From NCBI GenBank assembly GCA_944372445.1, contig CALVZE010000001.1:50199-114198 (forward strand): a stretch of DNA of 64,000 bases. Direction: 5' to 3'. Source of the DNA: an uncultured Clostridia bacterium. Lineage in GTDB: Bacteria > Bacillota > Clostridia > Christensenellales > UBA1242. Of the stretch, positions 1 to 64,000 are shown in pieces; the first letter of the stretch is position 1; the number at the start of each line of letters is the position of its first letter. Both the position numbers and the translations under genes were made by a program. Under the pieces are notes generated by a model. The model had not been told where the DNA came from. It did no database searches and worked only from the letters and a program-made list of their open reading frames with translations.

Positions 1-3000
1 AGAGCCGTCAAGATTGAGTCCCGCATCAGCTAGAACTCTCCAACCAAGGAAAGTATAGCCTTCACGCTCAGAGGTTGCAAGTTCAATTTCATCTAAGATA
101 GTGTAGGTGTCACTAGATAGTGTTGGATTGCCATAGCTATCTTGATATGTGATTGTATAGGTATGTGCTGTGAAGCGTGCTGTCAAAGTTGTTTCGTCAG
201 CATATTTCCAAGTTGATACAAGCCCTGTTTTTGAGATTACAAGGGTTTCATCAAGATAGAAGCCGTCAAAGTCATAACCCACTTTGCTAGCCGTTGGCAT
301 AGTGGTGAGTGGAGCATTTCCAGCCTCGTCAGAATAGAGTGTTGAGCTATCATATTTTGCATAGATTGTGCTTATGCTTACACTGTCGCCTTCGCCTTTG
401 TCTAAGGTCACCTTGATAATTTTTGGTGTCCAATTAGCCTTAACAGTGGCATCGGTTGCGCCAAATGTGAAGGTATTTCCACTTACTGAACCTTCTCCGC
501 TTTCCTTTGTCCAGTCAGCAAAGGTATAACCTGTCTTTGTAACCGTAGGTAAAGTATAGGTGGATTGATATTTACCACTTACTTTAATATTTTCTTCTTC
601 GTTGTCCTTATCGATTGTTAAGGTGTAAGAATTTCTTGTGTAGTAAAGTTTAACAACAAGTTGGCCGTCACCACGAATGTTGAGTGAGGAGGTATCTGTG
701 TTGTTTGTTTCATATCTACCAAAAGCAAAGCCTTTGATAGCAATTTGATAAGTGCTGAGAGTTACATTTGTGTCAACAGCACCTGTTCCCGGGGTTGTTC
801 TTGATGTGTCTTGTGTATATTCATCACCAAGAACATTTTGTAAGTAGTATTCAACAGAGTATGAAACACTTGTTTTCTCCCAGATTGCATGGAGTGTGAT
901 TGCTCCGTCATTTGTGGCATTTGTGAAGTCAGAATTTAATGCACCATTAGCGTTAATAAGACACTCGTCAGCTGTCGTAGCATTTCTATTTGTCGACCAA
1001 CCAAGGAAGGTGTAACCATCACGGTGTGCTGTTGGTGTGATTGTTCCGCCAATATTTTCCCAAATATTTTCATCGCGCCCAGCGTAAATCTCTTTTGAGT
1101 TGTAGCCGATATAGATTTTGTCATAGGTTAAAGCATCAGCCTTTGTTGCGCCAGCGTCATCGTTAGCATCAAGGTTAACTAAGATTAAGTTGTTGTCCGA
1201 ATTTAATTTAAGTGTAAAGCTATATGCTGGCATTGTGAATTCATAACCACCCTCATTAGGAGTGATAACAAGTCCGCTTGGAGTTGTTACAAAGCCTGTG
1301 AAGGAATAGCCTGGCATATTATTGAAGGCAATTCTCACTTCTGTGCCGAAGTTTACACGATAGGTATTATCAGTTTCTTGCTCAGTTGCATCACCTGTAA
1401 TGCTGAAATCTATTATTTTTGCGTCAGTTAAATCTGTGGTGATAACAAATGTGCCTATTCTCCATACTGCATATAGAGTATCCGCTTCGCTGAATGTGGA
1501 ATTGTTGATAAGTTGTCCACTAGCGTTGATAACGCATTCGCTAAGAGCTGTTGCGTCTGCGCTTGTTGCCCAGCCGATAAAGTCATAGCCGGTGCGCGTT
1601 GCCTTAGGAGCAACTATAACTCTTGAAGAAGTATCCATAGAGTTATAGATATTCTTCGTGCCATAGGTGATATATACCTTATTGTCAGTCACCGTCACAT
1701 CGCCTGTAACAAGCGTTGCCGAAGAATCTCCGCCAGCATTTAAGTCAAGCGTGATTTCATAGTCATTGACTGTGAAGTATGCAAATACCTCATCGCCAGC
1801 AAGCTCTGTATATGGAGCAAGAAGTTCTCCCTCTGCGCTTATAAAGAGAGTGTCTAAATTGTTTTGAGTTGTTGTCCAACCGTTGAATGTATAACCGACC
1901 TTAGAAGCGGTAGGATTTACAGTTGTTGTAGATGTTTGGTCAACATAAAGATTTTGTGAGTCAAATTCTGCCCAAACGGAAGAATCAATAATGCTATCTC
2001 CGTCAAGCGTTCCTGTGTTGACATTGAGTTCGATTTCATACCTATTTGCTGTCCAGTGAGCGTAAAGAGTGATATCGTTCGTGCTAGCCCAACCGCCGTT
2101 AGAGTTGGTGTAGCCAGAAACGTTCGAGAGTAATCTTCCCGACGCTGAAATAACTTGCACGCCCTCACTTGTGAACCAGCCGAGGAATTCGTAGCCGTTG
2201 CGCTCTGCTGTTGGATAGACAGCACTGCCAGAAACTTGCTCATGAATTCTGCCGTCCTCATAGATTGAGCCGTATAAAGATGAGCCGTCATAGTTTGCGT
2301 ATACTTTTTCGTGTGTTGCTGTGATATTGGTTGAAGTGCCTTCCTCTTTTTCCGCACTCAAAGTGATTTCGCTAACCATTGGCAACCAATTAAGACTAAT
2401 AGTAACAGTGGTTTCATCTGCAAGTTGTGTGAAGGCGTAGGCACGGGTATTAGTATTCTGTTGCGAATCAGAATACCATCCTGTCTTGGTTTGCGAAACA
2501 TCAAAATACTTAGAATATCGATAAGCTCCTTCTGACACTCCTTTCAGAAGATATATTAAATTTTGCCATTTGGCATTGACTTGTTCATTACTACCAAACA
2601 CATAACCCGTTCTGGTTGGATTTGTGCCTTTAAGTTCGGCGTAGGTTTCGCCTGTTGGAGTTGTAGAAACGCCGTTGTCAGTGGTGACAACAATATCAGT
2701 GAATTTTACATTGATTGTGTAGGAATGCGAACCTTCTGTGCCGTTAGCTGGAATGGTCACAGTTTTTGCATTTCCACCATTTTTATCTGCCACAATCACA
2801 TTGAATGAGTTGTAAACATTTTCAAAAGTGATGTTGTAAGAATTTTCGCTCCAAACCGCGGTCAAGGTGTTGTCGCCAACGCCAAAAGTGAAAGTGAAAC
2901 CGTCTGTTGTATTACCAGAGATTGAGCCATCGCCGTCACCGCTCAGTGTCCAATCAGCCAAAGTATAACCGCGACGAGTTGGAGTTTGAAGTTTGTAGGT

Positions 3001-6000
3001 GGTGCCGTAATCCTGCGTTATAGTGGTTGAGCTTGGATAAGTTCCACCATTTGCATTGATTGTTAAAGTGTAAGTTTCAAGCTGTGTGATAATGTTAAGA
3101 GTCACATCACCAGCGCCCATAATAAGCCCTGTTTGGTTCATAACATTTTCGTTGAAGTTGCCTAATTTTGTGCCTTCCACAGTCCATCTAACAAACTCAT
3201 AGCCTGTTGCTTCTGTAACAGTTATGTCAAATGTTGAACCATAGATGTGAGAGCCATTGCCTGTAAAACTCTCAACTCCTGTGTCGCCAACGATTGTCAC
3301 ATTGAACGAGCGTCTGTCGAAGTAAAGCTTAACAGTGGTTGACTCGTCGCCTTCAATCTTGATATTTGCAAGATTGCCACCATTTTCTTCTTTTGTCTTA
3401 TCTTCGTTATAGCTAAATCCTGTATATTCAAATTTAGTGCCATTAAGTGTCACGCCATATGTGGACTTCACAAACTCAACAAAGGTGTCGGTGGTGCCAC
3501 TTGAAGTCGAAGGTTCTGCAAGTTTTGTGTAGTTATTGTCATCAACATTTTGTTGATAGATTTCGACATTGTAGTTGACAACTATTGGAGTTGCACTAAC
3601 TGTAAATGTCTTATTCGTGTTGATTTGCATGGAAGAAACAATATCTTCGCCGTCCTTAAACACAGGGTTGGTGTAGCCCGGTTTTGTGGTTGCGCTGAGA
3701 GTTATAGTTTCGTCGTAATAAACCTTGTAAACATTGCTTGTAGGAGTTATATTAGAGTTTGCATTTCCAAGCACTGTAACTGTGTCAATACCAGCGCCGA
3801 TATTGATTGTCACATCATATGTTCCGCGCAAGAAGTAGATGTTGATAACCAAGTTTCCGTCACCAGCAACCACATAGCTACCGTCACTATTGGAGGTTGT
3901 GCTTGTATGCATTGTTGCTTTAAGTGCTGGATTTGAAGAAATGAAAGTGTTAGACAAGGTCGAAACCTCTATTTTTGTTCCCGCATGTTCTTTGGTTGTT
4001 GTGTAACTATGTCTTGTAAAGTCAGTTTCAAGGTTGGTTGTTCCTGCTCTTGCTGCTGCCACCGACTGATACATATAGTTAACAGTGTAGGAAACAGGTT
4101 CGCTACGCCAAATTGCATAGAGATTATATGTTCCATCATCAACTGCAGTAAGCGTAGAAACAATTTCATCATTCTTGATCATGCCGTCAGCAATTCCAGC
4201 GACATCAGTATTGAAGCTGTCTGCTGTTGCAGTATCTTTAAGCGCTTCTGTTACCCAGCCAACAAATTCATAACCAGGCTTATTGAAGATATCTCTAAGC
4301 GTAAATTCTTCTGTGTAATCAAGCTCAACGCTTGCGCTTTGTCCGCTGATGACACTAGAAACGCTTCCCGGATAACGATTGTCATTCGAGTTAAATGTAA
4401 GTGTGTATGTGTGTTCTGTCCATACCGCATAAAGCGTGATGTTAGAGGTGTGGATAAATGGAGTTGTATAACCCTCTGTTCCAAGTTGCTCAGCAGTGTA
4501 AGCTATTGCACCGTTTGGAGTGAGCGACCAGCCAGCAAAAGTATAACCAGTTTTAACAAAGTTAGTTTCATTCGTTCCATCATTTGGACGATAAGTGTAA
4601 TCTACATCAAAGGTTGCGCCAGCGCCTTGAACGGTTGTTGTAGATCCGTCACCATTCACAGTTCCGCCATTGCCGTCATAGGTTACGGTGTATGGATTTG
4701 CCGTCCAGCGAGCGTAGAGAACGATAGCCAAGCTGTCAGAGTCAACAATGTTTTCTGCCACTGTGCTTTCTGTCACATTTTCACCACCTGTTTTATTGGT
4801 GAACCAGCCAGCAAACTCATAGCCTGCTCTTCTAGCAGAAGGCATACCGATGATAGAGTTTTCATCTGTGATATATAGTTCAGAGAATGCCTCTGAGAAT
4901 TTAACAAACATCTCTGCGTTCGTGTTAAGAGCGTCAATAGTGAAGGTGGCTTCTGTTGAGCCTGTGCCGTCGGTAACATCGTTAAGGTTAAAGGTTACTG
5001 TAACCGTCTTTGGCTCCCAAACAGCATAGAGATTGAATATTCCATTTGGTTCAGAAGTTAAGTTTTTTACCTCTGCGCCGTCCTTATATTTCACTCTTTT
5101 TTCGTAAGTCTCGGCATTCAGTGTTTCGTTTGTTGCCCAACCGCGGAAGATATAGCCAGGGCGTTCATAGGTATTTAAGCTAAGTGCCGTAGGCTCTTGA
5201 TCGTATGTGAACTGTTGATTTGGCATCAAAGATGTATATGGCGCACCATTAGGATTGAAGCGAACATAGTAGGTGTTTGCCGTCCATTTTGAATACAAGG
5301 TGTGATTTACTGCCGTTGCAACAGTTGAGGTTGAAGTGATTGGTGTTTCAAGCCCTTCGTCCAAATACCAACCATTGAAGGTGTAACCAGTCTTTGTTGG
5401 AGTTGGAAGAGTGCCATAGCTTTCGTTATATCTCACCGTTCGACTGCCGATTGCATGGTCAGCTTCGATATCGCTAACCTTCTGCACGGACACATTTTTA
5501 AACTCAAACACTTCGCCAACGGTCCAATCGCCCATTATTCTAAAGTCGCTTGGATTTTCTGCTTTTTTAGTATATCTATGAGTAACTGTTACCCATTCGC
5601 CTTGCGTTGTATAATTATAATCTATAACGCCATCTAAAGGTCCAATTTCAAAGTTATGAGCCTGTGTCGATTTAATATCAATTGTCCAAACATATTCTTC
5701 TCCAGCAATTAGGTTTGCGCCTGATGCAAAAGTAATGTTGGTGTTTATATTTGAAGAATCAAAGGTTACTTTAACGACCTCTTCGTTTCCTACGATAGAA
5801 GATTCAAAGTTCTCCAAACTTCCACTTATTCCGCCCAAAATATAATGATACATCACATTATTGGAAGCATCAAATCTAATAGTATAATCATTCTTTTCCC
5901 ATTGAGCGTAAAGAATATCGTTGGTTGTTATGGTGTCAATATTTTCATAGGAATAATAAGTTCCTTGTCCGTCCGCTTGCGTGTTCCAACCAACAAAGTG

Positions 6001-9000
6001 ATAGCCTGTTCTTTCTGCATAAGGAAGAGGTTGTGCCTCGCCATAAGTTATATTTTGCTCTAATACAACATCGTTTTCTTTATAAAACCCTAGCGATATC
6101 TCTAGATTATTAAAGCGATAACCTTGACTAAATGTAATTGAAAATGTTCCTTCAAAAGTTTCGTTAAGTTCAAGGGTAAATGTGCCAGATGTATTATAAA
6201 CAGTTTCAACATCTTCACTTACAGCACCAAATGCAAAAGTAAGCACGGCACTTGACGCTCCCATTTGCCTTATAAGAGAACCACTTTGAACAAAGTATTT
6301 ACCAATATACGTCCCAGCCTCAAAGGTGCCAGCAAAGTCAACGAGTGTGATGTCGCCTGTTGAGGTTCCGTCCAATGTGAACACATTGGTGCCAGCATCA
6401 TAGTCAATTGTCACACCGCTTTGTGTGGTTGACCAATCTTCTTCACGAATGGCATAGTTAAGGCCTTTGACACCTGCGTTGCCTGTGCCATAGTTTTGAT
6501 TATATTGAACAGTATAGGTGTTCACTTGCCACTCAGCCGTCAAGGTGACATTTCCGAAAAGTCTATCGCTGTTGTTTGCAGAATCTGCGTCAGAAGAGAT
6601 AACAGTGCCAGGAAGTAATTGCGTTGTGGACGCGAACCACTTAGAGCCTCGCGTTAAGTCCTCTGTGGTGGAGACTGTAAACTTGGACAAAGTGTGTCCT
6701 GTTTTTTCAATTTCGGTTGTGGATGGAAGAGTGAAGCCCTCGTATTGATTTGTCACAACTTGATTTGCATAGTCAACTCGTCCATAAACATTGTAATACA
6801 TGGTTGCGGTGTTAGCTCCGCCGTTAGCGAAAGAACCGTCATCGCCAGCGTTTACCGTTGCCGTGTAGACAACATAGTCATAGTAAATTTTAATTTCAAG
6901 AGAGCCGTCACCAACAACAGTCAAAGCGTTGCCTTCTAAGTTGGTGGTGTAGCCATTTGTTTCGCGATATTTAAAGCCGTTTATATTGACCTTCCCGCCT
7001 GCAATTGCATTCTTAACAGCCTCAATGTCAACTGTTTGACCTGCGAGATAAGTTTCATTATCGCTATATCTACCAAGTTCAGTATAGCCTTTTTCTGCTG
7101 TTTGAATGTAGACTATAACTTCGTAGTTTGTCTTTAATGCTTGCCATACCGCCGTGAGAGTGACATCGCCATAGAGATTTGCCTCTGTTGTGAAGGTTTC
7201 TCCCTGAGCAAAGCTGATGCCGTCAGGGTAATTTTCTTCCCAGTTACCTTCATCATTGGAGATTGTGTAACCAACAAGAGCATAGCCGTCACGAATGATG
7301 TTTGTGCTATTTTTTAAGCTGATAGCATTTGGATAAGTATAGCTTTGTGTTGCGTCATTTTCAGTGTTAAATCTACCTTGATTTGCGTCATAGGTGATTG
7401 TGTAATCATTGGCATCCCACTCAGCGACAAGGGTGATATTTCCATACTTTTTAGACACGTTTTCGCCTTTCTGATAGTCAACAGTCGTGCCGTTATTAAC
7501 GCTCCAATTGTTTTCCGTGTCGCTTCCCTCAGCCTTATAATTCCAGCCGACAAGCGTGTAGCCCGTTCTTTCAATATCAGCGTCACCAAAGAGTGTAGCT
7601 CCACTTTCAATAGTGTAAGAGTCGGTGCTTGCGTCTGTGAAAGTTCCGCCATTTGCCTCGTAGGTTATTGTGTAGCCCACCGTGCTAAAGATTGCCTTCA
7701 AAGTTACATCACCAAAGAAGCCCGTTCCGAAACCAGCTGTTACACCGGTTCCAAAGATTGTTGATCCCCATCCCTCACTTTGATTGACACCGCTTACGAA
7801 ATCCCATTCGGTGATTGTGTAACCATAGCGTTTAAAGGTTTCATTGCCAAGGAGTTTTAAGTTGTCTTCAATCGTGTATGCCTCTTCGATTGTCACAGAG
7901 CTTTGTGCAAGGCTTTCGCCGTTATACTCTACTTCTTTATACACGCTTTCATCGAAGCTGTATGTGATGTCATATTCAATCGCCACGAATTGAGCGGTCA
8001 GGGTGGCGTCGCAGTTTAAAGTGAAAGGTTCGCCCTTTGCGATTATTTCGCCGTTATAATCTCCTGCATCAGAGATAACCCAACCTGTGAAATTGTAGCC
8101 ATTTGGAGGAGTAGCGGAGAAAGTTTCGTTTTGGTCGTGAATTTTCTCTTCAACACTTGTTGCGTCATTAACCTTTAAAGTAATGTCGTAGATTTCTCTA
8201 ACAACAGCGTTTTCACTGGTGTTTTTATTTGGTGTCCAAGTGAAGGAAATGCTGTTTCTAGCTCCGCCAGAGGTTGGGACACTGCCAAGAGCAAGATAGT
8301 AGTTTTCCGTGCCTGTTCTTGTCAAAGTGATAGTGATAGCATCATCATCAAAGTCTTTTGTTATAACAATACTGTTGCCATAGGTGAGAGATTGTGAGTA
8401 GCCAGCGTCATCACTTCTTGTTACTGTCAAGCTTGTTGAGTTCATTGCGCCAAGAGCAGTAATGCCTGCAAAATCGGCAAAATTGATTGTTAAATTATAT
8501 TCAATCGGGTCATATTGCGCAGTCAAAGTATATGACGAAGCGTCATATCTATTCCATACTGCGGTTAGACTTCCGAGATTGTTCGTGATTAAGGTTCCAT
8601 CAAGAGCCCAGCCTTTGAATGTGTAACCTGTAAGATTAGATACCACTGGTGTTACAACATTAGAAACTGCGTAATCGCTTTGAGATGAGCCAGTTCTCGA
8701 TGAGTAGATAACATTTGAATCATACACCACATAAACTGTTGTAGGTGTAGATAATGTTGGACTTCCACCATTATTAATAAGTGGCGAATAGTTTGTGTCA
8801 AGAGTTACGGCATATACATTAGCCTTCCAAACAGCAAAGAGTTCCACTTGCCCATTAACTGAGCTTGATAGGTTTTCAACTTCTTGTCCGTCAGTGTATG
8901 TAGGAGTGCTAGCACCACTTTCTCTTGCCCAGCCAAGGAAGGTGTAGCCGTTTCGTTTGAATTCATTTAATGAAAGTGCTTGCGTAACATCATAGGTAAA

Positions 9001-12000
9001 TTCTTGTGGATCCATTTCACCACTCGATGCACCATTTCCATTAAAAGTAACGGTGTAAGTATTATTTGTCCATTGTGCAACAAGAGTTACATTGCCGTAT
9101 TTACCTAGCACGCTTGTATTTGCTTGATATACCGTATCCATATCCCAAGCATAGCCACCTGAGGATAATGGACCAACATCAGCTGTTGGCTTCCAGCCTG
9201 CAAAGGTGTAGCCAACGCGTGAAACATTGTTTGATAAAACTTCTGTTGATTCAAAGGTATATCCAAAGGATGCAGGACTTGGGAGCGTTACACCCTCAAC
9301 ACCTCCTGCTGAATAGGTCACTGTGTAAGGGTCAGCCTTCCAAATAGCATACATTACAGCGTGATTTGCTATTTGAGAGAATAGACTGTCTGCCTCTTCG
9401 CTGGACTGAACCACCATGCCAGCGTCATAAATGCTGTCAGGGTCTGTTTCATTTTCTTCAAACGCCCAACCAAGGAAGGAATAGCCTTCTCTTTTTAGGT
9501 TTTCTGCGTCATGCAAAGTGAAATTTTCTCCAACTTTCATTGGCAATTCATTTTGGTCAGCCGAGCCTGTTGTAAATCTACCGCCGTTAGCATTAAAGGC
9601 GATTTGATAAGCATGCACGCTCCATTTAGCGTTGATTGTGACAGGGTTGTCATCGTCAGTCTTGTCATAGATTGTCCAAGAGCTGAAAGTAAGCTTACTG
9701 CCGTCATAATTTACAACAATATTGTTTTCGTTATCGTAATAATAGCCGTCAAAATCATAGAGATTTCTTTCTGGAACCTCTAAGCTTGCCGTGGTTGTGC
9801 CACTTGACGCTGAGTAGATTTTGTTGCTGTCAAATTGAATATAAACGGTCTTTTGTTTTTGTCCGTCAGAGAATTCGCCCTCGCCAGCGTCTTGAATAAC
9901 TTGTATACGCTTAGCCGTCCAGCTTGCGTTAAGAGTTGGGAAGTTGCCACTTGTGTAGTTTATGTCCCAATTCTTCGTCAAAACGCCGTTAGAGCCAGTG
10001 TAAGAGTTGCTTGCCGTGTTATAATACCAGCCGTTAAAGGTGTAGCCTGCCTTTGTTGGCACCAAACTTTCAATTTTGTTTCCGCCAACCCATGCGTCAT
10101 AGACATCTTTTGTGCCGTAATCAATGTAAACTGTTTGATAGTCGCGCTCTGGTGTTGTTGACGCCGAGCCTTTGTTGTGATTTAAGGTGACAGGAATACG
10201 CTTAGCTTTCCATTGAGCGTAAAGAGTGACATTCCCACCGGTAAGCTCGCCGATATTTCCTGCGTTATAGGTCTTTCCACTGCCGTCTTCCTCTGTGTTC
10301 CAGCCAGTGAACATATAGCCCTCACGCTTTGCGATAGGAATATATGTGTTTTCATCGTGCGTGATAACCTGTGTAGTCATCGGCGCGTTGTAGTAAAGAT
10401 AGAACCTAATTTGGTAGTTGTTGAAGGTTGGCATGGTGTTACCTTCACCAGGGAGATAATTCATAATCAAAGCTCTCGAATTTTCTAGATTTTCCTGCGT
10501 GATATTAATAGTATTTTCATAAGCAGAATTCCCTATGTAACTCGTGCCAAAAGTTCTAGAATTGCCATAATCAGTCTCCTTATTTAAGAAAAAGGCACCG
10601 TAAACATTTGTTAAAGTATTGGTTTCTTCTACTGTTCCAGGATTAGCAATATCGCCCGATATTACATTATAGCCAAAAGTATATGACCCCGCTGAAAGAT
10701 TTAAATTTGTGAAGTCTTCATCATAAAAACCTACAAAAACACTGTTATAATCATGATCATTCGTGTCATATGTCCCATTCAAAGTAAATACATTTGTTTC
10801 TGCATCGTAGTCTATTGTCACACCATGGCTTGTTGTTGACCAATCTTCAAGGCGAGTTGCATAGTTTAATCCGCTCATTGTTCCGCCGTTTGGATTGTAG
10901 GTCACTGTGGTTGCGTTTGGCGTCCAATAAGCATAGAGAATAACACCGTCTTCTGCCTTATCCCAATTTCTTGCGCTTGTGCCGTCGTTGTTATAGTATT
11001 TTGTGCCGTTTGTCTGCTTGTCATAGAAGCCGGCAAAGGTGTAGCCTGTGCGTGTTGGCAAGCCTTCACTAATGATTGGCATAGCCTCGCCATAGGTAGC
11101 CGTCACAGTTGTTGTTGCACCAAGCTCGCCACCATTTGCGTTTAAGGTCACCACATATTCTTTTGCTTCCCAATTTGCCGTGAGGGTCACCGCGCCGTAT
11201 TTTGTGAAAGCTGAAATTGTTTGACCCGGTGTGTAAGTTGAAGTTCCCCAATTTCCGCTTGCGCTGTTTGAAGCGGTAAAGCCTGTGAGTGTGTAACCCG
11301 TTCTTGTCACAACATCGCCAGCCAAAAGACTAAACTCAGCATTTACATTGTAATTATAAGGAAGATTATTTGTCGAGTTGTTGTAACTTCCACCTGCAAA
11401 GTTATATGTGATAACATTGCCGTCAGAGTCATGCTCCCAAATCGCGTAGAGAGTGGTGGCTTCGACTTTTGTCCAAGGGCTTTTTAAGTTGCCATTTGCG
11501 TCAATAATGCAATCGTCAGCACTGACCGCACTTTTGTCTAACGCCCAGCCGAGGAAGTTGTAGCCGTTTAAACTTGCCTTAACTGCGCCAGAGCCTGAAC
11601 CTGTGGTGTTATCGGTCTTGTTGGCATAAAGCGTTGCTGTGCCATAGACAGCATAGATTTTTGTAGTATTGGCAGGGTCAAGAACAACCGTCCAATTGCA
11701 CGATTCCGGTAAATTTGTATCTAAATTGATTTCACAAAGAAGTGGTTTTGCTTGCGCCAAGAGAGTTACCGTTCCCCATTGTTCGGTCAAGTTTTTGCCG
11801 TTGTCAAATATATCGTTAGCCGTCCATGAGCCAACAGTCGATTTAACCTTCCAGCCTGAAATTTCATAGCCCGTAAGATTTATGTTTTCGCCTAAAATGA
11901 GAGTGGTCGTTACATCGTATGCGTATGGTTCGCCAAGTTCCTGCTCGGTTGAGCCATTGTTGTAAACATAGATAATGTTATATGACTCTTTCGTCCAGTG

Positions 12001-15000
12001 AGCATAAAGTGTGCCACCGCTGTCTTTCGTCCAAGTTCTTGAAGTTGCCGTGCCGTCAGCGTTAAAATATTGAAGTCCTTCTGTCTTGCTGTCAAAGAAG
12101 CCGGCAAACTTGTAGCCTGTGTGTGTTGGCAAGCTAGTGCTTGGGATGTTTTCAAATGGTTTGTCAAAGGTTGCTGTGACCTGTGTTTTGTTGCCAAGCG
12201 TTCCGCCATTAGCGTCCAATGTGACGGTGTATGTTTTAGCCTCCCATTGAGCGTAAAGGGTGTCGGACGCGTTGACTGAATATGGAGCTTGGTCAGCGTA
12301 ATCTGTTTCTGAACCACCCGCCTCAGTATTCCAGCCGTCAAAGTTATAGCCTGTCTTTGCAAAGCCATTAGCTCTAAGGTTAACACTTGCGCCATGAAGT
12401 TTATAGGTGCTTCCCATAGTGCCAGAGCCTGTATTTTGGTCATAAGATATAGTATATACCTCATATAGATATACATTTATAGTTAAAGTATTATCAGATA
12501 GTTCATCCACATCAGTAAACGCCTTGTCAAAGCTTATTTGATTACCACTTGCAGACAAATCGCTTGGATTATCAGAGAGAGACGTGTTGGAAATATAGTA
12601 GTTTGTTGGAGCGGTGAAGTTTAAGCTTAAAGTCTGTCCAAAAGCCACATTGGAAAGAGTGACAGAGCTTGTGCTGTTTGTTAAATCGCCACTGCCAAGA
12701 CTTGCTCCAACACTGCCTGTAACGGTGTAAGCGACAGAAACCGCGCTTGTGCTTGCACGATTGATATTCATATTTATTTTCACGCTATATGTTTTAGCCG
12801 TCCAGCGTGCGTATAGTGTGGTGTTTCCAACCTTGTCCCAAACTTTTGTGTTTGCACCGGTTTCGTCAAAATAGTGATTTCCACCTGTGGCGTCTTGGGT
12901 GTCATAGAAGCCGGCAAACTCATAGCCAGGGCGTTCAGGAATTTGCTCCGCTGTCAAAGCCGTCATGCTTGCACCATAAGTAACATTGTTTAACACCACT
13001 GTGGTGCCTGAGGCGAAGCTTCCGTTGTTAGCATTTAGCGTTACATCATATTTAAGTGGCGCCCAAATAGCATAAACGGTTATCTGAGAGTTATTTCCAG
13101 ACGCCGTCCATGTTCCTTTCACTGTTCCGTCAGCATTGATTACATAGTTTGTGCCGTCTGATGTTGTTGCCCAGCCTTGAAGAGTGTAACCAGCAAGTGT
13201 CGCTTTTGGCGTTCCACTTAAAGCGCTTGTGCCGTAATCAATTGTCAAAGTGTTTGAGGTGCCTGTTCCTGTTATACTTGGCGTTCCAATGAGCGCATGT
13301 CCCAAATTGTCCACCGTATTAGGAGAAAAGGTTATTTCAACATTGATTGGCGTCCATTTTGCATAAAGTACATCGTGGCTTGTTGTATACGTCAATCTAT
13401 TTTCAGCAAACACACCGCTGTCAAGTATAATTTGCATGCCACCGCTGTTGGTATCAGTATAGTAACCACCGAATGTATAGCCCGTTCTTGTTGGAACAGC
13501 AACACTTGCTATTGCTGATGTCGCTGCCTCATTCGAATACCAGCCCGTTTCATATTTCAAATATACAGTATTAATTGTGTTTGAACCTTGTTGATGATTA
13601 AGAGTAATAGTGTAAACTTCCGGAGTCCATTGAGCAAAAAGTGTAACCGAACCTTCGTTCACAGTTGTCATATTGCTCACGCTTTGCCCGTCACTATACG
13701 ATTGTCCTGAGCCGTTTCTTTCAGTGTTCCAACCTGTAAATTTATAACCTTTCAATTGATATTTATTTAGATTTAAGGTTTGAGGAGTGCCATATTTAAA
13801 TTCTTGATTTTCCATTGTTCCGGTCGCTCCGGTAGTCATATTATCGTCGTTATTGTCAAACACAACAGTAAAATTGTTGGCTTGCCACCTAGCTGTCAAT
13901 GTTACATTACCATACATATTGCTTATCTCTGCGCCCGAAGCATATGTAGAATTATGAGTCCAGTTTCCGTCCGCTGTTGTCACTTGCCAAAAAGCATCAG
14001 GGTCAGGATTATAACCTGTCTTTGACACTTCTGAGGCTAGGAGTAAATTGAATGTTTTATCATAATTATATGAATAAGTATTAGAAGAAGAGGATGTTCC
14101 TCCATTGAAGTTATATGTTAATGTATAAGGAATGACTTCCCACTCAGCATATAAAGACATAGAACTTGTCACTGAAATCTCTGTTGCAAATTCTCCACTA
14201 GGATAAACTTTCCAACCTTTTTGCCTATAACCTGGTCTTGTAAGAATATATTTGTTTGACAAATCTATTTTGCCGGTGTCAGGCATTTGCATTACAACCT
14301 TGCCTGTTTTGGCTTCTGGTTGTTGATGGTTGGCATATAAAGTTATGGTATGTCCGTCGAAGTTTTCAAGCACATAGTCTCTTGGATATGGATAAAGAGC
14401 GGTGCCTTGAAGAGTGCCATCAGCAGCATCCACTTCAATGGATGAAAACATCCAGCCTTCATTATTCTCTCCTAGCGTTTCTCCGGAGAAATTCCAATCA
14501 CCAGTCCAAAGAGTTGTCTCTTCTGTGCTTTCTAGATTGATAGGATAAGCGCTTTGTGCATAAAAACCAACGCGATATGCAAGACCAACATCAGCCCCCT
14601 CTTTTGGATCACCAAGCTGAATATTGCCCTCTATTATCTCCTCGTTGCCCTCTTTGTTATTCGGTCCATAACCCTTTATTCCGTTTGCAGTATCATAGTA
14701 GAATGATGCGTAGGAAGGCGTCGTCGCCGTCGGACAGTTAACCGCAGAACCATTGCTTGCAAAAAAGATAGAGTTGTTCGCAATCAAACTTGTAGGCGTT
14801 CCCGCATACATATTGATACCGCTTGTTGATGAACCGGTATAAACAAAAATTGAGTGATCGAGAAAAAGCGATACGCCTGCCAAATTATCAAAACCTGATG
14901 CGTCACTAAACTCAATTAACGTGTTTGTGATATGTAGTTCATCACCATTCGTGATACCTAAGGCACTCAAACTTGTGCTACCCATTTGAGAGGCGCCATC

Positions 15001-15201
15001 TTTGTAGTAATCGTTAGTGATGTAAATCACATTGCCGTCATCTGTTACTGCCGACATCGACACTTCGTCTTCGTCACTAACAGTTGCAGTGATTGTTGCT
15101 GGCTGAGCAACCAAAACATTCGCGCCAATGCCAAACATAGAAGCAAACACGCAAAGCCCCGCAACCAGCATAAGATTTAATTTCTTTTTAAACTTATCCA
15201 T
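1..15201 (-). CDS. Giant secreted/cell-surface repeat protein of Listeria-Bacteroides repeat (Flg_new / InlB B-repeat) type. The N-terminus is complete and the C-terminus lies beyond the window (>=5067 codons).
   Basis: Absent from the ORF track because no stop falls inside the window. Reverse-strand ATG at 15201-15199 follows AAGGAGA. Hand translation gives MDKFKKKLNLMLVAGLCVFASMFGIGANVLVAQP (signal peptide), then recurring GYxFxGW...LYAxW modules. The same codon phase at 1-69 decodes REGYTFLGWRVLADAGLNLDGS. No listed minus-strand ORF is in this phase, so it must be stop-free throughout. Confidence 0.85.
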   Translation of the reverse strand, partial: MDKFKKKLNLMLVAGLCVFASMFGIGANVLVAQPATITATVSDEDEVSMSAVTDDGNVIYITNDYYKDGASQMGSTSLSALGITNGDELHITNTLIEFSDASGFDNLAGVSLFLDHSIFVYTGSSTSGINMYAGTPTSLIANNSIFFASNGSAVNCPTATTPSYASFYYDTANGIKGYGPNNKEGNEEIIEGNIQLGDPKEGADVGLAYRVGFYAQSAYPINLESTEETTLWTGDWNFSGETLGENNEGWMFSSIEVDAADGTLQGTALYPYPRDYVLENFDGHTITLYANHQQPEAKTGKVVMQMPDTGKIDLSNKYILTRPGYRQKGWKVYPSGEFATEISVTSSMSLYAEWEVIPYTLTYNFNGGTSSSSNTYSYNYDKTFNLLLASEVSKTGYNPDPDAFWQVTTADGNWTHNSTYASGAEISNMYGNVTLTARWQANNFTVVFDNNDDNMTTGATGTMENQEFKYGTPQTLNLNKYQLKGYKFTGWNTERNGSGQSYSDGQSVSNMTTVNEGSVTLFAQWTPEVYTITLNHQQGSNTINTVYLKYETGWYSNEAATSAIASVAVPTRTGYTFGGYYTDTNSGGMQIILDSGVFAENRLTYTTSHDVLYAKWTPINVEITFSPNTVDNLGHALIGTPSITGTGTSNTLTIDYGTSALSGTPKATLAGYTLQGWATTSDGTNYVINADGTVKGTWTASGNNSQITVYAIWAPLKYDVTLNANNGSFASGTTVVLNNVTYGASMTALTAEQIPERPGYEFAGFYDTQDATGGNHYFDETGANTKVWDKVGNTTLYARWTAKTYSVKINMNINRASTSAVSVAYTVTGSVGASLGSGDLTNSTSSVTLSNVAFGQTLSLNFTAPTNYYISNTSLSDNPSDLSASGNQISFDKAFTDVDELSDNTLTINVYLYEVYTISYDQNTGSGTMGSTYKLHGASVNLRANGFAKTGYNFDGWNTEAGGSETDYADQAPYSVNASDTLYAQWEAKTYTVTLDANGGTLGNKTQVTATFDKPFENIPSTSLPTHTGYKFAGFFDSKTEGLQYFNADGTATSRTWTKDSGGTLYAHWTKESYNIIYVYNNGSTEQELGEPYAYDVTTTLILGENINLTGYEISGWKVKSTVGSWTANDIFDNGKNLTEQWGTVTLLAQAKPLLCEINLDTNLPESCNWTVVLDPANTTKIYAVYGTATLYANKTDNTTGSGSGAVKASLNGYNFLGWALDKSAVSADDCIIDANGNLKSPWTKVEATTLYAIWEHDSDGNVITYNFAGGSYNNSTNNLPYNYNVNAEFSLLAGDVVTRTGYTLTGFTASNSASGNWGTSTYTPGQTISAFTKYGAVTLTANWEAKEYVVTLNANGGELGATTTVTATYGEAMPIISEGLPTRTGYTFAGFYDKQTNGTKYYNNDGTSARNWDKAEDGVILYAYWTPNATTVTYNPNGGTMSGLNYATRLEDWSTTSHGVTIDYDAETNVFTLNGTYDTNDHDYNSVFVGFYDEDFTNLNLSAGSYTFGYNVISGDIANPGTVEETNTLTNVYGAFFLNKETDYGNSRTFGTSYIGNSAYENTINITQENLENSRALIMNYLPGEGNTMPTFNNYQIRFYLYYNAPMTTQVITHDENTYIPIAKREGYMFTGWNTEEDGSGKTYNAGNIGELTGGNVTLYAQWKAKRIPVTLNHNKGSASTTPERDYQTVYIDYGTKDVYDAWVGGNKIESLVPTKAGYTFNGWYYNTASNSYTGSNGVLTKNWDINYTSGNFPTLNASWTAKRIQVIQDAGEGEFSDGQKQKTVYIQFDSNKIYSASSGTTTASLEVPERNLYDFDGYYYDNENNIVVNYDGSKLTFSSWTIYDKTDDDNPVTINAKWSVHAYQIAFNANGGRFTTGSADQNELPMKVGENFTLHDAENLKREGYSFLGWAFEENETDPDSIYDAGMVVQSSEEADSLFSQIANHAVMYAIWKADPYTVTYSAGGVEGVTLPSPASFGYTFESTEVLSNNVSRVGYTFAGWKPTADVGPLSSGGYAWDMDTVYQANTSVLGKYGNVTLVAQWTNNTYTVTFNGNGASSGEMDPQEFTYDVTQALSLNEFKRNGYTFLGWARESGASTPTYTDGQEVENLSSSVNGQVELFAVWKANVYAVTLDTNYSPLINNGGSPTLSTPTTVYVVYDSNVIYSSRTGSSQSDYAVSNVVTPVVSNLTGYTFKGWALDGTLITNNLGSLTAVWNRYDASSYTLTAQYDPIEYNLTINFADFAGITALGAMNSTSLTVTRSDDAGYSQSLTYGNSIVITKDFDDDAITITLTRTGTENYYLALGSVPTSGGARNSISFTWTPNKNTSENAVVREIYDITLKVNDATSVEEKIHDQNETFSATPPNGYNFTGWVISDAGDYNGEIIAKGEPFTLNCDATLTAQFVAIEYDITYSFDESVYKEVEYNGESLAQSSVTIEEAYTIEDNLKLLGNETFKRYGYTITEWDFVSGVNQSEGWGSTIFGTGVTAGFGTGFFGDVTLKAIFSTVGYTITYEANGGTFTDASTDSYTIESGATLFGDADIERTGYTLVGWNYKAEGSDTENNWSVNNGTTVDYQKGENVSKKYGNITLVAEWDANDYTITYDANQGRFNTENDATQSYTYPNAISLKNSTNIIRDGYALVGYTISNDEGNWEENYPDGISFAQGETFTTEANLYGDVTLTAVWQALKTNYEVIVYIQTAEKGYTELGRYSDNETYLAGQTVDIEAVKNAIAGGKVNINGFKYRETNGYTTNLEGNALTVVGDGSLEIKIYYDYVVYTATVNAGDDGSFANGGANTATMYYNVYGRVDYANQVVTNQYEGFTLPSTTEIEKTGHTLSKFTVSTTEDLTRGSKWFASTTQLLPGTVISSDADSANNSDRLFGNVTLTAEWQVNTYTVQYNQNYGTGNAGVKGLNYAIREEDWSTTQSGVTIDYDAGTNVFTLDGTSTGDITLVDFAGTFEAGTYIGKYFVQSGSLIRQMGASSAVLTFAFGAVSEDVETVYNTSGTFTLELNETFEGTFSITFSQGYRFNNLEISLGFYKENDVVLEQNITYGEAQPLPYAERTGYHFVGWNTQADGQGTYYSYENIDTITTNDILYAQWEKNDYTIRFDASNNVMYHYILGGISGSLENFESSIVGNEEVVKVTFDSSNINTNITFASGANLIAGEEYVWTIDIKSTQAHNFEIGPLDGVIDYNYTTQGEWVTVTHRYTKKAENPSDFRIMGDWTVGEVFEFKNVSVQKVSDIEADHAIGSRTVRYNESYGTLPTPTKTGYTFNGWYLDEGLETPITSTSTVATAVNHTLYSKWTANTYYVRFNPNGAPYTSLMPNQQFTYDQEPTALSLNTYERPGYIFRGWATNETLNAETYEKRVKYKDGAEVKNLTSEPNGIFNLYAVWEPKTVTVTFNLNDVTDGTGSTEATFTIDALNTNAEMFVKFSEAFSELYITDENSIIGMPSARRAGYEFAGWFTNKTGGENVTESTVAENIVDSDSLAIVLYARWTANPYTVTYDGNGGTVNGDGSTTTVQGAGATFDVDYTYRPNDGTNETNFVKTGYTFAGWSLTPNGAIAYTAEQLGTEGYTTPFIHTSNITLYAVWTEHTYTLTFNSNDNRYPGSVSSVISGQSASVELDYTEEFTLRDIFNKPGYEFVGWVTEALKDTATADSFNTDVAGIADGMIKNDEIVSTLTAVDDGTYNLYAIWRSEPVSYTVNYMYQSVAAARAGTTNLETDFTRHSYTTTKEHAGTKIEVSTLSNTFISSNPALKATMHTSTTSNSDGSYVVAGDGNLVINIYFLRGTYDVTINIGAGIDTVTVLGNANSNITPTSNVYKVYYDETITLSATTKPGYTNPVFKDGEDIVSSMQINTNKTFTVSATPIVVNYNVEIYQQNVDDNNYTKLAEPSTSSGTTDTFVEFVKSTYGVTLNGTKFEYTGFSYNEDKTKEENGGNLANIKIEGDESTTVKLYFDRRSFNVTIVGDTGVESFTGNGSHIYGSTFDITVTEATGYEFVRWTVEGTKLGNFNENVMNQTGLIMGAGDVTLNIITQLETYTLTINANGGTYPSSTTITQDYGTTYKLQTPTRRGYTLADWTLSGDGDGSISGNTTDGFTFTFGVGDNTLTAVWSENSYNITFENVYNSFNVIVADKNGGNAKTVTIPANGTEGSHSYTINVKFTDIVVTTDNGVSTTPTGETYAELKGTNPTRTGYVFGSNEQVNAKWQNLIYLLKGVSEGAYRYSKYFDVSQTKTGWYSDSQQNTNTRAYAFTQLADETTVTISLNWLPMVSEITLSAEKEEGTSTNITATHEKVYANYDGSSLYGSIYEDGRIHEQVSGSAVYPTAERNGYEFLGWFTSEGVQVISASGRLLSNVSGYTNSNGGWASTNDITLYAHWTANRYEIELNVNTGTLDGDSIIDSSVWAEFDSQNLYVDQTSTTTVNPTASKVGYTFNGWTTTQNNLDTLFISAEGELLAPYTELAGDEVFAYFTVNDYEITLDLNAGGDSSATLVTGDVTVTDNKVYITYGTKNIYNSMDTSSRVIVAPKATRTGYDFIGWATSADATALSECVINASGQLINNSTFSEADTLYAVWRIGTFVITTDLTDAKIIDFSITGDATEQETDNTYRVNFGTEVRIAFNNMPGYSFTGFVTTPSGLVITPNEGGYEFTMPAYSFTLKLNSDNNLILVNLDANDDAGATKADALTYDKIYIGYNSKEIYAGRDENIWENIGGTITPTAHRDGYTFLGWSTNRNATTADECLINANGALNSDFTNATNDGAITLHAIWEKTSVSYSVEYYLQNVLGDEYTQDTSRTTPGTGAVDTNVTLSTYQIAIKGFAFGRYETNNTDTSSLNIRGDGQLVVKLYYTRNSYTLTIDKDNEEENIKVSGKYQSTYTLPTVTKTGYTFADWTKESGEGSVSGNTFTFGATDATVKANWTPKIIKVTLDKGEGDSVSISTIYAKYDSSTLYSDEAGNAPLTTMPTASKVGYDFDGFYLDETLVISKTGLVSTWKYADETTLTARFTAHTYTITYQDSYGNPTLSSDTYTILDEIELATSEREGYTFLGWRVLADAGLNLDGS

Positions 15202-15254
15202 TTCATTCTCCTTGTAACCGCGACCGCATACGCGACCTTCTATTACTTGAAAAT

Positions 15255-15284
15255 ATTATAATATATATGCGCAATTGTTGTCAA
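15255..15284 (-). promoter_or_regulatory. Candidate sigma-A promoter of the giant gene
   Basis: On the reverse strand, TTGACA (15284-15279), an 18-nt spacer, then TATAAT (15260-15255), about 50 nt upstream of the ATG. Confidence 0.4.
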
Positions 15285-15820
15285 ATTTAATCATAAAAAA
15301 ATTAAATATTTTTTGATATTTTTCCTTAACATTTTTAGGTTTTTAACAAAAATTTATCTCAAGTGCTAAGCGTATTTACGCACCAATAAATCTTCCAAAA
15401 TCAATTAAAAAATCTTGTATTTTTATAAAAAATGAAGAAAAACAGGGTATTTTTTCAATTTTTTTTGCATTTTTAACGCATTTTTTTAACTTTTTTATTT
15501 TTTGTTTTATTTTTAAAACTTAAAAGGTTATTTTTTAGATTTTTTTCTTGATGAAAACAACCACCGTTTTGCCACCTTAAAACTTTTTAGAACAGCAAAA
15601 AAAATGCAAATTTTTAACATCGTCACCCACTCTTTTGTTTGCAATTTTTAAAATATAAAACACCATTTTCCCAAGCAAAAACAAAAACGTTTAAAAAATC
15701 CAATCTGGACAATTGTTTATTCTCGCCAAATTTAATTCAATAATCTTCACAAAAACAATTATGTTAACCTAATTCAAAATTTTACATAGCATGTATTTAG
15801 ATAACACAAAAGAGGTTGTT

Positions 15821-16585
15821 ATGTCTTCTACACTTTTTATTGTTTTAGGATTTAGTATAATTTTCATTATGACTACCTTAGGAGCTCTTTGCGTTTACTT
15901 CCTTAAAAAGCCCTCTACCTTCGTAAATATGCTGACTATCGGCTTTGCCTCTGGCATAATGCTTTCCGCTTCTATTTGGTCGCTACTTATTCCGTCTATT
16001 GAATATTCAGAAGAACAATATCAAGACCTTTTTATCATCCCTGTTGCAGTAGGTTTTTTACTCGGCGGGATGTTTATGGTGCTTCTTGATAAGATAACGG
16101 GTCATTTCAGCAATTTAAAAAAAGACGAAGGAAAAAATAAAGCCTTTAAACTTTTTACCGCCGTGACAGTTCACAATATACCCGAAGGTCTTGCCGTAGG
16201 TTTTGCCTTTGGTTCCGCATTTGCCACCAACAGCCCGATGTTTTCCGCTTTTCTTATCGCCCTTGGAATTGCTTTACAAAATTTCCCCGAGGGGTTAGCT
16301 GTTGCCTTGCCTATGCACAAGACCCTCAACAATAAGCATAAGGCCTTTTTATACGGCACAGCTAGCGGTATCGTCGAACCTATCTTTGCCATACTAGGCT
16401 TCTTTTTAGCAAGTCAGCTCACCTTTCTAATGCCATGGCTACTATCTTTTTCCGCTGGTGCTATGATATATGTGGTCGGCGAAGAGCTTTTGCCTGAACT
16501 ACATATAAACGAAAAAACAACCATAGGCACATGGGCATTTATGATAGGCTTCATAATAATGATGCTTTTAGATTTATGTCTTTAA
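15821..16585 (+). CDS. zupT: ZIP-family divalent metal (zinc) transporter
   Basis: Multi-TM protein with the HNIPEGLAVG and QNFPEGLAVA motifs typical of ZupT/GufA. The ATG at 15821 follows AAGAGG; the track ORF starts at 15791. Confidence 0.85.
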   Translation: MSSTLFIVLGFSIIFIMTTLGALCVYFLKKPSTFVNMLTIGFASGIMLSASIWSLLIPSIEYSEEQYQDLFIIPVAVGFLLGGMFMVLLDKITGHFSNLKKDEGKNKAFKLFTAVTVHNIPEGLAVGFAFGSAFATNSPMFSAFLIALGIALQNFPEGLAVALPMHKTLNNKHKAFLYGTASGIVEPIFAILGFFLASQLTFLMPWLLSFSAGAMIYVVGEELLPELHINEKTTIGTWAFMIGFIIMMLLDLCL

Positions 16586-16865
16586 AAATAAATTAAAAAA
16601 TAATTTTTATTATAATTAAAAAATGAATTTTTGCATTAATAAAACAATTTAAAATAAAAATAATGAAAACAAAATTTTGCTTATAAAAAACAATTTTAAA
16701 AATTAAATTTGTCAAAATTTTTTCATTCCTTATTTAAAAGCAAATAAATGTTTAAGAATTATAGAAAAATTATTTTAAAAATTAATTTAACCGACAAAAA
16801 ATAATTAAAAATTATAACTTTTAAAATTTATCAAAAAAATAATTAAATAACATTAATTAAATAAC

Positions 16866-16892
16866 AAAAAAACTGATAAAAATCAGTTTTTG
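16866..16892. terminator. Bidirectional hairpin terminator between convergent genes
   Basis: AAAAACTGAT-aaaa-ATCAGTTTTT, a perfect 10-bp stem flanked by A and T runs. Confidence 0.5.
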
Positions 16893-17021
16893 AAATTATT
16901 TTTAAAAATAAAATTGATTTCCTATAAATATCTTTCGTTGACTTAACAGCCAATTACCGGCTCTTCCCAAGGTTAAAACTTTTGTATTTCTCAATAAATT
17001 AGAAAGAACTTAGCTATATTT

Positions 17022-17516
17022 TTACAACTCTAATACCTTGCACAATTCATCCATTTTTTTATTATGCTCATTAACATTTTGCTTTGCTCCCATGTCTAGT
17101 CCACGGAAGTATGGTATATAAACATTTTTCCCGGCAATTTTATTAGGCAATTCTAATTTCTCAGAATTATATGTCCTTGCAATATACCCGCTTGTTGGGT
17201 CAACCAGAACCCATTCGCTATTAAAATAACACTCGCAAAAGGTATGTCCAAAATGCATCCAACTATCCTCTCCATTCTTCAACCTTTTCAACCAATCGTA
17301 TTCTGCGGTGTGCAAAACTGTCGTAGGTATACCAAGCGTTCTAGCAAATGTTGCATACAAAATTGCATAATCAGTGCAACCACTAGACTTTTTGCTTTCC
17401 CAAATTTCTTTAGCGGTTCGCATAAATTTTAATATTTGTATATCTTCTTCCTGCGAATACACAACTTCTTCCTTTATCCACAAAAGCAAGCTATCCAAAA
17501 AGCGTCCGCTGTTCAC
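17022..17516 (-). CDS. Transglutaminase-like cysteine protease superfamily protein (5' end possibly disrupted, see findings)
   Basis: Cys (SSGCTDYA), His (FGHTFCECY) and Asp (LVDPTSG) lie in the order of the transglutaminase-core triad. The track ORF begins at a GTG with no obvious RBS. Confidence 0.7.
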   Translation of the reverse strand: MNSGRFLDSLLLWIKEEVVYSQEEDIQILKFMRTAKEIWESKKSSGCTDYAILYATFARTLGIPTTVLHTAEYDWLKRLKNGEDSWMHFGHTFCECYFNSEWVLVDPTSGYIARTYNSEKLELPNKIAGKNVYIPYFRGLDMGAKQNVNEHNKKMDELCKVLEL

Positions 17517-17699
17517 TTCTTTTTGCTTATCTTTAAGCCCAGCTACAACCTTGTCATAGAAAAATCTTTGGTTAAAAAAGGCTGTGTTAGAGGACCATAT
17601 AGTTTAAAATTTTCAACATCTTCTGCTTTATTCAGCGATTTCATGAATTTCCTTTTAAAAAAAATGCACCAAATGAAATTTGATACAAAAAAATAAATA

Positions 17700-17790
17700 T
17701 GGCGGAGAGTGAGGGATTCGAACCCTCGCTACCTGTTACAGTACTACTCCCTTAGCAGGGGAGCCTCTTCGACCTCTTGAGTAACTCTCC
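17700..17790 (-). tRNA. tRNA-Ser (anticodon GCU), CCA encoded
   Basis: The reverse complement reads GGAGAGTTACTCAAGAGGTCGAAGAGGCTCCCCTGCTAAGGGAG...GGTTCGAATCCCTCACTCTCCGCCA. It has a 7-bp acceptor stem, anticodon loop CTGCTAA, a long variable arm and a T-loop TTCGAAT. Confidence 0.9.
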
Positions 17791-18094
17791 AAATCGACTA
17801 TTTAAGTATAACATTATTATAAATTTTTGTCAATGTTTTTACATGACTTTTTTGTCATAATTGACAACATAACAAACCAAACTCTCTTTCTTATTGCATA
17901 AAACACCAAAGTGACAAGACTATAGTTTGTAAAATATAGTTATTTTTACATAACTTTAATCTTATACATAAAACAAACACACCTTGCTTATATTAGGACT
18001 ATAATTATACAAACATAACTTAATAAAACTTGAAATATAAAAAATAAAAGACAGGTCAAGTTAGCCCATCTTTTATTTATCTACAAAGTTTCTA

Positions 18095-18637
18095 TTAAAA
18101 TTCTTCCACTAATACTTCAAAGAAAGCTTGTGGGTGATTGCATACAGGACAAACCTTTGGAGCCTCATTGCCAACATATACATGTCCGCAATTTCTACAT
18201 ACCCAAATCTTCTTATCAGTCTTTTTGAAAACGGTTTTATTTTTAACTAGGTCTGCAAGTTTTCTATATCTCTCTTCATGTCTTTTTTCTATTTGAGCCA
18301 CGCCTTCAAATTTAGCTGCAATGGCAACAAAGCCCTCTTGACGAGCTTCCTCAGCCATTCTTTTATACATCTCAGTCCATTCACCATTCTCACCAGCAGC
18401 TGCATCTAATAGATTACTTAATGTATCAGGAACATCTCCTCCATGTAATTCCTTAAACCATAACTTAGCATGTTCCTTTTCATTGTCTGCTGTTTCTGTA
18501 AATATAGCAGCAATTTGCTCATAGCCTTCTTTTTTTGCTTTTGAAGCATAGAAAGTGTATTTATTTCTAGCTTGACTTTCGCCAGCAAATGCCTCCATTA
18601 AATTCTTTTCTGTTTTTGTTCCTTTTAACTCTTTCAT
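18095..18637 (-). CDS. rbr: Rubrerythrin
   Basis: N-terminal diiron four-helix-bundle motifs ([21 protein letters not shown]) plus a C-terminal rubredoxin-like CRNCG...CPVC. The ATG at 18637 follows GGAGG. Confidence 0.9.
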
Positions 18638-18868
18638 GTTTACCTCCATAATTATAATACCACAAAGCAAGTATCAAAGTCAAATATTTAACGGTCTCTA
18701 TATAAAAAATCTAAATTCAAAATTTGGACCAGACTACTTTTGCCAATTTAATAAAGATAATCACATTGTGTTTATATTATAATTTACATTGCTAAACATC
18801 TTTGGTATAAAATGGCTTTTTTTGAAGAGCATATAGACTTATTATTACAAACACTTCTAACGCTTTTC

Positions 18869-18898
18869 ATCAAAATGTTTCACGTGAAACATTTTGAT
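18869..18898. other. parS site 1 (core TGTTTCACGTGAAACA at 18876-18891 within a 30-bp perfect palindrome)
   Basis: Exact match to the Firmicute parS consensus TGTTNCACGTGAAACA. Non-coding, 0.7 kb from parB. Confidence 0.85.
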
Positions 18899-19030
18899 AT
18901 GACTTAAAGCCAGCATACCATATAAAGAAATTATAACATTATCATAAAAAGCATTTTAAAGTCTTTCTTTAATACGATTTGATTTATAATATATGTAACC
19001 AAATCCTTTAATCAATTACAAATGTAAAAA

Positions 19031-19046
19031 TGTTTCACGTGAAACA
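19031..19046. other. parS site 2
   Basis: TGTTTCACGTGAAACA, a perfect 16-bp palindrome. Confidence 0.85.
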
Positions 19047-19189
19047 ATTTTTATGTTGCCAAAACAAACCATGAACATTAAATGTATTAAATTTGCGTAT
19101 AATACATATACATTAATATCAACCATCTTTTGCCTATATTGACCGTTAATATAAATTATAAACAAACTAAGTTATTACCATTTGACCAC

Positions 19190-19213
19190 AAATTGTTTCA
19201 CGTGAAACAATTT
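19190..19213. other. parS site 3 (core 19194-19209, 24-bp perfect palindrome)
   Basis: AAATTGTTTCACGTGAAACAATTT. Confidence 0.85.
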
Positions 19214-19359
19214 CTTTAACTCTAATATATAAAAGGTTCGATTATTATATTACCCTTATGTTAGCAAATGAACAAAACAATAAAACATATCGGCCTCTCG
19301 CGGTAATGTAATGCAATTAATTGTAGTCTTGCCAACTTGTGCGTATTCACGATAATGTC

Positions 19360-19383
19360 TAATTGTTTCACGTGAAACAATTA
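19360..19383. other. parS site 4 (core 19364-19379, 24-bp perfect palindrome)
   Basis: TAATTGTTTCACGTGAAACAATTA. Confidence 0.85.
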
Positions 19384-19522
19384 AAAACATTTAATAAACA
19401 CATAATACACGCTTTTACATTATTTACTACATTATATTGCTGAAAATTTTTAATTATATTGGTTTAAATCACTCTCTTTGCACAAACTCAATATACGCGT
19501 GGTAATTCCTGCTGTATTATAC

Positions 19523-19563
19523 GAAAAAAATAAAAGAGATTGTTTTTAAAGCACAATCTCTTT
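19523..19563 (-). terminator. Rho-independent terminator of parB
   Basis: 11-bp stem AAAGAGATTGT/ACAATCTCTTT followed on the minus strand by T7. Confidence 0.7.
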
Positions 19564-19571
19564 CTTTTAAA

Positions 19572-20528
19572 CTATTGATGTCTTTTATTATAGTTTTGTA
19601 AATCTTGCAATGTCATTTCTTTCTTATTAAGTAATTCAAGAAGTTCTGCAATTCTATCTAAATCATCTCTTGTATAATAGTCAATATATATTCTTCCCTT
19701 GTTATCATTTCCTATCGCACTCACTTTTGTTGCAAATGTCTTTTGCATTTGAATTATTAGCTCTTTCAGTTCTAACGACTGCTCCGGCATAACTATATGA
19801 CGCTTTTGCGGACTTTCCAAGTTTTTAACCGCCTTTTCTAGCTCTCTAACGCTTAGATTTTTGTTTATAGTCAACTGTGCAAGTTTTATCTGCTGATTTT
19901 TATCTTCTATTACCACTAAGCATCTCGCATGACCAGCTGACAGCTTCCCATCTTCCACCATTTTGAGAACATCAGGATACAAAGACAACAATCTAAGAGT
20001 GTTTGCAATGCTAGAACGACTTTTACCAATTCTATCAGCAACAACCTCTTGCGTTAATCCATATTCATCCATCAATTCCTTTATCGCCTTAGCTGCTTCT
20101 ATCGGATTTAAATCTTCACGCTGTAAGTTTTCTATAATACTTATTTCTTTAACTTGCTTATCGGTATAATTTCTTACAACTGCAGGAACTGTCTTTAATC
20201 CACATATATTCGCAGCACGCCATCTTCGTTCGCCCGCAATTATCATGTATGAGCCATCGCCCATATCATTAACCACTATCGGCTGAACGATGCCATGCAT
20301 CTTAATTGATGAGGCTAGTTCGTTTAAAGCTTCGGCGTCAAAGTTTTTTCTAGGCTGATTTGGATTTGGTTTTATCTTTCCTATTTCTATCTCTGTCACT
20401 CCGCCACTTTTTGGCGCCACATCTTTTTTCTCTGGCGTTTTGGTAGTTATATTATTATAACTTTCGTCCTTATACACGCCAAACAACGCATCTAACCCTC
20501 GACCTAATCCCTTTTTGTTATTTATCAT
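19572..20528 (-). CDS. parB: Chromosome partitioning protein ParB/Spo0J
   Basis: GLGRGLDALF N-terminus, the IAGERRWRAA ParB box and an HTH region. Confidence 0.95.
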   Translation of the reverse strand: MINNKKGLGRGLDALFGVYKDESYNNITTKTPEKKDVAPKSGGVTEIEIGKIKPNPNQPRKNFDAEALNELASSIKMHGIVQPIVVNDMGDGSYMIIAGERRWRAANICGLKTVPAVVRNYTDKQVKEISIIENLQREDLNPIEAAKAIKELMDEYGLTQEVVADRIGKSRSSIANTLRLLSLYPDVLKMVEDGKLSAGHARCLVVIEDKNQQIKLAQLTINKNLSVRELEKAVKNLESPQKRHIVMPEQSLELKELIIQMQKTFATKVSAIGNDNKGRIYIDYYTRDDLDRIAELLELLNKKEMTLQDLQNYNKRHQ

Positions 20529-20531
20529 ATT

Positions 20532-21347
20532 TTAATCCTCCGAAAACCTTATTTTTCTCGTTTTAGAAATTCTTTTAAAAGGCGTTCCGCTTCTTTTTAA
20601 TATTTCCTCAGCCAAACTTAGATACGCCTCGGCACCCTTAGAATTAGCATCATACAGTGCCACAGGCAAGCCATGACTTGGCGCTTCCGCCAATCTGACA
20701 TTTCTAGGAATAGTTGTGACATAAACTTTTTTGCTGAAAAACTTAATAATCTCGTTACTTACCTGATTTGTTAAATTATATCTTTTATCCTTCATAGTCA
20801 TAACAACGCCCTCAATGTCGATATCAGGATTGAGATATTCCTTTACAAGCTTTATTGTGTTCATAAGCTGTGTTAAGCCCTCAAGTGCAAAGAATTCACA
20901 TTGAATAGGTATAATAACACTGTCGGTTGCGGTTAAAGCGTTGACAGTGATAAGCCCTAGCGATGGCGGACAGTCAATTAAGATAAAATCATAACTATCT
21001 TTTATTTCAGACAGCAAGTTCTTAATTATTTTCTCTCTTTGTGGTATTTGGATTAATTCTACCTCAGCGCCAGCCAAGTCGACAGTCGAAGGGATTATAA
21101 AGAGGTTGTCTACGATAGTCGGCTTTATAACCTCATCAAAGGAACCCTCTCCATCTATCAAGTCATAAATCGTCTTTAAATCTTTCGCCTTGCGTATGCC
21201 AACACCGCTTGTTGCGTTCCCTTGTGGGTCCAAGTCAAGAATCAAAATCTTTTTGCCCATCATAGCCATATAAGCAGCCACGTTGACGCAAGTTGTCGTT
21301 TTTCCTACACCACCTTTTTGATTTGCAAAAGCTATAATTTTTCCCAT
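20532..21347 (-). CDS. parA: Chromosome partitioning ATPase ParA/Soj
   Basis: Deviant Walker A motif NQKGGVGKTTT. Sits immediately upstream of parB. Confidence 0.95.
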   Translation of the reverse strand: MGKIIAFANQKGGVGKTTTCVNVAAYMAMMGKKILILDLDPQGNATSGVGIRKAKDLKTIYDLIDGEGSFDEVIKPTIVDNLFIIPSTVDLAGAEVELIQIPQREKIIKNLLSEIKDSYDFILIDCPPSLGLITVNALTATDSVIIPIQCEFFALEGLTQLMNTIKLVKEYLNPDIDIEGVVMTMKDKRYNLTNQVSNEIIKFFSKKVYVTTIPRNVRLAEAPSHGLPVALYDANSKGAEAYLSLAEEILKRSGTPFKRISKTRKIRFSED

Positions 21348-21516
21348 AGTATCTTCCTTTTACCTAATTATACATTAAACTTCAAAAAAAATAAAGAAAA
21401 TTAATGAATAAATTAAAATTTTATGCTATTAAAATTCTAATATCGCGTAATTTTTATTTTTTTTATATTATTTTTAGTTTTTTTATATGTTTTTGTTATT
21501 TTTATAAATCGAAAAG

Positions 21517-22203
21517 TTATAAAGGTTTTAATTTAGGCAAGTTTTTTCCACGAGGATATTTTTCGTTAGTCTTTTCTGTCTTTTCAACAATCAATATCTT
21601 TCTAGAAGCGTCACCAAGCTCATATTCCAAAACTTTTACTATTTTGACCGATAATATTTCCATAGCTTTTTTTGCTTCAACAATTTCTTCTTCTAGTTTT
21701 TGCGATTTATAAATTAAACACCTACCGCCCACCTTTAAATAGGGAACCATGTATTCAAGCAATGTGTTTAAAGGAGCTACCGCCCGCGCAACCGCAAAAT
21801 CATAACTTTCTCTATTCTCTTTAATGAAATCTTCTGCTCGTGCATGCACCGCTTTTATATCACCAAGATTAAGCAATATAAAAAGTTCATTTAAAAAATT
21901 AACTCTTTTATTTAAACTGTCCACCAAAGTAAATTTAAGGTCAGAACGAACAATTTTTAACGGAACAGCAGGGAAGCCCGCCCCACTTCCTATATCTATA
22001 ATTTTTGCGTTTTCTGTAATTTCGCTTTCGGGCAAAACACTATCTAAAAAATGCTTGTAAAAAACTTCTTCTTTTGAGGTGGTAGCGGTAAGATTATATT
22101 TTTGATTTTCGCTTACAAGAAAATCATAATATTTCAAAAACTGCCTTTCTTGTTCTTCAGATAAGACGATTTTGTGTTTTTCAAATATCTCTTTTATTTC
22201 CAT
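21517..22203 (-). CDS. rsmG: 16S rRNA (guanine527-N7)-methyltransferase RsmG/GidB
   Basis: SAM-binding motif DIGSGAGFPAVPLKI. Conserved position after mnmG. Confidence 0.92.
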   Translation of the reverse strand: MEIKEIFEKHKIVLSEEQERQFLKYYDFLVSENQKYNLTATTSKEEVFYKHFLDSVLPESEITENAKIIDIGSGAGFPAVPLKIVRSDLKFTLVDSLNKRVNFLNELFILLNLGDIKAVHARAEDFIKENRESYDFAVARAVAPLNTLLEYMVPYLKVGGRCLIYKSQKLEEEIVEAKKAMEILSVKIVKVLEYELGDASRKILIVEKTEKTNEKYPRGKNLPKLKPL

Positions 22204-22206
22204 TTT

Positions 22207-24060
22207 CTACCCCTTCTTTGCCTTTTTAACATATATTGACAACACAGAAATATCTGCGGGAGAAACGCCGGAAATTCTTGAAGCTTGCCCGATATTCAAA
22301 GGTCTAATTTTCATAAGTTTTTCTTTCGCCTCCTGCCTCAATCCTTTAATACTTAGATAGTCAAAATCCTCTGGAATTAATATTTTTTCGCTCAATAGCG
22401 CCTTTTCAATATCTTCTTCTTGCTGTTTTAGATACCCCTCGTATTTAATATTGATATTAACCTTTTCTAAGATGTCATTGTCATAATTTTGAAAATCGCC
22501 AAAATAATCTTTTATGTCAAATATATCAATATTCACCCTTTTTAGCATATCTCTATATCTAACACTCTCTTTTGGCACGCTTTCGTCGTGGTTTTTATAA
22601 AATTCTATAAGCCTATCGTCCAGCTTGACCTTTGTAGATAACTTGTCTTCAATCTCCTTCATTTTTCTCTTCTTTTCCAAAAAAATGTTATACCTTTCAT
22701 CGCTGACAAGTCCTACGCGTCTTCCTATATCGGTGAGCCTTAAATCTGCATTATCTTGCCTAAGCTTTAAGCGATATTCCGCCCGACTCGTCATCATTCG
22801 ATACGGCTCATTTGTGCCTTTTGTGACAATATCATCAATTAACACGCCGATATATGCGTCACTTCTTTTTAGCACCAACATCTCCTTGCCTTGAAGGTAA
22901 AGCCCGGCATTTATACCCGCCACAATACCCTGCGCGCCCGCCTCTTCATATCCACTTGTTCCATTTATTTGACCGGCAAAAAACAAGCCTTTTATTTTTT
23001 TAAGTTCAAGCGTTGGATTAAGTTCTGTTGGATTTATGCAATCATATTCGATAGCATAGGCATCACGCATAATCTCTGCATTTTCAAGACCTATAACACT
23101 CTCCACCATTTCCTTTTGAATATCGGCTGGCATAGAAGTAGAAAAACCTTGAAGATACATCTCGTCTGTGTTTTCTGCCTCTGGCTCTAAGAAAAGTTGA
23201 TGCCTGTCTTTGTCTGCAAATCTGACAACTTTTGTTTCAATTGACGGGCAATATCTCGGACCCACACCCACTATTTCACCAGAAATCGCCGGCGCTTTAT
23301 CAAGGTTATCTCTTATTATTTCATGTGTTTTTGAGGTGGTATAAGTGAGATAGCATTTTTCTTTGTTCTCAATTTTTCCCTTTTTTAGATAGGAAAAGCC
23401 ACAAACATCATCTCCTACCTGCTCCTCCATTTTAGAAAAATCGACACTGCGCCTATGCACTCTCACAGGCGTTCCTGTCTTAAATCGCATAAGTTCTAGT
23501 CCTAGTTTTTGAAGCGATGAAGACAAACCTTGGCTATTTTTAAAGCCATTAGGACCTGTCTTTTCTCTCGTCTTGCCGATAATGATCTCGCTTTCAAGAT
23601 AGACTCCTGTTGCAAGCACAACCGCTTTTGCCTCATATTTTAAACCTACCTTTGTGGTGATAATTTTGTTTTCTCCGTCAAGCGAAATATCAACCACCTC
23701 GCCTTGTCTTAGCGTTAAATTCTTTTCCTTTTCAAGCGCTTTTTTCATTTCCATGTGATACGCATTTTTATCCGCCTGCACACGCAAACTTTGAACCGCT
23801 GGACCTTTCCCGCGATTTAGCATTCTTATCTGCAACGCCGTCTTATCGGCAATAATTCCCATTTCACCACCGAGCGCGTCAATCTCACTCACTAACTGAC
23901 CTTTTGCTGTTCCACCAATGGAAGGATTGCATGCCAAAAAAGCGACAGCATCTAAACTTATCGTCAATAAAAGTGTTTTGTTTCCCATTCGTGCAAGAGC
24001 AAGCCCAGCTTCGCACCCAGCATGACCAGCACCTATAACAATAGCGTCAAACTTTTCCAT
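22207..24060 (-). CDS. mnmG: tRNA uridine 5-carboxymethylaminomethyl modification enzyme MnmG/GidA
   Basis: N-terminal FAD fold DAIVIGAGHAGCEA; full-length 617-aa homolog pattern. Confidence 0.95.
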   Translation of the reverse strand: MEKFDAIVIGAGHAGCEAGLALARMGNKTLLLTISLDAVAFLACNPSIGGTAKGQLVSEIDALGGEMGIIADKTALQIRMLNRGKGPAVQSLRVQADKNAYHMEMKKALEKEKNLTLRQGEVVDISLDGENKIITTKVGLKYEAKAVVLATGVYLESEIIIGKTREKTGPNGFKNSQGLSSSLQKLGLELMRFKTGTPVRVHRRSVDFSKMEEQVGDDVCGFSYLKKGKIENKEKCYLTYTTSKTHEIIRDNLDKAPAISGEIVGVGPRYCPSIETKVVRFADKDRHQLFLEPEAENTDEMYLQGFSTSMPADIQKEMVESVIGLENAEIMRDAYAIEYDCINPTELNPTLELKKIKGLFFAGQINGTSGYEEAGAQGIVAGINAGLYLQGKEMLVLKRSDAYIGVLIDDIVTKGTNEPYRMMTSRAEYRLKLRQDNADLRLTDIGRRVGLVSDERYNIFLEKKRKMKEIEDKLSTKVKLDDRLIEFYKNHDESVPKESVRYRDMLKRVNIDIFDIKDYFGDFQNYDNDILEKVNINIKYEGYLKQQEEDIEKALLSEKILIPEDFDYLSIKGLRQEAKEKLMKIRPLNIGQASRISGVSPADISVLSIYVKKAKKG

Positions 24061-24061
24061 A

Positions 24062-25387
24062 TCATTTCCCCAAGCAGAACTTTGAAAAGATGAGGGTGAT
24101 TATATCCTCATTTTCCGTATTTCCGGTAATTTTTCCAAGTTCATTCCATAAATTTTTCACCAGCATAGCGATGACATCGACAGACAAATCTTTGGCATTC
24201 AAAATCTTCTGCATCCATTCGTCACACTTGTTTAAAATGTTTAATTGTCTTTCATTGGTAAGCACAAGCGCATTTGTGTCTATTCCTTTTCCAATAATCT
24301 CCTCTACTATTTTATCTTTTAAAACTTCTATGTTTTTCATTGTGAGCGCAGAGATTTCAAGTTCATTTTCTTTATGTTTTATTTTACGCGGTTTGTCAGA
24401 CTTGTTTATGAGATTTATAACAACTTTGCCATTAATCTTCTTTTCAAGTTTCAAATCTTCCTCAGTTTCCTGCACGCTTCCATCTCGCACGAAAAGCACT
24501 AAATCCGCCCGGTCTATTGACGACAAACTTCTTTCAATACCTAATTTTTCCACGACGTCTTGAGTTTCTCTGATACCCGCAGTATCTATAAGATTGATTT
24601 TAATCCCCTTATGCATAAAACTTTCTTTTAGACTATCTCTTGTCGTTCCCTCGATGTCTGTGACGATGGCGCGCTCCTCTCCAAGTAACGCATTTAAAAC
24701 AGAGCTTTTCCCAACATTTGCCCTGCCAACAATTGCCACATTTATACCATTTTTTAAGTATATTGCACCCTTTGAATTTTCAATAATTTCCTTATTTATT
24801 TTGCTTATTTTGCCGATTACATCAAATATTTTTTCTTTGACAATTTCTTCATAATCGTATTCAGGGTAATCGAAAGACACCTCTATTTCTGCCAAAAGTT
24901 CAGTTAATTTTTCTTGCTCATTTTTAACTTTCTCTGCCAATTTTCCATTTGTGATTTGCAGTGAGGAATTAAGTTCAGCTTCACTCTCAGCATTTATCTC
25001 TCCAATAATCGCTTCTGCCTTGTCCAAGGTGATTTTTCCATTTAAAAAAGCACGCTTTGAAAATTCTCCTGGCTCCGCCATATGACACCCATATTTTAAG
25101 CAAACTTCTAAAACTTTTTGTGCAAGCAAAACTCCGCCATGAATTTGAAATTCCACAATATCTTCTCCCGTATAAGAAAAAGGAGCTTTAAAATATACCA
25201 TCAAACACTCTTCAAATACATTATTTTCAATTTCCAATTTACCAAAGTGCATATATCTAGGTTTAATTTCCTTCTGTTTTGTATGAAAAAATTTAAGCGC
25301 TATGCCCAAACTGTCTTTACCGCTCATTCTAACAATACTTATTGCTCCCGTGCCAAGAGGGGTAGAAATTGAAACTATACTATCCAT
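24062..25387 (-). CDS. mnmE: tRNA modification GTPase MnmE/TrmE
   Basis: G-domain motif GRANVGKSS, DTAGIR, and the C-terminal CLGK tetrapeptide. Confidence 0.95.
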   Translation of the reverse strand: MDSIVSISTPLGTGAISIVRMSGKDSLGIALKFFHTKQKEIKPRYMHFGKLEIENNVFEECLMVYFKAPFSYTGEDIVEFQIHGGVLLAQKVLEVCLKYGCHMAEPGEFSKRAFLNGKITLDKAEAIIGEINAESEAELNSSLQITNGKLAEKVKNEQEKLTELLAEIEVSFDYPEYDYEEIVKEKIFDVIGKISKINKEIIENSKGAIYLKNGINVAIVGRANVGKSSVLNALLGEERAIVTDIEGTTRDSLKESFMHKGIKINLIDTAGIRETQDVVEKLGIERSLSSIDRADLVLFVRDGSVQETEEDLKLEKKINGKVVINLINKSDKPRKIKHKENELEISALTMKNIEVLKDKIVEEIIGKGIDTNALVLTNERQLNILNKCDEWMQKILNAKDLSVDVIAMLVKNLWNELGKITGNTENEDIITLIFSKFCLGK

Positions 25388-25625
25388 ATGTTTATTATAT
25401 CATCTTTTTCAATATTTTGCAAGAAGTTAGTATTGACAAATAGATGGAAGTTTTATCTATAATGAGAAAATTTAAAATTTATATTTTTTACTCTAAAATT
25501 TATAAAAAATAAAAATATATCAAAAAAATAATAAAAAACGCATTTTTTATTATTTTTAATTAATTTTTTATTAATTTTTCTTCTTTTTAATATTTTTGTG
25601 TTTATTTTTAGTTTTATTTTAAAAT

Positions 25626-26714
25626 TTATTTAATTTTTATAATTTTTCCGTCAGAAATTAAAAATTCTTTTCCTATTAGATTTTTATTTTCAGTGGTAGA
25701 GATGAATGTTTGAGTTCGGCTGGCAAATTTAAGCAATCTTTCTTGCCTATCACTATCTAATTCACTAAACACATCGTCGAGCATAAGAATAGGATATTCT
25801 CCCACTTCGTTATACATATTTTCTAATTCAGCAAGCTTCAAAGAAAGTGCCACCGTTCGCTGTTGTCCTTGCGAACCGAAGTTTTTAACTTCCACACCAT
25901 TTAAAAATATATCTATGTCATCTCTATGCACTCCGAGCGAAGTGTATCCAAGTTTAAAATCTTTTTCCAAATTCTTTTTTAATAGTTTGTTAAAATTTTC
26001 TTCAAATTTTTCATCAAGATTGACCCCACAGCCAGAAATATAGCGAAGTTCTACCTCCTCCTTTCCTCCACTTAAATAGCCCTGTGCCTTTTGCGTGTAT
26101 GGAGCAATTGACCTAACAAACTTATCTCTTTCAAAAGCTATCTTTTTTGCAGACTGAATGAGTGCTCTATCCCAAATATCCACCGTTTCTTTAACAACAT
26201 TTATATTGTCGCTATTTTTTAAAAGCTTATTTCTGTTTCCTAATATCTTTTCATATCGTGAAAGTTGATAAAAATAACGCCTGTTCATTTGTGATATGTC
26301 TATATCCATAAATTTTCGTCTTTCTTCCGGACTTTCTTTGACGAGTTTTAACTCGTTTGGAGAAAAAAAGACAATATTTATCTCACCGATAAGTTCTCCT
26401 ATCTTTTTAATAGGTAAATTGTTAACCAAAACCGTCTTTTTTGACTTTTTAGAAAATTTTACCTCCACTTTAAGCGTTCTATACTTTTTTTCTGCTTCTA
26501 AACAAATATAAGCCTCTTCACTGTTCCATTTTATAATATCTCTATCTTTTATAGATTTAAAACTTTTACCTATACAACAATAATATATACTTTCAAGCAA
26601 ATTAGTCTTCCCTTGTGCATTCTTTCCAACAAATATATTAAGCGAATTGCCAAAATTCACTTCCAAATCGTCATAATTTCTAAAATTCTTTAACTTTAAA
26701 GTGTTAATTTTCAT
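25626..26714 (-). CDS. recF: DNA replication and repair protein RecF
   Basis: N-terminal LKLKNFRNY...GKNAQGKTNLLESI Walker A and a C-terminal LLDDVFSELD signature. Confidence 0.93.
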   Translation of the reverse strand: MKINTLKLKNFRNYDDLEVNFGNSLNIFVGKNAQGKTNLLESIYYCCIGKSFKSIKDRDIIKWNSEEAYICLEAEKKYRTLKVEVKFSKKSKKTVLVNNLPIKKIGELIGEINIVFFSPNELKLVKESPEERRKFMDIDISQMNRRYFYQLSRYEKILGNRNKLLKNSDNINVVKETVDIWDRALIQSAKKIAFERDKFVRSIAPYTQKAQGYLSGGKEEVELRYISGCGVNLDEKFEENFNKLLKKNLEKDFKLGYTSLGVHRDDIDIFLNGVEVKNFGSQGQQRTVALSLKLAELENMYNEVGEYPILMLDDVFSELDSDRQERLLKFASRTQTFISTTENKNLIGKEFLISDGKIIKIK

Positions 26715-26913
26715 ACCTTAACTATTATACCATAAAATTTACATATATAAAAGTGTTTTCAATAACTTTCCTATTATATTATATATAATATATATTATAT
26801 AATATATATACATATATATAAGGCAGTATCATTTCATAAATTTTAGAAAGCTCAATTAAGTAAGCCTTGAAAATTAAAAATATATATTTTTGTTATAAAA
26901 TTTTCAAAAAAAG

Positions 26914-26942
26914 TTGAAAAAAAGTTATAAAATTGATATAAT
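26914..26942 (+). promoter_or_regulatory. dnaA promoter candidate
   Basis: TTGAAA, a 17-nt spacer, then an extended -10 (TGaTATAAT), about 30 nt upstream of the dnaA ATG. Confidence 0.5.
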
Positions 26943-26972
26943 TTACTTGAATAACAAAAAGAGAGGTGTAAA

Positions 26973-28316
26973 ATGCAAGATATAGAAACAATATGGAAAC
27001 AAATTTTAGAAAAGCTTGAACTTAGAATTTCATCTGTTTCTTTTATGCTTTGGATAAAAACTATCAAACCTCTTGAAATTGATGAGAATGGAAATTTTAT
27101 TTTAGTTGCTCAATCAGTCACAGCAAAAAATCAAATACTAAGAAATTTTCTAGACAAAATTGATGATTGTGCAAATGAAGTAACGGGAAAAAGTTTTAAA
27201 ATTACCATACTTGACCAAAACGAAGAAGTGGAATATTTAAAAAATAACAAAGTTGATGAGAAAAACACTTCAAAAAATGAAGAAAAATCGCCTTTTAAAG
27301 AAAAATTTACTTTCGACAACTTTGTTGTCGGTAAAAGTAACCAATTCGTCTACGCAGCAGCGCGCACAGTTGCAGAACATCCTGGAAAGAGATATAACCC
27401 TCTTTTTATATATGGCGGTGTTGGTCTAGGCAAGACACACCTACTTCATGCAATTGGAAATTATATACACGAATTTTCTCCAAATCTAAAAATCATGTAT
27501 GTGACATGTGAACAGTTTACAAACGACTATATCGCTTCATTGTATTCTCCGACCAAAAACAAATCCATAATGGAATTTAGAGGAAAGTATCGAAACCTTG
27601 ATGTATTGATGGTGGACGACATTCAATTCATCTCACGCGGAAAAGAAACGCAAGAAGAATTTTTCCACACCTTTAACGAACTCATTATGAATAATAAACA
27701 AATTATCATATGTTCTGACCGTCCTCCTAAGGATATAGAAACACTTGAAGACAGACTTCGTTCGCGTTTTTCCTCTGGACTTATTCATGACATACAAGCA
27801 CCTGACATAGAAACAAGGATTGCTATTCTTCATAAAAAGAGTCAGCTTGAAAAATACTACGCCGAAGATGAAGTTATCAACTACATCGCCGAGCGCGTAG
27901 ATACAAACATAAGAGAATTAGAAGGAAAACTTAGCGAGGTTTATTTTTTAGCAACTTTAAACGGTAAAAAAGTTGCCACCATGGAAGAAGCAAAGGAAGT
28001 CTTTACAAAAGAACCAAAAGAGGAAATCAAAAACGACCTCAACGTAGACAAGATTATAAGCACGGTTTGCGACTATTTCAATATCGGCTACCAAGACATC
28101 ATCGGCAAAAAGAAAAATAAAGAAGTTGTCGAACCTAGAATGATTGCCATCTACCTTATCAGCGAGCTTTTAAATCTTCCCCTTGTCAATATTGGTAAAA
28201 TCTTTGGCGGGCGTGACCATACCACAATTATGCATTCGCGCGACAAGATAACTGAGGAGTTAAAGACAAACAAGAAGATACAAAACTTAGTGAGCGACAT
28301 TAAAAACATGTTATAA
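26973..28316 (+). CDS. dnaA: Chromosomal replication initiator DnaA
   Basis: AAA+ motif GGVGLGKTHLLHAIGN and a C-terminal DNA-binding domain (...GGRDHTTIMHSRDKI). Confidence 0.97.
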   Translation: MQDIETIWKQILEKLELRISSVSFMLWIKTIKPLEIDENGNFILVAQSVTAKNQILRNFLDKIDDCANEVTGKSFKITILDQNEEVEYLKNNKVDEKNTSKNEEKSPFKEKFTFDNFVVGKSNQFVYAAARTVAEHPGKRYNPLFIYGGVGLGKTHLLHAIGNYIHEFSPNLKIMYVTCEQFTNDYIASLYSPTKNKSIMEFRGKYRNLDVLMVDDIQFISRGKETQEEFFHTFNELIMNNKQIIICSDRPPKDIETLEDRLRSRFSSGLIHDIQAPDIETRIAILHKKSQLEKYYAEDEVINYIAERVDTNIRELEGKLSEVYFLATLNGKKVATMEEAKEVFTKEPKEEIKNDLNVDKIISTVCDYFNIGYQDIIGKKKNKEVVEPRMIAIYLISELLNLPLVNIGKIFGGRDHTTIMHSRDKITEELKTNKKIQNLVSDIKNML

Positions 28317-28511
28317 ATGAATTTTTATTCAAAATCTATAAGACTATTTCTTATAGGTTTTATTTTTACTGCACTATTTTTTATAAAAATTTTGATTTTT
28401 TTAGATTTTTGGCTATTTTTTTTACATATTTTATTCTTTTTTTTATTTGTTGCTATGTATTTTTATGCACTAATATACAGAAATCTTGTCAAATCTTATG
28501 ACATATTTTAA
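28317..28511 (+). CDS. Possible 64-aa very hydrophobic small membrane protein (doubtful)
   Basis: The ATG abuts the dnaA stop (TAAATG) and the ORF ends 2 nt before the hairpin terminator at 28514. The DNA is extremely T-rich and there is no RBS, so the ORF may be chance. Confidence 0.25.
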   Translation: MNFYSKSIRLFLIGFIFTALFFIKILIFLDFWLFFLHILFFFLFVAMYFYALIYRNLVKSYDIF

Positions 28512-28513
28512 AA

Positions 28514-28535
28514 CACAGGCACTGCCTGTTTTTGG
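28514..28535 (+). terminator. Hairpin plus T-run downstream of dnaA
   Basis: CACAGGCAcTGCCTGTTTTTGG. The same hairpin recurs at 57698. Confidence 0.55.
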
Positions 28536-28602
28536 CCATATATTTTACTGCATTTTCTTAGATCCTTCGACAGGCTCGCTAACGCTCACGGCTCAGGATG
28601 AC
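28514..28602 (+). repeat. About 90-bp repeated module, copy A (hairpin plus AGATCCTTCGAC...GCTCAGGATGAC core)
   Basis: Aligns by eye to 57698-57791 at roughly 80% identity. Confidence 0.75.
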
Positions 28603-28693
28603 ATCAAACTATATTGCAATATTTTTTGACATAAATTCTTTATCTTGTCTTTTTACTTTGTTATAATAGAACTCTTCTTTACAGCTTTTTACC

Positions 28694-28873
28694 TTATCCA
28701 CATAAGTTTTCCCCAAAAAGTCCGCCTTTTTAGTGGACTTGTGGACAACACTTACCACATATCCACAAAAATATCCACATTAATTAAACACTAAATATTG
28801 AGGGTTTTCTTGTTTTTCTTCAATGTTTTAATCTAAATGTGGAAAAACTAGAAAAGTTATCCACATATCCACA
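28694..28873. promoter_or_regulatory. oriC DnaA-box cluster (7 boxes)
   Basis: Perfect TTATCCACA at 28694 and 28857. One-mismatch boxes at 28740 (reverse strand, TTGTCCACA), 28759, 28771, 28838 (reverse strand, TTTTCCACA) and 28865. Confidence 0.85.
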
Positions 28874-28926
28874 GCCATAATTAATAATATTATTATGCTA
28901 TAAATTAATTAATTTAATTATTTTAG
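28874..28926. other. AT-rich DNA-unwinding element candidate of oriC
   Basis: 53 bp with only 6 G/C, immediately 3' of the last DnaA boxes. It begins with the trinucleotide-periodic tract ATAATTAATAATATTATTAT. Confidence 0.55.
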
Positions 28927-28955
28927 TTGCGCACACGCGGATTTTATGATATAAT
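28927..28955 (+). promoter_or_regulatory. dnaN promoter candidate
   Basis: TTGCGC, a 17-nt spacer, then TGaTATAAT. Confidence 0.45.
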
Positions 28956-28984
28956 ACTTTAAACTAAAAAATAAAGGAGATATC

Positions 28985-30085
28985 ATGTTAGTAAGTTGTC
29001 ATGGAGTGGAACTTTCAGATGCTTTTCTGAGCGTCAGCAAAGCAATTTCTAATAAAGTTACCAACCCGATTTTAGAAGGTATTAAAATTACAGCCGAGGA
29101 TGACACTTTGACGCTAAGTGCCACAGATAGCGACCTTTCCATTGAAAGAAAGATTAAAGCAAACATTAAAGCGGAGGGTGAAGCAGTCGTTCCAGGTAAA
29201 TTCATCACCGAATTTATTAAGAAGTTGACAAATGAGATGATTGAACTTGAACTTAACGACAAAAATCAGATGCTTATTCGTTATGATGACAGCCATAGTA
29301 TCATACAATGCTATAATGTTTTGGAATATCCATCTTTCAAAAAGTTGGAAAGTAGCGATTATTTTGCTATCAGCAAAAAAGATTTGAAAACGATAATAAA
29401 TAAAACGCGCTTTTCTGTTGCCATAGACGATTCAAGGCCGATTCTTAAAGGAGTGCTTTTTGATATTGATAAAAATGAGTTAAATGCGGTGGCTCTCGAT
29501 GGATATCGTCTTGCCAAGGTTAAAAAGCATATTCGTTCAGATTTGAAGATGAATATTGTTATTCCTGCTAGAAGCTTAGATGAAATTTCAAGACTATTAG
29601 ACGATAGCGAAGATTTAATAAATATTTATGTGGATAAAAGCACTTTGATGGTGGATTTCGGCGAAACAAAACTGACCACTCGTCTTATTGAGGGCGACTT
29701 TGTCAATTACAAGCAAATAATTTCAGCCAACTATGAAACGATATGTATAATTAATAAATCTCAGTTTGAAGATGCCTTAGAGAGAGCTTCTCTTCTTTCG
29801 AAAGTCGGGCAGGGAAATTGCGTTAAATTTGAAATAAAAGAAAAAAATCTTTGCATAACTTCAAATTCTGAGATAGGTAACGTGAAAGAAAATGTGCCAA
29901 CCAACACCAGCGGAAAAGATTTAGTTATAGCCTTTAATGCTAGGTATTTTATTGAGTCACTAAGAGCAAATCAAGACGAATTTGTTAAAATATGCTTTAA
30001 TTCTCCAGCCAACCCTTGCGTTATTGTGCCTGTTGAAGGCGATGAGTTTTTGTATCTAATCCTTCCTGTTCGAATGATAGGGTAA
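28985..30085 (+). CDS. dnaN: DNA polymerase III beta sliding clamp DnaN
   Basis: 366 aa with a three-domain clamp pattern, directly after dnaA/oriC. RBS is AAGGAG. Confidence 0.95.
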   Translation: MLVSCHGVELSDAFLSVSKAISNKVTNPILEGIKITAEDDTLTLSATDSDLSIERKIKANIKAEGEAVVPGKFITEFIKKLTNEMIELELNDKNQMLIRYDDSHSIIQCYNVLEYPSFKKLESSDYFAISKKDLKTIINKTRFSVAIDDSRPILKGVLFDIDKNELNAVALDGYRLAKVKKHIRSDLKMNIVIPARSLDEISRLLDDSEDLINIYVDKSTLMVDFGETKLTTRLIEGDFVNYKQIISANYETICIINKSQFEDALERASLLSKVGQGNCVKFEIKEKNLCITSNSEIGNVKENVPTNTSGKDLVIAFNARYFIESLRANQDEFVKICFNSPANPCVIVPVEGDEFLYLILPVRMIG

Positions 30086-30391
30086 CTTTTAGTCAAGCCA
30101 AAATATTTATAAAATAAATGCTACAAAATACAAAAAAATTAAATAATAATTTATAATAATTTATAATAATAATTATTTAATATATAATATTATGTTAATA
30201 TATAAATATTATTTAATAATTTTTTTGCTTGCAAGAGGAAATTATATGGTTATTTAAAAATAACTTTGACATTTTGCTTATTTTAGTTATATTTTTTTAG
30301 TAATTGAAGGAATTGTTTTTATTGATTTTTAAATAATAAAGGATTGCTCGAAATTTCGACATCCTTTTTTTATTTTTCCAGCGTTTTAGAG

Positions 30392-30420
30392 TTGACAAAT
30401 ATCATAAAATTTATTATAAT
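30392..30420 (+). promoter_or_regulatory. rpmH operon promoter
   Basis: TTGACA, a 17-nt spacer, then TATAAT (all consensus), 50 nt upstream of rpmH. Confidence 0.65.
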
Positions 30421-30469
30421 AACTTTCATAGCATTTCTTTGCTAGAAATTTACACATAAGGAGAGGAAC

Positions 30470-30604
30470 ATGAAAAGAACATATCAACCTAAGAAAAGAC
30501 AAAAAAATAAGGTTCATGGTTTCCGTGAAAGAATGAGAACCAAGGGCGGTAGAAATGTTTTGAAAAGACGCAGAAATCGCGGTAGAAAGAAAATTGCGGG
30601 CTAA
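30470..30604 (+). CDS. rpmH: 50S ribosomal protein L34
   Basis: Below the track length cutoff. Hand translation gives [44 protein letters not shown] after a GGAGAGG RBS. Confidence 0.95.
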
Positions 30605-30606
30605 AA

Positions 30607-30936
30607 ATGCATAGCTTAAAAAAGAACAAAGAATTTAATTACATCTATAAGAAAGGTGAACGTGTAAGCAGTGATAACTTCACCTTATTTGTTGTGAAAA
30701 GTAAATTTTTTGATTACCGCATAGGCTTTTCAATAAACAAGAAACTAGGTAAGGCAAACAAACGCAATTTGCTTAAAAGGCGTTTGAAGGAAATATGCCG
30801 AAAGGAATTAAAAATAGCGCCTTATAGAAATTATGTTGTGCTTGCAAGGAATGAGGCAATTAAATTAGAGTATAGAGAACTCTTAGAAGAGATGAAAAGG
30901 CTTTTTGGTAAATATGAAAAAAAGAAAGCTTTATAA
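30607..30936 (+). CDS. rnpA: Ribonuclease P protein component
   Basis: LKKNKEFNYIYKKG...FSINKKLGKANKRNLLKRRLKE, the typical basic RnpA pattern. Follows rpmH. Confidence 0.92.
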   Translation: MHSLKKNKEFNYIYKKGERVSSDNFTLFVVKSKFFDYRIGFSINKKLGKANKRNLLKRRLKEICRKELKIAPYRNYVVLARNEAIKLEYRELLEEMKRLFGKYEKKKAL

Positions 30937-31177
30937 GACGATTTTTTTAATTCCTGTATTTTTTTATAAATACTTAATTTCGCCACTACTTCCTCATAGT
31001 TGCCTTTTCACTCCTACATGTTCAAATTATTTTATAGGATGTGTGGAGGAATTTGGCGTTTTTAAAGGAACAAGCCTAGGACTAAAACGCCTTTTTAGAT
31101 GCGTGCCGTGGCAAAAAAAATCAGGCTATGACCCTGTGCCAATAAATTTAAAAGGAGAGAACATATGGATACTTTGA
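30914..31177 (+). CDS. yidD: Membrane protein insertion efficiency factor YidD
   Basis: YKYLISPLLPHSCLFTPTCSNYFIGCVEEFG matches the conserved YidD core. Confidence 0.9.
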   Translation: MKKRKLYKTIFLIPVFFYKYLISPLLPHSCLFTPTCSNYFIGCVEEFGVFKGTSLGLKRLFRCVPWQKKSGYDPVPINLKGENIWIL

Positions 31178-32517
31178 TGATTGTGCTAACAGAACCGCAT
31201 GGTATGTGGGAAAGTATCTTAGGTGCTTTTAAAGGCGCTATGGGCTCTTATATTTTAGCTGTTATTCTTCTTGCAGTCATTGTGAGAATTTTATTTGCTG
31301 TTGTCGATGTTGTAAATAAGCGTTTCAGCACAAAAAACATGCAAATCAACGAAAAGATGAAGCCAGAGCTTGAAGCAGTGCAGAAAAAGTATGGCCATGA
31401 TAAAGTTCTTCTTCAAAAGAAACAACAGGAAATTTATAAGAAATATCAGTTTAATATGGTGTCTTCTTGCTTGCCTATGCTTATTGCTATGGTTTTGCAA
31501 TTAGTAGTGTTCTTGACCTTGTGGACAGGACTTCAAAATGTTTCTAACTATAACATTGTTAAGTCCTATGAAAACACTAAGACAGTCTATTATAATGTTT
31601 TACTTTTAAACGAAGATGAAGAAATCAAAAATTGCGTAGAGGGTTTGATTGCCTCTGGCGAAGAATATACAATTGATGTCAATGTTGACTTTGAGAATAT
31701 GAACATGAACGTGATAGTCAACGATGTTAACGGTGAAGAGGAAATTAATAAAAATATAACTATCATAGCGACCAACCCAAGCGTTGAGGGACAAGAGGGC
31801 GTTTCAAATGCAACAATATATAACCTAATAAAAGAATACGTTATGGAAGAAGTGCCTGTGGAAACGCCAGAGGAAGGAGAGGAAAATAACGAAGAAGAAA
31901 CTCCAACCACTGTTCCAAATGACTTAACAGAGTATAACAAAGCGATTAAAACTCTTGCTGAAAATGTGACAGCAGATTATTATATCGATAACCTTGAAAG
32001 CTTTTTGTGGATAAAAAATATTTATAAGGCAGAGTCTCCTCTTACAAGTCCGATATTTGAAAAGAGCGAAATAACAAATTATCTTCAAAAATTCTACTCT
32101 GACGAAGAAAAAGAAATTGAGAAAACAAATGGTTATGAAGGGCAAATCTTTGACTATGTGGTCGCAGGATTAGAAAACCGTGATTTAGGCGTAAATGGTT
32201 ATTTCATCTTGGTTATACTTGCGGTTGGAACAAGTTTTCTCTCTATCTTTATCAACAACAAATTGACAAAAAAGGTAAGTGGAACACAGCCAGGCGGAAA
32301 GATGATGTATTTTATCATGCCGTTGATTTTAGGTATCTTTACATTGATGTATACAAGCCTTTTTGCAATTTACATCATAATAGGTCAAATCATGATGATT
32401 GCATTGTCACCTCTCACTAACCTTATCGTCAAAAAGTGGATAGATGCAAGTGACAAACGAAAGGAAAAGAAAAAACAAGAAGTTATTGATGTTGATTATC
32501 GTAGAAAAGATATGTAA
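31165..32517 (+). CDS. yidC: YidC/Oxa1-family membrane insertase with a large acidic loop insertion
   Basis: Conserved elements KMKPELEAVQKKYG, CLPMLIAMVLQ and FLWIKN, C-terminal TMs and a basic tail. It is 450 aa, compared with about 260-300 aa that I recall as usual for Firmicute YidC. Confidence 0.88.
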   Translation: MDTLMIVLTEPHGMWESILGAFKGAMGSYILAVILLAVIVRILFAVVDVVNKRFSTKNMQINEKMKPELEAVQKKYGHDKVLLQKKQQEIYKKYQFNMVSSCLPMLIAMVLQLVVFLTLWTGLQNVSNYNIVKSYENTKTVYYNVLLLNEDEEIKNCVEGLIASGEEYTIDVNVDFENMNMNVIVNDVNGEEEINKNITIIATNPSVEGQEGVSNATIYNLIKEYVMEEVPVETPEEGEENNEEETPTTVPNDLTEYNKAIKTLAENVTADYYIDNLESFLWIKNIYKAESPLTSPIFEKSEITNYLQKFYSDEEKEIEKTNGYEGQIFDYVVAGLENRDLGVNGYFILVILAVGTSFLSIFINNKLTKKVSGTQPGGKMMYFIMPLILGIFTLMYTSLFAIYIIIGQIMMIALSPLTNLIVKKWIDASDKRKEKKKQEVIDVDYRRKDM

Positions 32518-32604
32518 AAACGTTTGTATAAAACTTAAAGCTTTTAAATAGCCCAAAAAAGGAACTTTACAAAAGTTCTTTTTTTTGTTAGAACGGCTGA
32601 AAAA

Positions 32605-32688
32605 ATGAAGAGTGAAGAAACGCTTGTCGCGTTTAGTGAAGAGTGAAGGCGAGCCGACTGCTCGCAGTGAAGAGTTGTGGAAAAAATA
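32605..32688 (+). repeat. GTGAAGAGTGAAG-type intergenic repeat cluster with embedded hairpins
   Basis: TGAAGAGTGAAG, AAACGCttgtcGCGTTT, AGTGAAGAGTGAAG, GCGAGCcgactGCTCGC, AGTGAAGAGTTG. A related copy lies at 56910-56960. Confidence 0.7.
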
Positions 32689-32890
32689 TATAAATAGGTG
32701 CCATCGCTTGGTTTCTGAAATGTTTCTATTATAATTTTATATAAAACCTGTTAGGTTTAAAACTTTTGGATTGAATTCAGTCTTTTTCGACAAAATATTG
32801 TAATTATATCAAAAAACCGCTTGTAAATGTATTTTGAAATGGCATTCGCTATATGGTATAATATCTTTGTTTTGCTTAAAGGAGATAATT

Positions 32891-33283
32891 ATGAGCGAAG
32901 TGGAAAGATTGAAGGTTAGAAAGGTTATTAGATATGCGCTTTTGCGGATTGGTTTTAGAATGGACCAAACAGGCTTTCAATATCTTTCAAGTGCGATAGA
33001 GCTTGTGATTGTCGAGCCTATGCTTCTTCATAAAATGATGAACGGCTTATTCAAAGAAGTGTGCTGTTTGTATAATATTGAAAAGGTGGCAAGTGTGCAG
33101 GGAGCGATAAGAAATATGATAGACACAACTTTCAGCAATCATAGTTTTTTAGAGGTCAATAAAATGTTCAATACAAACATTTTTACTATCGATGATAAGC
33201 CGTCGTGTGGACAAATAATAGGACTTATTGCCGAATATTACAATCTTAGGCTATATAAAAGCGAAGAGTTTTTTCAGTTTTGA
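32891..33283 (+). CDS. Stand-alone Spo0A C-terminal (DNA-binding) domain-like protein, no receiver domain
   Basis: Residues align by eye with B. subtilis Spo0A 150-260 (IG...G.QYL..AI...LL...L...V...YN....V..AIR..I......KP.....I..IAEYYNLRL). The ATG at 32891 follows AAAGGAG. Confidence 0.7.
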   Translation: MSEVERLKVRKVIRYALLRIGFRMDQTGFQYLSSAIELVIVEPMLLHKMMNGLFKEVCCLYNIEKVASVQGAIRNMIDTTFSNHSFLEVNKMFNTNIFTIDDKPSCGQIIGLIAEYYNLRLYKSEEFFQF

Positions 33284-33299
33284 CTTTAAGGAGTTTTAA

Positions 33300-33437
33300 A
33301 TGAATAAGAATAAGTATGTTCCTGTTCGGCTGGCGGAAGATGATTTTCAAAAACTGACAGAGTTATCAAATAGGCTTAAAAGAAACAAAAGTGAAATAAT
33401 AAGGCTTGCTATTACCTCTATGTATGATAAATATTAA
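33300..33437 (+). CDS. Ribbon-helix-helix (CopG/Arc-like) small DNA-binding protein, 45 aa
   Basis: Below the track cutoff. Translation is MNKNKYVPVRLAEDDFQKLTELSNRLKRNKSEIIRLAITSMYDKY, a beta-strand plus two helices. AAGGAG RBS, 17 nt after the preceding stop. Confidence 0.65.
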   Translation: MNKNKYVPVRLAEDDFQKLTELSNRLKRNKSEIIRLAITSMYDKY

Positions 33438-33500
33438 AAACATAATCAAATTATTTGCTTTTTTAATGGCAAAAGGGTATTATGTAAATAGAGGTGAAAT

Positions 33501-33872
33501 ATGATTAAATTTTTTAGATGTAGTCATTGCGGAAAGGTTATTGTTAAGGTGGTAGATTCAGATGTTCCGACAGTTTGTTGCGGTGAGGCGATGAAAGAAT
33601 TAGTTGCGAACACAACTGACGCTGTCACAGAAAAACATCTTCCTGTTGTAGAAAAAGGAAGATGCAAGACGACCGTGAAAATCGGAAGTGTTCCTCATCC
33701 AATGACGCCAGAGCATTACATAAACTTTATTGTCATGGCAAATGCTAACGGATATGAAATAAGATTTTTAAATCCAGGCGATAGCATAGAAGCAACTTTC
33801 AAAAATGATGACTATACCGAGGTGTATAGCTATTGCAATCTCCACGGTCTTTGGATGACTAAGCTCAAATAA
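33501..33872 (+). CDS. dfx: Desulfoferrodoxin (2Fe superoxide reductase)
   Basis: N-terminal desulforedoxin-like CSHCG...CCG and a C-terminal SOR centre (HPMTPEHYI...CNLHGLW). Confidence 0.92.
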   Translation: MIKFFRCSHCGKVIVKVVDSDVPTVCCGEAMKELVANTTDAVTEKHLPVVEKGRCKTTVKIGSVPHPMTPEHYINFIVMANANGYEIRFLNPGDSIEATFKNDDYTEVYSYCNLHGLWMTKLK

Positions 33873-34032
33873 ATTGAGATTTAATTTGCGCAAAATTTTT
33901 GTTGCCTGTTTGTTTTGGCAATAAAAATGAAAACACATTATCGTCCAAATCAAAAGGGATTTCTCAGAAAAATGATATTCTAACTTTAAAAATGACAAAA
34001 ATCAACTTTAAAAAATTTTAACAGATAAAATG

Positions 34033-34062
34033 TTGACAACGAGAAAGGCAATATGTTATAAT
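34033..34062 (+). promoter_or_regulatory. tRNA-Ser promoter
   Basis: TTGACA, an 18-nt spacer, then an extended -10 (TGtTATAAT). Confidence 0.6.
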
Positions 34063-34135
34063 CATGCCTGACGAATGGCGGAAAAGTGCTTGTGGTTAAA
34101 TTACAAGCTTGAAACTTATTCGTCAAGCAAAATAT

Positions 34136-34223
34136 GGAGAGTTGGTAGAGTGGTCGATTACACCAGTCTTGAAAACTGGCATACCGAAAGGTATCTGGGG
34201 TTCGAATCCCTAACTCTCCGCCA
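34136..34223 (+). tRNA. tRNA-Ser (anticodon UGA), CCA encoded
   Basis: GGAGAGT acceptor stem, anticodon stem-loop CCAGT-CTTGAAA-ACTGG, long variable arm, T-loop GGTTCGAATCC, and 3' CTCTCCGCCA. Confidence 0.9.
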
Positions 34224-34230
34224 GAATTTT

Positions 34231-34257
34231 AAGCACTATATGTAGTGCTTTTTTTAT
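34231..34257 (+). terminator. Terminator after tRNA-Ser
   Basis: AAGCACTAtatgTAGTGCTT followed by T7. Confidence 0.7.
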
Positions 34258-34429
34258 TTTATAATTGTCATATATGCACAATATATTGAATTTTCTAAGA
34301 TTTTAATAAAATGTTATATTTCAGGTTTGTTGCGAAACTTTAAGAGGTCTTTTGATAAAAAATTTGAATTAAAAGCTTCTTGAAGAATGAAATAAAAGGA
34401 GCCTTTTTAAAGCCCCTTTAAATTTTTTA

Positions 34430-34876
34430 TTATTCTATAACTTCTACCGTTCCGTCTTCTGAGATTTTTATTTTATCTCCTGTTTTAATCTCTGAAAGAA
34501 TATCACTCCCAAGTTTATCAATGGCGATAATATTAGAGTTTTCCCAATTTTTGGCTAAGATTACACCGCTTGCGGCAAGACTGTCTATCTCTTCGCTAAA
34601 TAGAAGAGCGGAAGGGTTTATCTTCATCTGACAAATCGTTTGAATGACAAGTCCACCGGTTGTCGAGCCGATGGTTTGAGGTAATATTAGTGCCACTCCC
34701 GTCAAATTTTTTCCATAGACATCAGGGTTGTTTTGGTCAGAGCCGATAACCTTTTTCTTGTTCATAAGTGCCGACTTTTGAAAGGTGGCAAGGGTGTTAA
34801 GTCCCTGACGCGACACCACACATTCTCCTTCATAATTTCCTTTGCAGATAACTCTGCCTTTAAATTTCTTTTCCAT
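34430..34876 (-). CDS. Aconitase X swivel-domain subunit (DUF126 family)
   Basis: 148 aa with the GRVICKGNYEGECVVS...GKNLTGVALILPQTIGSTTG pattern typical of DUF126. Adjacent to the DUF521 partner. Confidence 0.8.
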   Translation of the reverse strand: MEKKFKGRVICKGNYEGECVVSRQGLNTLATFQKSALMNKKKVIGSDQNNPDVYGKNLTGVALILPQTIGSTTGGLVIQTICQMKINPSALLFSEEIDSLAASGVILAKNWENSNIIAIDKLGSDILSEIKTGDKIKISEDGTVEVIE

Positions 34877-34877
34877 A

Positions 34878-36149
34878 TTATTTCACCTCGCAGATAATTT
34901 TTACGATGTCATCGTCTTTATAGTATCTAGCCTTTGAATAGGTCCTAAGTTTATTGCTGTTTGTAATTATCGGTTTACTGCCTGCTAGCGGATTGTTGGT
35001 ATACATAAGAGGACAGATAGAGGAAAGTTTTACGCCATAACCTATAAATTTTTTATAATCGTCGGTCTTTTTAAATTTTGCGGCAACATCTGGCGCGCAG
35101 GTCATGATTGTGCGAACTTTAACCTTTTTTCTTCCGCTCTTTTTAAGATTTTCTCCTATTTTTTCAGTCCAATTTTTGAGTTGGTTGAAAGAAAGGTGAG
35201 GACATCCGATAAAGCATAGTGACGGCTTGGCATCTTCCTTTTTCCACATGACAGGGTAGCTTTTGTATACTCTTTCAAGTTCCGCGTCATCGATTACATA
35301 GCGTATAGCATTTTCGCGCCAAAGTTTTTTGCCAAACTTTCTAGCTTCTGGCGTTAAATTGTCGATATGGTATAGTCCTACCGCACCATTTGAGGCGGTG
35401 GCGGCTCCGAAGTCTTTTAAGTATGAGATAGTGTCATCATTAAGCTCAGTGCCTAAAAATTTGTCTAAGCCGACAACATATGGCACTTTTTCCATGACTT
35501 TCATGCCGATAGCCGAGCCTAATATTTGTGCCTCAGGCAAATGTGTTGTTTTAATTTCCACTATGTAATCAGCTTTTCTTCCGTCATCGGTAAGTAAGCC
35601 AAACTTTGGCACTTTACCTAAGATTGCTCCAAAGATATCAAGCATTCCGCTGTTTCGGTTACATCTTGCTCCAAGCACGGAGTTGGCAAAGACAACTGCG
35701 GAGCTTTCTGCCCAAGAGAGAATATCGCCATACTTTGGAGTGTTTCCAACTTCTTCAAGATAGCAAGTGCAGGTGAAGGCGTTTTTGTTTTTTAGCCCAA
35801 TCTTTGAAAGTTGCTCCTCATAGTGTTTTTGTTTGGAATACATAATTTTTGAAAAGATAAGCTTGTCTAAAATACTACATTTGACATTTTTATAGTCAAT
35901 CGGGCGCGGGTCAACTGTGAATGGATACGGTGTTTTTAGTCCCGCTTCGATTATTTCATCCATAATTCGATAGACAGGTTTTAAAAGCCCGATACCGAAC
36001 GAAGTGACCAAATGCCCGCTTGTGGAAACAGGAACAAATTCTGTTGCCCCGAAAAGTTCGCCAAATTCAACAAGTGTTTGCATGATTTTGGCTTTTGTCT
36101 TTCCTTCGCTACCAGAAAGAATAGCCTGTTCTTCTTTTGTTAGTTTCAT
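34878..36149 (-). CDS. Aconitase X catalytic subunit (DUF521 family)
   Basis: N-terminus MKLTKEEQAILSGSEGKTKAKIMQTLVEFGELFGA is typical of DUF521/AcnX. There is a 1-nt gap to the small subunit. Confidence 0.8.
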   Translation of the reverse strand: MKLTKEEQAILSGSEGKTKAKIMQTLVEFGELFGATEFVPVSTSGHLVTSFGIGLLKPVYRIMDEIIEAGLKTPYPFTVDPRPIDYKNVKCSILDKLIFSKIMYSKQKHYEEQLSKIGLKNKNAFTCTCYLEEVGNTPKYGDILSWAESSAVVFANSVLGARCNRNSGMLDIFGAILGKVPKFGLLTDDGRKADYIVEIKTTHLPEAQILGSAIGMKVMEKVPYVVGLDKFLGTELNDDTISYLKDFGAATASNGAVGLYHIDNLTPEARKFGKKLWRENAIRYVIDDAELERVYKSYPVMWKKEDAKPSLCFIGCPHLSFNQLKNWTEKIGENLKKSGRKKVKVRTIMTCAPDVAAKFKKTDDYKKFIGYGVKLSSICPLMYTNNPLAGSKPIITNSNKLRTYSKARYYKDDDIVKIICEVK

Positions 36150-36326
36150 TTTAACCTCCTTTTAAACTTAGTTATATTATAGCAACAATTTAATTGAAAG
36201 CAAAATAAATTCTAATTAAAAAATAAATGAAAAAAGCTTATTATACAAAAAGTGTTCATGTGAAAAAAATATTTAAAAATTTTGTAATATCGTTTTGTAA
36301 ATTTAAAAAAATGTGCTACACTAATT

Positions 36327-37958
36327 TTGTTGTTATCAATGGGAAAAACAAAGGAGTTATTTGTGGAAGATAAAACTTGTTATGAGATGCTCAAAGAGAA
36401 TGCCGATATGAAGAAAGGCAATATCATCTTTAACGACCATAAAATCTCCATGAAACTCTTTTTGAAAAATATTGAAGATTTTGCCATTTCTCTCAAAAAG
36501 TTAGGGTTTAACAAAGGCGATGTGTTAACAATCTATCTTCCAACCTGCCCGCAAGCCCTTGTGGCTTTTTATGCCTGCTCGAAACTAGGAGTGATTGCAA
36601 ACATCGTGCATCCGCTTTTACCACTTGACCAATTGCGCGAAAATTTGAAGCAGACAAAATCGAAAGGTTTGATGTATTATGACATCTTGATAAGAAATCA
36701 TAAGGACTTAGCCTCTCTCAATCAAATTTTAATAAACTGTTCCATTTCAAATTATGTCATTTTAAGAAAGATTTTCTTTTTACTGTTTGCGATATACAAA
36801 TGCCGAACCTATAAAAAGGCGATAAAGTATTCAAAATTAATAAGGCATGGCAAAAATGTGACGCCGACAGAGGTGGAAGGAAAAGGTGGCGATGTTGTCT
36901 GCACCATGCATAGCGGAGGAACAAGCGGACAGCCAAAGATTATCGAACTTCAAAATAACGCGCTCAACGATTTAAGTGTGGCATTAGAAAAGATGTATAC
37001 CCGCAAAATTCGCGGAGGAGGGAGTGAATACTCGCTCGTTGCCTTGCCGATATTTCATGCTTACGGCTTAGGCGTTTCTGTGCATACCTGTTTGACTAAC
37101 AAATATAGTTTAATTTTGGTTCCAAACTTCAAACCGAAAAAATTTAATGCGATTATAAAAAAATACAATGTCACTTTCTTTGCAGGTGTCCCCGTTATGT
37201 TCAAGAAGATGATTGAATACAAAAACTTTTACGGCAAACATCTTGCAAAGCTAAAAGACCTGTGGTGTGGTGGAGATGTTCTCACCGAGCCGTTCGTTGA
37301 ACATTTTGATATGATATTAAAAAAATACAAAAGTTCGGCACGACTTTTTAGAGGCTATGGACTAACCGAAGTTTCCAGCGTGTGCGCGGCAAACACTTTT
37401 GAGCATTATCGCCCGTATAGCTGTGGCAAAGCCATTCCTTACACCAAAATTGAGATTTGGGATGAAGAAAACAACCTTTTATCTCCAAACACGATAGGTG
37501 AAATTGCCATAGGCTCGCCGTCAGTTATGAGAGGTTATCTAAATGAGGTTAACGGCTTTGTCCACAAAGAGGGAATAAAATGGGTAAAGACGGGCGATAT
37601 GGGCTACATGGACGAAGACGGCTACCTTTACATATTAGATAGGCGCAAGCGTTCCATAAAGATTAACGCTATAAATGTCTTTCCTTCTGAAATTGAAAAT
37701 TTGGTTAAAAAAATTGATTACATAGATGAGGCGTGTGCAGTGCCATATCACTATAACGAAAAGACCTATATCAAACTTTACATAACCATGAAAGAAAAAG
37801 AATATTTGGAAGAGAAAATAAAGCGAGAAATTATTACGCTTTGCAAGAAAAATTTGATAAAATATTCCGTTCCGCGTGTTATTGAGATAGTTGAAGAAAT
37901 GCCACGAACTAAGTTCGGAAAAATAGATTTTAAAAAATTAGAATTGGAGAATAATTAA
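36327..37958 (+). CDS. AMP-dependent synthetase/ligase (acyl-CoA or acyl-adenylate forming enzyme)
   Basis: AMP-binding motif TMHSGGTSGQPKI, then GYGLTE and TGDMGYMDEDGYLYILDRRKRSIKI. The likely true start is the GTG at 36363 after AAAGGAG. Confidence 0.88.
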   Translation: MLLSMGKTKELFVEDKTCYEMLKENADMKKGNIIFNDHKISMKLFLKNIEDFAISLKKLGFNKGDVLTIYLPTCPQALVAFYACSKLGVIANIVHPLLPLDQLRENLKQTKSKGLMYYDILIRNHKDLASLNQILINCSISNYVILRKIFFLLFAIYKCRTYKKAIKYSKLIRHGKNVTPTEVEGKGGDVVCTMHSGGTSGQPKIIELQNNALNDLSVALEKMYTRKIRGGGSEYSLVALPIFHAYGLGVSVHTCLTNKYSLILVPNFKPKKFNAIIKKYNVTFFAGVPVMFKKMIEYKNFYGKHLAKLKDLWCGGDVLTEPFVEHFDMILKKYKSSARLFRGYGLTEVSSVCAANTFEHYRPYSCGKAIPYTKIEIWDEENNLLSPNTIGEIAIGSPSVMRGYLNEVNGFVHKEGIKWVKTGDMGYMDEDGYLYILDRRKRSIKINAINVFPSEIENLVKKIDYIDEACAVPYHYNEKTYIKLYITMKEKEYLEEKIKREIITLCKKNLIKYSVPRVIEIVEEMPRTKFGKIDFKKLELENN

Positions 37959-39236
37959 ATGGAAAAAGTTGAAGAAGCAATAATTAAAAACGATAGGATG
38001 TTACCTATTGACGATACTGATGCGAAAGAAAGTAAGCGTATTAAAAGCATAGACAGATTCCGCGGATTTTGTGTCTTTTGTATGCTAATCTTTCAATTTT
38101 TAAAAAACTTTCCTAGTCTCGGAATTTTGTCTAGGCTTGCTGACCATTCGCTGTCAAAAGGCATAATCATCTTGCCGGGCATGACACTTGCAGACATAAT
38201 TGCACCAGCATTTATCTTTGCAATCGGCTTAACCTTCACGCTGTCTTTCACTAAGTGGCAAAGGTTATATGGCACAAAACATGCCATTATTCACTACTTA
38301 GAGCGTGCGCTCTCCATTGTTGGACTTGGCACTTTTCTTGATTTATGCAACAAGGTCCTTGACAGTATGAGCGGTTACACCTTAAATGCGTTTGACTACA
38401 CAGTGCTTGCCTTCACTATTGTGGCAATTATCGGCTTGGTTTTAAGACTGCTTGCACTCATCCCTGCGTGGAAGAAAAAATTGTCAGTGCCAGCAGAACA
38501 CATCTTCTATGTGGCACTTTCTTGCATGGGCATTATGAACATCATAATAACCACCATTGACTTCTTTGCCATTCAAAACAATTTCAGTGCGTTTAGATAT
38601 GACTATTGGGTGACCTTGCAAGGAATTGGATTTGCTATTTTAGTTGCCTTTCCGTTTGTTAAATCTAAATGGTGGGTTAAACTTATCGGAGCGTCTGCAA
38701 TTTTTGTTGCCTTCACTGTTTTCCACCAATTAGGCAACAATAAGGCATGGCTTGATGTTATTGTGCATGGCGGAACGATAGGTGGCTTCGGTTGGGGTGC
38801 AATGTTAATCTTTGATATGATGATAGCCGATTTCTATTTTATGAAGAAAAGGCATATTTCACTTGCACTTTCTGCCATATTCTGCACGCTAGGCGTTTTC
38901 TTGACGCAGTGGCTTGGAGTGATAAATCTTGGCAGTTGTTCGCCAACGTTTATCTTAGTAAGCGTTGGGCTAAGTGGATTAATCTTCTTCATCTTTGATT
39001 ATCTTGATAAATACATAACGTGGAAATTTGAATTTCTCGTTTGGTGGGGCAAAAATCCTATCATCATGTTCTTAGTGGAATTCTTCGTCATCGGTGTTTA
39101 CACCACGGTCATGCCAGAAAGCGCCTTATCGGGTGCAAGTTGGTGGCTCGCGGGAATTCAAGGAATTTTGGCAATAGTGCTGTTGACAGCATTTGCATAT
39201 CTTCTTGCAAGGAAGAAAAAATCAATTAGTTTATAA
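37959..39236 (+). CDS. Polytopic membrane protein, HGSNAT/DUF1624/DUF5009-like (putative transmembrane acyltransferase), paralog 1
   Basis: N-terminal KRIKSIDRFRGFCVFCM motif, then LPGMTLADIIAPAFIFAIG, and about 10 TM segments. The ATG abuts the ligase stop. Confidence 0.7.
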   Translation: MEKVEEAIIKNDRMLPIDDTDAKESKRIKSIDRFRGFCVFCMLIFQFLKNFPSLGILSRLADHSLSKGIIILPGMTLADIIAPAFIFAIGLTFTLSFTKWQRLYGTKHAIIHYLERALSIVGLGTFLDLCNKVLDSMSGYTLNAFDYTVLAFTIVAIIGLVLRLLALIPAWKKKLSVPAEHIFYVALSCMGIMNIIITTIDFFAIQNNFSAFRYDYWVTLQGIGFAILVAFPFVKSKWWVKLIGASAIFVAFTVFHQLGNNKAWLDVIVHGGTIGGFGWGAMLIFDMMIADFYFMKKRHISLALSAIFCTLGVFLTQWLGVINLGSCSPTFILVSVGLSGLIFFIFDYLDKYITWKFEFLVWWGKNPIIMFLVEFFVIGVYTTVMPESALSGASWWLAGIQGILAIVLLTAFAYLLARKKKSISL

Positions 39237-39247
39237 AGGAGGAAAAA

Positions 39248-40549
39248 ATGAAAAAAGAAAAAAGTGATGTAATTATCGAAGAAGTTTTAAAAGACGAGAA
39301 ACTAGAATATCGTGCAAAAACTGACGAAACATCAGAGAAAGGCGAAAGACTATTATCTATCGACAGATTTAGAGGACTTTGTATGTTCTTAATGGTATGC
39401 TCTTTCATTCTTCCAATTTTCTCTTGTTTCAACTTTTTAGCACCGATTATTGAGCATGGTGCGGATGGCTTCCAAGTTTTGCCAGGAGTTTCGTTCGCGG
39501 ACTTGTTTGCGGCTATGTTCATCTTTGTTATAGGGCTGACAATCTGTAAAAGTTTCAAATCGCGTGAAAGAAAGTATGGCACGCGTAGAGCTTATTGGCA
39601 ACTTGCCATAAAATTTTTGGCACTTATAGGCATAGGTATTTTAATTAACGGCTTTGAAAATGGCTGGGTCGATGTTTTTACAGGAGCTAAAAAGTTTACT
39701 GAGCTTTCCATTAAAATTCAAATCTTTGCGGTAATGTTTTGGATTGCCTTTGCTCTTTTAATCGTCTTTTTAATCAGTCTTGCTGTTAAAAATGAAAAGT
39801 TTAAAAAGGTTTCAATATCAATGCTTCGCTACTTCCTTGCAATAGCAGGCGTTTTAGCACTTTATTTCATCTTAGTAAACACCGCAGAGAAAATCACAGT
39901 GCCAACAGACGGAGAGCGTTTTGGTGGTTGGGAATGGGACACTCTTCAAAACATAGGACTTGCAGGACTTATGGCACTTCCATTCGTTAAGTTTGACAAA
40001 TGGGGCAGATTGATTATGGTGTCAATCACCTTTGTTGTTATGACAGTATTGATGCAAAACGGACTTTTCCCTCTTGCAAATAAGATTTTGGAAGGAGGTA
40101 TATTTGGTGGTTTCAGCTGGGCAGGTATACTTCTTTTAGGTTCAGTTTTTGCCGAACTTAAAGACGACAAGCGCTATTGGATCATGTCCTCACTTATGCT
40201 TCTAATCTCCGTAGTTTTAATTGTTGCCTTTGGCTTTACCGCAGCAAAAAGAGGATGCACACCAGTTTACGCTCTCTTCTGCGCAAGCATATCTTCTATG
40301 ATTTGGGGCGGACTCAACTTCTTAAACAATTGGAAGCCTAAGTTCAGCTTCTTCGCAATTTGGGGAAGCAATGCCATTTTGACATATATACTGACCTTGG
40401 TGATAAGCATGCTTTTCGGCGGACTTTTAGAGACGCAGATGGCATCACTACATCCAGCCGCAGCGGTGGTTATCGTGCTTGCAATTTTAGGACTATTTAC
40501 CTTGATGAATTGGTATCTTAGAAAGAAAAATCGCTTTGTTAGAATTTAA
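39248..40549 (+). CDS. Polytopic membrane protein, HGSNAT/DUF1624/DUF5009-like, paralog 2
   Basis: ERLLSIDRFRGLCMFLM and LPGVSFADLFAAMFIFVIG, the same architecture as the upstream gene. RBS is AGGAGG. Confidence 0.7.
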   Translation: MKKEKSDVIIEEVLKDEKLEYRAKTDETSEKGERLLSIDRFRGLCMFLMVCSFILPIFSCFNFLAPIIEHGADGFQVLPGVSFADLFAAMFIFVIGLTICKSFKSRERKYGTRRAYWQLAIKFLALIGIGILINGFENGWVDVFTGAKKFTELSIKIQIFAVMFWIAFALLIVFLISLAVKNEKFKKVSISMLRYFLAIAGVLALYFILVNTAEKITVPTDGERFGGWEWDTLQNIGLAGLMALPFVKFDKWGRLIMVSITFVVMTVLMQNGLFPLANKILEGGIFGGFSWAGILLLGSVFAELKDDKRYWIMSSLMLLISVVLIVAFGFTAAKRGCTPVYALFCASISSMIWGGLNFLNNWKPKFSFFAIWGSNAILTYILTLVISMLFGGLLETQMASLHPAAAVVIVLAILGLFTLMNWYLRKKNRFVRI

Positions 40550-40630
40550 CTTGCTTGCAAAAAGAAGATATTTAAGTAAAATTTCTCGACTTAGGTCGGG
40601 ATTTTTTATCGAGAACAAGGCGAATTTTGC

Positions 40631-40665
40631 GGTCCTTCGACCAAGCATTGCTTGGTCGAAGGACC
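40631..40665. terminator. Perfect 17-bp-arm palindrome (operon terminator and member of the TCCTTCGAC repeat family)
   Basis: GGTCCTTCGACCAAGCA-t-TGCTTGGTCGAAGGACC. Confidence 0.6.
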
Positions 40666-40757
40666 TAAGAGAGTGCAGCGTGTCTTTATGAGATTCTTCG
40701 AGAAACTTTGCGAATATTTAGGCGCTTACTTGGTAAAACTAAAAATTGGAGGTATAT

Positions 40758-42023
40758 ATGAAATTTAATCCGTTTTTAGAAAAGCCAAAGAGTTTGGAAA
40801 GCTCGTTGATGGACTTTAAAAAGCTTTCCGGCAAGCCTTATAACAAGCTTGAAAGTAGTCCATACACGCGTGTGCGTTGCATACTCATGAACGGCACTGA
40901 GTATGAAGCGGTGTGGTTTTCACATCATTTTCATAGACACATAGATGACAATGACTTAAAGCGCTCGCTAGCCCTTGTTAGGCGCAATGAACAGCAACAG
41001 CAAAAGTTAATTTCTTCGTTAAAACCTATCGATGAAAATCTGCTTGAAACAACAATCGGCTATGAACAACTTGCGGTCGATTTGACGGCGTTTTTAGCAC
41101 AGCATGTGAAAGACAAGAATGTTAAAAGTGCGCTTGACTTTGCACTATTAGAGGACTTCGACCACCTTTATCGATATGCAAATATGCTTGAAAGTGATAT
41201 GGGCTGTCATGCTGAGGACTATGTTGGTGACTACACAGAAATCATGCCGGCACGTCCAACAATTGCTCATCACAGGCACCCGTATGACAGCGTAAAAAAT
41301 CATATCTGCAATAAAACTGCGGATCCGTTCGACAAGTGCGCTGTGAACATCATCACCGCTGCCGAGCAACAGACGATGAACTACTATATGAACCTAGGCG
41401 CGTTTTATAAAAATCAAAAAGGCAGGGAACTATATACTGAAATCGCCATGGTGGAAGAACAACATGTTACGCATTATGGTTCTCTTATCGACCCGTCGGC
41501 ATCGTGGTTTGAAATGTGCTTGATGCATGAATATATCGAGTGCTATCTCTACTACTCCATGCTCTGCGACGAAAGCGACGAGGGCGTGAAAAAGGTGTGG
41601 GAGATGTTGCTTGAACAGGAGATAGCACATCTTCACAGCGCCGTCAAAAATTTAAGAAAATATGAAAAGAAAGAGTGGCAAGAGGTCATTCCAAACGGCG
41701 AATTTCCAGAGCTCATTTCCTTTAAGTCGAATAAGAACTATATTAGGAACATCTTAAAAGACACCGTCTATAACACCGCAGAGCGCGAAGGCTATATAAA
41801 CATCAACGACCTATCTGAGGACGCCGACTTTTTCAAGTATCAAAGAAAAGTGATAAAAAAAGACAAAGATATGGCGTCGCATAAAGTGATTTTAGAACAT
41901 ATAGATAGATACGGCGAGGACTACCGCGTGGAAGATAAAGAAAATCCGATAAAGCCTCTTCAAGATAGAATGACCGACAACACCGAAATCGGAAGAGTTA
42001 AGTTTCATCCACAAGACAAGTAA
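40758..42023 (+). CDS. Ferritin-like / rubrerythrin-like diiron-motif protein, about 420 aa, function unknown
   Basis: Paired motifs GYEQLAVD...LEDFDH and AAEQQT...EEQHVTHY...EQEIAHLH. The ATG at 40758 follows GGAGG. Confidence 0.6.
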   Translation: MKFNPFLEKPKSLESSLMDFKKLSGKPYNKLESSPYTRVRCILMNGTEYEAVWFSHHFHRHIDDNDLKRSLALVRRNEQQQQKLISSLKPIDENLLETTIGYEQLAVDLTAFLAQHVKDKNVKSALDFALLEDFDHLYRYANMLESDMGCHAEDYVGDYTEIMPARPTIAHHRHPYDSVKNHICNKTADPFDKCAVNIITAAEQQTMNYYMNLGAFYKNQKGRELYTEIAMVEEQHVTHYGSLIDPSASWFEMCLMHEYIECYLYYSMLCDESDEGVKKVWEMLLEQEIAHLHSAVKNLRKYEKKEWQEVIPNGEFPELISFKSNKNYIRNILKDTVYNTAEREGYININDLSEDADFFKYQRKVIKKDKDMASHKVILEHIDRYGEDYRVEDKENPIKPLQDRMTDNTEIGRVKFHPQDK

Positions 42024-42225
42024 CTTTTACATCGAAAAATTTAGCAAGTTTGAATAAGGTTCTTACATGCATCATAGCATGTCCGCACTCATATTTGGAG
42101 TAACTTCTCAAACTTATGCCATTCATCTTAGCGACCTCACTTTGTGTGAGGTTTTTCTTTTTTCTAAGCTTCCTTAAATTGTTTCCTATTTGTTTCATAA
42201 CTCTCTTTCGCTCTTCATTGTTCAT
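41998..42225 (-). CDS. XRE-family helix-turn-helix transcriptional regulator (75 aa)
   Basis: LRKLRKKKNLTQSEVAKMNGISLRSYSKYECG matches the HTH_3 pattern. Confidence 0.85.
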   Translation of the reverse strand: MNNEERKRVMKQIGNNLRKLRKKKNLTQSEVAKMNGISLRSYSKYECGHAMMHVRTLFKLAKFFDVKVTCLVDET

Positions 42226-42265
42226 TTTTTACTCCTTTTAATTGCCACAAATGTGGAGCGTTTTA

Positions 42266-42334
42266 CATAACAATTGTTATGATTAATATAACATAACAAT
42301 CGTTATGTGTCAAGCATTTTACAACAATTGTTGT
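42266..42334. promoter_or_regulatory. Three palindromic operator-like sites in the divergent XRE promoter region
   Basis: CATAACAATTGTTATG (42266-42281), CATAACAATCGTTATG (42292-42307) and ACAACAATTGTTGT (42321-42334), with centres 26 and 28 bp apart. TATAAT lies at 42335-42340. Confidence 0.7.
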
Positions 42335-42364
42335 TATAATATTAAAATAAAGGTAGAAAAGTAA

Positions 42365-42574
42365 ATGTTTTCAGCAAGATTAAAAGAGTTGCGAAAAGAA
42401 AAAGGCTTGTCAGCCACGCAATTAGGTAAGGAGTTAAATATTTCATATCAAGCAATCCTTTTATGGGAGAACGGCGAGCGTGACATAAAATTAAGTTACG
42501 CCATAATGCTGGCTAAGTATTTCGATGTTTCGCTGGACTATCTTGCCGGTCTTTCAGATGAATACAAAAAATAA
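42365..42574 (+). CDS. XRE-family helix-turn-helix transcriptional regulator (69 aa)
   Basis: LKELRKEKGLSATQLGKELNISYQAILLWENGER matches the HTH_3 pattern. Confidence 0.85.
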   Translation: MFSARLKELRKEKGLSATQLGKELNISYQAILLWENGERDIKLSYAIMLAKYFDVSLDYLAGLSDEYKK

Positions 42575-42753
42575 TGAATTTACAAATTTTAAAAAAGCCA
42601 TATTTCAATTAGAAGTATGGTTTTTTAATGTGGAAATGTGGAAAAGTGAGCTTGCGAAAAAAATAAAAAGAAGAATTTTTCTGTTTGTCATATAAAAATT
42701 ATCAAATTTATTAGCGAATATGATATAATAGACTTGTTAAAGTGGAGGTATAT

Positions 42754-44151
42754 GTGAATAACTATGATGTTGTGATTGTTGGCGCTGGTCCTGCTGGGCT
42801 TTTCACCGCGTATGAGCTTAAAAGGTTAAATAAAAATTTAAAAGTATGTTTAATCGACCAAGGCAAACGGGCAAAAAATCGTAATTGTCCTATGAAACAG
42901 GGGCATAACTGTGTTAACTGTCAACCATGTCAAATCTTATCAGGTTTTGGCGGTGCTGGAACATTCAGTGACGGTAAACTCAACTTTATTCCAAAGCTTG
43001 GGAAAAGCGACCTATTTAAATATATGTCGGAGAGTGAAGCCTATAAAATCATCGACGATACAGAGGAAATTTTTAATAAGTTTGGCATGGACGCTGAGGT
43101 ATATCCAAAAAGCACGGAAAAGAGCGAAGAAATCAAGCGTCAAGTGACCTTAAAAGGTGCAAGACTTCTTCTTATCAAACAAAAACATCTAGGTTCTGAC
43201 ACATTGCCAGAGCATATCGAAAAATTTACAACCTATCTTGAAGATGAGGGCGTGGAAATTATTGAAAGTGGAAACGTTTTAGATATAGAGCAAGATGAAA
43301 ACAATCTTAATTATGTTACATACGAAAAGGCAAACAGCACAGCAAAGATGAGTGCTAAATATGTCGTTGTTGCGCCAGGACGAACGGGTGCAGAGTGGGT
43401 GCAAAAATTACTTGATAAGCACAATATTCCATATAACTCTCAAAGCATAGAAATAGGTGTTCGTGTGGAAGTCAGAAAGGAGATATTAAAGGCTATCACC
43501 GATGTCATCTATGACCCGACGATATTTATTAAGACTAAGACTTATGGCGACGAGATAAGAACTTTCTGCACAAATCCAGGTGGCTATGTGACAAAAGAAA
43601 ATTACTATGGCTACATCTGCGTAAATGGCCATGCGCTCAAAAATATTAAGTCAAACAATTCCAATTTCGCTTTTATCTCCAAAGTCACCTTGACTCAGCC
43701 TGTCACAAATACTCGACTTTACGGCGAGTCCATTGCACGCATTGCTAATGTGCTTGGAGATAACAAACCTATCATTCAAACGCTAAAAGACTTGAAACAG
43801 GGCAGGCGCAGTGAGTGGCACAGAATTAACAAGGGCTTCATTGAGCCTACTTTAAAAGACTGTGTGGCGGGCGACCTTGCTCTTGTCATGCCATATCGAA
43901 TTATAACCAACATTTTGGAGGGTTTAGAGGAGTTAGACAAAATCATTCCTGGTGTGAACAATGATGAAACGCTCTTGTATGGTCCAGAGATAAAGTTCTT
44001 TTCAAACGAGATTGAAACGGACAACAAATTTAAAGTCAAAGATAAAAATTTATATTTTATTGGCGATGGAGCAGGAAAGGCAGGCAATATCGTTGTGGCA
44101 GCCGCAACAGGGCTTATTTCAGCGCGCGATATTATTGAAAAAGAAAAATAA
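42754..44151 (+). CDS. FAD-dependent protein (COG2509-type uncharacterized dehydrogenase)
   Basis: YDVVIVGAGPAGLFTAYEL dinucleotide fold and C-terminal YFIGDGAGKAGNIVVAAATG. The GTG at 42754 follows GGAGG. Confidence 0.8.
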   Translation: MNNYDVVIVGAGPAGLFTAYELKRLNKNLKVCLIDQGKRAKNRNCPMKQGHNCVNCQPCQILSGFGGAGTFSDGKLNFIPKLGKSDLFKYMSESEAYKIIDDTEEIFNKFGMDAEVYPKSTEKSEEIKRQVTLKGARLLLIKQKHLGSDTLPEHIEKFTTYLEDEGVEIIESGNVLDIEQDENNLNYVTYEKANSTAKMSAKYVVVAPGRTGAEWVQKLLDKHNIPYNSQSIEIGVRVEVRKEILKAITDVIYDPTIFIKTKTYGDEIRTFCTNPGGYVTKENYYGYICVNGHALKNIKSNNSNFAFISKVTLTQPVTNTRLYGESIARIANVLGDNKPIIQTLKDLKQGRRSEWHRINKGFIEPTLKDCVAGDLALVMPYRIITNILEGLEELDKIIPGVNNDETLLYGPEIKFFSNEIETDNKFKVKDKNLYFIGDGAGKAGNIVVAAATGLISARDIIEKEK

Positions 44152-44178
44152 CGCGTCACTAATTTTTGGCTTTTTATT

Positions 44179-44223
44179 AGATGTTTCGACGGCGTAGCGT
44201 TCCGCTACTTGCGATAGCATGAC
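44179..44223. repeat. AGATGTTTCGAC...GCATGAC intergenic repeat copy with an internal hairpin, between convergent genes
   Basis: AGATGTTTCGACGGCGTAGCGttcCGCTACTTGCGATAGCATGAC. Confidence 0.65.
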
Positions 44224-44233
44224 AATGTTTTTT

Positions 44234-45268
44234 CTAAAAATTGAGATTGGTAAGTGCATTCCAAGTGTTATTGCCGACCAAGCCGTCAACAGCAAGGTTG
44301 TTTGCTCCTTGAAAGGCGCGAACCGCACTCAGCGTGCGACTGCCGAAAATTCCGTCAATTCCTCCGACAAGATAGAGATTGCTCTCTAAAAGTTGTTGTA
44401 AAAGAGTGACATATGCTCCGCGATTGCCCTCGCGTAGGAGTGGATACGGCGGAAGCGTGAGCAGGGTTCTCCATGTGTTTGTGCCGACAAGCCCGTCGAC
44501 CGAAAGCGAGTTATTTCGTTGAAAATCTCTAACCGCATTTAGAGTGCGACTACCGAATATGCCGTCCACCGTTAGATTGTAGCCATACTCGTTTAAAATA
44601 AACTGCAACAGATAGACAAAGTTACCTTGGCTACCAGAGCGAAGAAGTGGGTAGTTGTTTAAATTGTCGCGTGAGAGGTATGAAACGCCGAGATAGTTAC
44701 ACACGCCGTGGCAAGCCTCTTCGCCGACCTCAGTTTGAAAGAGAGGATTTATCATAAGGCGCGCTTCGCGTAAGTTTGTCATAAAGCCAGCCTCTATCAA
44801 GCTTGAAACACAGTTGACGCTAGAAAGAACTCCGACATCCAGCGTTTTCACTCCTCTGCCGTTTTGCGATGTTCCGCCTATGAGCTCAGCGTATAGGTTC
44901 TCAGCGAGATTTCGGCTTTGATTTGCCTTTATGTTTTGTGGTGAATAAAACACTTCTAAGCCTGAGGCGCTTGAAAAAGTTTCGCCATAAGCGTTATAGG
45001 CAAAGGTGACAAGCAAGGTTAGATTTTGAGAGTTAATCCTTCTTATTCTTTCATTAATGGAAACATCTTGTAATTCTGGCTTTACATCAAACACCGAAAG
45101 GTCTTGACGCATGCAAGCCTCAATAAATCTATTTTTTGCCATCCTATTAAACTCATTTTCATATATTTGCCTATTTAAGCCAGGCACAACAGGTGTTCGC
45201 TTTCCAGAAGTTGGCGGATTGACACCATGTTCGTCATTGGCGCCGATTAAAAAATCTTCATTTGCCAT
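44234..45268 (-). CDS. N-acetylmuramoyl-L-alanine amidase (Amidase_3-like) with two C-terminal PG_binding_1 repeats, no signal peptide
   Basis: N-terminal amidase pattern (HGVNPPTSGKR...LLVTFAYNA...IEAGFMTN) and two copies of DGIFGSRTLxAVRxFQ...L.VDGLVG.NTW. Confidence 0.8.
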   Translation of the reverse strand: MANEDFLIGANDEHGVNPPTSGKRTPVVPGLNRQIYENEFNRMAKNRFIEACMRQDLSVFDVKPELQDVSINERIRRINSQNLTLLVTFAYNAYGETFSSASGLEVFYSPQNIKANQSRNLAENLYAELIGGTSQNGRGVKTLDVGVLSSVNCVSSLIEAGFMTNLREARLMINPLFQTEVGEEACHGVCNYLGVSYLSRDNLNNYPLLRSGSQGNFVYLLQFILNEYGYNLTVDGIFGSRTLNAVRDFQRNNSLSVDGLVGTNTWRTLLTLPPYPLLREGNRGAYVTLLQQLLESNLYLVGGIDGIFGSRTLSAVRAFQGANNLAVDGLVGNNTWNALTNLNF

Positions 45269-45390
45269 AAAAACTCCTTTTATAGGTTTTTATGAGATTT
45301 GTCTATTTATTGACACAAAGTTATTATATATTTAAATGATTTTACTAAAACTAGTTTTAATTTTTGACCGCTTTGTGATATTATATTTAT

Positions 45391-47436
45391 ATGGAAAGTA
45401 GTTTAAGAAAAAGAAGAACAAAAATAGCACTTTTATTATGCATGTTCATGCTCCTTGTTTTTGCACTGTCTGGTTGTGGCACAACGATTGAAGAATTTGT
45501 GCCAGAGTTTGACAGTGGCTACTTTTTTAACAATTATGAAGTCAATATTGTCATCACGGAAGATAACAAATATGAAATTAATGAGAAGATAACAGCTACC
45601 TTTTTTGAAGAAACGAATGGTATTATGCATATACTTCCTATCGAGCAGACTATCGGCGTGCCGAACGACAACGGCGACAGAAAGATTAGAAATTACAAGT
45701 TTGAAGTGTCCGATTTTCGGTTGAATAACACTGACGGCGCCTTTGTGCGAGAGGGGGATGCTGGCGGGTATCCTGTGAGCGTGCATGAATTGCATTTGCC
45801 TTATGCCATGGGAGGAGATGAGTATGAAAGTTATACTTTCGACATTTCCTATACCTACGACATAGGCGATGACAGAGATACGAGTAAAGATTTTGTATAC
45901 TTTAATATCATAAGCTCAAATCTTGACACGCATGTAGGTAGCGTAAGTTTTTCTATTACCTTTCCTAAGGAAGTGACTTCGCAAGAAAAGTTGATGTTTT
46001 ATGTAGGTCGCTATGGCGAAAACACTGACGGCACAAAAATAAATTATACCTATAACGAAAAAATAAACACTTTGTCAGGCGCTCTTCTTCCAACAAAAGT
46101 AGGCTATTTTGACTTTTATGACTACTCGGAAGAGGGCGAGATAATCAAACAGCACACCGAAGAAGTGGCGCTATATTATGGCGAGGCGCTCACGATATAT
46201 CAACCTCTTGAACAAGGTTATTTCAATATTTCTAGAAGTTACACTTTTGATATCGTTCTGCTTGTTTTATTGTTTTTGCTTATAGTCGTTCTTGTTGTCT
46301 TCTTTGTTAAACATAGACGAAAGCACGACATCATCGATGTTGTGGAATTTAAGGCGCCAGACGGCTTAACGCCTACTGAGGCAGGTTACATCATAGACAA
46401 AACTATATCTGGTGACGATATTTCAGCTCTCATCGTTTATTGGGCGTCAAAAGGCTATGTCGAGATACAGGAGAAGGAAAAGAAAATTTATGTTAAGAAA
46501 CTGAAAGATTTAGAAAACGCTAAGGAGCATGAAAAATTCTTCTTTAATGCGATTTTTACCTCCGACCAGCCGATAGATACCTCAGCGCTCAAATCTTTTA
46601 ATCCGCTGTTTGGTCAGAAGATTTCAAACTCTGTCAAGAAGGACGGCAAAAAATATTTCACTCCTGCGGTAGATAGGTATTATCACATGACTCTCATAGC
46701 TATTTTTGTCGCATTGGTGCTGACTATTATAAGAATTGACCTACAAAGCTTAAACTACCTATTTATGCTCTTAAAGATTTTGCTTGCGGTGGTTGGTGTG
46801 GCATTGCTATGGCGACTGCCTAATATTGAAAAGTATAAGCACAAGCAAAAAACAGGCAAGTTTTGGACAAAAAAGATAATTTTGTTAATCTTGTCATTGG
46901 CTTGCTTTATAGGTATCATGCTTATGAGCGAAGCGTATTGCGACCCATTCCTTATTAGAATATTCCTTCCGATTGTGCCGATAGCTCTCTTCTTTATCTA
47001 TCCATATTTTGAGCAATACACTCAAAAAGGTCGTGAATATTTAGGTAGGCTCCGCGGACTTAAACAATACATTGAAGTGGCAGAGAAAGACATGATGGAG
47101 GCTATGGTTAAAGAAAATCCAACGTTATTTTATGATGTGCTTCCTTATGCCTATGTGCTTGGCGTTAGCGATGTCTATATGAAGAAATTTGAGGGAATAC
47201 CTCTTCAAAGCCCGACTTGGATTGTCGCCGACAATGCTCTTTCGCTTTATATGACCATTTATCTAATGAACAGAAGCATGGCGACCTTAGGTGTTATGGT
47301 TGGACGAACTATGGTAAGTGCGATAGTTAAAGAAGTGGCAAAAATCGCCGTGGCAACCACCATTTCAAATATCGGCGATGGTGACGGAGGCTTCTCAGGT
47401 GGTGGCGCAGGCGGTGCTGGTATAAGAAGATTTTAG
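45391..47436 (+). CDS. DUF2207-family membrane protein
   Basis: Lipoprotein-like signal (LSGCG), a large extracytoplasmic domain, several TMs and a Gly-rich tail (GDGDGGFSGGGAGGAG) typical of DUF2207. Confidence 0.75.
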   Translation: MESSLRKRRTKIALLLCMFMLLVFALSGCGTTIEEFVPEFDSGYFFNNYEVNIVITEDNKYEINEKITATFFEETNGIMHILPIEQTIGVPNDNGDRKIRNYKFEVSDFRLNNTDGAFVREGDAGGYPVSVHELHLPYAMGGDEYESYTFDISYTYDIGDDRDTSKDFVYFNIISSNLDTHVGSVSFSITFPKEVTSQEKLMFYVGRYGENTDGTKINYTYNEKINTLSGALLPTKVGYFDFYDYSEEGEIIKQHTEEVALYYGEALTIYQPLEQGYFNISRSYTFDIVLLVLLFLLIVVLVVFFVKHRRKHDIIDVVEFKAPDGLTPTEAGYIIDKTISGDDISALIVYWASKGYVEIQEKEKKIYVKKLKDLENAKEHEKFFFNAIFTSDQPIDTSALKSFNPLFGQKISNSVKKDGKKYFTPAVDRYYHMTLIAIFVALVLTIIRIDLQSLNYLFMLLKILLAVVGVALLWRLPNIEKYKHKQKTGKFWTKKIILLILSLACFIGIMLMSEAYCDPFLIRIFLPIVPIALFFIYPYFEQYTQKGREYLGRLRGLKQYIEVAEKDMMEAMVKENPTLFYDVLPYAYVLGVSDVYMKKFEGIPLQSPTWIVADNALSLYMTIYLMNRSMATLGVMVGRTMVSAIVKEVAKIAVATTISNIGDGDGGFSGGGAGGAGIRRF

Positions 47437-47448
47437 TAAGGAGGAAAA

Positions 47449-48579
47449 ATGAAAAAGGGTTGGAAAATTGCAGGAATTAGTTTGTTGCTTGTAATTCTAC
47501 TTGTTTTAGTCGTGCTACTAAGCTATGTTGCTTATCTGTCGGTAGGTTACTATCGAATTAAAGACAATCTAGAAGTGGCGGTTAATAATAACACCGAAGA
47601 AGTGGTGGAGCTAAATAAGTCGTATTCCATTTCCACATACAATATCGGCTTTGGTGCGTATTCACATGATTTTTCCTTCTTTATGGACAGTGGCGAAATG
47701 CTTGACGGCACAAAGGTGTCGGGCAATAAATCACGCGCAAGCAGTGAAGAAGTTGTTTTATACAACACAAACGGCGCAATAGAAACCATCCAAAAGCTTA
47801 GCACCGATTTTTCCTTTTTTCAAGAGGTGGACATAAAGGCGGACAGAAGCCACTTTGTCAATCAATATGAAATGATAAGTGAAAGTTTTTCGGCTTATTC
47901 AAACAGTTTTGTAGAGAACATGCACACACGCTATCTATGTTACCCTTTCAACGAACCTATCGGGAGTATAAAATCTGGGCAGGTTACTCTTTCTAAGTAT
48001 AAGATTGACAAAAGCGTTCGCCGTTCTTTCCCGATTGACGAAAGTTTTATCAATAAATTTTTCGATTTAGATAGATGCTTTGAAGTTAATTATCTTCCAA
48101 TTCAAAACAGTGACAAAAAGCTTGTGCTCATCAATTTACATATGAGCGCGTATGATGAAGGTGGAAAGATAAGAGAAAAACAACTTGACATGCTCTTAAC
48201 TTTTATGGAAGGCGAATATAATAAAGGCAACTATGTGATTGCGGGTGGCGATTGGAATCATGACATCGCAGACAGTATCAACACCTTTACTTCTAAACAG
48301 AAAGTGCCAGAGTGGGTAAAAGAAATCAATGAAAGCGAACTCCCTGAGCATTTTTCCTTTGCAAAAAACACAAGCGTAGCCACTTGTCGTTCCACAGATA
48401 TGCCTTATGAAAAAGGCGTCAATTATACCGTTGTTTTAGATGGCTTTTTGGTTTCAGATAATATTCAAATTGACAGCATAGAAAACATCGACACCAATTT
48501 TGAGTATTCTGACCACAATCCTGCTTATATGACATTTACCTTACTTCAAGAGGAAGAAACAGGAGAAACAATTGAATAA
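47449..48579 (+). CDS. Endonuclease/exonuclease/phosphatase (EEP) family protein with an N-terminal membrane anchor
   Basis: N-terminal TM, FQEVD, INLHMSAYD, GGDWNHD and a C-terminal SDHNP motif. Confidence 0.8.
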   Translation: MKKGWKIAGISLLLVILLVLVVLLSYVAYLSVGYYRIKDNLEVAVNNNTEEVVELNKSYSISTYNIGFGAYSHDFSFFMDSGEMLDGTKVSGNKSRASSEEVVLYNTNGAIETIQKLSTDFSFFQEVDIKADRSHFVNQYEMISESFSAYSNSFVENMHTRYLCYPFNEPIGSIKSGQVTLSKYKIDKSVRRSFPIDESFINKFFDLDRCFEVNYLPIQNSDKKLVLINLHMSAYDEGGKIREKQLDMLLTFMEGEYNKGNYVIAGGDWNHDIADSINTFTSKQKVPEWVKEINESELPEHFSFAKNTSVATCRSTDMPYEKGVNYTVVLDGFLVSDNIQIDSIENIDTNFEYSDHNPAYMTFTLLQEEETGETIE

Positions 48580-48782
48580 AAAATTAAATAAAATATTAAA
48601 TAAAAAAAACAATTAATATCAAACAAAAAACAAATACTTTAAAATAAAAATTTTATTTATAAATTTATTTGAAATATTTTTCGGCATTATAAAAAGCAAT
48701 TTTAATGAATTATTTTGATATTTTATAAAAAAACAATAAAAAAATAGCAAAAATTTTAATTTTGCTATTTTTTGTCAAGAAT

Positions 48783-48855
48783 TTGATTATTTTCGTCATC
48801 CTGAGCGAAGTCGAATTGATTATTTTTGTCACCCCGAGCGTAGTCGAAGGATCTC
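48783..48855 (+). repeat. Tandem 33-bp duplication of the GTCATCCTGAGCG..GTCGAAGGATCT repeat core
   Basis: TTGATTATTTTCGTCATCCTGAGCGAAGTCGAA is followed directly by TTGATTATTTTTGTCACCCCGAGCGTAGTCGAA and then GGATCTC. Confidence 0.75.
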
Positions 48856-48881
48856 AAAATATCAATTTATTAATTTTAAAT

Positions 48882-49709
48882 TTATTCTTTATATTCTCTT
48901 GGAAAGACAATTAAATATCTTCTTGGTTCTTCGCCTTTGCTCATCGTTGTCACTCTGTCATCATTTTGAAGTGCGGTGTGGATGATTTTGCGTTCGCTGG
49001 CATCCATAGGTTCAAATTTATAATATCTTCCGCTTTTTGCCACCTTATTGGCGATTCGCTCTGCAAGCGTTCTTAATGTTTCTTCACGCTTTGAGCGGTA
49101 ATTTTCAACATCCAAAACAACTTTTTTGCCATTTTTGCATACTGAGCTTATGAAAGATGAGAGTGCGTATAGACATTCGCCGTGATGTCCGATTAAATCG
49201 TTGAGATTTTCTCCTGTAAGAGAATAACGGATAAACCTCTCGTCTTCGCTGACAGCAATATCTGCGGTTAGGTCAAGTGCCTCTAATATGTCTTTTATAA
49301 GTTTTTCTGCGTTTACCGTTTTAACATTTTTTTCTTCTTTATCTTCATCGCTTTTCTCTGCCACAATGTATTCTTCATCAGTGATAATTTGCACTTGCGG
49401 TCTTTCGGCTGAATGCTTTGGCTCTTCAACATCTACTTTGACTTTCGCCTGCTCCACTTTAACCTTAGGTTCGTGAACATTGACTTCAATCTTTGTATCT
49501 TCTTCTTTTTCTTGTTGTTTTAACTTTTCCTTTTTTTCATATTTTTCTCTGGCGTCCTCAGAGATAGTTACAAGCACCTTAGCTTTTTTTAAAAATCCAC
49601 CTGGATTTAAAATTTTAATATCGACATCTTCTCTTGACGCTTTAAGTTCAAATAGGGCGTTCTCAACCGCCTGTTCGATATTCTTTCCTGTTCCTTCACA
49701 TGATAGCAT
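48882..49709 (-). CDS. jag: Jag/KhpB (Jag_N-KH-R3H) RNA-binding protein
   Basis: Jag_N-like N-terminus (GKNIEQAVENAL), an acidic/lysine linker and a C-terminal R3H (FEPMDASERKIIHTALQNDDRVTT). Confidence 0.88.
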   Translation of the reverse strand: MLSCEGTGKNIEQAVENALFELKASREDVDIKILNPGGFLKKAKVLVTISEDAREKYEKKEKLKQQEKEEDTKIEVNVHEPKVKVEQAKVKVDVEEPKHSAERPQVQIITDEEYIVAEKSDEDKEEKNVKTVNAEKLIKDILEALDLTADIAVSEDERFIRYSLTGENLNDLIGHHGECLYALSSFISSVCKNGKKVVLDVENYRSKREETLRTLAERIANKVAKSGRYYKFEPMDASERKIIHTALQNDDRVTTMSKGEEPRRYLIVFPREYKE

Positions 49710-49723
49710 TTTTTCCTCTCCTT

Positions 49724-50431
49724 TTATTTGTTTAAGGCAATAGATAGGGCAACTTTAACGATGTCATCAAACGCAACTGCTCTTTCAGCTGACGATAAAT
49801 CTTTTTTTGTCACTACATTGTCAGACACGATACACATGGTGAGCGCATTTTTTTGAAATTTATTGGCGTTCAGATATAGACTTGCACTTTCCATTTCCAC
49901 ACCTAAAAGATTTTTTTCTTTGGCAAGTTTTATTTGGTCGAAATCTGTATAGAAATTGTCAGAGCAAAATATATCGCCACGAAAATATTTAAGACCTTTT
50001 TCCTTACACAAATTTTCCGCCTTGTCTAACAGAGGCGAAGAACCGCAGACGAACGAAGCTCCATTTTTGATATAAAAATCGTCAAAGTTCGTCTTTGTGT
50101 AAGAGCGGTCAGCAATTATTATGTCTTTTAAACCTATTTCCTTTTTAAGTGCGCCGATTGTTCCAACACGAATAATTGTTTCCACACCATAAAATGCAAA
50201 AAGTTCATAAGAATAAATTCCCATAGACGGACAGCCAATGCCATGCGCCATAAAGGTTATTTTTTTTCCGTTGTGAGTGCCGGTGTATGCAAGCATGCCT
50301 CTTGTGTCATTGACGCATCTAGCATTATCAAGAAACTTTTCCGCCATATTCTTTATGCGGACAGGGTCACCAGCCATAATCACTACTTTTGCTATATCAC
50401 TTTTCTTTGCATTCATATGTGGCGTTGCCAT
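49724..50431 (-). CDS. deoD: Purine nucleoside phosphorylase, DeoD type
   Basis: TPHMNAKKSDIAKVVIMAGDPVR...GMLAYTGTHNGKKITFMAHGIGCPS...VEMESASL. Confidence 0.92.
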   Translation of the reverse strand: MATPHMNAKKSDIAKVVIMAGDPVRIKNMAEKFLDNARCVNDTRGMLAYTGTHNGKKITFMAHGIGCPSMGIYSYELFAFYGVETIIRVGTIGALKKEIGLKDIIIADRSYTKTNFDDFYIKNGASFVCGSSPLLDKAENLCKEKGLKYFRGDIFCSDNFYTDFDQIKLAKEKNLLGVEMESASLYLNANKFQKNALTMCIVSDNVVTKKDLSSAERAVAFDDIVKVALSIALNK

Positions 50432-50584
50432 ACCTCCTCCCTTTACAAGAAGATTATAGCACAGAAATCAATCTTTTTACAATTTTTTTATTGAAAATAT
50501 AAATAAAATTGCTTTTTTCTTTTTGAATGGCTATAATTTAAGTTAATACTGACGAAATATTTAAATCTTTTGACAGGAGGAAAG

Positions 50585-51139
50585 ATGATTATATCTCTTA
50601 CAGGCAAGCCGTGCAGTGGGAAAGGCACGCTTGCAAAGGCATTAAGCGAAAAATATGATTTTAAAGTCTATTCAGTTGGCGAGATTTTTAAAGAAGAGGC
50701 GAAAAAACGCGGACTTTCCAGCGAAGAATTTAACAAGCTTCTTTTAAGCGACCCTAAATATGACAATCTTCTTGACAAGCGCACGATTGAGCTTGGCAAA
50801 AAGTGGAAAAACGAGAATATTGTTTTTGACAGTCGTTTGGCGTGGCACTTTATACCTCACTCTTTCAAAGTTTTTCTTGACCTTGATGAAGATGAAATGG
50901 CAAAACGCCTAGCAAACTCCGACCGCGAAGGAAAGGAAAAATATACTGATATAGAGGAAGCAAAACGCACGGTGATAGAGCGTTTTAACGCTGAAAATGT
51001 GCGCTATAAAAAGTTCTACGGCGTTGACAACACCGACATGTCGAACTATGACCTAGTCTTATCCAGCAAGGACAAAACGCCCGAAGCACTTGCCGACATT
51101 GTTTACAACGCCTACAAAAAGCATTTTAAGATAAAATAG
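50585..51139 (+). CDS. Cytidylate-kinase-like family P-loop kinase
   Basis: The P-loop IISLTGKPCSGKGT sits at the N-terminus. The ATG at 50585 follows AGGAGG. Confidence 0.7.
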   Translation: MIISLTGKPCSGKGTLAKALSEKYDFKVYSVGEIFKEEAKKRGLSSEEFNKLLLSDPKYDNLLDKRTIELGKKWKNENIVFDSRLAWHFIPHSFKVFLDLDEDEMAKRLANSDREGKEKYTDIEEAKRTVIERFNAENVRYKKFYGVDNTDMSNYDLVLSSKDKTPEALADIVYNAYKKHFKIK

Positions 51140-51214
51140 TTTTATATCTCAATTAACAATCTCCTATTTTAAGGTCAAAAATAGGAGATTAGTCAAGAAA
51201 ATAGGAGAAAAAGC

Positions 51215-51280
51215 CTAATAATTCTCAAATAATTCTTTTAAAGTTATGTTGTAAAACACACCGACATTTTGTTTATTCGG
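51215..51280 (-). pseudogene. 3'-terminal remnant of an XRE-type gene (left copy of the 45-bp direct repeat)
   Basis: The reverse strand decodes ...VFYNITLKELFENY*, compared with KFFNITFKELFENY* at the end of the intact XRE gene (52758). GCCTAATAATTCTCAAATAATTCTTT is identical in both copies. Confidence 0.5.
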
Positions 51281-51400
51281 CAGGAAAATCTCCACAAACT
51301 CGAATTATTACCCCGGAAAATCTCCATTTTTTAAAAATATTCGGTGGAAAAATCTCCACGTTTTCAAATTATTCCCCCGGAAAATCTCCATAATGGTTGA
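51273..51400 (+). repeat. Two tandem units of about 64 bp carrying four GGAAAATCTCCA cores
   Basis: Cores at 51283, 51315, 51346 (one extra A) and 51379, spaced 31-33 bp apart. Alternate flanks are ATTCGG.. and ATTATT.CCCC. Confidence 0.8.
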
Positions 51401-51446
51401 CTTTATTGTTGTTTTATGATAAAGTATTCGTATAAAAGGAGTGTTT

Positions 51447-52736
51447 ATGCTAAAAAGAGAGATAGAAGAAAAATTAAAAGAATGGAAGAGAAACAGTGAC
51501 AAAAAGTGTTTAATAATAAGTGGTGCAAGACAGGTAGGTAAAACATATATTGTTGAAAAATTTGCGAAAGAGAATTATGAAAACTTTATTGAGATTAATT
51601 TTGTGGAAAATCCAACCGCAAAAAAAATATTTGAGGGCGATTTAGACATTAATTCTATTCTTGCCAATATGTCTTTGTATGTTCAATCGCATTTAGTTCC
51701 AAATAAAACTCTTATTTTTTTTGATGAAATTCAAGCTTGTCCTAATGCAAGAACAGCATTAAAGTTTTTTGCAATTGATAAAAGGTTTGATGTAATTGCT
51801 TCTGGTTCTCTTTTGGGGATAAATTATGAACAAGTTTCTTCTTATCCGACTGGTTATGTTGAATTTTTAGAGATGAACCCACTTTCGTTTATAGAATTCC
51901 TTTGGGCAAATGGTGTTGAAGAAAGTGTTATCTCAATTATAAAAGAATGTTATGAAACTAAAAGCGTTGTAAATGAAGCAATGAATTTTAAACTATTAGA
52001 ATATTTTAAACAATATATTGTTGTTGGTGGTATGCCTAATGTTGTTAATACCTTTATAAATAATCACAACTATGAAGAAGTCTTGAATCTACAAAAAAAC
52101 ATATTAATTGATTATAAGAACGATATTGCGAAGTATGCTGTTTCAACGGAAAAAGTTAAAGCAAGAGCTTGCTTTGAAAGTATACCAGCGCAACTTGCAA
52201 AAGAGAATAAAAAGTTTATGTATAGCACTTTTGATAAAAACGGCAAAAGTCAAAAATATGAAGGGAGTGTAAATTGGTTAATTGATGCTGGAATAGTTAA
52301 TATTTGCAACAATATATCGACCCTTGACCTTCCACTTGTTGCATACAAAGAAGAAAATTATTTCAAACTCTATATGGCAGATACCGGGCTTCTTGTATCT
52401 ATGTTAGATGACGGAACAAATGCGCAAATTATGGAAGGAAATCTTGGAATTTATAAAGGTGCAATATTTGAAAATATCATCGCACAAATTTTGCATGCGA
52501 GTGGAAATAAACTATACTTTTATAATAGAAATAACACACTAGAACTTGATTTTGTTTTATCAAAAAATGCGAAAATAATTCCAATTGAAGTAAAATCAAA
52601 TAACAGTAAGGCAAAATCATTATCAACAATACTAAAAACTAATCCTGATTTGCAAGGAATTAAATTAATATATGGCAATGTTGGACAGGTTGGAAACATG
52701 CTGACATTGCCTCTATATATGGCAATGTTTTTATAA
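51447..52736 (+). CDS. AAA-family ATPase with DUF4143-type C-terminal domain
   Basis: Walker A motif ISGARQVGKT and Walker B motif LIFFDEIQ, in the typical AAA_14/DUF4143 layout. The ATG follows AAAGGAG. Confidence 0.8.
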   Translation: MLKREIEEKLKEWKRNSDKKCLIISGARQVGKTYIVEKFAKENYENFIEINFVENPTAKKIFEGDLDINSILANMSLYVQSHLVPNKTLIFFDEIQACPNARTALKFFAIDKRFDVIASGSLLGINYEQVSSYPTGYVEFLEMNPLSFIEFLWANGVEESVISIIKECYETKSVVNEAMNFKLLEYFKQYIVVGGMPNVVNTFINNHNYEEVLNLQKNILIDYKNDIAKYAVSTEKVKARACFESIPAQLAKENKKFMYSTFDKNGKSQKYEGSVNWLIDAGIVNICNNISTLDLPLVAYKEENYFKLYMADTGLLVSMLDDGTNAQIMEGNLGIYKGAIFENIIAQILHASGNKLYFYNRNNTLELDFVLSKNAKIIPIEVKSNNSKAKSLSTILKTNPDLQGIKLIYGNVGQVGNMLTLPLYMAMFL

Positions 52737-52757
52737 TCTTATTAAGGCAAAAGTTGC

Positions 52758-52970
52758 CTAATAATTCTCAAATAATTCTTTGAAAGTAATGTTGAAAAAC
52801 TTAACTAATTTTAGTAATGTTCGTAGTTGTGGAATGACTTTGTCGTTTTCTATGTTTGACAGCGTTGACTGAGAAATGTTAGTTTTTTGTGATAATTCTT
52901 TTATTGTTAGATTTTGCTTTTCTCTTAATCTTGTAAAATACCTTCCATTTGTTTTTATTTTTGTTTTCAT
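52758..52970 (-). CDS. XRE-family helix-turn-helix regulator (70 aa)
   Basis: LREKQNLTIKELSQKTNISQSTLSNIENDK matches the HTH_3 pattern. Confidence 0.85.
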   Translation of the reverse strand: MKTKIKTNGRYFTRLREKQNLTIKELSQKTNISQSTLSNIENDKVIPQLRTLLKLVKFFNITFKELFENY

Positions 52971-53129
52971 TTTTAACCTCCGAAAGTATTTTAAAAGATT
53001 TGAAAAGAAAAAGGTTGCAATGGGTAAAAGTTACACATTCTTTATATTGAGAAGGAAAATTATATTGAACTTTGCGTATTTCTTTGGAAAACGGGAATAA
53101 GTTTGATATACTAAAATATGGAGGGTGCT

Positions 53130-53975
53130 ATGGAAACTTTGGTGACTATTCTCACTATTTTTATTGTCCTTTTCTTTCTGGCGGTGATTTTAATCTTTTA
53201 CTATCGTGATAAAAAAAACAAGGGCGTTTCAAAATATATTTCAAAACTCATCTTTGAAAAATATAATGCAAAGATTGATAAGATTATAAAAGAAGTTGGA
53301 AATGAGGAATTTGAAAAAATCTCAAATGAAAGCAAACTTCAAATCGAAGAAAAAGATAAGCCTAATGAAAACTTAATCTTTGAGAACATCCGCTCAATAG
53401 ATGCGGTTGAAGATAACTTTGAACTTCTTAAAAAGGTGAACACAAAAGAGATAACTAGGTCAAAAGAAATTTTGAATCTTTTGAAGAAGAAGATAAAAAT
53501 CTTTGACCTTTCAAAGTTTGAAGCTAAAACGCATGGCGCTAAATGTCAAGCATTAAAAAAGTTTGAAGAAAAGTTAAGAAAGGTGGAGTTAGAAGCGGAC
53601 TATAAAAAGGTGCTGTCAGCTACACCGTGCTATAAGTTTAACTATGTATTTATGTTTTTAAATAAGTGCGCGCTCAAAATCGACCTTGAAAACATCTTCG
53701 CGGTGGAAATGGTGGACTATAAAAATATCGGCGTTCGGGTGTGGATGAGTGATGAAGGCTTTGTGGACTTTGACGGCACTTACGACCTAAACGAAACAAG
53801 ACACGAATTTCCAAAGAGCGAGGACGAAAACAATTTAGATATCAAAGAACAAGTTTGGCAAAAGACCTATGTGCTTTCCTTTACCTACAAGGAAATGACC
53901 TACGATGTGACAAAAAGTGTTGTGCTTTTAAAAGAACAGCAAGAGTTTGATAAACTTACCACTAAAAAATTTTAA
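53130..53975 (+). CDS. Hypothetical membrane-anchored protein (one N-terminal TM, Lys/Glu-rich), no recognisable domain
   Basis: Clean ORF with a GGAGGG RBS. N-terminal TM is TLVTILTIFIVLFFLAVILIFYY. Divergent from the XRE gene. Confidence 0.6.
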   Translation: METLVTILTIFIVLFFLAVILIFYYRDKKNKGVSKYISKLIFEKYNAKIDKIIKEVGNEEFEKISNESKLQIEEKDKPNENLIFENIRSIDAVEDNFELLKKVNTKEITRSKEILNLLKKKIKIFDLSKFEAKTHGAKCQALKKFEEKLRKVELEADYKKVLSATPCYKFNYVFMFLNKCALKIDLENIFAVEMVDYKNIGVRVWMSDEGFVDFDGTYDLNETRHEFPKSEDENNLDIKEQVWQKTYVLSFTYKEMTYDVTKSVVLLKEQQEFDKLTTKKF

Positions 53976-53980
53976 AATAA

Positions 53981-54016
53981 AATCCTTTTAACTTTTAAAC
54001 TAAAAGGATTTTTTGT
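53981..54016 (+). terminator. Rho-independent terminator
   Basis: AATCCTTTTA-acttttaaac-TAAAAGGATT followed by T6. Confidence 0.75.
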
Positions 54017-54171
54017 TTTGCGAATAGATAGCAAGTTCTAGGCGAAAAATTTTTAAATGGCACTTTTGTTATGAAGATATAACCTACTTTTAGACCGCTT
54101 CGCGCGAGCGTGATTTTAAAAAATATTTTAAAATTTATGGATTTATGAATTTTATTACTTTTTTGTTAAAA

Positions 54172-54219
54172 ACACAATATCTAGTTATTTTTGGTTGACA
54201 AAAACACTATATATGTTTT
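54172..54219 (+). promoter_or_regulatory. Two NrdR-box-like sites flanking the nrdD -35 element
   Basis: ACACAATATCTAGTTA (54172) and ACACTATATATGTTTT (54204), 32 bp apart, with TTGACA at 54195 between them. They resemble the NrdR box consensus acaCwAtATaTwGtgt. Confidence 0.6.
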
Positions 54220-54254
54220 AAAATAGGGGTAGAACTTGTAACAGGAGGTTAGAA

Positions 54255-56414
54255 ATGCAAGTAGTTAAAAGAAACGGAACTATTGTTGACTTTGACCAAA
54301 CCAAGATTGTCAATGCTATCGGCAAGGCCAACAATGAGGTTCTAGAAGATGAAAGAGCGACAGAACAGGAAATCGATGATATTATCAAAGATATTCTCGC
54401 CCTAAAAAAGAAAAGAATTCTTGTGGAGGACATTCAAGACTTCATCGAAGAAAGGCTTATGGCGTATGGACACTACGAACTTGCGAAAAAGTATATTATT
54501 TATAGATATACGCGCGCGCTTGTTAGAAAAGCCAACACTACCGACCAGTCCATCAAGGAGCTTATCGACGGCGAAAGCGAATATTGGAACACCGAAAATT
54601 CCAACAAAAACGCTCGTATTGTCACCACGCAACGCGACTATCTTGCAGGTATCACCAGCACTGACATCACAAGAAGATTTTTGCTTCCTGAGGATGTTGT
54701 TAAAGCGCATGATGAGGGTGTTATTCACTTTCACGATGCCGACTATTTTGCGCAGAATGCTCTTCACAATTGCGACCTTATCAATCTTGAAGATATGCTT
54801 CAAAATGGCACAAACATCAACGGTGTTATGATTGAAAAGCCACACAAATTTTTGACGGCTATGACAATTGCCACGCAAATTATTACGGCGGTGACATCAA
54901 GCCAATATGGCGGAGCAACCGTCACCATGACGCACCTTGCGCCATTTGTTCGAGATAGCTACAACAGATATCTTGATATGTATAAGAGGCGTGGACTAAA
55001 AGAGGAAGAGTGCGTTAAGTTTGCAAAAGAAGATGTGGCGCGAGAAATTCGTGACGGCGTGCAGACCTTTCAATATCAAGTGAACTCCATGACCACCACC
55101 AACGGACAAGCTCCATTTTTGAGCGTGTGCCTATACCTTGGCGAAACGAAAGAGTATAAAGAAGAGCTTGCTATGATTATTGAAGAAATTTTAAAACAGA
55201 GAATACAAGGCATGAAAAACGAGAAAGGCGTTTACATAACCCCTGCTTTCCCTAAGCTTTTGTATGTGCTTGAAGAGGACAATATTCACGAAAACAGCAA
55301 GTATTATTATCTTACAAAACTTGCCGCAGAATGCACAGCGAAGCGCATGGTTCCAGACTATATCTCTGAAAAAATGATGTTGAAATATAAAATCGACAAA
55401 AATGGCAATGGAAATTGTTATCCTTGCATGGGTTGTCGCTCTTTCCTTACTCCATATGTTGACCCTAAGACCAACAAGCCAAAATATTATGGCAGATTTA
55501 ATCAGGGCGTGGTGACTATCAATCTTGTTGATGTTGCACTCTCATCAAACAAAAATTTTGACGATTTTTGGAAGATATATGAAGATAGATTAGAGCTTTG
55601 CCACAAGGCTCTAAAAATCAGGCATGAGCGTCTTAGCAAAATCACCAGCGATGTTGCTCCAATACTATGGCAACACGGCGCACTTGCAAGACTTGAAAAA
55701 GGCGAGAGCGTTCATCCACTTTTACATGGCGGTTATTCCACCATTTCGCTCGGCTATGCAGGGCTTTATGAGTGTGTAAAATATATGACAGGACACAGCC
55801 ACACCGACAACGGCAAAGGCAAGGAATTTGCTCTCAAAGTTATGCAAAAGATGAATGATAAATGCAAGGAGTGGAAAGAGCTAGAAGATATCGATTACAG
55901 TGTTTACGGCACTCCGATTGAGTCAACCACATATAAGTTTGCTAAATGCCTTAAAAAACGCTTTGGTATAGTTAAAGGTGTGACCGACAAGGACTATATC
56001 ACAAACTCCTACCATGTCCCTGTGTTCGAAGAGATTGACGCCTTTTCAAAACTCAAACTTGAAAGCGAATTTCAGCGTCTTAGTCCGGGTGGTGCAGTTT
56101 CCTATGTGGAAACGCCGAACCTTCAAAACAACCTAGAAGTTGTAATGCAAGTTATCAAGTTTATCTATGACAACATCATGTATGCCGAGCTTAACACAAA
56201 GAGCGATTACTGCCAGAAGTGTGGCTATACCGGCGAAATACTTATCGATGACAATTTGGAATGGTATTGTCCAAACTGTGGTAACCGTGACCATAACACT
56301 CTTAATGTCGCAAGAAGAACCTGTGGCTATATCGGCACAAACTTCTGGAACAAGGGCAGAACGCAAGAGATTAAGGAAAGAGTTTTACACATCGACAATA
56401 AAGATGACGAATAG
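54255..56414 (+). CDS. nrdD: Anaerobic ribonucleoside-triphosphate reductase (class III)
   Basis: N-terminal ATP-cone (VVKRNGTIVDFDQTKI), a C-terminal Zn ribbon (CQKCG...CPNCG) and the glycyl-radical motif RTCGYIG. Confidence 0.95.
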   Translation: MQVVKRNGTIVDFDQTKIVNAIGKANNEVLEDERATEQEIDDIIKDILALKKKRILVEDIQDFIEERLMAYGHYELAKKYIIYRYTRALVRKANTTDQSIKELIDGESEYWNTENSNKNARIVTTQRDYLAGITSTDITRRFLLPEDVVKAHDEGVIHFHDADYFAQNALHNCDLINLEDMLQNGTNINGVMIEKPHKFLTAMTIATQIITAVTSSQYGGATVTMTHLAPFVRDSYNRYLDMYKRRGLKEEECVKFAKEDVAREIRDGVQTFQYQVNSMTTTNGQAPFLSVCLYLGETKEYKEELAMIIEEILKQRIQGMKNEKGVYITPAFPKLLYVLEEDNIHENSKYYYLTKLAAECTAKRMVPDYISEKMMLKYKIDKNGNGNCYPCMGCRSFLTPYVDPKTNKPKYYGRFNQGVVTINLVDVALSSNKNFDDFWKIYEDRLELCHKALKIRHERLSKITSDVAPILWQHGALARLEKGESVHPLLHGGYSTISLGYAGLYECVKYMTGHSHTDNGKGKEFALKVMQKMNDKCKEWKELEDIDYSVYGTPIESTTYKFAKCLKKRFGIVKGVTDKDYITNSYHVPVFEEIDAFSKLKLESEFQRLSPGGAVSYVETPNLQNNLEVVMQVIKFIYDNIMYAELNTKSDYCQKCGYTGEILIDDNLEWYCPNCGNRDHNTLNVARRTCGYIGTNFWNKGRTQEIKERVLHIDNKDDE

Positions 56415-56422
56415 GTGAAATT

Positions 56423-56926
56423 ATGAGATATGCTAAAATAAGGAAAATGGACATCTCAAACGGTCCAGGCGTTCGCGTGTCACTTTTTGTTCAAGGTTGC
56501 ACTTTTAATTGTAAAAACTGTTTCAATCCTGAAACGCATGACTTTAACGGCGGAAAGGAATTTACAGACGAAGTTATAGACCATATTCTTGACCTGTGTG
56601 CAAACGAAAATGTGGAAGGACTTTCAATACTTGGCGGAGAACCTATGCATCCAAAGAATATTGAAGGGGTGACAAAACTTGCCAAAAAATTTAAAGAGCG
56701 ATTTCCTGAAAAGAACCTATGGGCGTGGACGGGCTTTCTCTTTGACAGGTATTTAAAAGACAAGGAAATCGTCAAATATCTTGATGTTCTCGTCGACGGG
56801 CAGTATGTTGATGAACTTCATGATTTTACTTTGCAATGGCGTGGCTCGTCAAATCAAAGAGTTATTGATGTGCAAAGGTCGATAAAAGAAGAGAAAGTGG
56901 TGGAAAAACAAACGCAAAGCGTTTGA
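56423..56926 (+). CDS. nrdG: Anaerobic RNR activating radical-SAM protein
   Basis: CTFNCKNCFN radical-SAM cluster motif. Follows nrdD. Confidence 0.92.
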   Translation: MRYAKIRKMDISNGPGVRVSLFVQGCTFNCKNCFNPETHDFNGGKEFTDEVIDHILDLCANENVEGLSILGGEPMHPKNIEGVTKLAKKFKERFPEKNLWAWTGFLFDRYLKDKEIVKYLDVLVDGQYVDELHDFTLQWRGSSNQRVIDVQRSIKEEKVVEKQTQSV

Positions 56927-56960
56927 GTGAAGAGTAAAAAATGAAGAATGAAGAGTTGCG
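56910..56960 (+). repeat. AAACGC-loop-GCGTTT hairpin plus GTGAAGAGT/ATGAAGAATGAAGAG repeat copy
   Basis: AAACGCaaaGCGTTTGAGTGAAGAGTAAAAAATGAAGAATGAAGAGTTGCGG. It overlaps the nrdG stop. Confidence 0.6.
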
Positions 56961-57040
56961 GACAAATACTTTATATTTATTAAATTTTCATTCTTATATA
57001 AATTTCGAAAGTTATTAATAACAAAATAAAAGGAAAAATT

Positions 57041-57487
57041 ATGAACTATATTGATGTTAAAATTAAAAAGTTAAATGAAAAGGCAAAAATGCCAACTTAC
57101 GGCACAGAGTTTTCTGCTGGCGCTGATTTATATGCTTGTCTTGACAAGAGCGTCACAATCGCACCAGGGGAAACGGTGTTTATAAAGACAGGTCTGTCTA
57201 TGGAAGTAGGCGAGGGCTTTGGTATTTTCATATTTGCACGCTCTGGACTTAGTATCAAGCAAGGACTAGCTCCTGCAAATAAAGTAGGTGTCGTTGACAG
57301 TGATTATCGCGGAGAGGTTGTGGTGGCACTTCATAACCACGACAGCGTTGAAAGAACGGTGGAAAATGGTGACCGTGTGGCGCAAATGGTTGTTTTGCCG
57401 TATTACAAAGCAAAGTTTGAAGAGGTTGACGCTCTTTCTGACACCATACGCGGAGCAGGCGGTTTTGGCTCGACAGGGAAGAAATAG
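57041..57487 (+). CDS. dut: dUTP diphosphatase
   Basis: AGADLYA, ARSGLS, GVVDSDYRGEV and a C-terminal RGAGGFGSTG. Confidence 0.93.
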   Translation: MNYIDVKIKKLNEKAKMPTYGTEFSAGADLYACLDKSVTIAPGETVFIKTGLSMEVGEGFGIFIFARSGLSIKQGLAPANKVGVVDSDYRGEVVVALHNHDSVERTVENGDRVAQMVVLPYYKAKFEEVDALSDTIRGAGGFGSTGKK

Positions 57488-57560
57488 GAAAATTTTTAGG
57501 TTTGTTTAAACGATAAGCATAATTTAAATATCTTTTAAAAATCAACTTAAAACGCGAAAA

Positions 57561-57590
57561 CTTATCCACATTTTTGGATAAGTTTTTTAG
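57561..57590 (+). terminator. dut terminator whose stem contains a perfect DnaA box
   Basis: CTTATCCA-catttt-TGGATAAG followed by T6. TTATCCACA lies at 57562-57570. Confidence 0.6.
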
Positions 57591-57667
57591 TTTATAAAAA
57601 ATTTTTTATGACAATTTTATGTGTCTTTTGCCATAGATTGCTAGAAAAACACAAAAATTAAACAAAG

Positions 57668-57684
57668 ATGTCCACATATCCACA
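57668..57684 (+). promoter_or_regulatory. Overlapping DnaA-box pair outside oriC
   Basis: ATGTCCACA and ATATCCACA overlap. The 15-mer CCACATATCCACAAA is identical to oriC 28755-28769. Confidence 0.5.
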
Positions 57685-57697
57685 AAGGCAAAAATTA

Positions 57698-57791
57698 CAC
57701 AGGCATTGCCTGTTTTTGATGTTTCTTATGTTTAACTGTGTTTTCTTAGATCCTTCGACTTCGCTCGCTGACGCTCACGGCTCAGGATGAC
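57698..57791 (+). repeat. About 90-bp repeated module, copy B
   Basis: CACAGGCAtTGCCTGTTTTTG...TTTTCTTAGATCCTTCGACttCGCTCGCTgACGCTCACGGCTCAGGATGAC. Matches 28514-28602. Confidence 0.75.
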
Positions 57792-57929
57792 GGCGTCGCA
57801 AACTGCACTTCATTTCGTGATTTGCTTTTTATCAAATCACTTATCATTCGTTTGTTTGCTCCTTTCAGCGACCAAACGCAATTCGCACTTTGTTGGCGAA
57901 TTGGTCGCTACTTAATGAGGTTTTGATTT

Positions 57930-57970
57930 GTCATGTTGAGCCAGCCGTTAAGGTGCGAGCGAAACATCTC
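57930..57970 (+). repeat. GTCATGTTGAGC...CGAAACATCTC repeat copy (inverse orientation of the AGATGTTTCGAC type)
   Basis: GTCATGTTGAGCCAGCCGTTAAGGTGCGAGCGAAACATCTC. Confidence 0.6.
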
Positions 57971-58034
57971 AGAGAGTGCGGTTTAAGTTGTAAAACAACA
58001 AACATCCAATCGATGTTTTGGTCGAAATATCGGT

Positions 58035-58064
58035 CAAACGGGCGACCCGTTTGAGATTTTATTT
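58035..58064 (+). terminator. Hairpin plus T-rich tail with no upstream ORF
   Basis: CAAACGGG-cga-CCCGTTTG followed by AGATTTTATTT. Confidence 0.5.
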
Positions 58065-58145
58065 AAAAATTTAAAAATTTTTTGTTATTTATTTGACATA
58101 GACAGAAACAGAATTTTTATGCATTAATAATTAAAAGGAGGATAA

Positions 58146-58658
58146 ATGAAAAGAATAAAAACACTAATTGCTGGAATTTTAGGCACTGTGGCAAATCTCG
58201 CTTGGACGATTATGTATGGCTACACTCTAATTGTGCTTATTGCGCTTCTTGGAGGTGCAACCGGCGCGACCGGAGCAGCAGGAGGAATTGTCATCTTTAC
58301 AAATGCTATAATCTTTTTGTCAGCGCTTCTAGGACTTATCTTTTCCATTCTAAGCCTTATATATTTTAATTCAAGTGCCGAAGTTTTTGAAAAGAAAAAG
58401 AAGTTTAATGTAACTGCAATTGTTTTCAACTTTATTTCAGCGTTTTTCTTCTTGCTTACTTTCTTTGGCGATGGAGTGACTGCGGGAACGATAGTCATTG
58501 CAGTAATCGCAATTGCTGTATATGTTGCTGCAAATGTGCTTTATATCTTAGATATGAAGAAAGAAAAGACAGCAACTGTTGAAAAGCAAGAAAAAGTTGT
58601 AGAAGCGCCAAAAGCTGATGAAGTTAAACCAAACGAAGAAAACAAAGAAAGCAAATAA
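58146..58658 (+). CDS. Hypothetical integral membrane protein (4 TM, Lys/Glu-rich tail)
   Basis: AGGAGG RBS, hydrophobic segments, and a GGATGATGAAGG loop. Confidence 0.6.
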   Translation: MKRIKTLIAGILGTVANLAWTIMYGYTLIVLIALLGGATGATGAAGGIVIFTNAIIFLSALLGLIFSILSLIYFNSSAEVFEKKKKFNVTAIVFNFISAFFFLLTFFGDGVTAGTIVIAVIAIAVYVAANVLYILDMKKEKTATVEKQEKVVEAPKADEVKPNEENKESK

Positions 58659-58662
58659 ATAT

Positions 58663-58709
58663 AAAGCCTCAAAACGAAGAAATTGCTTCAAATTGAGGCT
58701 TTTATTTTT
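58663..58709 (+). terminator. Rho-independent terminator
   Basis: AAAGCCTCAA...TTGAGGCTTT followed by a T-rich tail. Confidence 0.75.
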
Positions 58710-58849
58710 GCTTTTTGATTGAAATTTGAAAATTATTCGACAAAATCTTTTTGTCTAACTATAAAATAATTGTTTTTGTTTTGATTTTTTAATTAAAGTA
58801 GGCTATAATTAAACTAGATTAGTTTAAAATAATTAAAAGAGGGGAAGAT

Positions 58850-61762
58850 ATGGCAACTTATTTTTTATGGGGTAGCATTGGGCTTATTGTAGTTTTACTA
58901 TTAGTCGGCTTTTTGGTTGGAATGTATCGCGGGCTTAAACGAACCTCACTTCACATTCTTTTTGTGCTTGTCAGCGTCGTTATAGCTTTCTTTGTGACGC
59001 GACCTATCACAAATGCAATTTTAAATGTCAACATTAACTATGAAGGCTCTTTAATCACAATAAGCGACTATATCGTGAGGATGATTTCAGAAAATGTTGT
59101 TGATTTATCACATTTTGATAGTGCTTCTGAGTTTATCAAACAACTACCGGGTGCAATAGCAAGCCCTATCGTGTTTATTGTCGTTATGCTTGTGATGTTT
59201 TTAATCTTTGAAATTATCTATCTAATCACGGCAAGAATAAGTTTTGGTTCTAAAAAGAAAGATTTTTCCACCAACAAACCACACAGACTTCCAGGCGGAT
59301 TTATTGCTATGGCAGAAACCTTTATGTTCTTCTTGGTGCTTTTCGCTCCGATAACCTCTTTAACGCACACTTATGAGGAGATTGTAACTTCTTCCTCTTC
59401 GTCAAGCACAAGCGAAACGGTTATGCCAACCTTAGGCGAAGAACTCTCTTCTGCAATCCCGCCGAAGGTGCACGAAGCAATACTTTCTTTCAATGATAGT
59501 GCGTTTGGTGCTATCTGTTCTGCGGGTGGATTTGATGACGCTCTCTTTGACGGGCTTTCCGATGTCAAGATTGACGGCGAAAAGATAAATGTAAGATATG
59601 AAATTGTCACCCTTGCAGGAGCTTACGATGATGTGGCAATTTTCGTAAATGAAGTTTCGGCAAACAACTTTGAAACATTAAACTTTGCTCCATTAAAGGC
59701 AAGCGTCACAGAGATTGTAAAAAACAACCTCTTCAAAACAGTGATAACCGACACACTCAAAGACTTTATTGTCAATTTTGACACCCTTAAAGAGGAATTA
59801 GCTCTTACAGATATTCCGAATGAAGTTATTGAAATTATACATGACTTGCAAGCAAAAATGACAGAAGGTTTTGATTTTTACACATATCTATCTTCTGATA
59901 TTCTTGATGTCTTGGATATAGCTGACAGCGTCATAACAAACGGAGTTCTTGAAGAATATATGGCACTTGAAAATGTTGGAGCGGAAGAGATATTGAACCT
60001 TGTAGTCAACAATGATGAAACAGTTTCGACTTCATTAAAAAACGCTCTCACTTTAAATCTTGTTTCCGACACCTTGCCACGCTTACTTGAACTACTTTCA
60101 TCTGAGTTGCAAAAGAATTTTGAAAATGCCGAAAATATCGGACTAAACACCACTCTCACAAGAGAGGATATGGAGAGCATGGTTGATAGTCTTATGAGTA
60201 TAGCAACCGAACTTAAAACCTTAAACGACCAAAACGATATATTTGGACTAATTGAAAGTGAAGATATTGTTGATAGCATCTTGAACCTAAACGATATCGG
60301 TGGTGTGCTTGACGGCTTAGGCGGTGTGCTTGATGAGGCTCACTCTTTGAAGATACTCAACTTTGAGCGCGAGAGCGTTTCTTATAACACGCTTGACGGC
60401 ATTATTGAAAGCATGGGCTTTATACTTCTAGGCGACGATGTTCATGTAAACGGCACATTAGACACCATTGACACGTATTCCGATTTCTTCAACCACATCA
60501 AAACGCCTATTCTCAGCATAAAAGAGGCAGGTCTTACTGACATCCTAAATGAAAACACTGATTTTGATGCGATTTTAGATATAATCAAGACAGAAGTGCA
60601 AAGCGATGACGAATTTTTGGCAAAACTTCTCATGCCTTTCTACGATTTAGACCAGACATCCTTTAACGGTCAAACTTTAAAAGCAATGGTATTCGACACT
60701 GTCATCGACCAACTTAGTGCTAATCTTGACGGTTTTATAAAACTTAAAGACGGTGAGGACACTTATGAAAATTATTACGCTAAACTTGCCTCAATCGGAG
60801 AACTGCTAAATGAACTTTCTTCAAATTCGATTACAGTTACGGAAGATAGCGGAGAAGTGACATATGACTATTTCGATTACATCATGCTAGATAATGCTGA
60901 TTATTTCGCATTAATATCTGATATGCAGGAGAAGAATGTAATAGACAACATCTTGACGCTCCTTTTTGAAAACAACATGTATAGCCCGCTTTACGGAAAG
61001 ATATTCCCTCAAATTGACAGCGAACTTGGCGGTATCACAGGGGTAACACCAACAACCGATTATAGTAATATTGCAGAAAAGAGCGAAGCATATATTGAAG
61101 TTATCAAGGCACTTCTTGATGTTATCAATGATGAAAGCATGAACAGCGAAGAAATTACAGATAAACTTCCTGTTATCGGCAAGGTGCTTGACACTTTGAA
61201 AGTTAGTGCAGATAGCGGTGTGTTTGACGATGTGTTTGTCAATATCATTTGGTATTTGACAGGTGATGTCATTGATGAAAATCCTATCTACACAAGCAAG
61301 CCTGACAGTGAAAACTTACCAAATCCAAACACTGAATACGCAAGAATTAAAGAATACTTAGGCGTTGAAGATGTGACAACAGGCTACTATGAGATTGCGT
61401 CTTATGAGAGTGTTATGAACGAAATTGTCGAGGTTATTGAACTTGCTGACAAATTAAACACAAATTTAAGCAGTATTGAATTAAATAGTTTAGAAAGCGT
61501 TTCCTCTTTCGTGGCAACCTTAAAACAAACAATCGATGAACTTTACGGCGAGGATGTTGCCTCTGCAACAAAGGTGATAGGAAATGCTTCTAAGCTTACA
61601 AACGACCTATTGACAGGTGACGAAGTGTCAGAATATGGTGATGCGATTGCTTCTGCAATCGACATCGCGTTTGAAAGTGATGTCAGCGATGAAAATAGAG
61701 AACTAGCAAATGCCATTAAGACGCTTTTGGGCGTAACAAATGGAGCTGAAAGTGGAATTTAA
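58850..61762 (+). CDS. 970-aa membrane-anchored, highly acidic protein with a possible CvpA-like N-terminal membrane domain
   Basis: The N-terminal 170 aa carry several TMs (IGLIVVLLLVGFLVGMYRGLKRT...), followed by an 800-aa Asp/Glu/Leu/Ile-rich region. The 3' end overlaps rsmH by 23 nt. Confidence 0.65.
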   Translation: MATYFLWGSIGLIVVLLLVGFLVGMYRGLKRTSLHILFVLVSVVIAFFVTRPITNAILNVNINYEGSLITISDYIVRMISENVVDLSHFDSASEFIKQLPGAIASPIVFIVVMLVMFLIFEIIYLITARISFGSKKKDFSTNKPHRLPGGFIAMAETFMFFLVLFAPITSLTHTYEEIVTSSSSSSTSETVMPTLGEELSSAIPPKVHEAILSFNDSAFGAICSAGGFDDALFDGLSDVKIDGEKINVRYEIVTLAGAYDDVAIFVNEVSANNFETLNFAPLKASVTEIVKNNLFKTVITDTLKDFIVNFDTLKEELALTDIPNEVIEIIHDLQAKMTEGFDFYTYLSSDILDVLDIADSVITNGVLEEYMALENVGAEEILNLVVNNDETVSTSLKNALTLNLVSDTLPRLLELLSSELQKNFENAENIGLNTTLTREDMESMVDSLMSIATELKTLNDQNDIFGLIESEDIVDSILNLNDIGGVLDGLGGVLDEAHSLKILNFERESVSYNTLDGIIESMGFILLGDDVHVNGTLDTIDTYSDFFNHIKTPILSIKEAGLTDILNENTDFDAILDIIKTEVQSDDEFLAKLLMPFYDLDQTSFNGQTLKAMVFDTVIDQLSANLDGFIKLKDGEDTYENYYAKLASIGELLNELSSNSITVTEDSGEVTYDYFDYIMLDNADYFALISDMQEKNVIDNILTLLFENNMYSPLYGKIFPQIDSELGGITGVTPTTDYSNIAEKSEAYIEVIKALLDVINDESMNSEEITDKLPVIGKVLDTLKVSADSGVFDDVFVNIIWYLTGDVIDENPIYTSKPDSENLPNPNTEYARIKEYLGVEDVTTGYYEIASYESVMNEIVEVIELADKLNTNLSSIELNSLESVSSFVATLKQTIDELYGEDVASATKVIGNASKLTNDLLTGDEVSEYGDAIASAIDIAFESDVSDENRELANAIKTLLGVTNGAESGI

Positions 61763-62675
61763 ACATATACCTGTGATGCTGAACGAAGTTGTTGACGCGC
61801 TCAACATTAAACCTAATGGCACTTACATAGATTGCACGGTCGGCGGTGGTGGGCATTCATATGAAATTGCAAAGCACCTAACAAACGGCAAATTATATTG
61901 TTTTGACCGAGACGGCGAGGCAATAGCAACAAGCAAAAATCGATTAAAGGAATTCGGCGATAAGGTTGAGTTTGTTAAAGCGAATTTCAAAGATGCGCCG
62001 AATATTATAACCGAAAATGTTGACGGCATATTGATTGACCTAGGCGTAAGTTCTCATCAGATTGACGAGGGTGAGCGTGGATTTAGTTTTCTTCATAATG
62101 GCAGGCTTGATATGCGCATGGGGCAGGACGAAAAGATAAAGACCGCCTACGAGATTGTCAACTTTTCAAGTGAAGATGAACTTAAAGAAATCTTCTTTAA
62201 GTATGGAGAGGAAGAATTTTCTAAGACGATTGCGAAGAATATTGTCAAAGCGCGGGCAGAGAAGAAGATTGAAACTACCTTTGAACTTCGCGACATCATA
62301 GAAAATAGTATGCCAAAAAAAGTTGTCTATTCGCGTGGTGGTGCGTCTAAAAAAGTTTTTCAGGCGCTCAGAATAGCTGTAAATGGAGAACTAGACGAAC
62401 TTGAAAATACATTGTATAAGTTTATCGATATGCTAAATAAAGGCGGTAGGCTTGTCGTTTTGACCTTTCACAGTTTAGAAGATAGGATTGTAAAAAATGT
62501 CTTCAAAAAAGAGGCAACTGATTGTCTTTGTCCGCCAAAGACGCCAATATGTATCTGTGGACACAAGAAAAAGGTCATCCTTGTGAATAGAAAGCCAATT
62601 ACAGCAAGCGAAGGAGAGCTAAAAGCCAACAGTCGAAGTTCTAGTGCGAAGCTAAGAGCTGTGGAACGGGTGTAG
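61740..62675 (+). CDS. rsmH: 16S rRNA (cytosine1402-N4)-methyltransferase RsmH/MraW
   Basis: HIPVMLNEV, DCTVGGGGHS and FHSLEDRIVK. The start could instead be the GTG at 61752. Confidence 0.93.
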   Translation: MELKVEFKHIPVMLNEVVDALNIKPNGTYIDCTVGGGGHSYEIAKHLTNGKLYCFDRDGEAIATSKNRLKEFGDKVEFVKANFKDAPNIITENVDGILIDLGVSSHQIDEGERGFSFLHNGRLDMRMGQDEKIKTAYEIVNFSSEDELKEIFFKYGEEEFSKTIAKNIVKARAEKKIETTFELRDIIENSMPKKVVYSRGGASKKVFQALRIAVNGELDELENTLYKFIDMLNKGGRLVVLTFHSLEDRIVKNVFKKEATDCLCPPKTPICICGHKKKVILVNRKPITASEGELKANSRSSSAKLRAVERV

Positions 62676-62715
62676 GCATATAAAACCAACAAGCAAAAAC
62701 CAAGCCGACTTTCTG

Positions 62716-62740
62716 AGATGTTTCGACGGCGGACATTTCA
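62716..62740 (+). repeat. AGATGTTTCGACGGCGG repeat copy
   Basis: GAGATGTTTCGACGGCGGACATTTCAC. The first 17 nt match 44179-44195. Confidence 0.5.
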
Positions 62741-62804
62741 CTGAAGTATCTAAGTTAAAGTTTTTTTAAAAGTTATCTTTTTAAAAGGAGGTTAATATAA
62801 TAAT

Positions 62805-63521
62805 ATGGACAAGGAAGTCTTAGAAAAGGTTGCCACAGAGACTAAAAAAAAGGAAGACTACATCTGTGCCTACCCTCCTATTTCAAAAGAAAAAGAGGCT
62901 ATAAAAGAAACACATAATAGTCTTGAAGAGAAAACCGCGCAAAATTTAGACAAAAAGACATCAAAGCAACAAGACTTAAAAAATGAGCCTTTGTCAGAAT
63001 ACATTTCAACTTTTAAAGACTTAACCCTCAAAGATGTAAAAAAAGAAGAGGTGCAAGAGGAGATAAAGGAAGTTGAAAAAGAAGAAGTGGTAGACATTGC
63101 TGAAAGCATAGAGCCTGAGGCTGAAGAACCCCCAAAGGTGAAAGAAGAAAAGAAAAAGACCACCCTTGTCATAAGAAAACCCAATTATGATTTGATGCCA
63201 AAAGAAAAAGGGGCTGTCAAGAAAAAAAAGAAGCTAAAAACAGCACTTCTTGCTTGTGCGCTCGCAGTATGTTCGATAGGTTGTGTAGCTGGTGCGGTTG
63301 TATGTGACAATATGAACTCTCATTATATGCAACTAGAAGATAGTTACAACTTAAATCTTATAGACTATTTAAATAAGATTAACAACTTAAATGCCACCAA
63401 TAAAGGCTTTGAATTTATCGAAACATACCCCGAGGAAATAAATGAAATTTCCTCCATAGGCGAAAGCACAAATTGGTTCGACAATTTGACAAATTTCATA
63501 ACGGGGATGTTTGGAGGTTAA
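62805..63521 (+). CDS. Putative cell-division protein in the FtsL position (bitopic, Lys/Glu-rich cytoplasmic region)
   Basis: A single TM (LKTALLACALAVCSIGCVAGAVVC) follows a charged N-terminal region. The gene lies between rsmH and the PBP gene. Confidence 0.5.
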   Translation: MDKEVLEKVATETKKKEDYICAYPPISKEKEAIKETHNSLEEKTAQNLDKKTSKQQDLKNEPLSEYISTFKDLTLKDVKKEEVQEEIKEVEKEEVVDIAESIEPEAEEPPKVKEEKKKTTLVIRKPNYDLMPKEKGAVKKKKKLKTALLACALAVCSIGCVAGAVVCDNMNSHYMQLEDSYNLNLIDYLNKINNLNATNKGFEFIETYPEEINEISSIGESTNWFDNLTNFITGMFGG

Positions 63522-63523
63522 AA

Positions 63524-64000
63524 TTGCGAAAGCCTTATACCTTATTTTCCTTGCAAAAGAGAATAATAACTGTTGGATTAGTTTTAATTCTCCTTGCATG
63601 CGCGTTAGGTGTAAGGCTTTTTATAGTGCAGATAATTAACGGCAAAGATATGCAGACGCGTGCGCTTGATCAGTGGACGCGAGATTTAGCGCTTGTGGCT
63701 CCACGCGGAAATATCTATGACGCAACAGGTGACACGCTGGCTGTTTCATATACAACTTACAATGTCTATGTGCGCGGGCGTGAAGTTACGAATGCAGAGG
63801 AAACGGCAAAAACGCTAGCGGAAATTTTAGACTTAAACTACGAAAACACCCTCAAAAAGGTTAAAAATAAAAATATCAGCGAAAGTTTATTGAAAATGCA
63901 AGTAGAGGGAGATATAGCAGAAAAAATCTACTTAGAGGCTTTAAGAGGTGTCTATCTTGCGGAAAATGTCGGACGCTACTATACCTACGGCGATTTAATG
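63524..64000 (+). CDS. Penicillin-binding protein (FtsI/PBP2B/SpoVD class), N-terminal part; continues beyond the window
   Basis: Absent from the track because no stop falls in the window. A TTG start follows GGAGG. Hand translation gives LRKPYTLFSLQKRIITVGLVLILLACALGVRLFIVQIINGKDMQTRALDQWTRDLALVAPRGNIYDATGDTLAVS, the typical PBP dimerisation-domain start. Confidence 0.85.
   Translation, partial: MRKPYTLFSLQKRIITVGLVLILLACALGVRLFIVQIINGKDMQTRALDQWTRDLALVAPRGNIYDATGDTLAVSYTTYNVYVRGREVTNAEETAKTLAEILDLNYENTLKKVKNKNISESLLKMQVEGDIAEKIYLEALRGVYLAENVGRYYTYGDLM

Follow-up and report, generated by a model that had tools for sequence, protein, structure and literature searches.

The centromere of the F plasmid, sopC, consists of 12 true tandem repeats of 43 bp, whose period is fixed and whose sequence is specific to the plasmid, and on the chromosome of Bacillus subtilis several of the parS sites are found in coding DNA, spo0J included. 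Most species carry more than one parS site near oriC, with numbers that range from 1 to 20-23 (PMC7022226, PMC7333895), and the reasons for this clustering are posed as a question in reviews (PMC7022226, PMC7333895, PMC5815017). In Myxococcus xanthus 22 parS sites are present on a 3.12-kb fragment, which is shifted by ParB in EMSA (Iniesta 2014, PMC3899335). Caulobacter has at least five clustered parS sites and tolerates new sites only near the native cluster (PMC5815017). One site has been found to be sufficient in the clusters of Caulobacter crescentus and Pseudomonas aeruginosa, with extra sites tolerated only in the neighbourhood of the native ones (PMC5815017, PMC4368675). Single-molecule work on the B. 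subtilis ParB has shown that a larger number of parS sites leads to a higher rate of clamp loading and to more stable condensation (PMC8299390). The four palindromes described here, from an uncultured Clostridia bacterium, are in all likelihood an origin-proximal chromosomal centromere of this kind, a parS cluster providing the loading sites for ParB.

Four exact copies of TGTTTCACGTGAAACA, separated by 155, 163 and 170 bp, are present in the window, that is, the whole 64-kb stretch of DNA that was analysed (Table 1). All four are exact matches to the parS consensus TGTTNCACGTGAAACA, a 16-bp palindrome. With up to two mismatches allowed, 0.06 matches to TGTTTCACGTGAAACA would be expected by chance, and four were reached in none of 100 dinucleotide-preserving shuffles. 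No further copy at up to two mismatches was seen when the whole 64-kb window was scanned, and at three mismatches the sole extra match, at 31800, is weak. The motif scan agrees with the initial annotation, made from the letters of the DNA, in the starts and spacings of the four copies and in each being a perfect parS consensus. The further observations of that annotation, that three of the copies sit within longer perfect palindromes of 30, 24 and 24 bp and that the array occupies non-coding DNA between the parB terminator and rubrerythrin, adjoining parAB, were also confirmed. The gene-free stretch between parB and rubrerythrin, which had been put at about 900 bp, comes to approximately 934 bp when counted from the rubrerythrin start at ATG 18637.

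Table 1. Positions of the parS sites and neighbouring features in the window.
Feature	Position	Strand	Description
Promoter-like site of rubrerythrin	18654-18683	-	TTGACT, 18-nt spacer, TG-TATTAT
parS site 4, farthest from parB	18876-18891		Perfect 16-bp consensus in a 30-bp perfect palindrome (18869-18898)
parS site 3	19031-19046		Perfect 16-bp consensus; imperfect flank extension with 14-nt arms, 93% complementary
parS site 2	19194-19209		Perfect 16-bp consensus in a 24-bp perfect palindrome (19190-19213)
parS site 1, nearest parB	19364-19379		Perfect 16-bp consensus in a 24-bp perfect palindrome (19360-19383)
Intrinsic terminator of parB	19528-19565	-	12-bp stem, 9-nt loop, then UUUUAUUUUUUU
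parB, 318 aa	19572-20528	-	ParB_N (PF02195) and HTH_ParB (PF17762) domains
parA/soj, 271 aa	20532-21347	-	Deviant Walker ATPase (PF13614)
oriC DnaA-box cluster	28694-28873		Seven boxes at up to one mismatch, in the dnaA-dnaN spacer

The site nearest to parB lies 192 nt from the parB stop, an offset that is identical in the relative L001, while the DNA hairpin of site 4, at the other end of the array, has a calculated energy of -10.8 kcal/mol (z -4.2). In a repeat search only about 29 nt around each core were common to the units of the array, and TRF detected no tandem-repeat structure in the parB-rubrerythrin spacer; an origin of the four units by tandem duplication is on these grounds unsupported. 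The spacer also contains no ORF longer than 49 aa and has no Rfam match at E<=1. A hidden RNA or peptide gene was rejected, given the lack of an Rfam match, the presence of short low-complexity ORFs only and the absence of conservation of the spacer relative to L001.

The ParB encoded beside the array retains the N-terminal GLGRGL motif, the GERRWRA CTP box, ENLQRED and GKSR...AGHAR, and aligns with solved Spo0J/ParB structures at E values of 1e-56 to 1e-45, those for 1vz0, 7bnk, 6sdk and 6t1f being 1e-56 to 1e-49. Specificity for parS as opposed to NBS is set by positions 173, 179, 184 and 201 of the Caulobacter protein (Jalal et al., PMC7383237), parS binders having an invariant R173 and a preference for G201 and Noc having QKKR (PMC7383237). 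The segment GKSRSSIANTLRLLSLYPDVLKMVEDGKLSAGHAR is in an ungapped register of 35 residues with Caulobacter G170-R204, which places R, T, S and G at the specificity positions. These are the equivalents of R173, T179, S184 and G201, so the specificity residues are those of a parS binder, and the protein is a canonical ParB of the chromosomal kind. The palindromes were also considered as Noc-binding sites (NBS); this was discarded, the ParB residues being of the parS type, the sites being exact matches to the parS consensus and no second ParB-like gene (noc) lying between rsmG and parA. SMC and ScpAB genes were not seen within the 64-kb window.

On the side of parB the array is bounded by the terminator of this gene, which folds as RNA at -14 kcal/mol (z -4.05) and is followed by a U-tract. 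The far-side boundary is the promoter-like site of rubrerythrin, positioned just upstream of the RBS and the ATG at 18637, and its TTGACTTTT motif is kept in relatives. With this ATG as the start, and GGAGG at 18643-18647, rubrerythrin has 180 aa as in all relatives; the mechanical ORF call (TTG 18670, 191 aa) is too long at the start.

The order of genes on the minus strand is mnmE, mnmG, rsmG, parA, parB and then recF, with dnaA, dnaN, rnpA and yidC on the plus strand. The cumulative GC skew reaches its minimum near 28 kb, and the array is 9.3-9.8 kb from this minimum and the DnaA-box cluster, in keeping with the distance of about 9.5 kb from oriC that had been proposed at the outset. The array is flanked by a conserved set of chromosomal origin genes, and neither plasmid nor integrase genes were found beside it. 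The origin gene order in this region (25626-32517) departs from that usual in Bacillota; recF and dnaA are divergent, rnpA-yidC lies downstream of dnaN, and the DnaA boxes are clustered solely in the dnaA-dnaN spacer. At positions 1-15255 the minus strand of the window consists of one stop-free frame of at least 5085 codons, which runs past the window start and whose L001 orthologue is annotated as a protein of 12,703 aa. Domains of the Listeria-Bacteroides repeat family (PF09479) are found all along this frame, which has a GC content of 41-43% against 30-35% in the neighbouring DNA, and it probably encodes a giant surface protein.

The initial annotation had suggested that the same intergenic region be compared in related genomes. 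Ten related lineages were available as metagenome assemblies, with ParB 95-79% identical and 2.5-4 kb on each side of parB covered. The order parA-parB-spacer-rubrerythrin is kept in all ten, and the sites recur throughout, each parB-rubrerythrin spacer containing from one to six parS sites, nearly all of them perfect. Within the 2.5-4 kb on each side of parB no parS site was found outside this spacer. Four sites per spacer are present in the window, L001, L167, L169 and L171, six in L004 and L005, five in L006, three in L007-L009 and two in L010-L012; L165 (3458-4024), with a ParB that is 94% identical, has one. The length of the spacer climbs with the copy number, from 211 to 1272 bp. In the relatives, neighbouring sites are spaced by 73-218 bp, and the array is separated from the next gene by 110-328 bp.

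When the window is compared with L001, the third codon positions of parB are only 56% identical, and each of the inter-site spacers is at the level of identity seen on shuffling. All four cores are perfect in both. Since they have stayed perfect amid spacers that have diverged to this extent, the cores are under strong purifying selection within DNA that evolves fast; copy number, spacing and spacer content are free to vary. In L005 two of the sites (5275 and 5626) have one mismatch each, and this tolerance, together with the single site of L165, argues that the four copies are not individually required. Turnover of the array is rapid among close relatives (L165, L005 and L006). The ParB protein is identical in L004, L005 and L006, and the spacer of L006 (4964-6099, five sites) cannot be aligned with those of L004 and L005 except at the sites themselves and the rubrerythrin promoter. 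The spacings of 82-83 bp in L006, where the flanks are alike, hint at a recent local duplication.

That the near-even spacing, at about 160 bp, might be a functional period was considered and rejected, because the spacing is not conserved in the relatives. Only 3 of 455 triples of the relatives' spacings are as even as those of the window, which is therefore an outlier in its evenness and not the rule. By simple arithmetic, 155, 163 and 170 bp share no common helical phase.

Species-representative genomes (GTDB, one per species) were surveyed for two perfect sites 141-171 bp apart, yielding at least 120 loci at each of which 8 kb was examined; because every locus was selected for a pair at this spacing, the survey reports on the breadth of such arrays and not on their frequency. 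Among the loci listed, the nearest matches to the window are L051, L112 and L013, which are Clostridia, Eubacteriales and Christensenella MAGs. The matches span at least ten phyla, and the taxa comprise Clostridia, Bacilli, Actinomycetes, Alpha-, Beta- and Gammaproteobacteria, Acidobacteriota, Spirochaetes, Planctomycetota, Bacteroidota, Chloroflexota, Patescibacteria and Deinococcota. Three or more perfect sites occur within the 8 kb at 84 of the 120 listed loci and four or more at 53, the maximum being 10. When sites are chained at gaps of up to 300 bp, 65 of the 120 have clusters of at least three sites and 39 of at least four. Among the survey matches listed, the median spacing of clustered sites is 133 bp and most of these sites (308 of 406) lie outside stop-free stretches of at least 120 codons. 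A ParB gene is present within 8 kb at 47 of the 120 listed loci and absent from the other 73, and in other taxa arrays of the identical 16-mer adjoin unrelated genes. True tandem parS arrays are also found on chromosomes, as in a member of the Hyphomicrobiales with nine sites at a 50-bp period (L109, 402-816); a Bacilli MAG has a tandem array with a 55-bp period (L035, 5384-5894). Five sites at 155-168 bp are seen in L031 (1146-1814, Bacilli MAG), with no ParB match within 8 kb. A pair of perfect parS sites of the chromosomal type, 141-171 bp apart, is also carried by each of 32 IMG/VR contigs classed as viral (L133-L164), which may be phage-plasmids or else pieces of chromosome wrongly assigned to viruses.

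The array had been called unusual, a description that does not survive this comparison: compact chromosomal arrays of perfect parS sites are widespread in the survey and have already been described, and the window array is an ordinary, if tidy, case of the tight parS cluster found in many bacteria. The use of B. subtilis as a yardstick was correct in that the sites there are single and scattered, but that species shows one of several patterns and cannot be taken as the norm. Similarly, of the proposal of an unusually focused loading site for ParB and condensin, one focused ParB zone is very probable, although neither the survey nor the literature supports the word unusually.

The symmetry of the sites extends beyond the core. 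Flanks were analysed at window positions 18869-19383, in L001-L012 and in the survey loci L013-L132, the control being to re-pair left and right flanks that come from different sites of the same locus. In the clade the mean palindrome extension is 4.05 bp compared with 1.65 bp on re-pairing (P<0.0005). Among the survey matches listed, the extension is 2.39 observed against 1.52 re-paired at loci with a GC content below 40%, 1.55 against 1.01 at 40-58% and 1.78 against 0.95 at 58% and above; orthologous sites in related survey species are counted repeatedly here, which inflates the significance and not the effect size. The flanking sequences are specific to each site, for example ctcaaaa/ttttgag, cttaaaa/ttttaag and taaat/attta, and the extension is larger than the half-site preference of ParB predicts. 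It is possible, though we think it rather doubtful, that a process which makes palindromes, and not tandem duplication, gives rise to parS sites or maintains their symmetry. The symmetry could result from inverted duplication or template switching at a half-site, from ongoing quasi-palindrome correction, or from selection for the extrusion of hairpins or cruciforms. No account of parS cruciforms or extended palindromes was found in the literature searched. If it were true, such palindrome-making, along with the turnover in copy number from one to six, could bear on how bacterial centromere clusters expand.

For the parS cluster, the match to the consensus, the location near the origin, the adjacent cognate ParB with its ParA partner and the selection on the cores are established; the cluster is genuine and very probably functional. 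Binding of ParB, loading of clamps and recruitment of SMC at the array would be expected from the known biochemistry of the family. By analogy with its characterised members, ParB dimers would use the helix-turn-helix to bind each 16-bp site and would then, as closed clamps with CTP bound, slide onto the flanking DNA, with new dimers taking their place at the sites. The four sites, all within 500 bp, would then behave as one high-flux zone of ParB loading, giving, at about 9.5 kb from oriC, one partition complex that would be segregated by ParA and on which SMC condensin would probably be loaded. Redundancy of the sites within such a zone would fit both the single-site relative L165 and the decaying sites of L005.

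Other roles for the palindromes can be envisaged. They might be mainly regulatory operators, at which ParB or another dimeric factor silences or insulates the rubrerythrin promoter or autoregulates parAB, with segregation being secondary. This would be consistent with the last site being about 190 bp from the promoter-like site of rubrerythrin, with the synteny of parB, array and rubrerythrin across the clade, and with the transcriptional effects near parS that have been seen in some species (reviewed in PMC7022226). On the other hand, a distance to the next gene that varies from 110 to 328 bp and a copy number that varies from 1 to 6 are unlike a tuned operator, and the arrays of the 16-mer next to unrelated genes in other taxa do not favour a role tied to rubrerythrin or parAB; we regard this explanation as unlikely, although the array may act on rubrerythrin as an operator or insulator by way of a side effect. 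A function as RNA or DNA hairpins, whether as bidirectional terminators, insulators between parB and rubrerythrin or cruciforms, with the likeness to parS incidental, is much less likely again. The sites do fold as RNA, at -13 to -15 kcal/mol (z -3.4 to -4.8), they have an A-rich left and a T-rich right flank, and the symmetry of the flanks is above chance. However, a terminator scan of 18000-20000 found none and the stems of the sites are not followed by a U-tract on the transcribed strand, so that they were rejected as intrinsic terminators; parB, moreover, has a strong terminator of its own. Exact identity of a 16-bp core across phyla would also not be needed for a hairpin to function.

The explanation to which we attach the least probability, a very small one, is that the array represents either a generic repeat of the dispersed, REP/MITE-like kind or a centromere that belongs to an integrated plasmid rather than to the host chromosome itself. 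A likeness to plasmid centromere arrays had been noted in the initial annotation, and pairs of TGTTTCACGTGAAACA are carried by the 32 IMG/VR contigs. Against this, the rest of the 64 kb contains no further copy, the units have about 29 nt in common and form no tandem repeat, the flanking genes are those of a conserved chromosomal origin with no plasmid or integrase genes beside the array, and the array is found at this same locus in all relatives. A plasmid centromere of the iteron type was rejected because TRF finds no array, about 29 nt are common per unit and the spacing in the relatives lies anywhere between 73 and 218 bp; carriage on a plasmid or prophage replicon was rejected because the array is set within chromosomal origin genes of conserved synteny. 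The plasmid-like character first ascribed to the array was thus not upheld, there being no tandem iterons, a chromosomal origin context and a variable spacing in the relatives.

As a chromosomal parS cluster, the locus would mark the centromere of an uncultured lineage of gut Clostridia, and likely the point at which its SMC is loaded. With its relatives it provides a natural series of 1, 2, 3, 4, 5 and 6 sites in one conserved spacer, which could serve the question of why parS sites cluster and how their copy number evolves (PMC7333895, PMC5815017). No new mechanism is revealed, the array being as the ParABS literature and the genome survey predict.

Among the known systems, the iteron-type centromere sopC of the F plasmid resembles the array in having multiple, closely placed binding sites for a ParB-family protein beside the par operon. 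It differs in that the spacers of the window are unrelated to one another, the spacing varies across the relatives and the site is the chromosomal consensus. With the Spo0J sites of B. subtilis the array has in common the 16-bp consensus, the ParB family and a presumed role in SMC loading (PMC4536313, PMC7333895). In B. subtilis, however, around ten single sites are scattered over the origin region, whereas here there is one compact intergenic array, and the window lacks the noc paralogue between rsmG and parA. In C. crescentus and P. aeruginosa several parS sites near parAB and oriC give rise to one ParB zone, as those of the window very probably do, although those clusters extend over several kb with some of the sites intragenic, while the four sites of the window are identical and are contained in one intergenic stretch of 500 bp. 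The cluster of M. xanthus, a GC-rich deltaproteobacterium in which ParABS is essential, is larger, with 22-24 sites compared with four, and not all of its sites are perfect palindromes; the two are alike in that consensus parS sites crowd together over a short distance near the origin and beside parAB, with a mean spacing in M. xanthus of about 140 bp.

Follow-up and report, generated by a model that had tools for sequence, protein, structure and literature searches.

Three tightly coupled genes in the genome of an uncultured gut Clostridium encode an adenylating enzyme and two polytopic membrane proteins, and raise the question of what their products do together. The original prediction, made from the letters of the DNA, likened the set to DltA and DltB and proposed that it could acylate an extracytoplasmic glycan or a teichoic-acid-like polymer, with a divergently transcribed aconitase X (AcnX) pair perhaps supplying or processing the acyl substrate. 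We followed up this proposal in a window of 64,000 nucleotides, the whole stretch of DNA that was analysed; all positions given here are those of the window. The families originally assigned to the five gene products proved right by Pfam, PDB search, fold and paralogy.

Layout and control elements of the locus

The gene for the ligase, a FadD/4CL-like ANL enzyme of 531 aa assigned by PF00501, PF13193 and its start context, lies at 36363-37958 on the forward strand. It is followed on the same strand by the genes for MP1 (37959-39236; 425 aa), assigned to the HGSNAT-type transmembrane acyltransferases (TmAT fold) by Pfam, PDB and fold searches, and for MP2 (39248-40549; 433 aa), a diverged MP1 paralogue identified by BLASTP and hhalign. 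The ligase stop codon abuts the MP1 start codon (TAAATG, 37956-37961), and an AGGAGG motif lies inside the 11-nt gap ahead of MP2. Both junctions, and a palindrome with 17-nt arms downstream, can be read in the sequence as originally described.

The open reading frame of the ligase spans 36327-37958 (+), and TTG 36327 and ATG 36339 are alternative in-frame starts. Upstream of GTG 36363 stand AAAGGAG and an extended -10 element, TGcTACACT (36314-36322, +), which was recognised by its sequence and its recurrence in orthologous loci. In many such loci, TGnTAnAnT followed by AAGGAG and a start codon stands at a constant distance upstream of the ligase, and the loci sharing this arrangement differ in their upstream genes. 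Because the -10 and AAGGAG context is kept across species, GTG 36363 is the most likely start of the ligase, and would give the 531-residue product. The -10 element implies a leader of about 33 nt, in which an Rfam search found no element. The 177-bp control region reported originally is correct as the intergenic distance from the AcnX large subunit to TTG 36327, but from the likelier start it measures about 213 bp.

At the other end, a terminator scan and RNA folding point to a probable intrinsic terminator of the operon at 40584-40609 (+), with a canonical stem and T-run: a 7-bp stem, TCTCGAC/GTCGGGA, and then TTTTTTAT. The palindrome, which had been taken to close the gene set, is present at 40631-40665 as a perfect, strandless match of two 17-nt arms around a single nucleotide (GGTCCTTCGACCAAGCA T TGCTTGGTCGAAGGACC), but it has no T-run, and the stem at 40584-40609 is the probable terminator instead. 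The palindrome is unique in the window, where 0.02 matches are expected by chance, and is kept solely in the nearest relatives (loci L005, L006 and L007). An Amidase_3/PG_binding_1 gene also lies near the module, and the window organism is walled.

The divergent neighbours are a split AcnX pair of type II on the reverse strand, as originally described: the small (swivel) subunit, DUF126, at 34430-34876 (PF01989, 40 bits) and the large subunit, DUF521, at 34878-36149 (PF04412, 318 bits), both above the Pfam threshold. The closest solved structure to the large subunit is the type-II AcnX of Thermococcus (7cnr, E 4e-42). The small subunit matched NCBIfam PRK03955 below its cut-off, and AcnX scored 154 bits against the 700 set for the cis-3-hydroxy-L-proline dehydratase equivalog. 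The pair adjoins the ligase only in loci with at least 95% MP1 identity and is already missing beside it where identity is 90%, and likewise in every other locus. It is an unrelated neighbour outside the conserved module, and its supposed part in supplying or processing the acyl substrate is not supported by gene conservation.

The ligase resembles CoA ligases

The ligase matched PF00501 (192 bits) and PF13193 (38 bits), both above threshold. Its translation contains HSGGTSGQPK, GYGLTE, TGDMG, DRRKR and PRTKFGKI, which satisfy the ANL core motifs A3 (TSGxPK), A5 (GYGxTE), A7 (TGD), A8 (DRxK) and A10 (GK) and bear out its first identification as an AMP-binding enzyme from TSGQPK, GYGLTE and TGD...DRRKR. 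The best NCBIfam matches were long-chain-fatty-acid-CoA ligase models, aligned end to end but below their cut-offs (the top match, NF004837, at 250.6 bits against 476). These end-to-end matches to FadD-like models of about 530-575 positions indicate architecture only. All 105 matches to NCBIfam equivalogs (FadD, MenE, 4CL, Acs and others) fell below cut-off, and because the ligase lies far below every one of these cut-offs, its family does not fix the acyl donor. The best PDB matches were 4CL, luciferases, oxalate-CoA ligase, MenE and FadD13, and a DltA-type chain was absent among the 48 matches with E <= 1e-20. From its sequence, the ligase looks like a class I adenylate-forming (ANL) enzyme of the CoA-ligase type with FadD/4CL-like architecture. 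Outside the module, the genes most closely related to it stand alone and have housekeeping roles, and the substrate may therefore be an ordinary one; this counts against the explanation that we favour below.

MP1 has a predicted HGSNAT-type fold and MP2 is its paralogue

MP1 matched PF07786 (HGSNAT_cat, clan CL0316) over residues 27-185 with 29.5 bits against a cut-off of 22, and HGSNAT was its sole match in a PDB sequence search. The AlphaFold2 model of MP1 (pLDDT 82, pTM 0.83) was compared with the PDB using Foldseek: matches 1-11 were HGSNAT (probability 1.00, TM about 0.5) and match 12 was GWT1, whereas everything beyond had a probability below 0.35 and was noise, including all transporter folds. 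With HGSNAT and GWT1 as the only fold matches in the PDB, MP1 is, as modelled, an HGSNAT/TmAT-type transmembrane acyltransferase with a core fold of 10 transmembrane helices (TMH). Pfam, sequence and fold all place it there and not in an unrelated transporter family.

For MP2, BLASTP against MP1 gave 29% identity (E 2e-40) and hhalign a probability of 100% over 393 columns (E 2.9e-52); by these alignments it is a full-length MP1 paralogue. Both proteins share the SIDRFRG and PG..AD...FIF.IG motifs by which they had been recognised as polytopic paralogues of about 430 aa. Their placement in the HGSNAT group by Pfam held for MP1 but not for MP2, which had no match above threshold; MP2 orthologues gave only sub-threshold matches to Acyl_transf_3 (best E 0.002), and the AlphaFold2 model of MP2 was poor (pLDDT 55).

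Candidate active-site residues of the two paralogues

Conservation was scored over 39 MP1 and 30 MP2 orthologues, and the roles of conserved HGSNAT residues were taken from the literature (PMC11199644; PMC12423673). In MP1, D32, R35, M42, Q46, H63, D79, F85, G90 and R116 are invariant; the conserved residues of MP2 are D39, R42, H70, D85, F91, G96, R/K122 and Y380. The DxxR motif of TMH1, which in HGSNAT serves CoA binding on the cytosolic side, is 93-100% conserved (MP1 D32/R35, MP2 D39/R42), and HMMER aligns the MP1 pair with HGSNAT D272/R275. The FxxxxG motif of TMH2 (MP1 F85..G90, MP2 F91..G96) is invariant and aligned to HGSNAT F313..G318. On TMH3, MP1 R116 is invariant and aligns with R345, which binds the CoA diphosphate in HGSNAT; the MP2 position is Arg in 97% of orthologues and Lys 122 in the window copy.

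MP1 D79 aligns with the HGSNAT catalytic residue D307, and an Asp is invariant at this position in both paralogues (D85 in MP2). The outer loop between TMH1 and TMH2 differs in length from that of HGSNAT and was left unaligned by HMMER; it contains a sole invariant His, H63 in MP1 and H70 in MP2. We infer from its place in the loop, rather than from direct alignment, that this residue is equivalent to the HGSNAT catalytic His297. The topology of MP1 places K/R-rich segments beside the DxxR and R116 ends, and H63 and D79 at the opposite end of TMH1/TMH2.

Other positions depart from HGSNAT, and the two paralogues depart from each other (Q46/F371/H270 in MP1, F53/Y380/E282 in MP2). The position of the oxyanion Asn286, 11 residues past the TMH1 Arg, holds an invariant Gln46 in MP1 and Phe53 in MP2; the exchange N286Q strongly reduces HGSNAT activity (PMC11199644). 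In the region of E499, which with R372 binds glucosamine in HGSNAT, there is H270 in MP1 and E282 in MP2. At the (S)xxxY motif of TMH9, MP1 has P367/F371, with Phe for Tyr, and MP2 has A376/Y380; the Gly position of TMH6 is D286 in MP1 and G298 in MP2, and the alignment to HGSNAT is low-scoring in both of these regions. Gln or Phe at the oxyanion site and, in MP1, Phe for the TMH9 Tyr weigh against the acylation reading set out below, as do the placing of the catalytic His by its loop and, for MP2, the sub-threshold Pfam matches and the poor model. We considered MP1 and MP2 as orthologues of HGSNAT or NagX and rejected this because of the replaced oxyanion Asn and the residues in the E499 region; they are classed as HGSNAT-type TmATs only.

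The genes are conserved as neighbours, also in a wall-less mycoplasma

The ligase-MP1 set, with or without MP2, is conserved in 36 species-level genomes with otherwise unrelated flanks, and in 36 loci the ligase and MP1 genes are direct neighbours, separated by a median of 12 nt. About 30 gut species and one wall-less mycoplasma, Malacoplasma iowae, have the trio, so that the neighbourhood recognised in the window is a conserved one. Divergence is correlated (rho 0.86 and 0.91), and MP1 occurs without MP2 in some genomes. Among more than 50 loci, no further gene was conserved around the module, and no glycosyltransferase, lipid or polysaccharide gene was conserved near it in the loci compared, which weighs against the acylation reading. 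A third MP-like clade adjoins a membrane-anchored SGNH protein, the usual extracytoplasmic partner of TmATs, and the sister clade of MP1 adjoins YdjC and GH116.

In M. iowae, the trio has a different gene order. Each gene carries 3-11 in-frame TGA codons (TGA-Trp) and has native GC, which shows that the trio is native to this organism. An acetate kinase gene lies two genes downstream.

Relation to known systems

Human HGSNAT is the top fold and sequence match of MP1, and they have DxxR, FxxxxG and the TMH3 Arg in common, with the catalytic Asp directly aligned and a His, invariant in the paralogues, located in the corresponding outer loop. This would imply a shared mechanism, with acyl-CoA threading from the cytosol to an active site on the other side of the membrane (PMC11199644). 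However, sequence identity to MP1 and MP2 is only 14-16%, both lack the luminal domain and TM1 and carry an extra two-helix insert, and the HGSNAT oxyanion Asn is missing from both. They also differ in being encoded in tandem as paralogues, with a dedicated ligase coupled to them, and their donor is probably not acetyl-CoA.

The bacterial NagX/DUF5009/DUF1624 proteins belong to the same Pfam family and clan as MP1. NagX has been proposed to N-acetylate glucosamine of the periplasm across the membrane, and one species also needs a CoA-forming ligase (PMC9007349). Genetic evidence for NagX as an HGSNAT-like transacetylase, with an acetyl-CoA synthetase as the co-required enzyme, provides a precedent for the module, in which the ligase is physically coupled. 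NagX proteins are, however, shorter (309-395 aa, against about 430 aa with the insert) and are encoded together with NagA, NagP and NagK in operons for chitin/GlcNAc, whereas no catabolic genes are linked to the module.

GWT1/PIG-W, the GPI inositol acyltransferase (PDB 8xik), is a TmAT that uses palmitoyl-CoA, a long-chain donor, to acylate a glycolipid of the membrane on its non-cytosolic side. It would be the best functional analogy if the ligase makes fatty acyl-CoA, although it is eukaryotic, shows no detectable sequence similarity, comes without a dedicated ligase and lacks DxxR (PMC12423673). The AT3-SGNH O-acyltransferases (OatA, OafA/OafB) and IcaC/OpgC share the TmAT superfamily and the logic of acyl-CoA in and acylated glycan out. 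Unlike the third MP-like clade with its separate SGNH partner, the trio lacks both an SGNH domain and an SGNH gene; the catalytic TMH1 His of AT3 proteins (DxxRx10H) is replaced by Gln or Phe in MP1 and MP2, and M. iowae lacks peptidoglycan and LPS, which are among the known AT3-SGNH targets.

A probable two-step transmembrane acylation module

We consider it probable that the operon, three genes under their own promoter and terminator, is a self-contained system that makes an acyl-CoA and then transfers the acyl group across the membrane. In the first step, suggested by its family, the cytoplasmic ligase would activate a free carboxylic acid with ATP and join it to CoA. As acetyl-CoA would need no dedicated ligase, a non-acetyl acid, for instance a fatty acid, is the likeliest substrate. 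In the second step, to which the fold and the conserved residues point, MP1 and MP2 would act as HGSNAT-type TmAT enzymes: acyl-CoA would be bound on the cytoplasmic side through the TMH1 DxxR, TMH2 FxxxxG and TMH3 Arg and threaded through a central pore, and at its outer mouth the putative His-Asp dyad would pass the acyl group to an acceptor beyond the membrane, onto a hydroxyl or an amine. Neither a carrier protein nor a separate flippase would be required, and since the ligase resembles CoA ligases and TmATs use acyl-CoA directly, the lack of a carrier-protein gene, remarked on in the original prediction, is expected. The differing active-site details, together with MP1 occurring without MP2, make it most likely that the two proteins act on two different acceptors or positions and do not form an obligate heterodimer. 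Since a wall-less organism, M. iowae, has the trio as a native gene set, peptidoglycan and teichoic acid are improbable acceptors; more probable ones are glycolipids or lipoglycans of the membrane, glycoconjugates that are secreted or lie on the surface, and small molecules outside the cell.

Extracytoplasmic acylation stays the best reading, but the wall-polymer target is disfavoured and the Dlt analogy fails. A ligase and membrane acyltransferases that esterify a teichoic-acid-like wall polymer, fed by AcnX, would suit a walled organism with the Amidase_3/PG_binding_1 gene nearby and AcnX genes sharing the divergent control region, and DltABCD likewise modifies an extracytoplasmic polymer by means of an adenylating enzyme and a polytopic acyltransferase of the membrane. 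Against this, DltB is an MBOAT, a fold other than TmAT (PMC12423673), DltA charges the carrier protein DltC rather than CoA, whereas the ligase found here resembles CoA ligases, and the more than 50 loci share no additional conserved gene, with a DltC- or DltD-like gene in none of those compared. With the AcnX adjacency gone at 90% identity and below and the trio native in a wall-less host, synteny largely refutes this model, which we regard as very improbable.

Two further explanations keep the CoA ligase but change the role of the membrane proteins or the purpose of the transfer. In one, which we judge unlikely, MP1 and MP2 import a carboxylate, for example a fatty acid from outside the cell, as permeases, and the ligase traps it inside as a CoA thioester, as in FadL/FadD or FATP; this would serve lipid-auxotrophic organisms with small genomes. 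Mycoplasmas typically depend on external lipids, and the presence of one among the hosts, beside uncultured gut Clostridia, is counted in favour of uptake, as is the translational coupling of a ligase to membrane proteins, the classic layout of vectorial acylation. TfMurT, a distant member of the family, has been proposed as a transporter (PMC9007349), which also counts against acylation. Yet the fold search returned acyltransferases alone, HGSNAT and GWT1, with transporter folds in the noise; the CoA-diphosphate residues and the putative His/Asp dyad, invariant in both paralogues, are unexpected for a permease, and HGSNAT itself does not transport its substrate (PMC11199644). In the other, quite unlikely in our view, an external amino sugar or amine is N-acylated for import and catabolism, and acids abundant in the gut are turned by the ligase into a short acyl-CoA (acetyl-, propionyl- or butyryl-CoA). 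NagX is the sole bacterial HGSNAT homologue with genetic evidence, and Echinicola co-requires acetyl-CoA synthetase (PMC9007349); the YdjC deacetylase and GH116 beside the MP1 sister clade indicate a glycan-catabolic setting, and the acetate kinase gene of M. iowae would fit it. However, no sugar transporter, kinase or deacetylase is conserved beside the trio in the loci compared, the ligase has a FadD-like architecture of about 530 aa and not the Acs type, fermenters already possess acetyl-CoA, and the two-helix insert and active-site substitutions of MP1 and MP2 are absent from NagX/DUF5009-type proteins.

Within the favoured acylation module, a tentative and more specific possibility is surface lipidation, in which the ligase makes fatty acyl-CoA and the two TmATs use it to acylate an outer-face molecule (a membrane glycolipid, a lipoglycan or a surface glycoconjugate) at two sites. 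We found no published account of a ligase-TmAT module like this one, and a lipidation system of this kind, if true, would be previously unrecognised. It would place fatty acyl-CoA synthesis by the ligase in bacteria whose fatty acids are otherwise processed as acyl-phosphate or acyl-ACP, and would amount to a bacterial equivalent of inositol acylation by GWT1/PIG-W, present in both walled gut Clostridia and a wall-less mycoplasma.

Organisation of the locus

The five open reading frames of the original prediction were all found in the window as described: on the minus strand the small (34430–34876) and large (34878–36149) AcnX subunits, and on the plus strand a ligase with, as first described, a TTG start (36327–37958), followed by the polytopic membrane proteins MP1 (37959–39236) and MP2 (39248–40549). 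The TAAATG linking the ligase stop with the MP1 start and the 11-nt gap with AGGAGG ahead of MP2 were seen in the sequence, and the intergenic region up to the TTG is 177 bp, as stated. An extended −10 box (TGnTAnAnT, 36314–36322, +) recurs across orthologous loci; where these have unrelated upstream genes, it is followed by AAGGAG and then by a start codon at the position of GTG 36363. This recurring pattern suggests that the ligase most likely starts at GTG 36363, giving a protein of 531 aa, and that the module is most likely transcribed from a promoter of its own, ~33 nt ahead of the start codon. A search of this leader for a riboswitch or leader RNA gave no Rfam match.

A terminator scan and RNA folding placed a canonical terminator, with stem and T-run, at 40584–40609 (+). 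The perfect palindrome with 17-nt arms (35 nt in total) was found at 40631–40665, between the module terminator and the next gene. It was rejected as a terminator because it has no T-run and the canonical terminator sits upstream of it, and as a repeat family because it is single-copy in the window and conserved in near relatives only; exact conservation is confined to the homologous loci L005, L006 and L007. The palindrome might bind a protein or stabilise RNA.

The locus follows closely on dnaN-rnpA-yidD-yidC. A stand-alone Spo0A_C-domain protein of 149 aa without a receiver domain (32834–33283, +) and a desulfoferrodoxin (33501–33872, +) are encoded between yidC and AcnX; L005, a close relative, has their equivalents on the other strand, which points to a local inversion. 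Directly downstream of the module, past the terminator, 40746–42023 (+) encodes a protein of ~421–425 aa that has no match in Pfam, NCBIfam, PADLOC or the PDB and is shared only with relatives at ≥89% identity. An apparent ORF desert at 1–15 kb was examined with alternative genetic codes and is one giant gene extending past the window: a single ORF of at least 5,084 codons (1–15255, −) that runs off the left end, encodes Listeria-Bacteroides repeat (Flg_new) domains and has a GC content of 0.42, against ~0.33 nearby.

The trio is conserved as a unit, without AcnX

Synteny was analysed in 54 homologous loci by tblastn and ORF analysis. The ligase and MP1 genes are adjacent and co-directional in 36 of these, nearly all from distinct species-level genomes and down to ~52% identity, with a median gap of 12 nt between ligase stop and MP1 start (range −13 to 56). 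MP2 comes next in 28 of the 36, and divergence is correlated between ligase and MP1 (rho 0.86) and between MP1 and MP2 (rho 0.91). The neighbourhood proposed for other genomes is thus conserved, and the ligase, MP1 and MP2 form a unit. The window comes from Candidatus Caccovivens faecavium, an uncultured gut Clostridia MAG; the MP1 encoded in L007 is 100% identical by tblastn.

When all neighbouring ORFs were clustered, no further conserved gene emerged: the trio is flanked by housekeeping genes (e.g. YchF, FtsH, FBA), and no glycosyltransferase, SGNH, carrier-protein or transporter gene is conserved around it in the loci clustered. Variants of the trio exist. Five species have ligase and MP1 without MP2 (L020, L027–29, L054), MP1 and MP2 occur without a nearby ligase in a Borkfalkia MAG (L036), and a solo MP1-like gene is present in one genome (L004). 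An obligate partnership of MP1 and MP2 is therefore unlikely. Carriage by mobile elements was rejected after tblastn against plasmid and phage collections gave no match to the trio, as was a defence-system reading, for which PADLOC returned no matches.

The two AcnX genes do encode a split AcnX, which matches the Thermococcus type-II enzyme 7cnr (E 4e-42) better than bacterial cis-3-hydroxy-L-proline dehydratase (E 1e-18) and falls below the NCBIfam equivalog cut-off. The pair adjoins the ligase in four loci only (L005, L006, L007 and L021), all at ≥95% MP1 identity; L009, at 90% identity, and all remaining loci have no AcnX beside the ligase. With adjacency confined to such close relatives among the 54 loci, AcnX was rejected as part of the module, and the functional link once proposed for it is not supported.

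The ligase resembles CoA ligases

The ligase matches both PF00501 and PF13193, and all ANL core motifs are readable in its translation. Among NCBIfam models it aligns best, over their whole length, with those of FadD-like long-chain-fatty-acid-CoA ligases, every score falling far short of the cut-off, and its closest solved structures are 4-coumarate-CoA ligases, luciferases, oxalate-CoA ligase, MenE and FadD13, with no DltA-type enzyme among the best of these matches. Together, these matches indicate a generic CoA-ligase-type ANL enzyme of FadD-like architecture. Outside the module, the nearest relatives are "acyl-CoA ligase" genes that stand alone, flanked by a phosphoribosyltransferase gene and trkA/trkH, a setting uninformative about the substrate. 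Residues ~126–144 form a strongly hydrophobic 19-residue segment (YVILRKIFFLLFAIYKCRT), located within the FadD-like insert between motifs A2 and A3, which could be a membrane-association element docking the ligase near MP1 and MP2.

MP1 and MP2 are predicted HGSNAT-type acyltransferases

MP1 passes the Pfam HGSNAT_cat model (29.5 bits, cut-off 22), and human HGSNAT is the sole PDB match of the MP1-family profile, on the signature motifs. A Foldseek search with the AlphaFold2 model of MP1 (pLDDT 82, pTM 0.83) returned HGSNAT as hits 1–11 (probability 1.00) and GWT1 as hit 12, with transporter folds at noise level throughout. Profile, model and fold search decide for an acyltransferase fold and against the unrelated transporter family that would have undone the original pathway logic. 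MP2 has no Pfam match above threshold (Acyl_transf_3 is sub-threshold in six of nine orthologues) and its AlphaFold2 model (pLDDT 55) was too poor for a fold search, so that profile–profile comparison with MP1 was used instead of a structure model. MP2 is nevertheless a full-length paralogue of MP1: the two proteins align by BLASTP at 29% identity (E 2e-40) and by hhalign over 393 columns (probability 100%, E 2.9e-52). The family is small: out of 1.84 billion, an exhaustive profile search found 872 representatives at E ≤ 1e-3, and 77 with E ≤ 1e-30. A two-helix insert, MP1 residues ~134–218, is missing from the common relatives of DUF5009 type, which have ~320 aa.

The TmAT (transmembrane acyltransferase) superfamily is defined by a 10-TMH fold with DxxR in TMH1, FxxxxG in TMH2, Arg in TMH3, Gly in TMH6 and Tyr in TMH9, residues that line the acyl-CoA pore (PMC12423673). 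HGSNAT has in addition a His297–Asp307 catalytic dyad and the oxyanion residue Asn286, and binds the CoA diphosphate through R275 and R345 (PMC11199644). Equivalences were derived from direct HMMER alignment and conservation in 39 MP1 and 30 MP2 orthologues. HGSNAT D272, R275, M282, D307, F313..G318 and R345 correspond to D32, R35, M42, D79, F85..G90 and R116 in MP1 and to D39, R42, M49, D85, F91..G96 and R122 in MP2 (Lys in the window copy), all invariant or nearly so among these orthologues. H63 of MP1 and H70 of MP2, the sole invariant His of the outer TMH1–TMH2 loop, are probably equivalent to H297, by position rather than direct alignment.

Other positions differ between the paralogues. 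The position of Asn286 is an invariant Gln46 in MP1 and Phe53 in MP2, the TMH9 Tyr is Phe371 in MP1 whereas MP2 retains it as Tyr380, and near E499 MP1 has His270 and MP2 has Glu282. The predicted active sites thus differ in a complementary way. Because of these substitutions, we class MP1 and MP2 as putative HGSNAT-type TmATs and not as HGSNAT or NagX orthologues.

The trio in a wall-less bacterium

Malacoplasma iowae, a cultivable and genetically tractable, wall-less mollicute and poultry pathogen, carries MP1, MP2 and ligase at 58%, 46% and 52% identity, respectively, in the order MP1-MP2-ligase. The genes have native GC content and contain 6, 11 and 3 in-frame TGA-Trp codons, features that mark them as apparently long-resident, expressed genes of a wall-less cell. 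Given their presence here, a common acceptor is unlikely to be peptidoglycan or teichoic acid. The MP2 proteins of M. iowae (L002, 9300–10925) and of an uncultured Mycoplasma have an N-terminal low-complexity extension of ~100 aa, rich in K, E, N and S; clostridial MP2 proteins are without it.

Discussion

The most economical reading is a two-step transfer. At the inner membrane face, the ligase would turn a free carboxylic acid into a CoA thioester; the acyl-CoA would then be threaded through the MP1 and MP2 pores and its acyl group moved to an acceptor on the outer face. Threading of acyl-CoA across the membrane has been shown for HGSNAT (PMC11199644) and inferred for the TmAT superfamily (PMC12423673). 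Such a mechanism would need no carrier protein, which would explain why the module has none. That the ligase is dedicated and translationally coupled speaks for a donor otherwise absent from the cell as a CoA ester. Our leading guess is a fatty acyl group, given the FadD-like architecture and GWT1 as second fold match; possible acceptors are a membrane glycolipid or lipoglycan, a surface glycoconjugate or an external small molecule.

Relatives of the MPs support an extracytoplasmic acyltransferase. In L059 (7001–8983), the gene after a third MP-like TmAT (P0074, 402 aa) encodes a 245-aa membrane-anchored SGNH/GDSL protein as a chain of its own; this is the AT3-SGNH architecture in split form, with an HGSNAT-type TmAT. 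A sister clade of MP1-like TmATs at 31–36% identity, from Acutalibacteraceae and other Clostridia (L044, L045, L050, L051 and L055/L056, around locus positions 6100–11300), always has a YdjC-family (carbohydrate deacetylase-like) gene immediately before the TmAT, with GH116 and an ulvan-lyase-like gene close by in L055; the pairing differs from that of the trio and is glycan-linked. NagX likewise supports this reading: fitness data are evidence that it is a transmembrane transacetylase, and in one species Acs is required as well (PMC9007349).

The MPs might instead be permeases whose substrate is trapped by the ligase, as the wider-family member TfMurT has been proposed to be a transporter (PMC9007349), but the invariant CoA-binding and dyad residues and the cleanly acyltransferase fold match of MP1 weaken vectorial uptake. 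NagX-like nutrient salvage with a short acyl-CoA is possible, although no catabolic or transport genes are linked to the trio. The original model, Dlt-like acylation of a wall polymer with AcnX supplying or processing the substrate, is largely refuted by the native trio in wall-less M. iowae and the unconserved AcnX adjacency.

HGSNAT- and AT3-type TmATs shape cell-surface glycans, with consequences for lysozyme and phage resistance, serotype and lysosomal disease. To our knowledge, the general acetyl-CoA pool supplies the donor for nearly every member characterised; a module with its own acyl-CoA ligase implies an acyl group not otherwise made as a CoA thioester. The parts come from known families and the chemistry is predictable. 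Our literature search found no account of a conserved module of ligase and HGSNAT-type TmAT, none of TmAT paralogues in tandem whose active sites have changed in complementary ways, and none of a comparable system in a mycoplasma, the trio locus in M. iowae included. With an acetyl donor or a nutrient acceptor, the module would extend NagX biology modestly. An acylated glycolipid or surface glycoconjugate as product would make it a new surface-modification route in uncultured, abundant gut Clostridia and a poultry pathogen. M. iowae offers a clean, tractable system for finding donor and acceptor, and the paralogues, with their complementary substitutions, would serve as a natural experiment on how TmATs select donor and acceptor.
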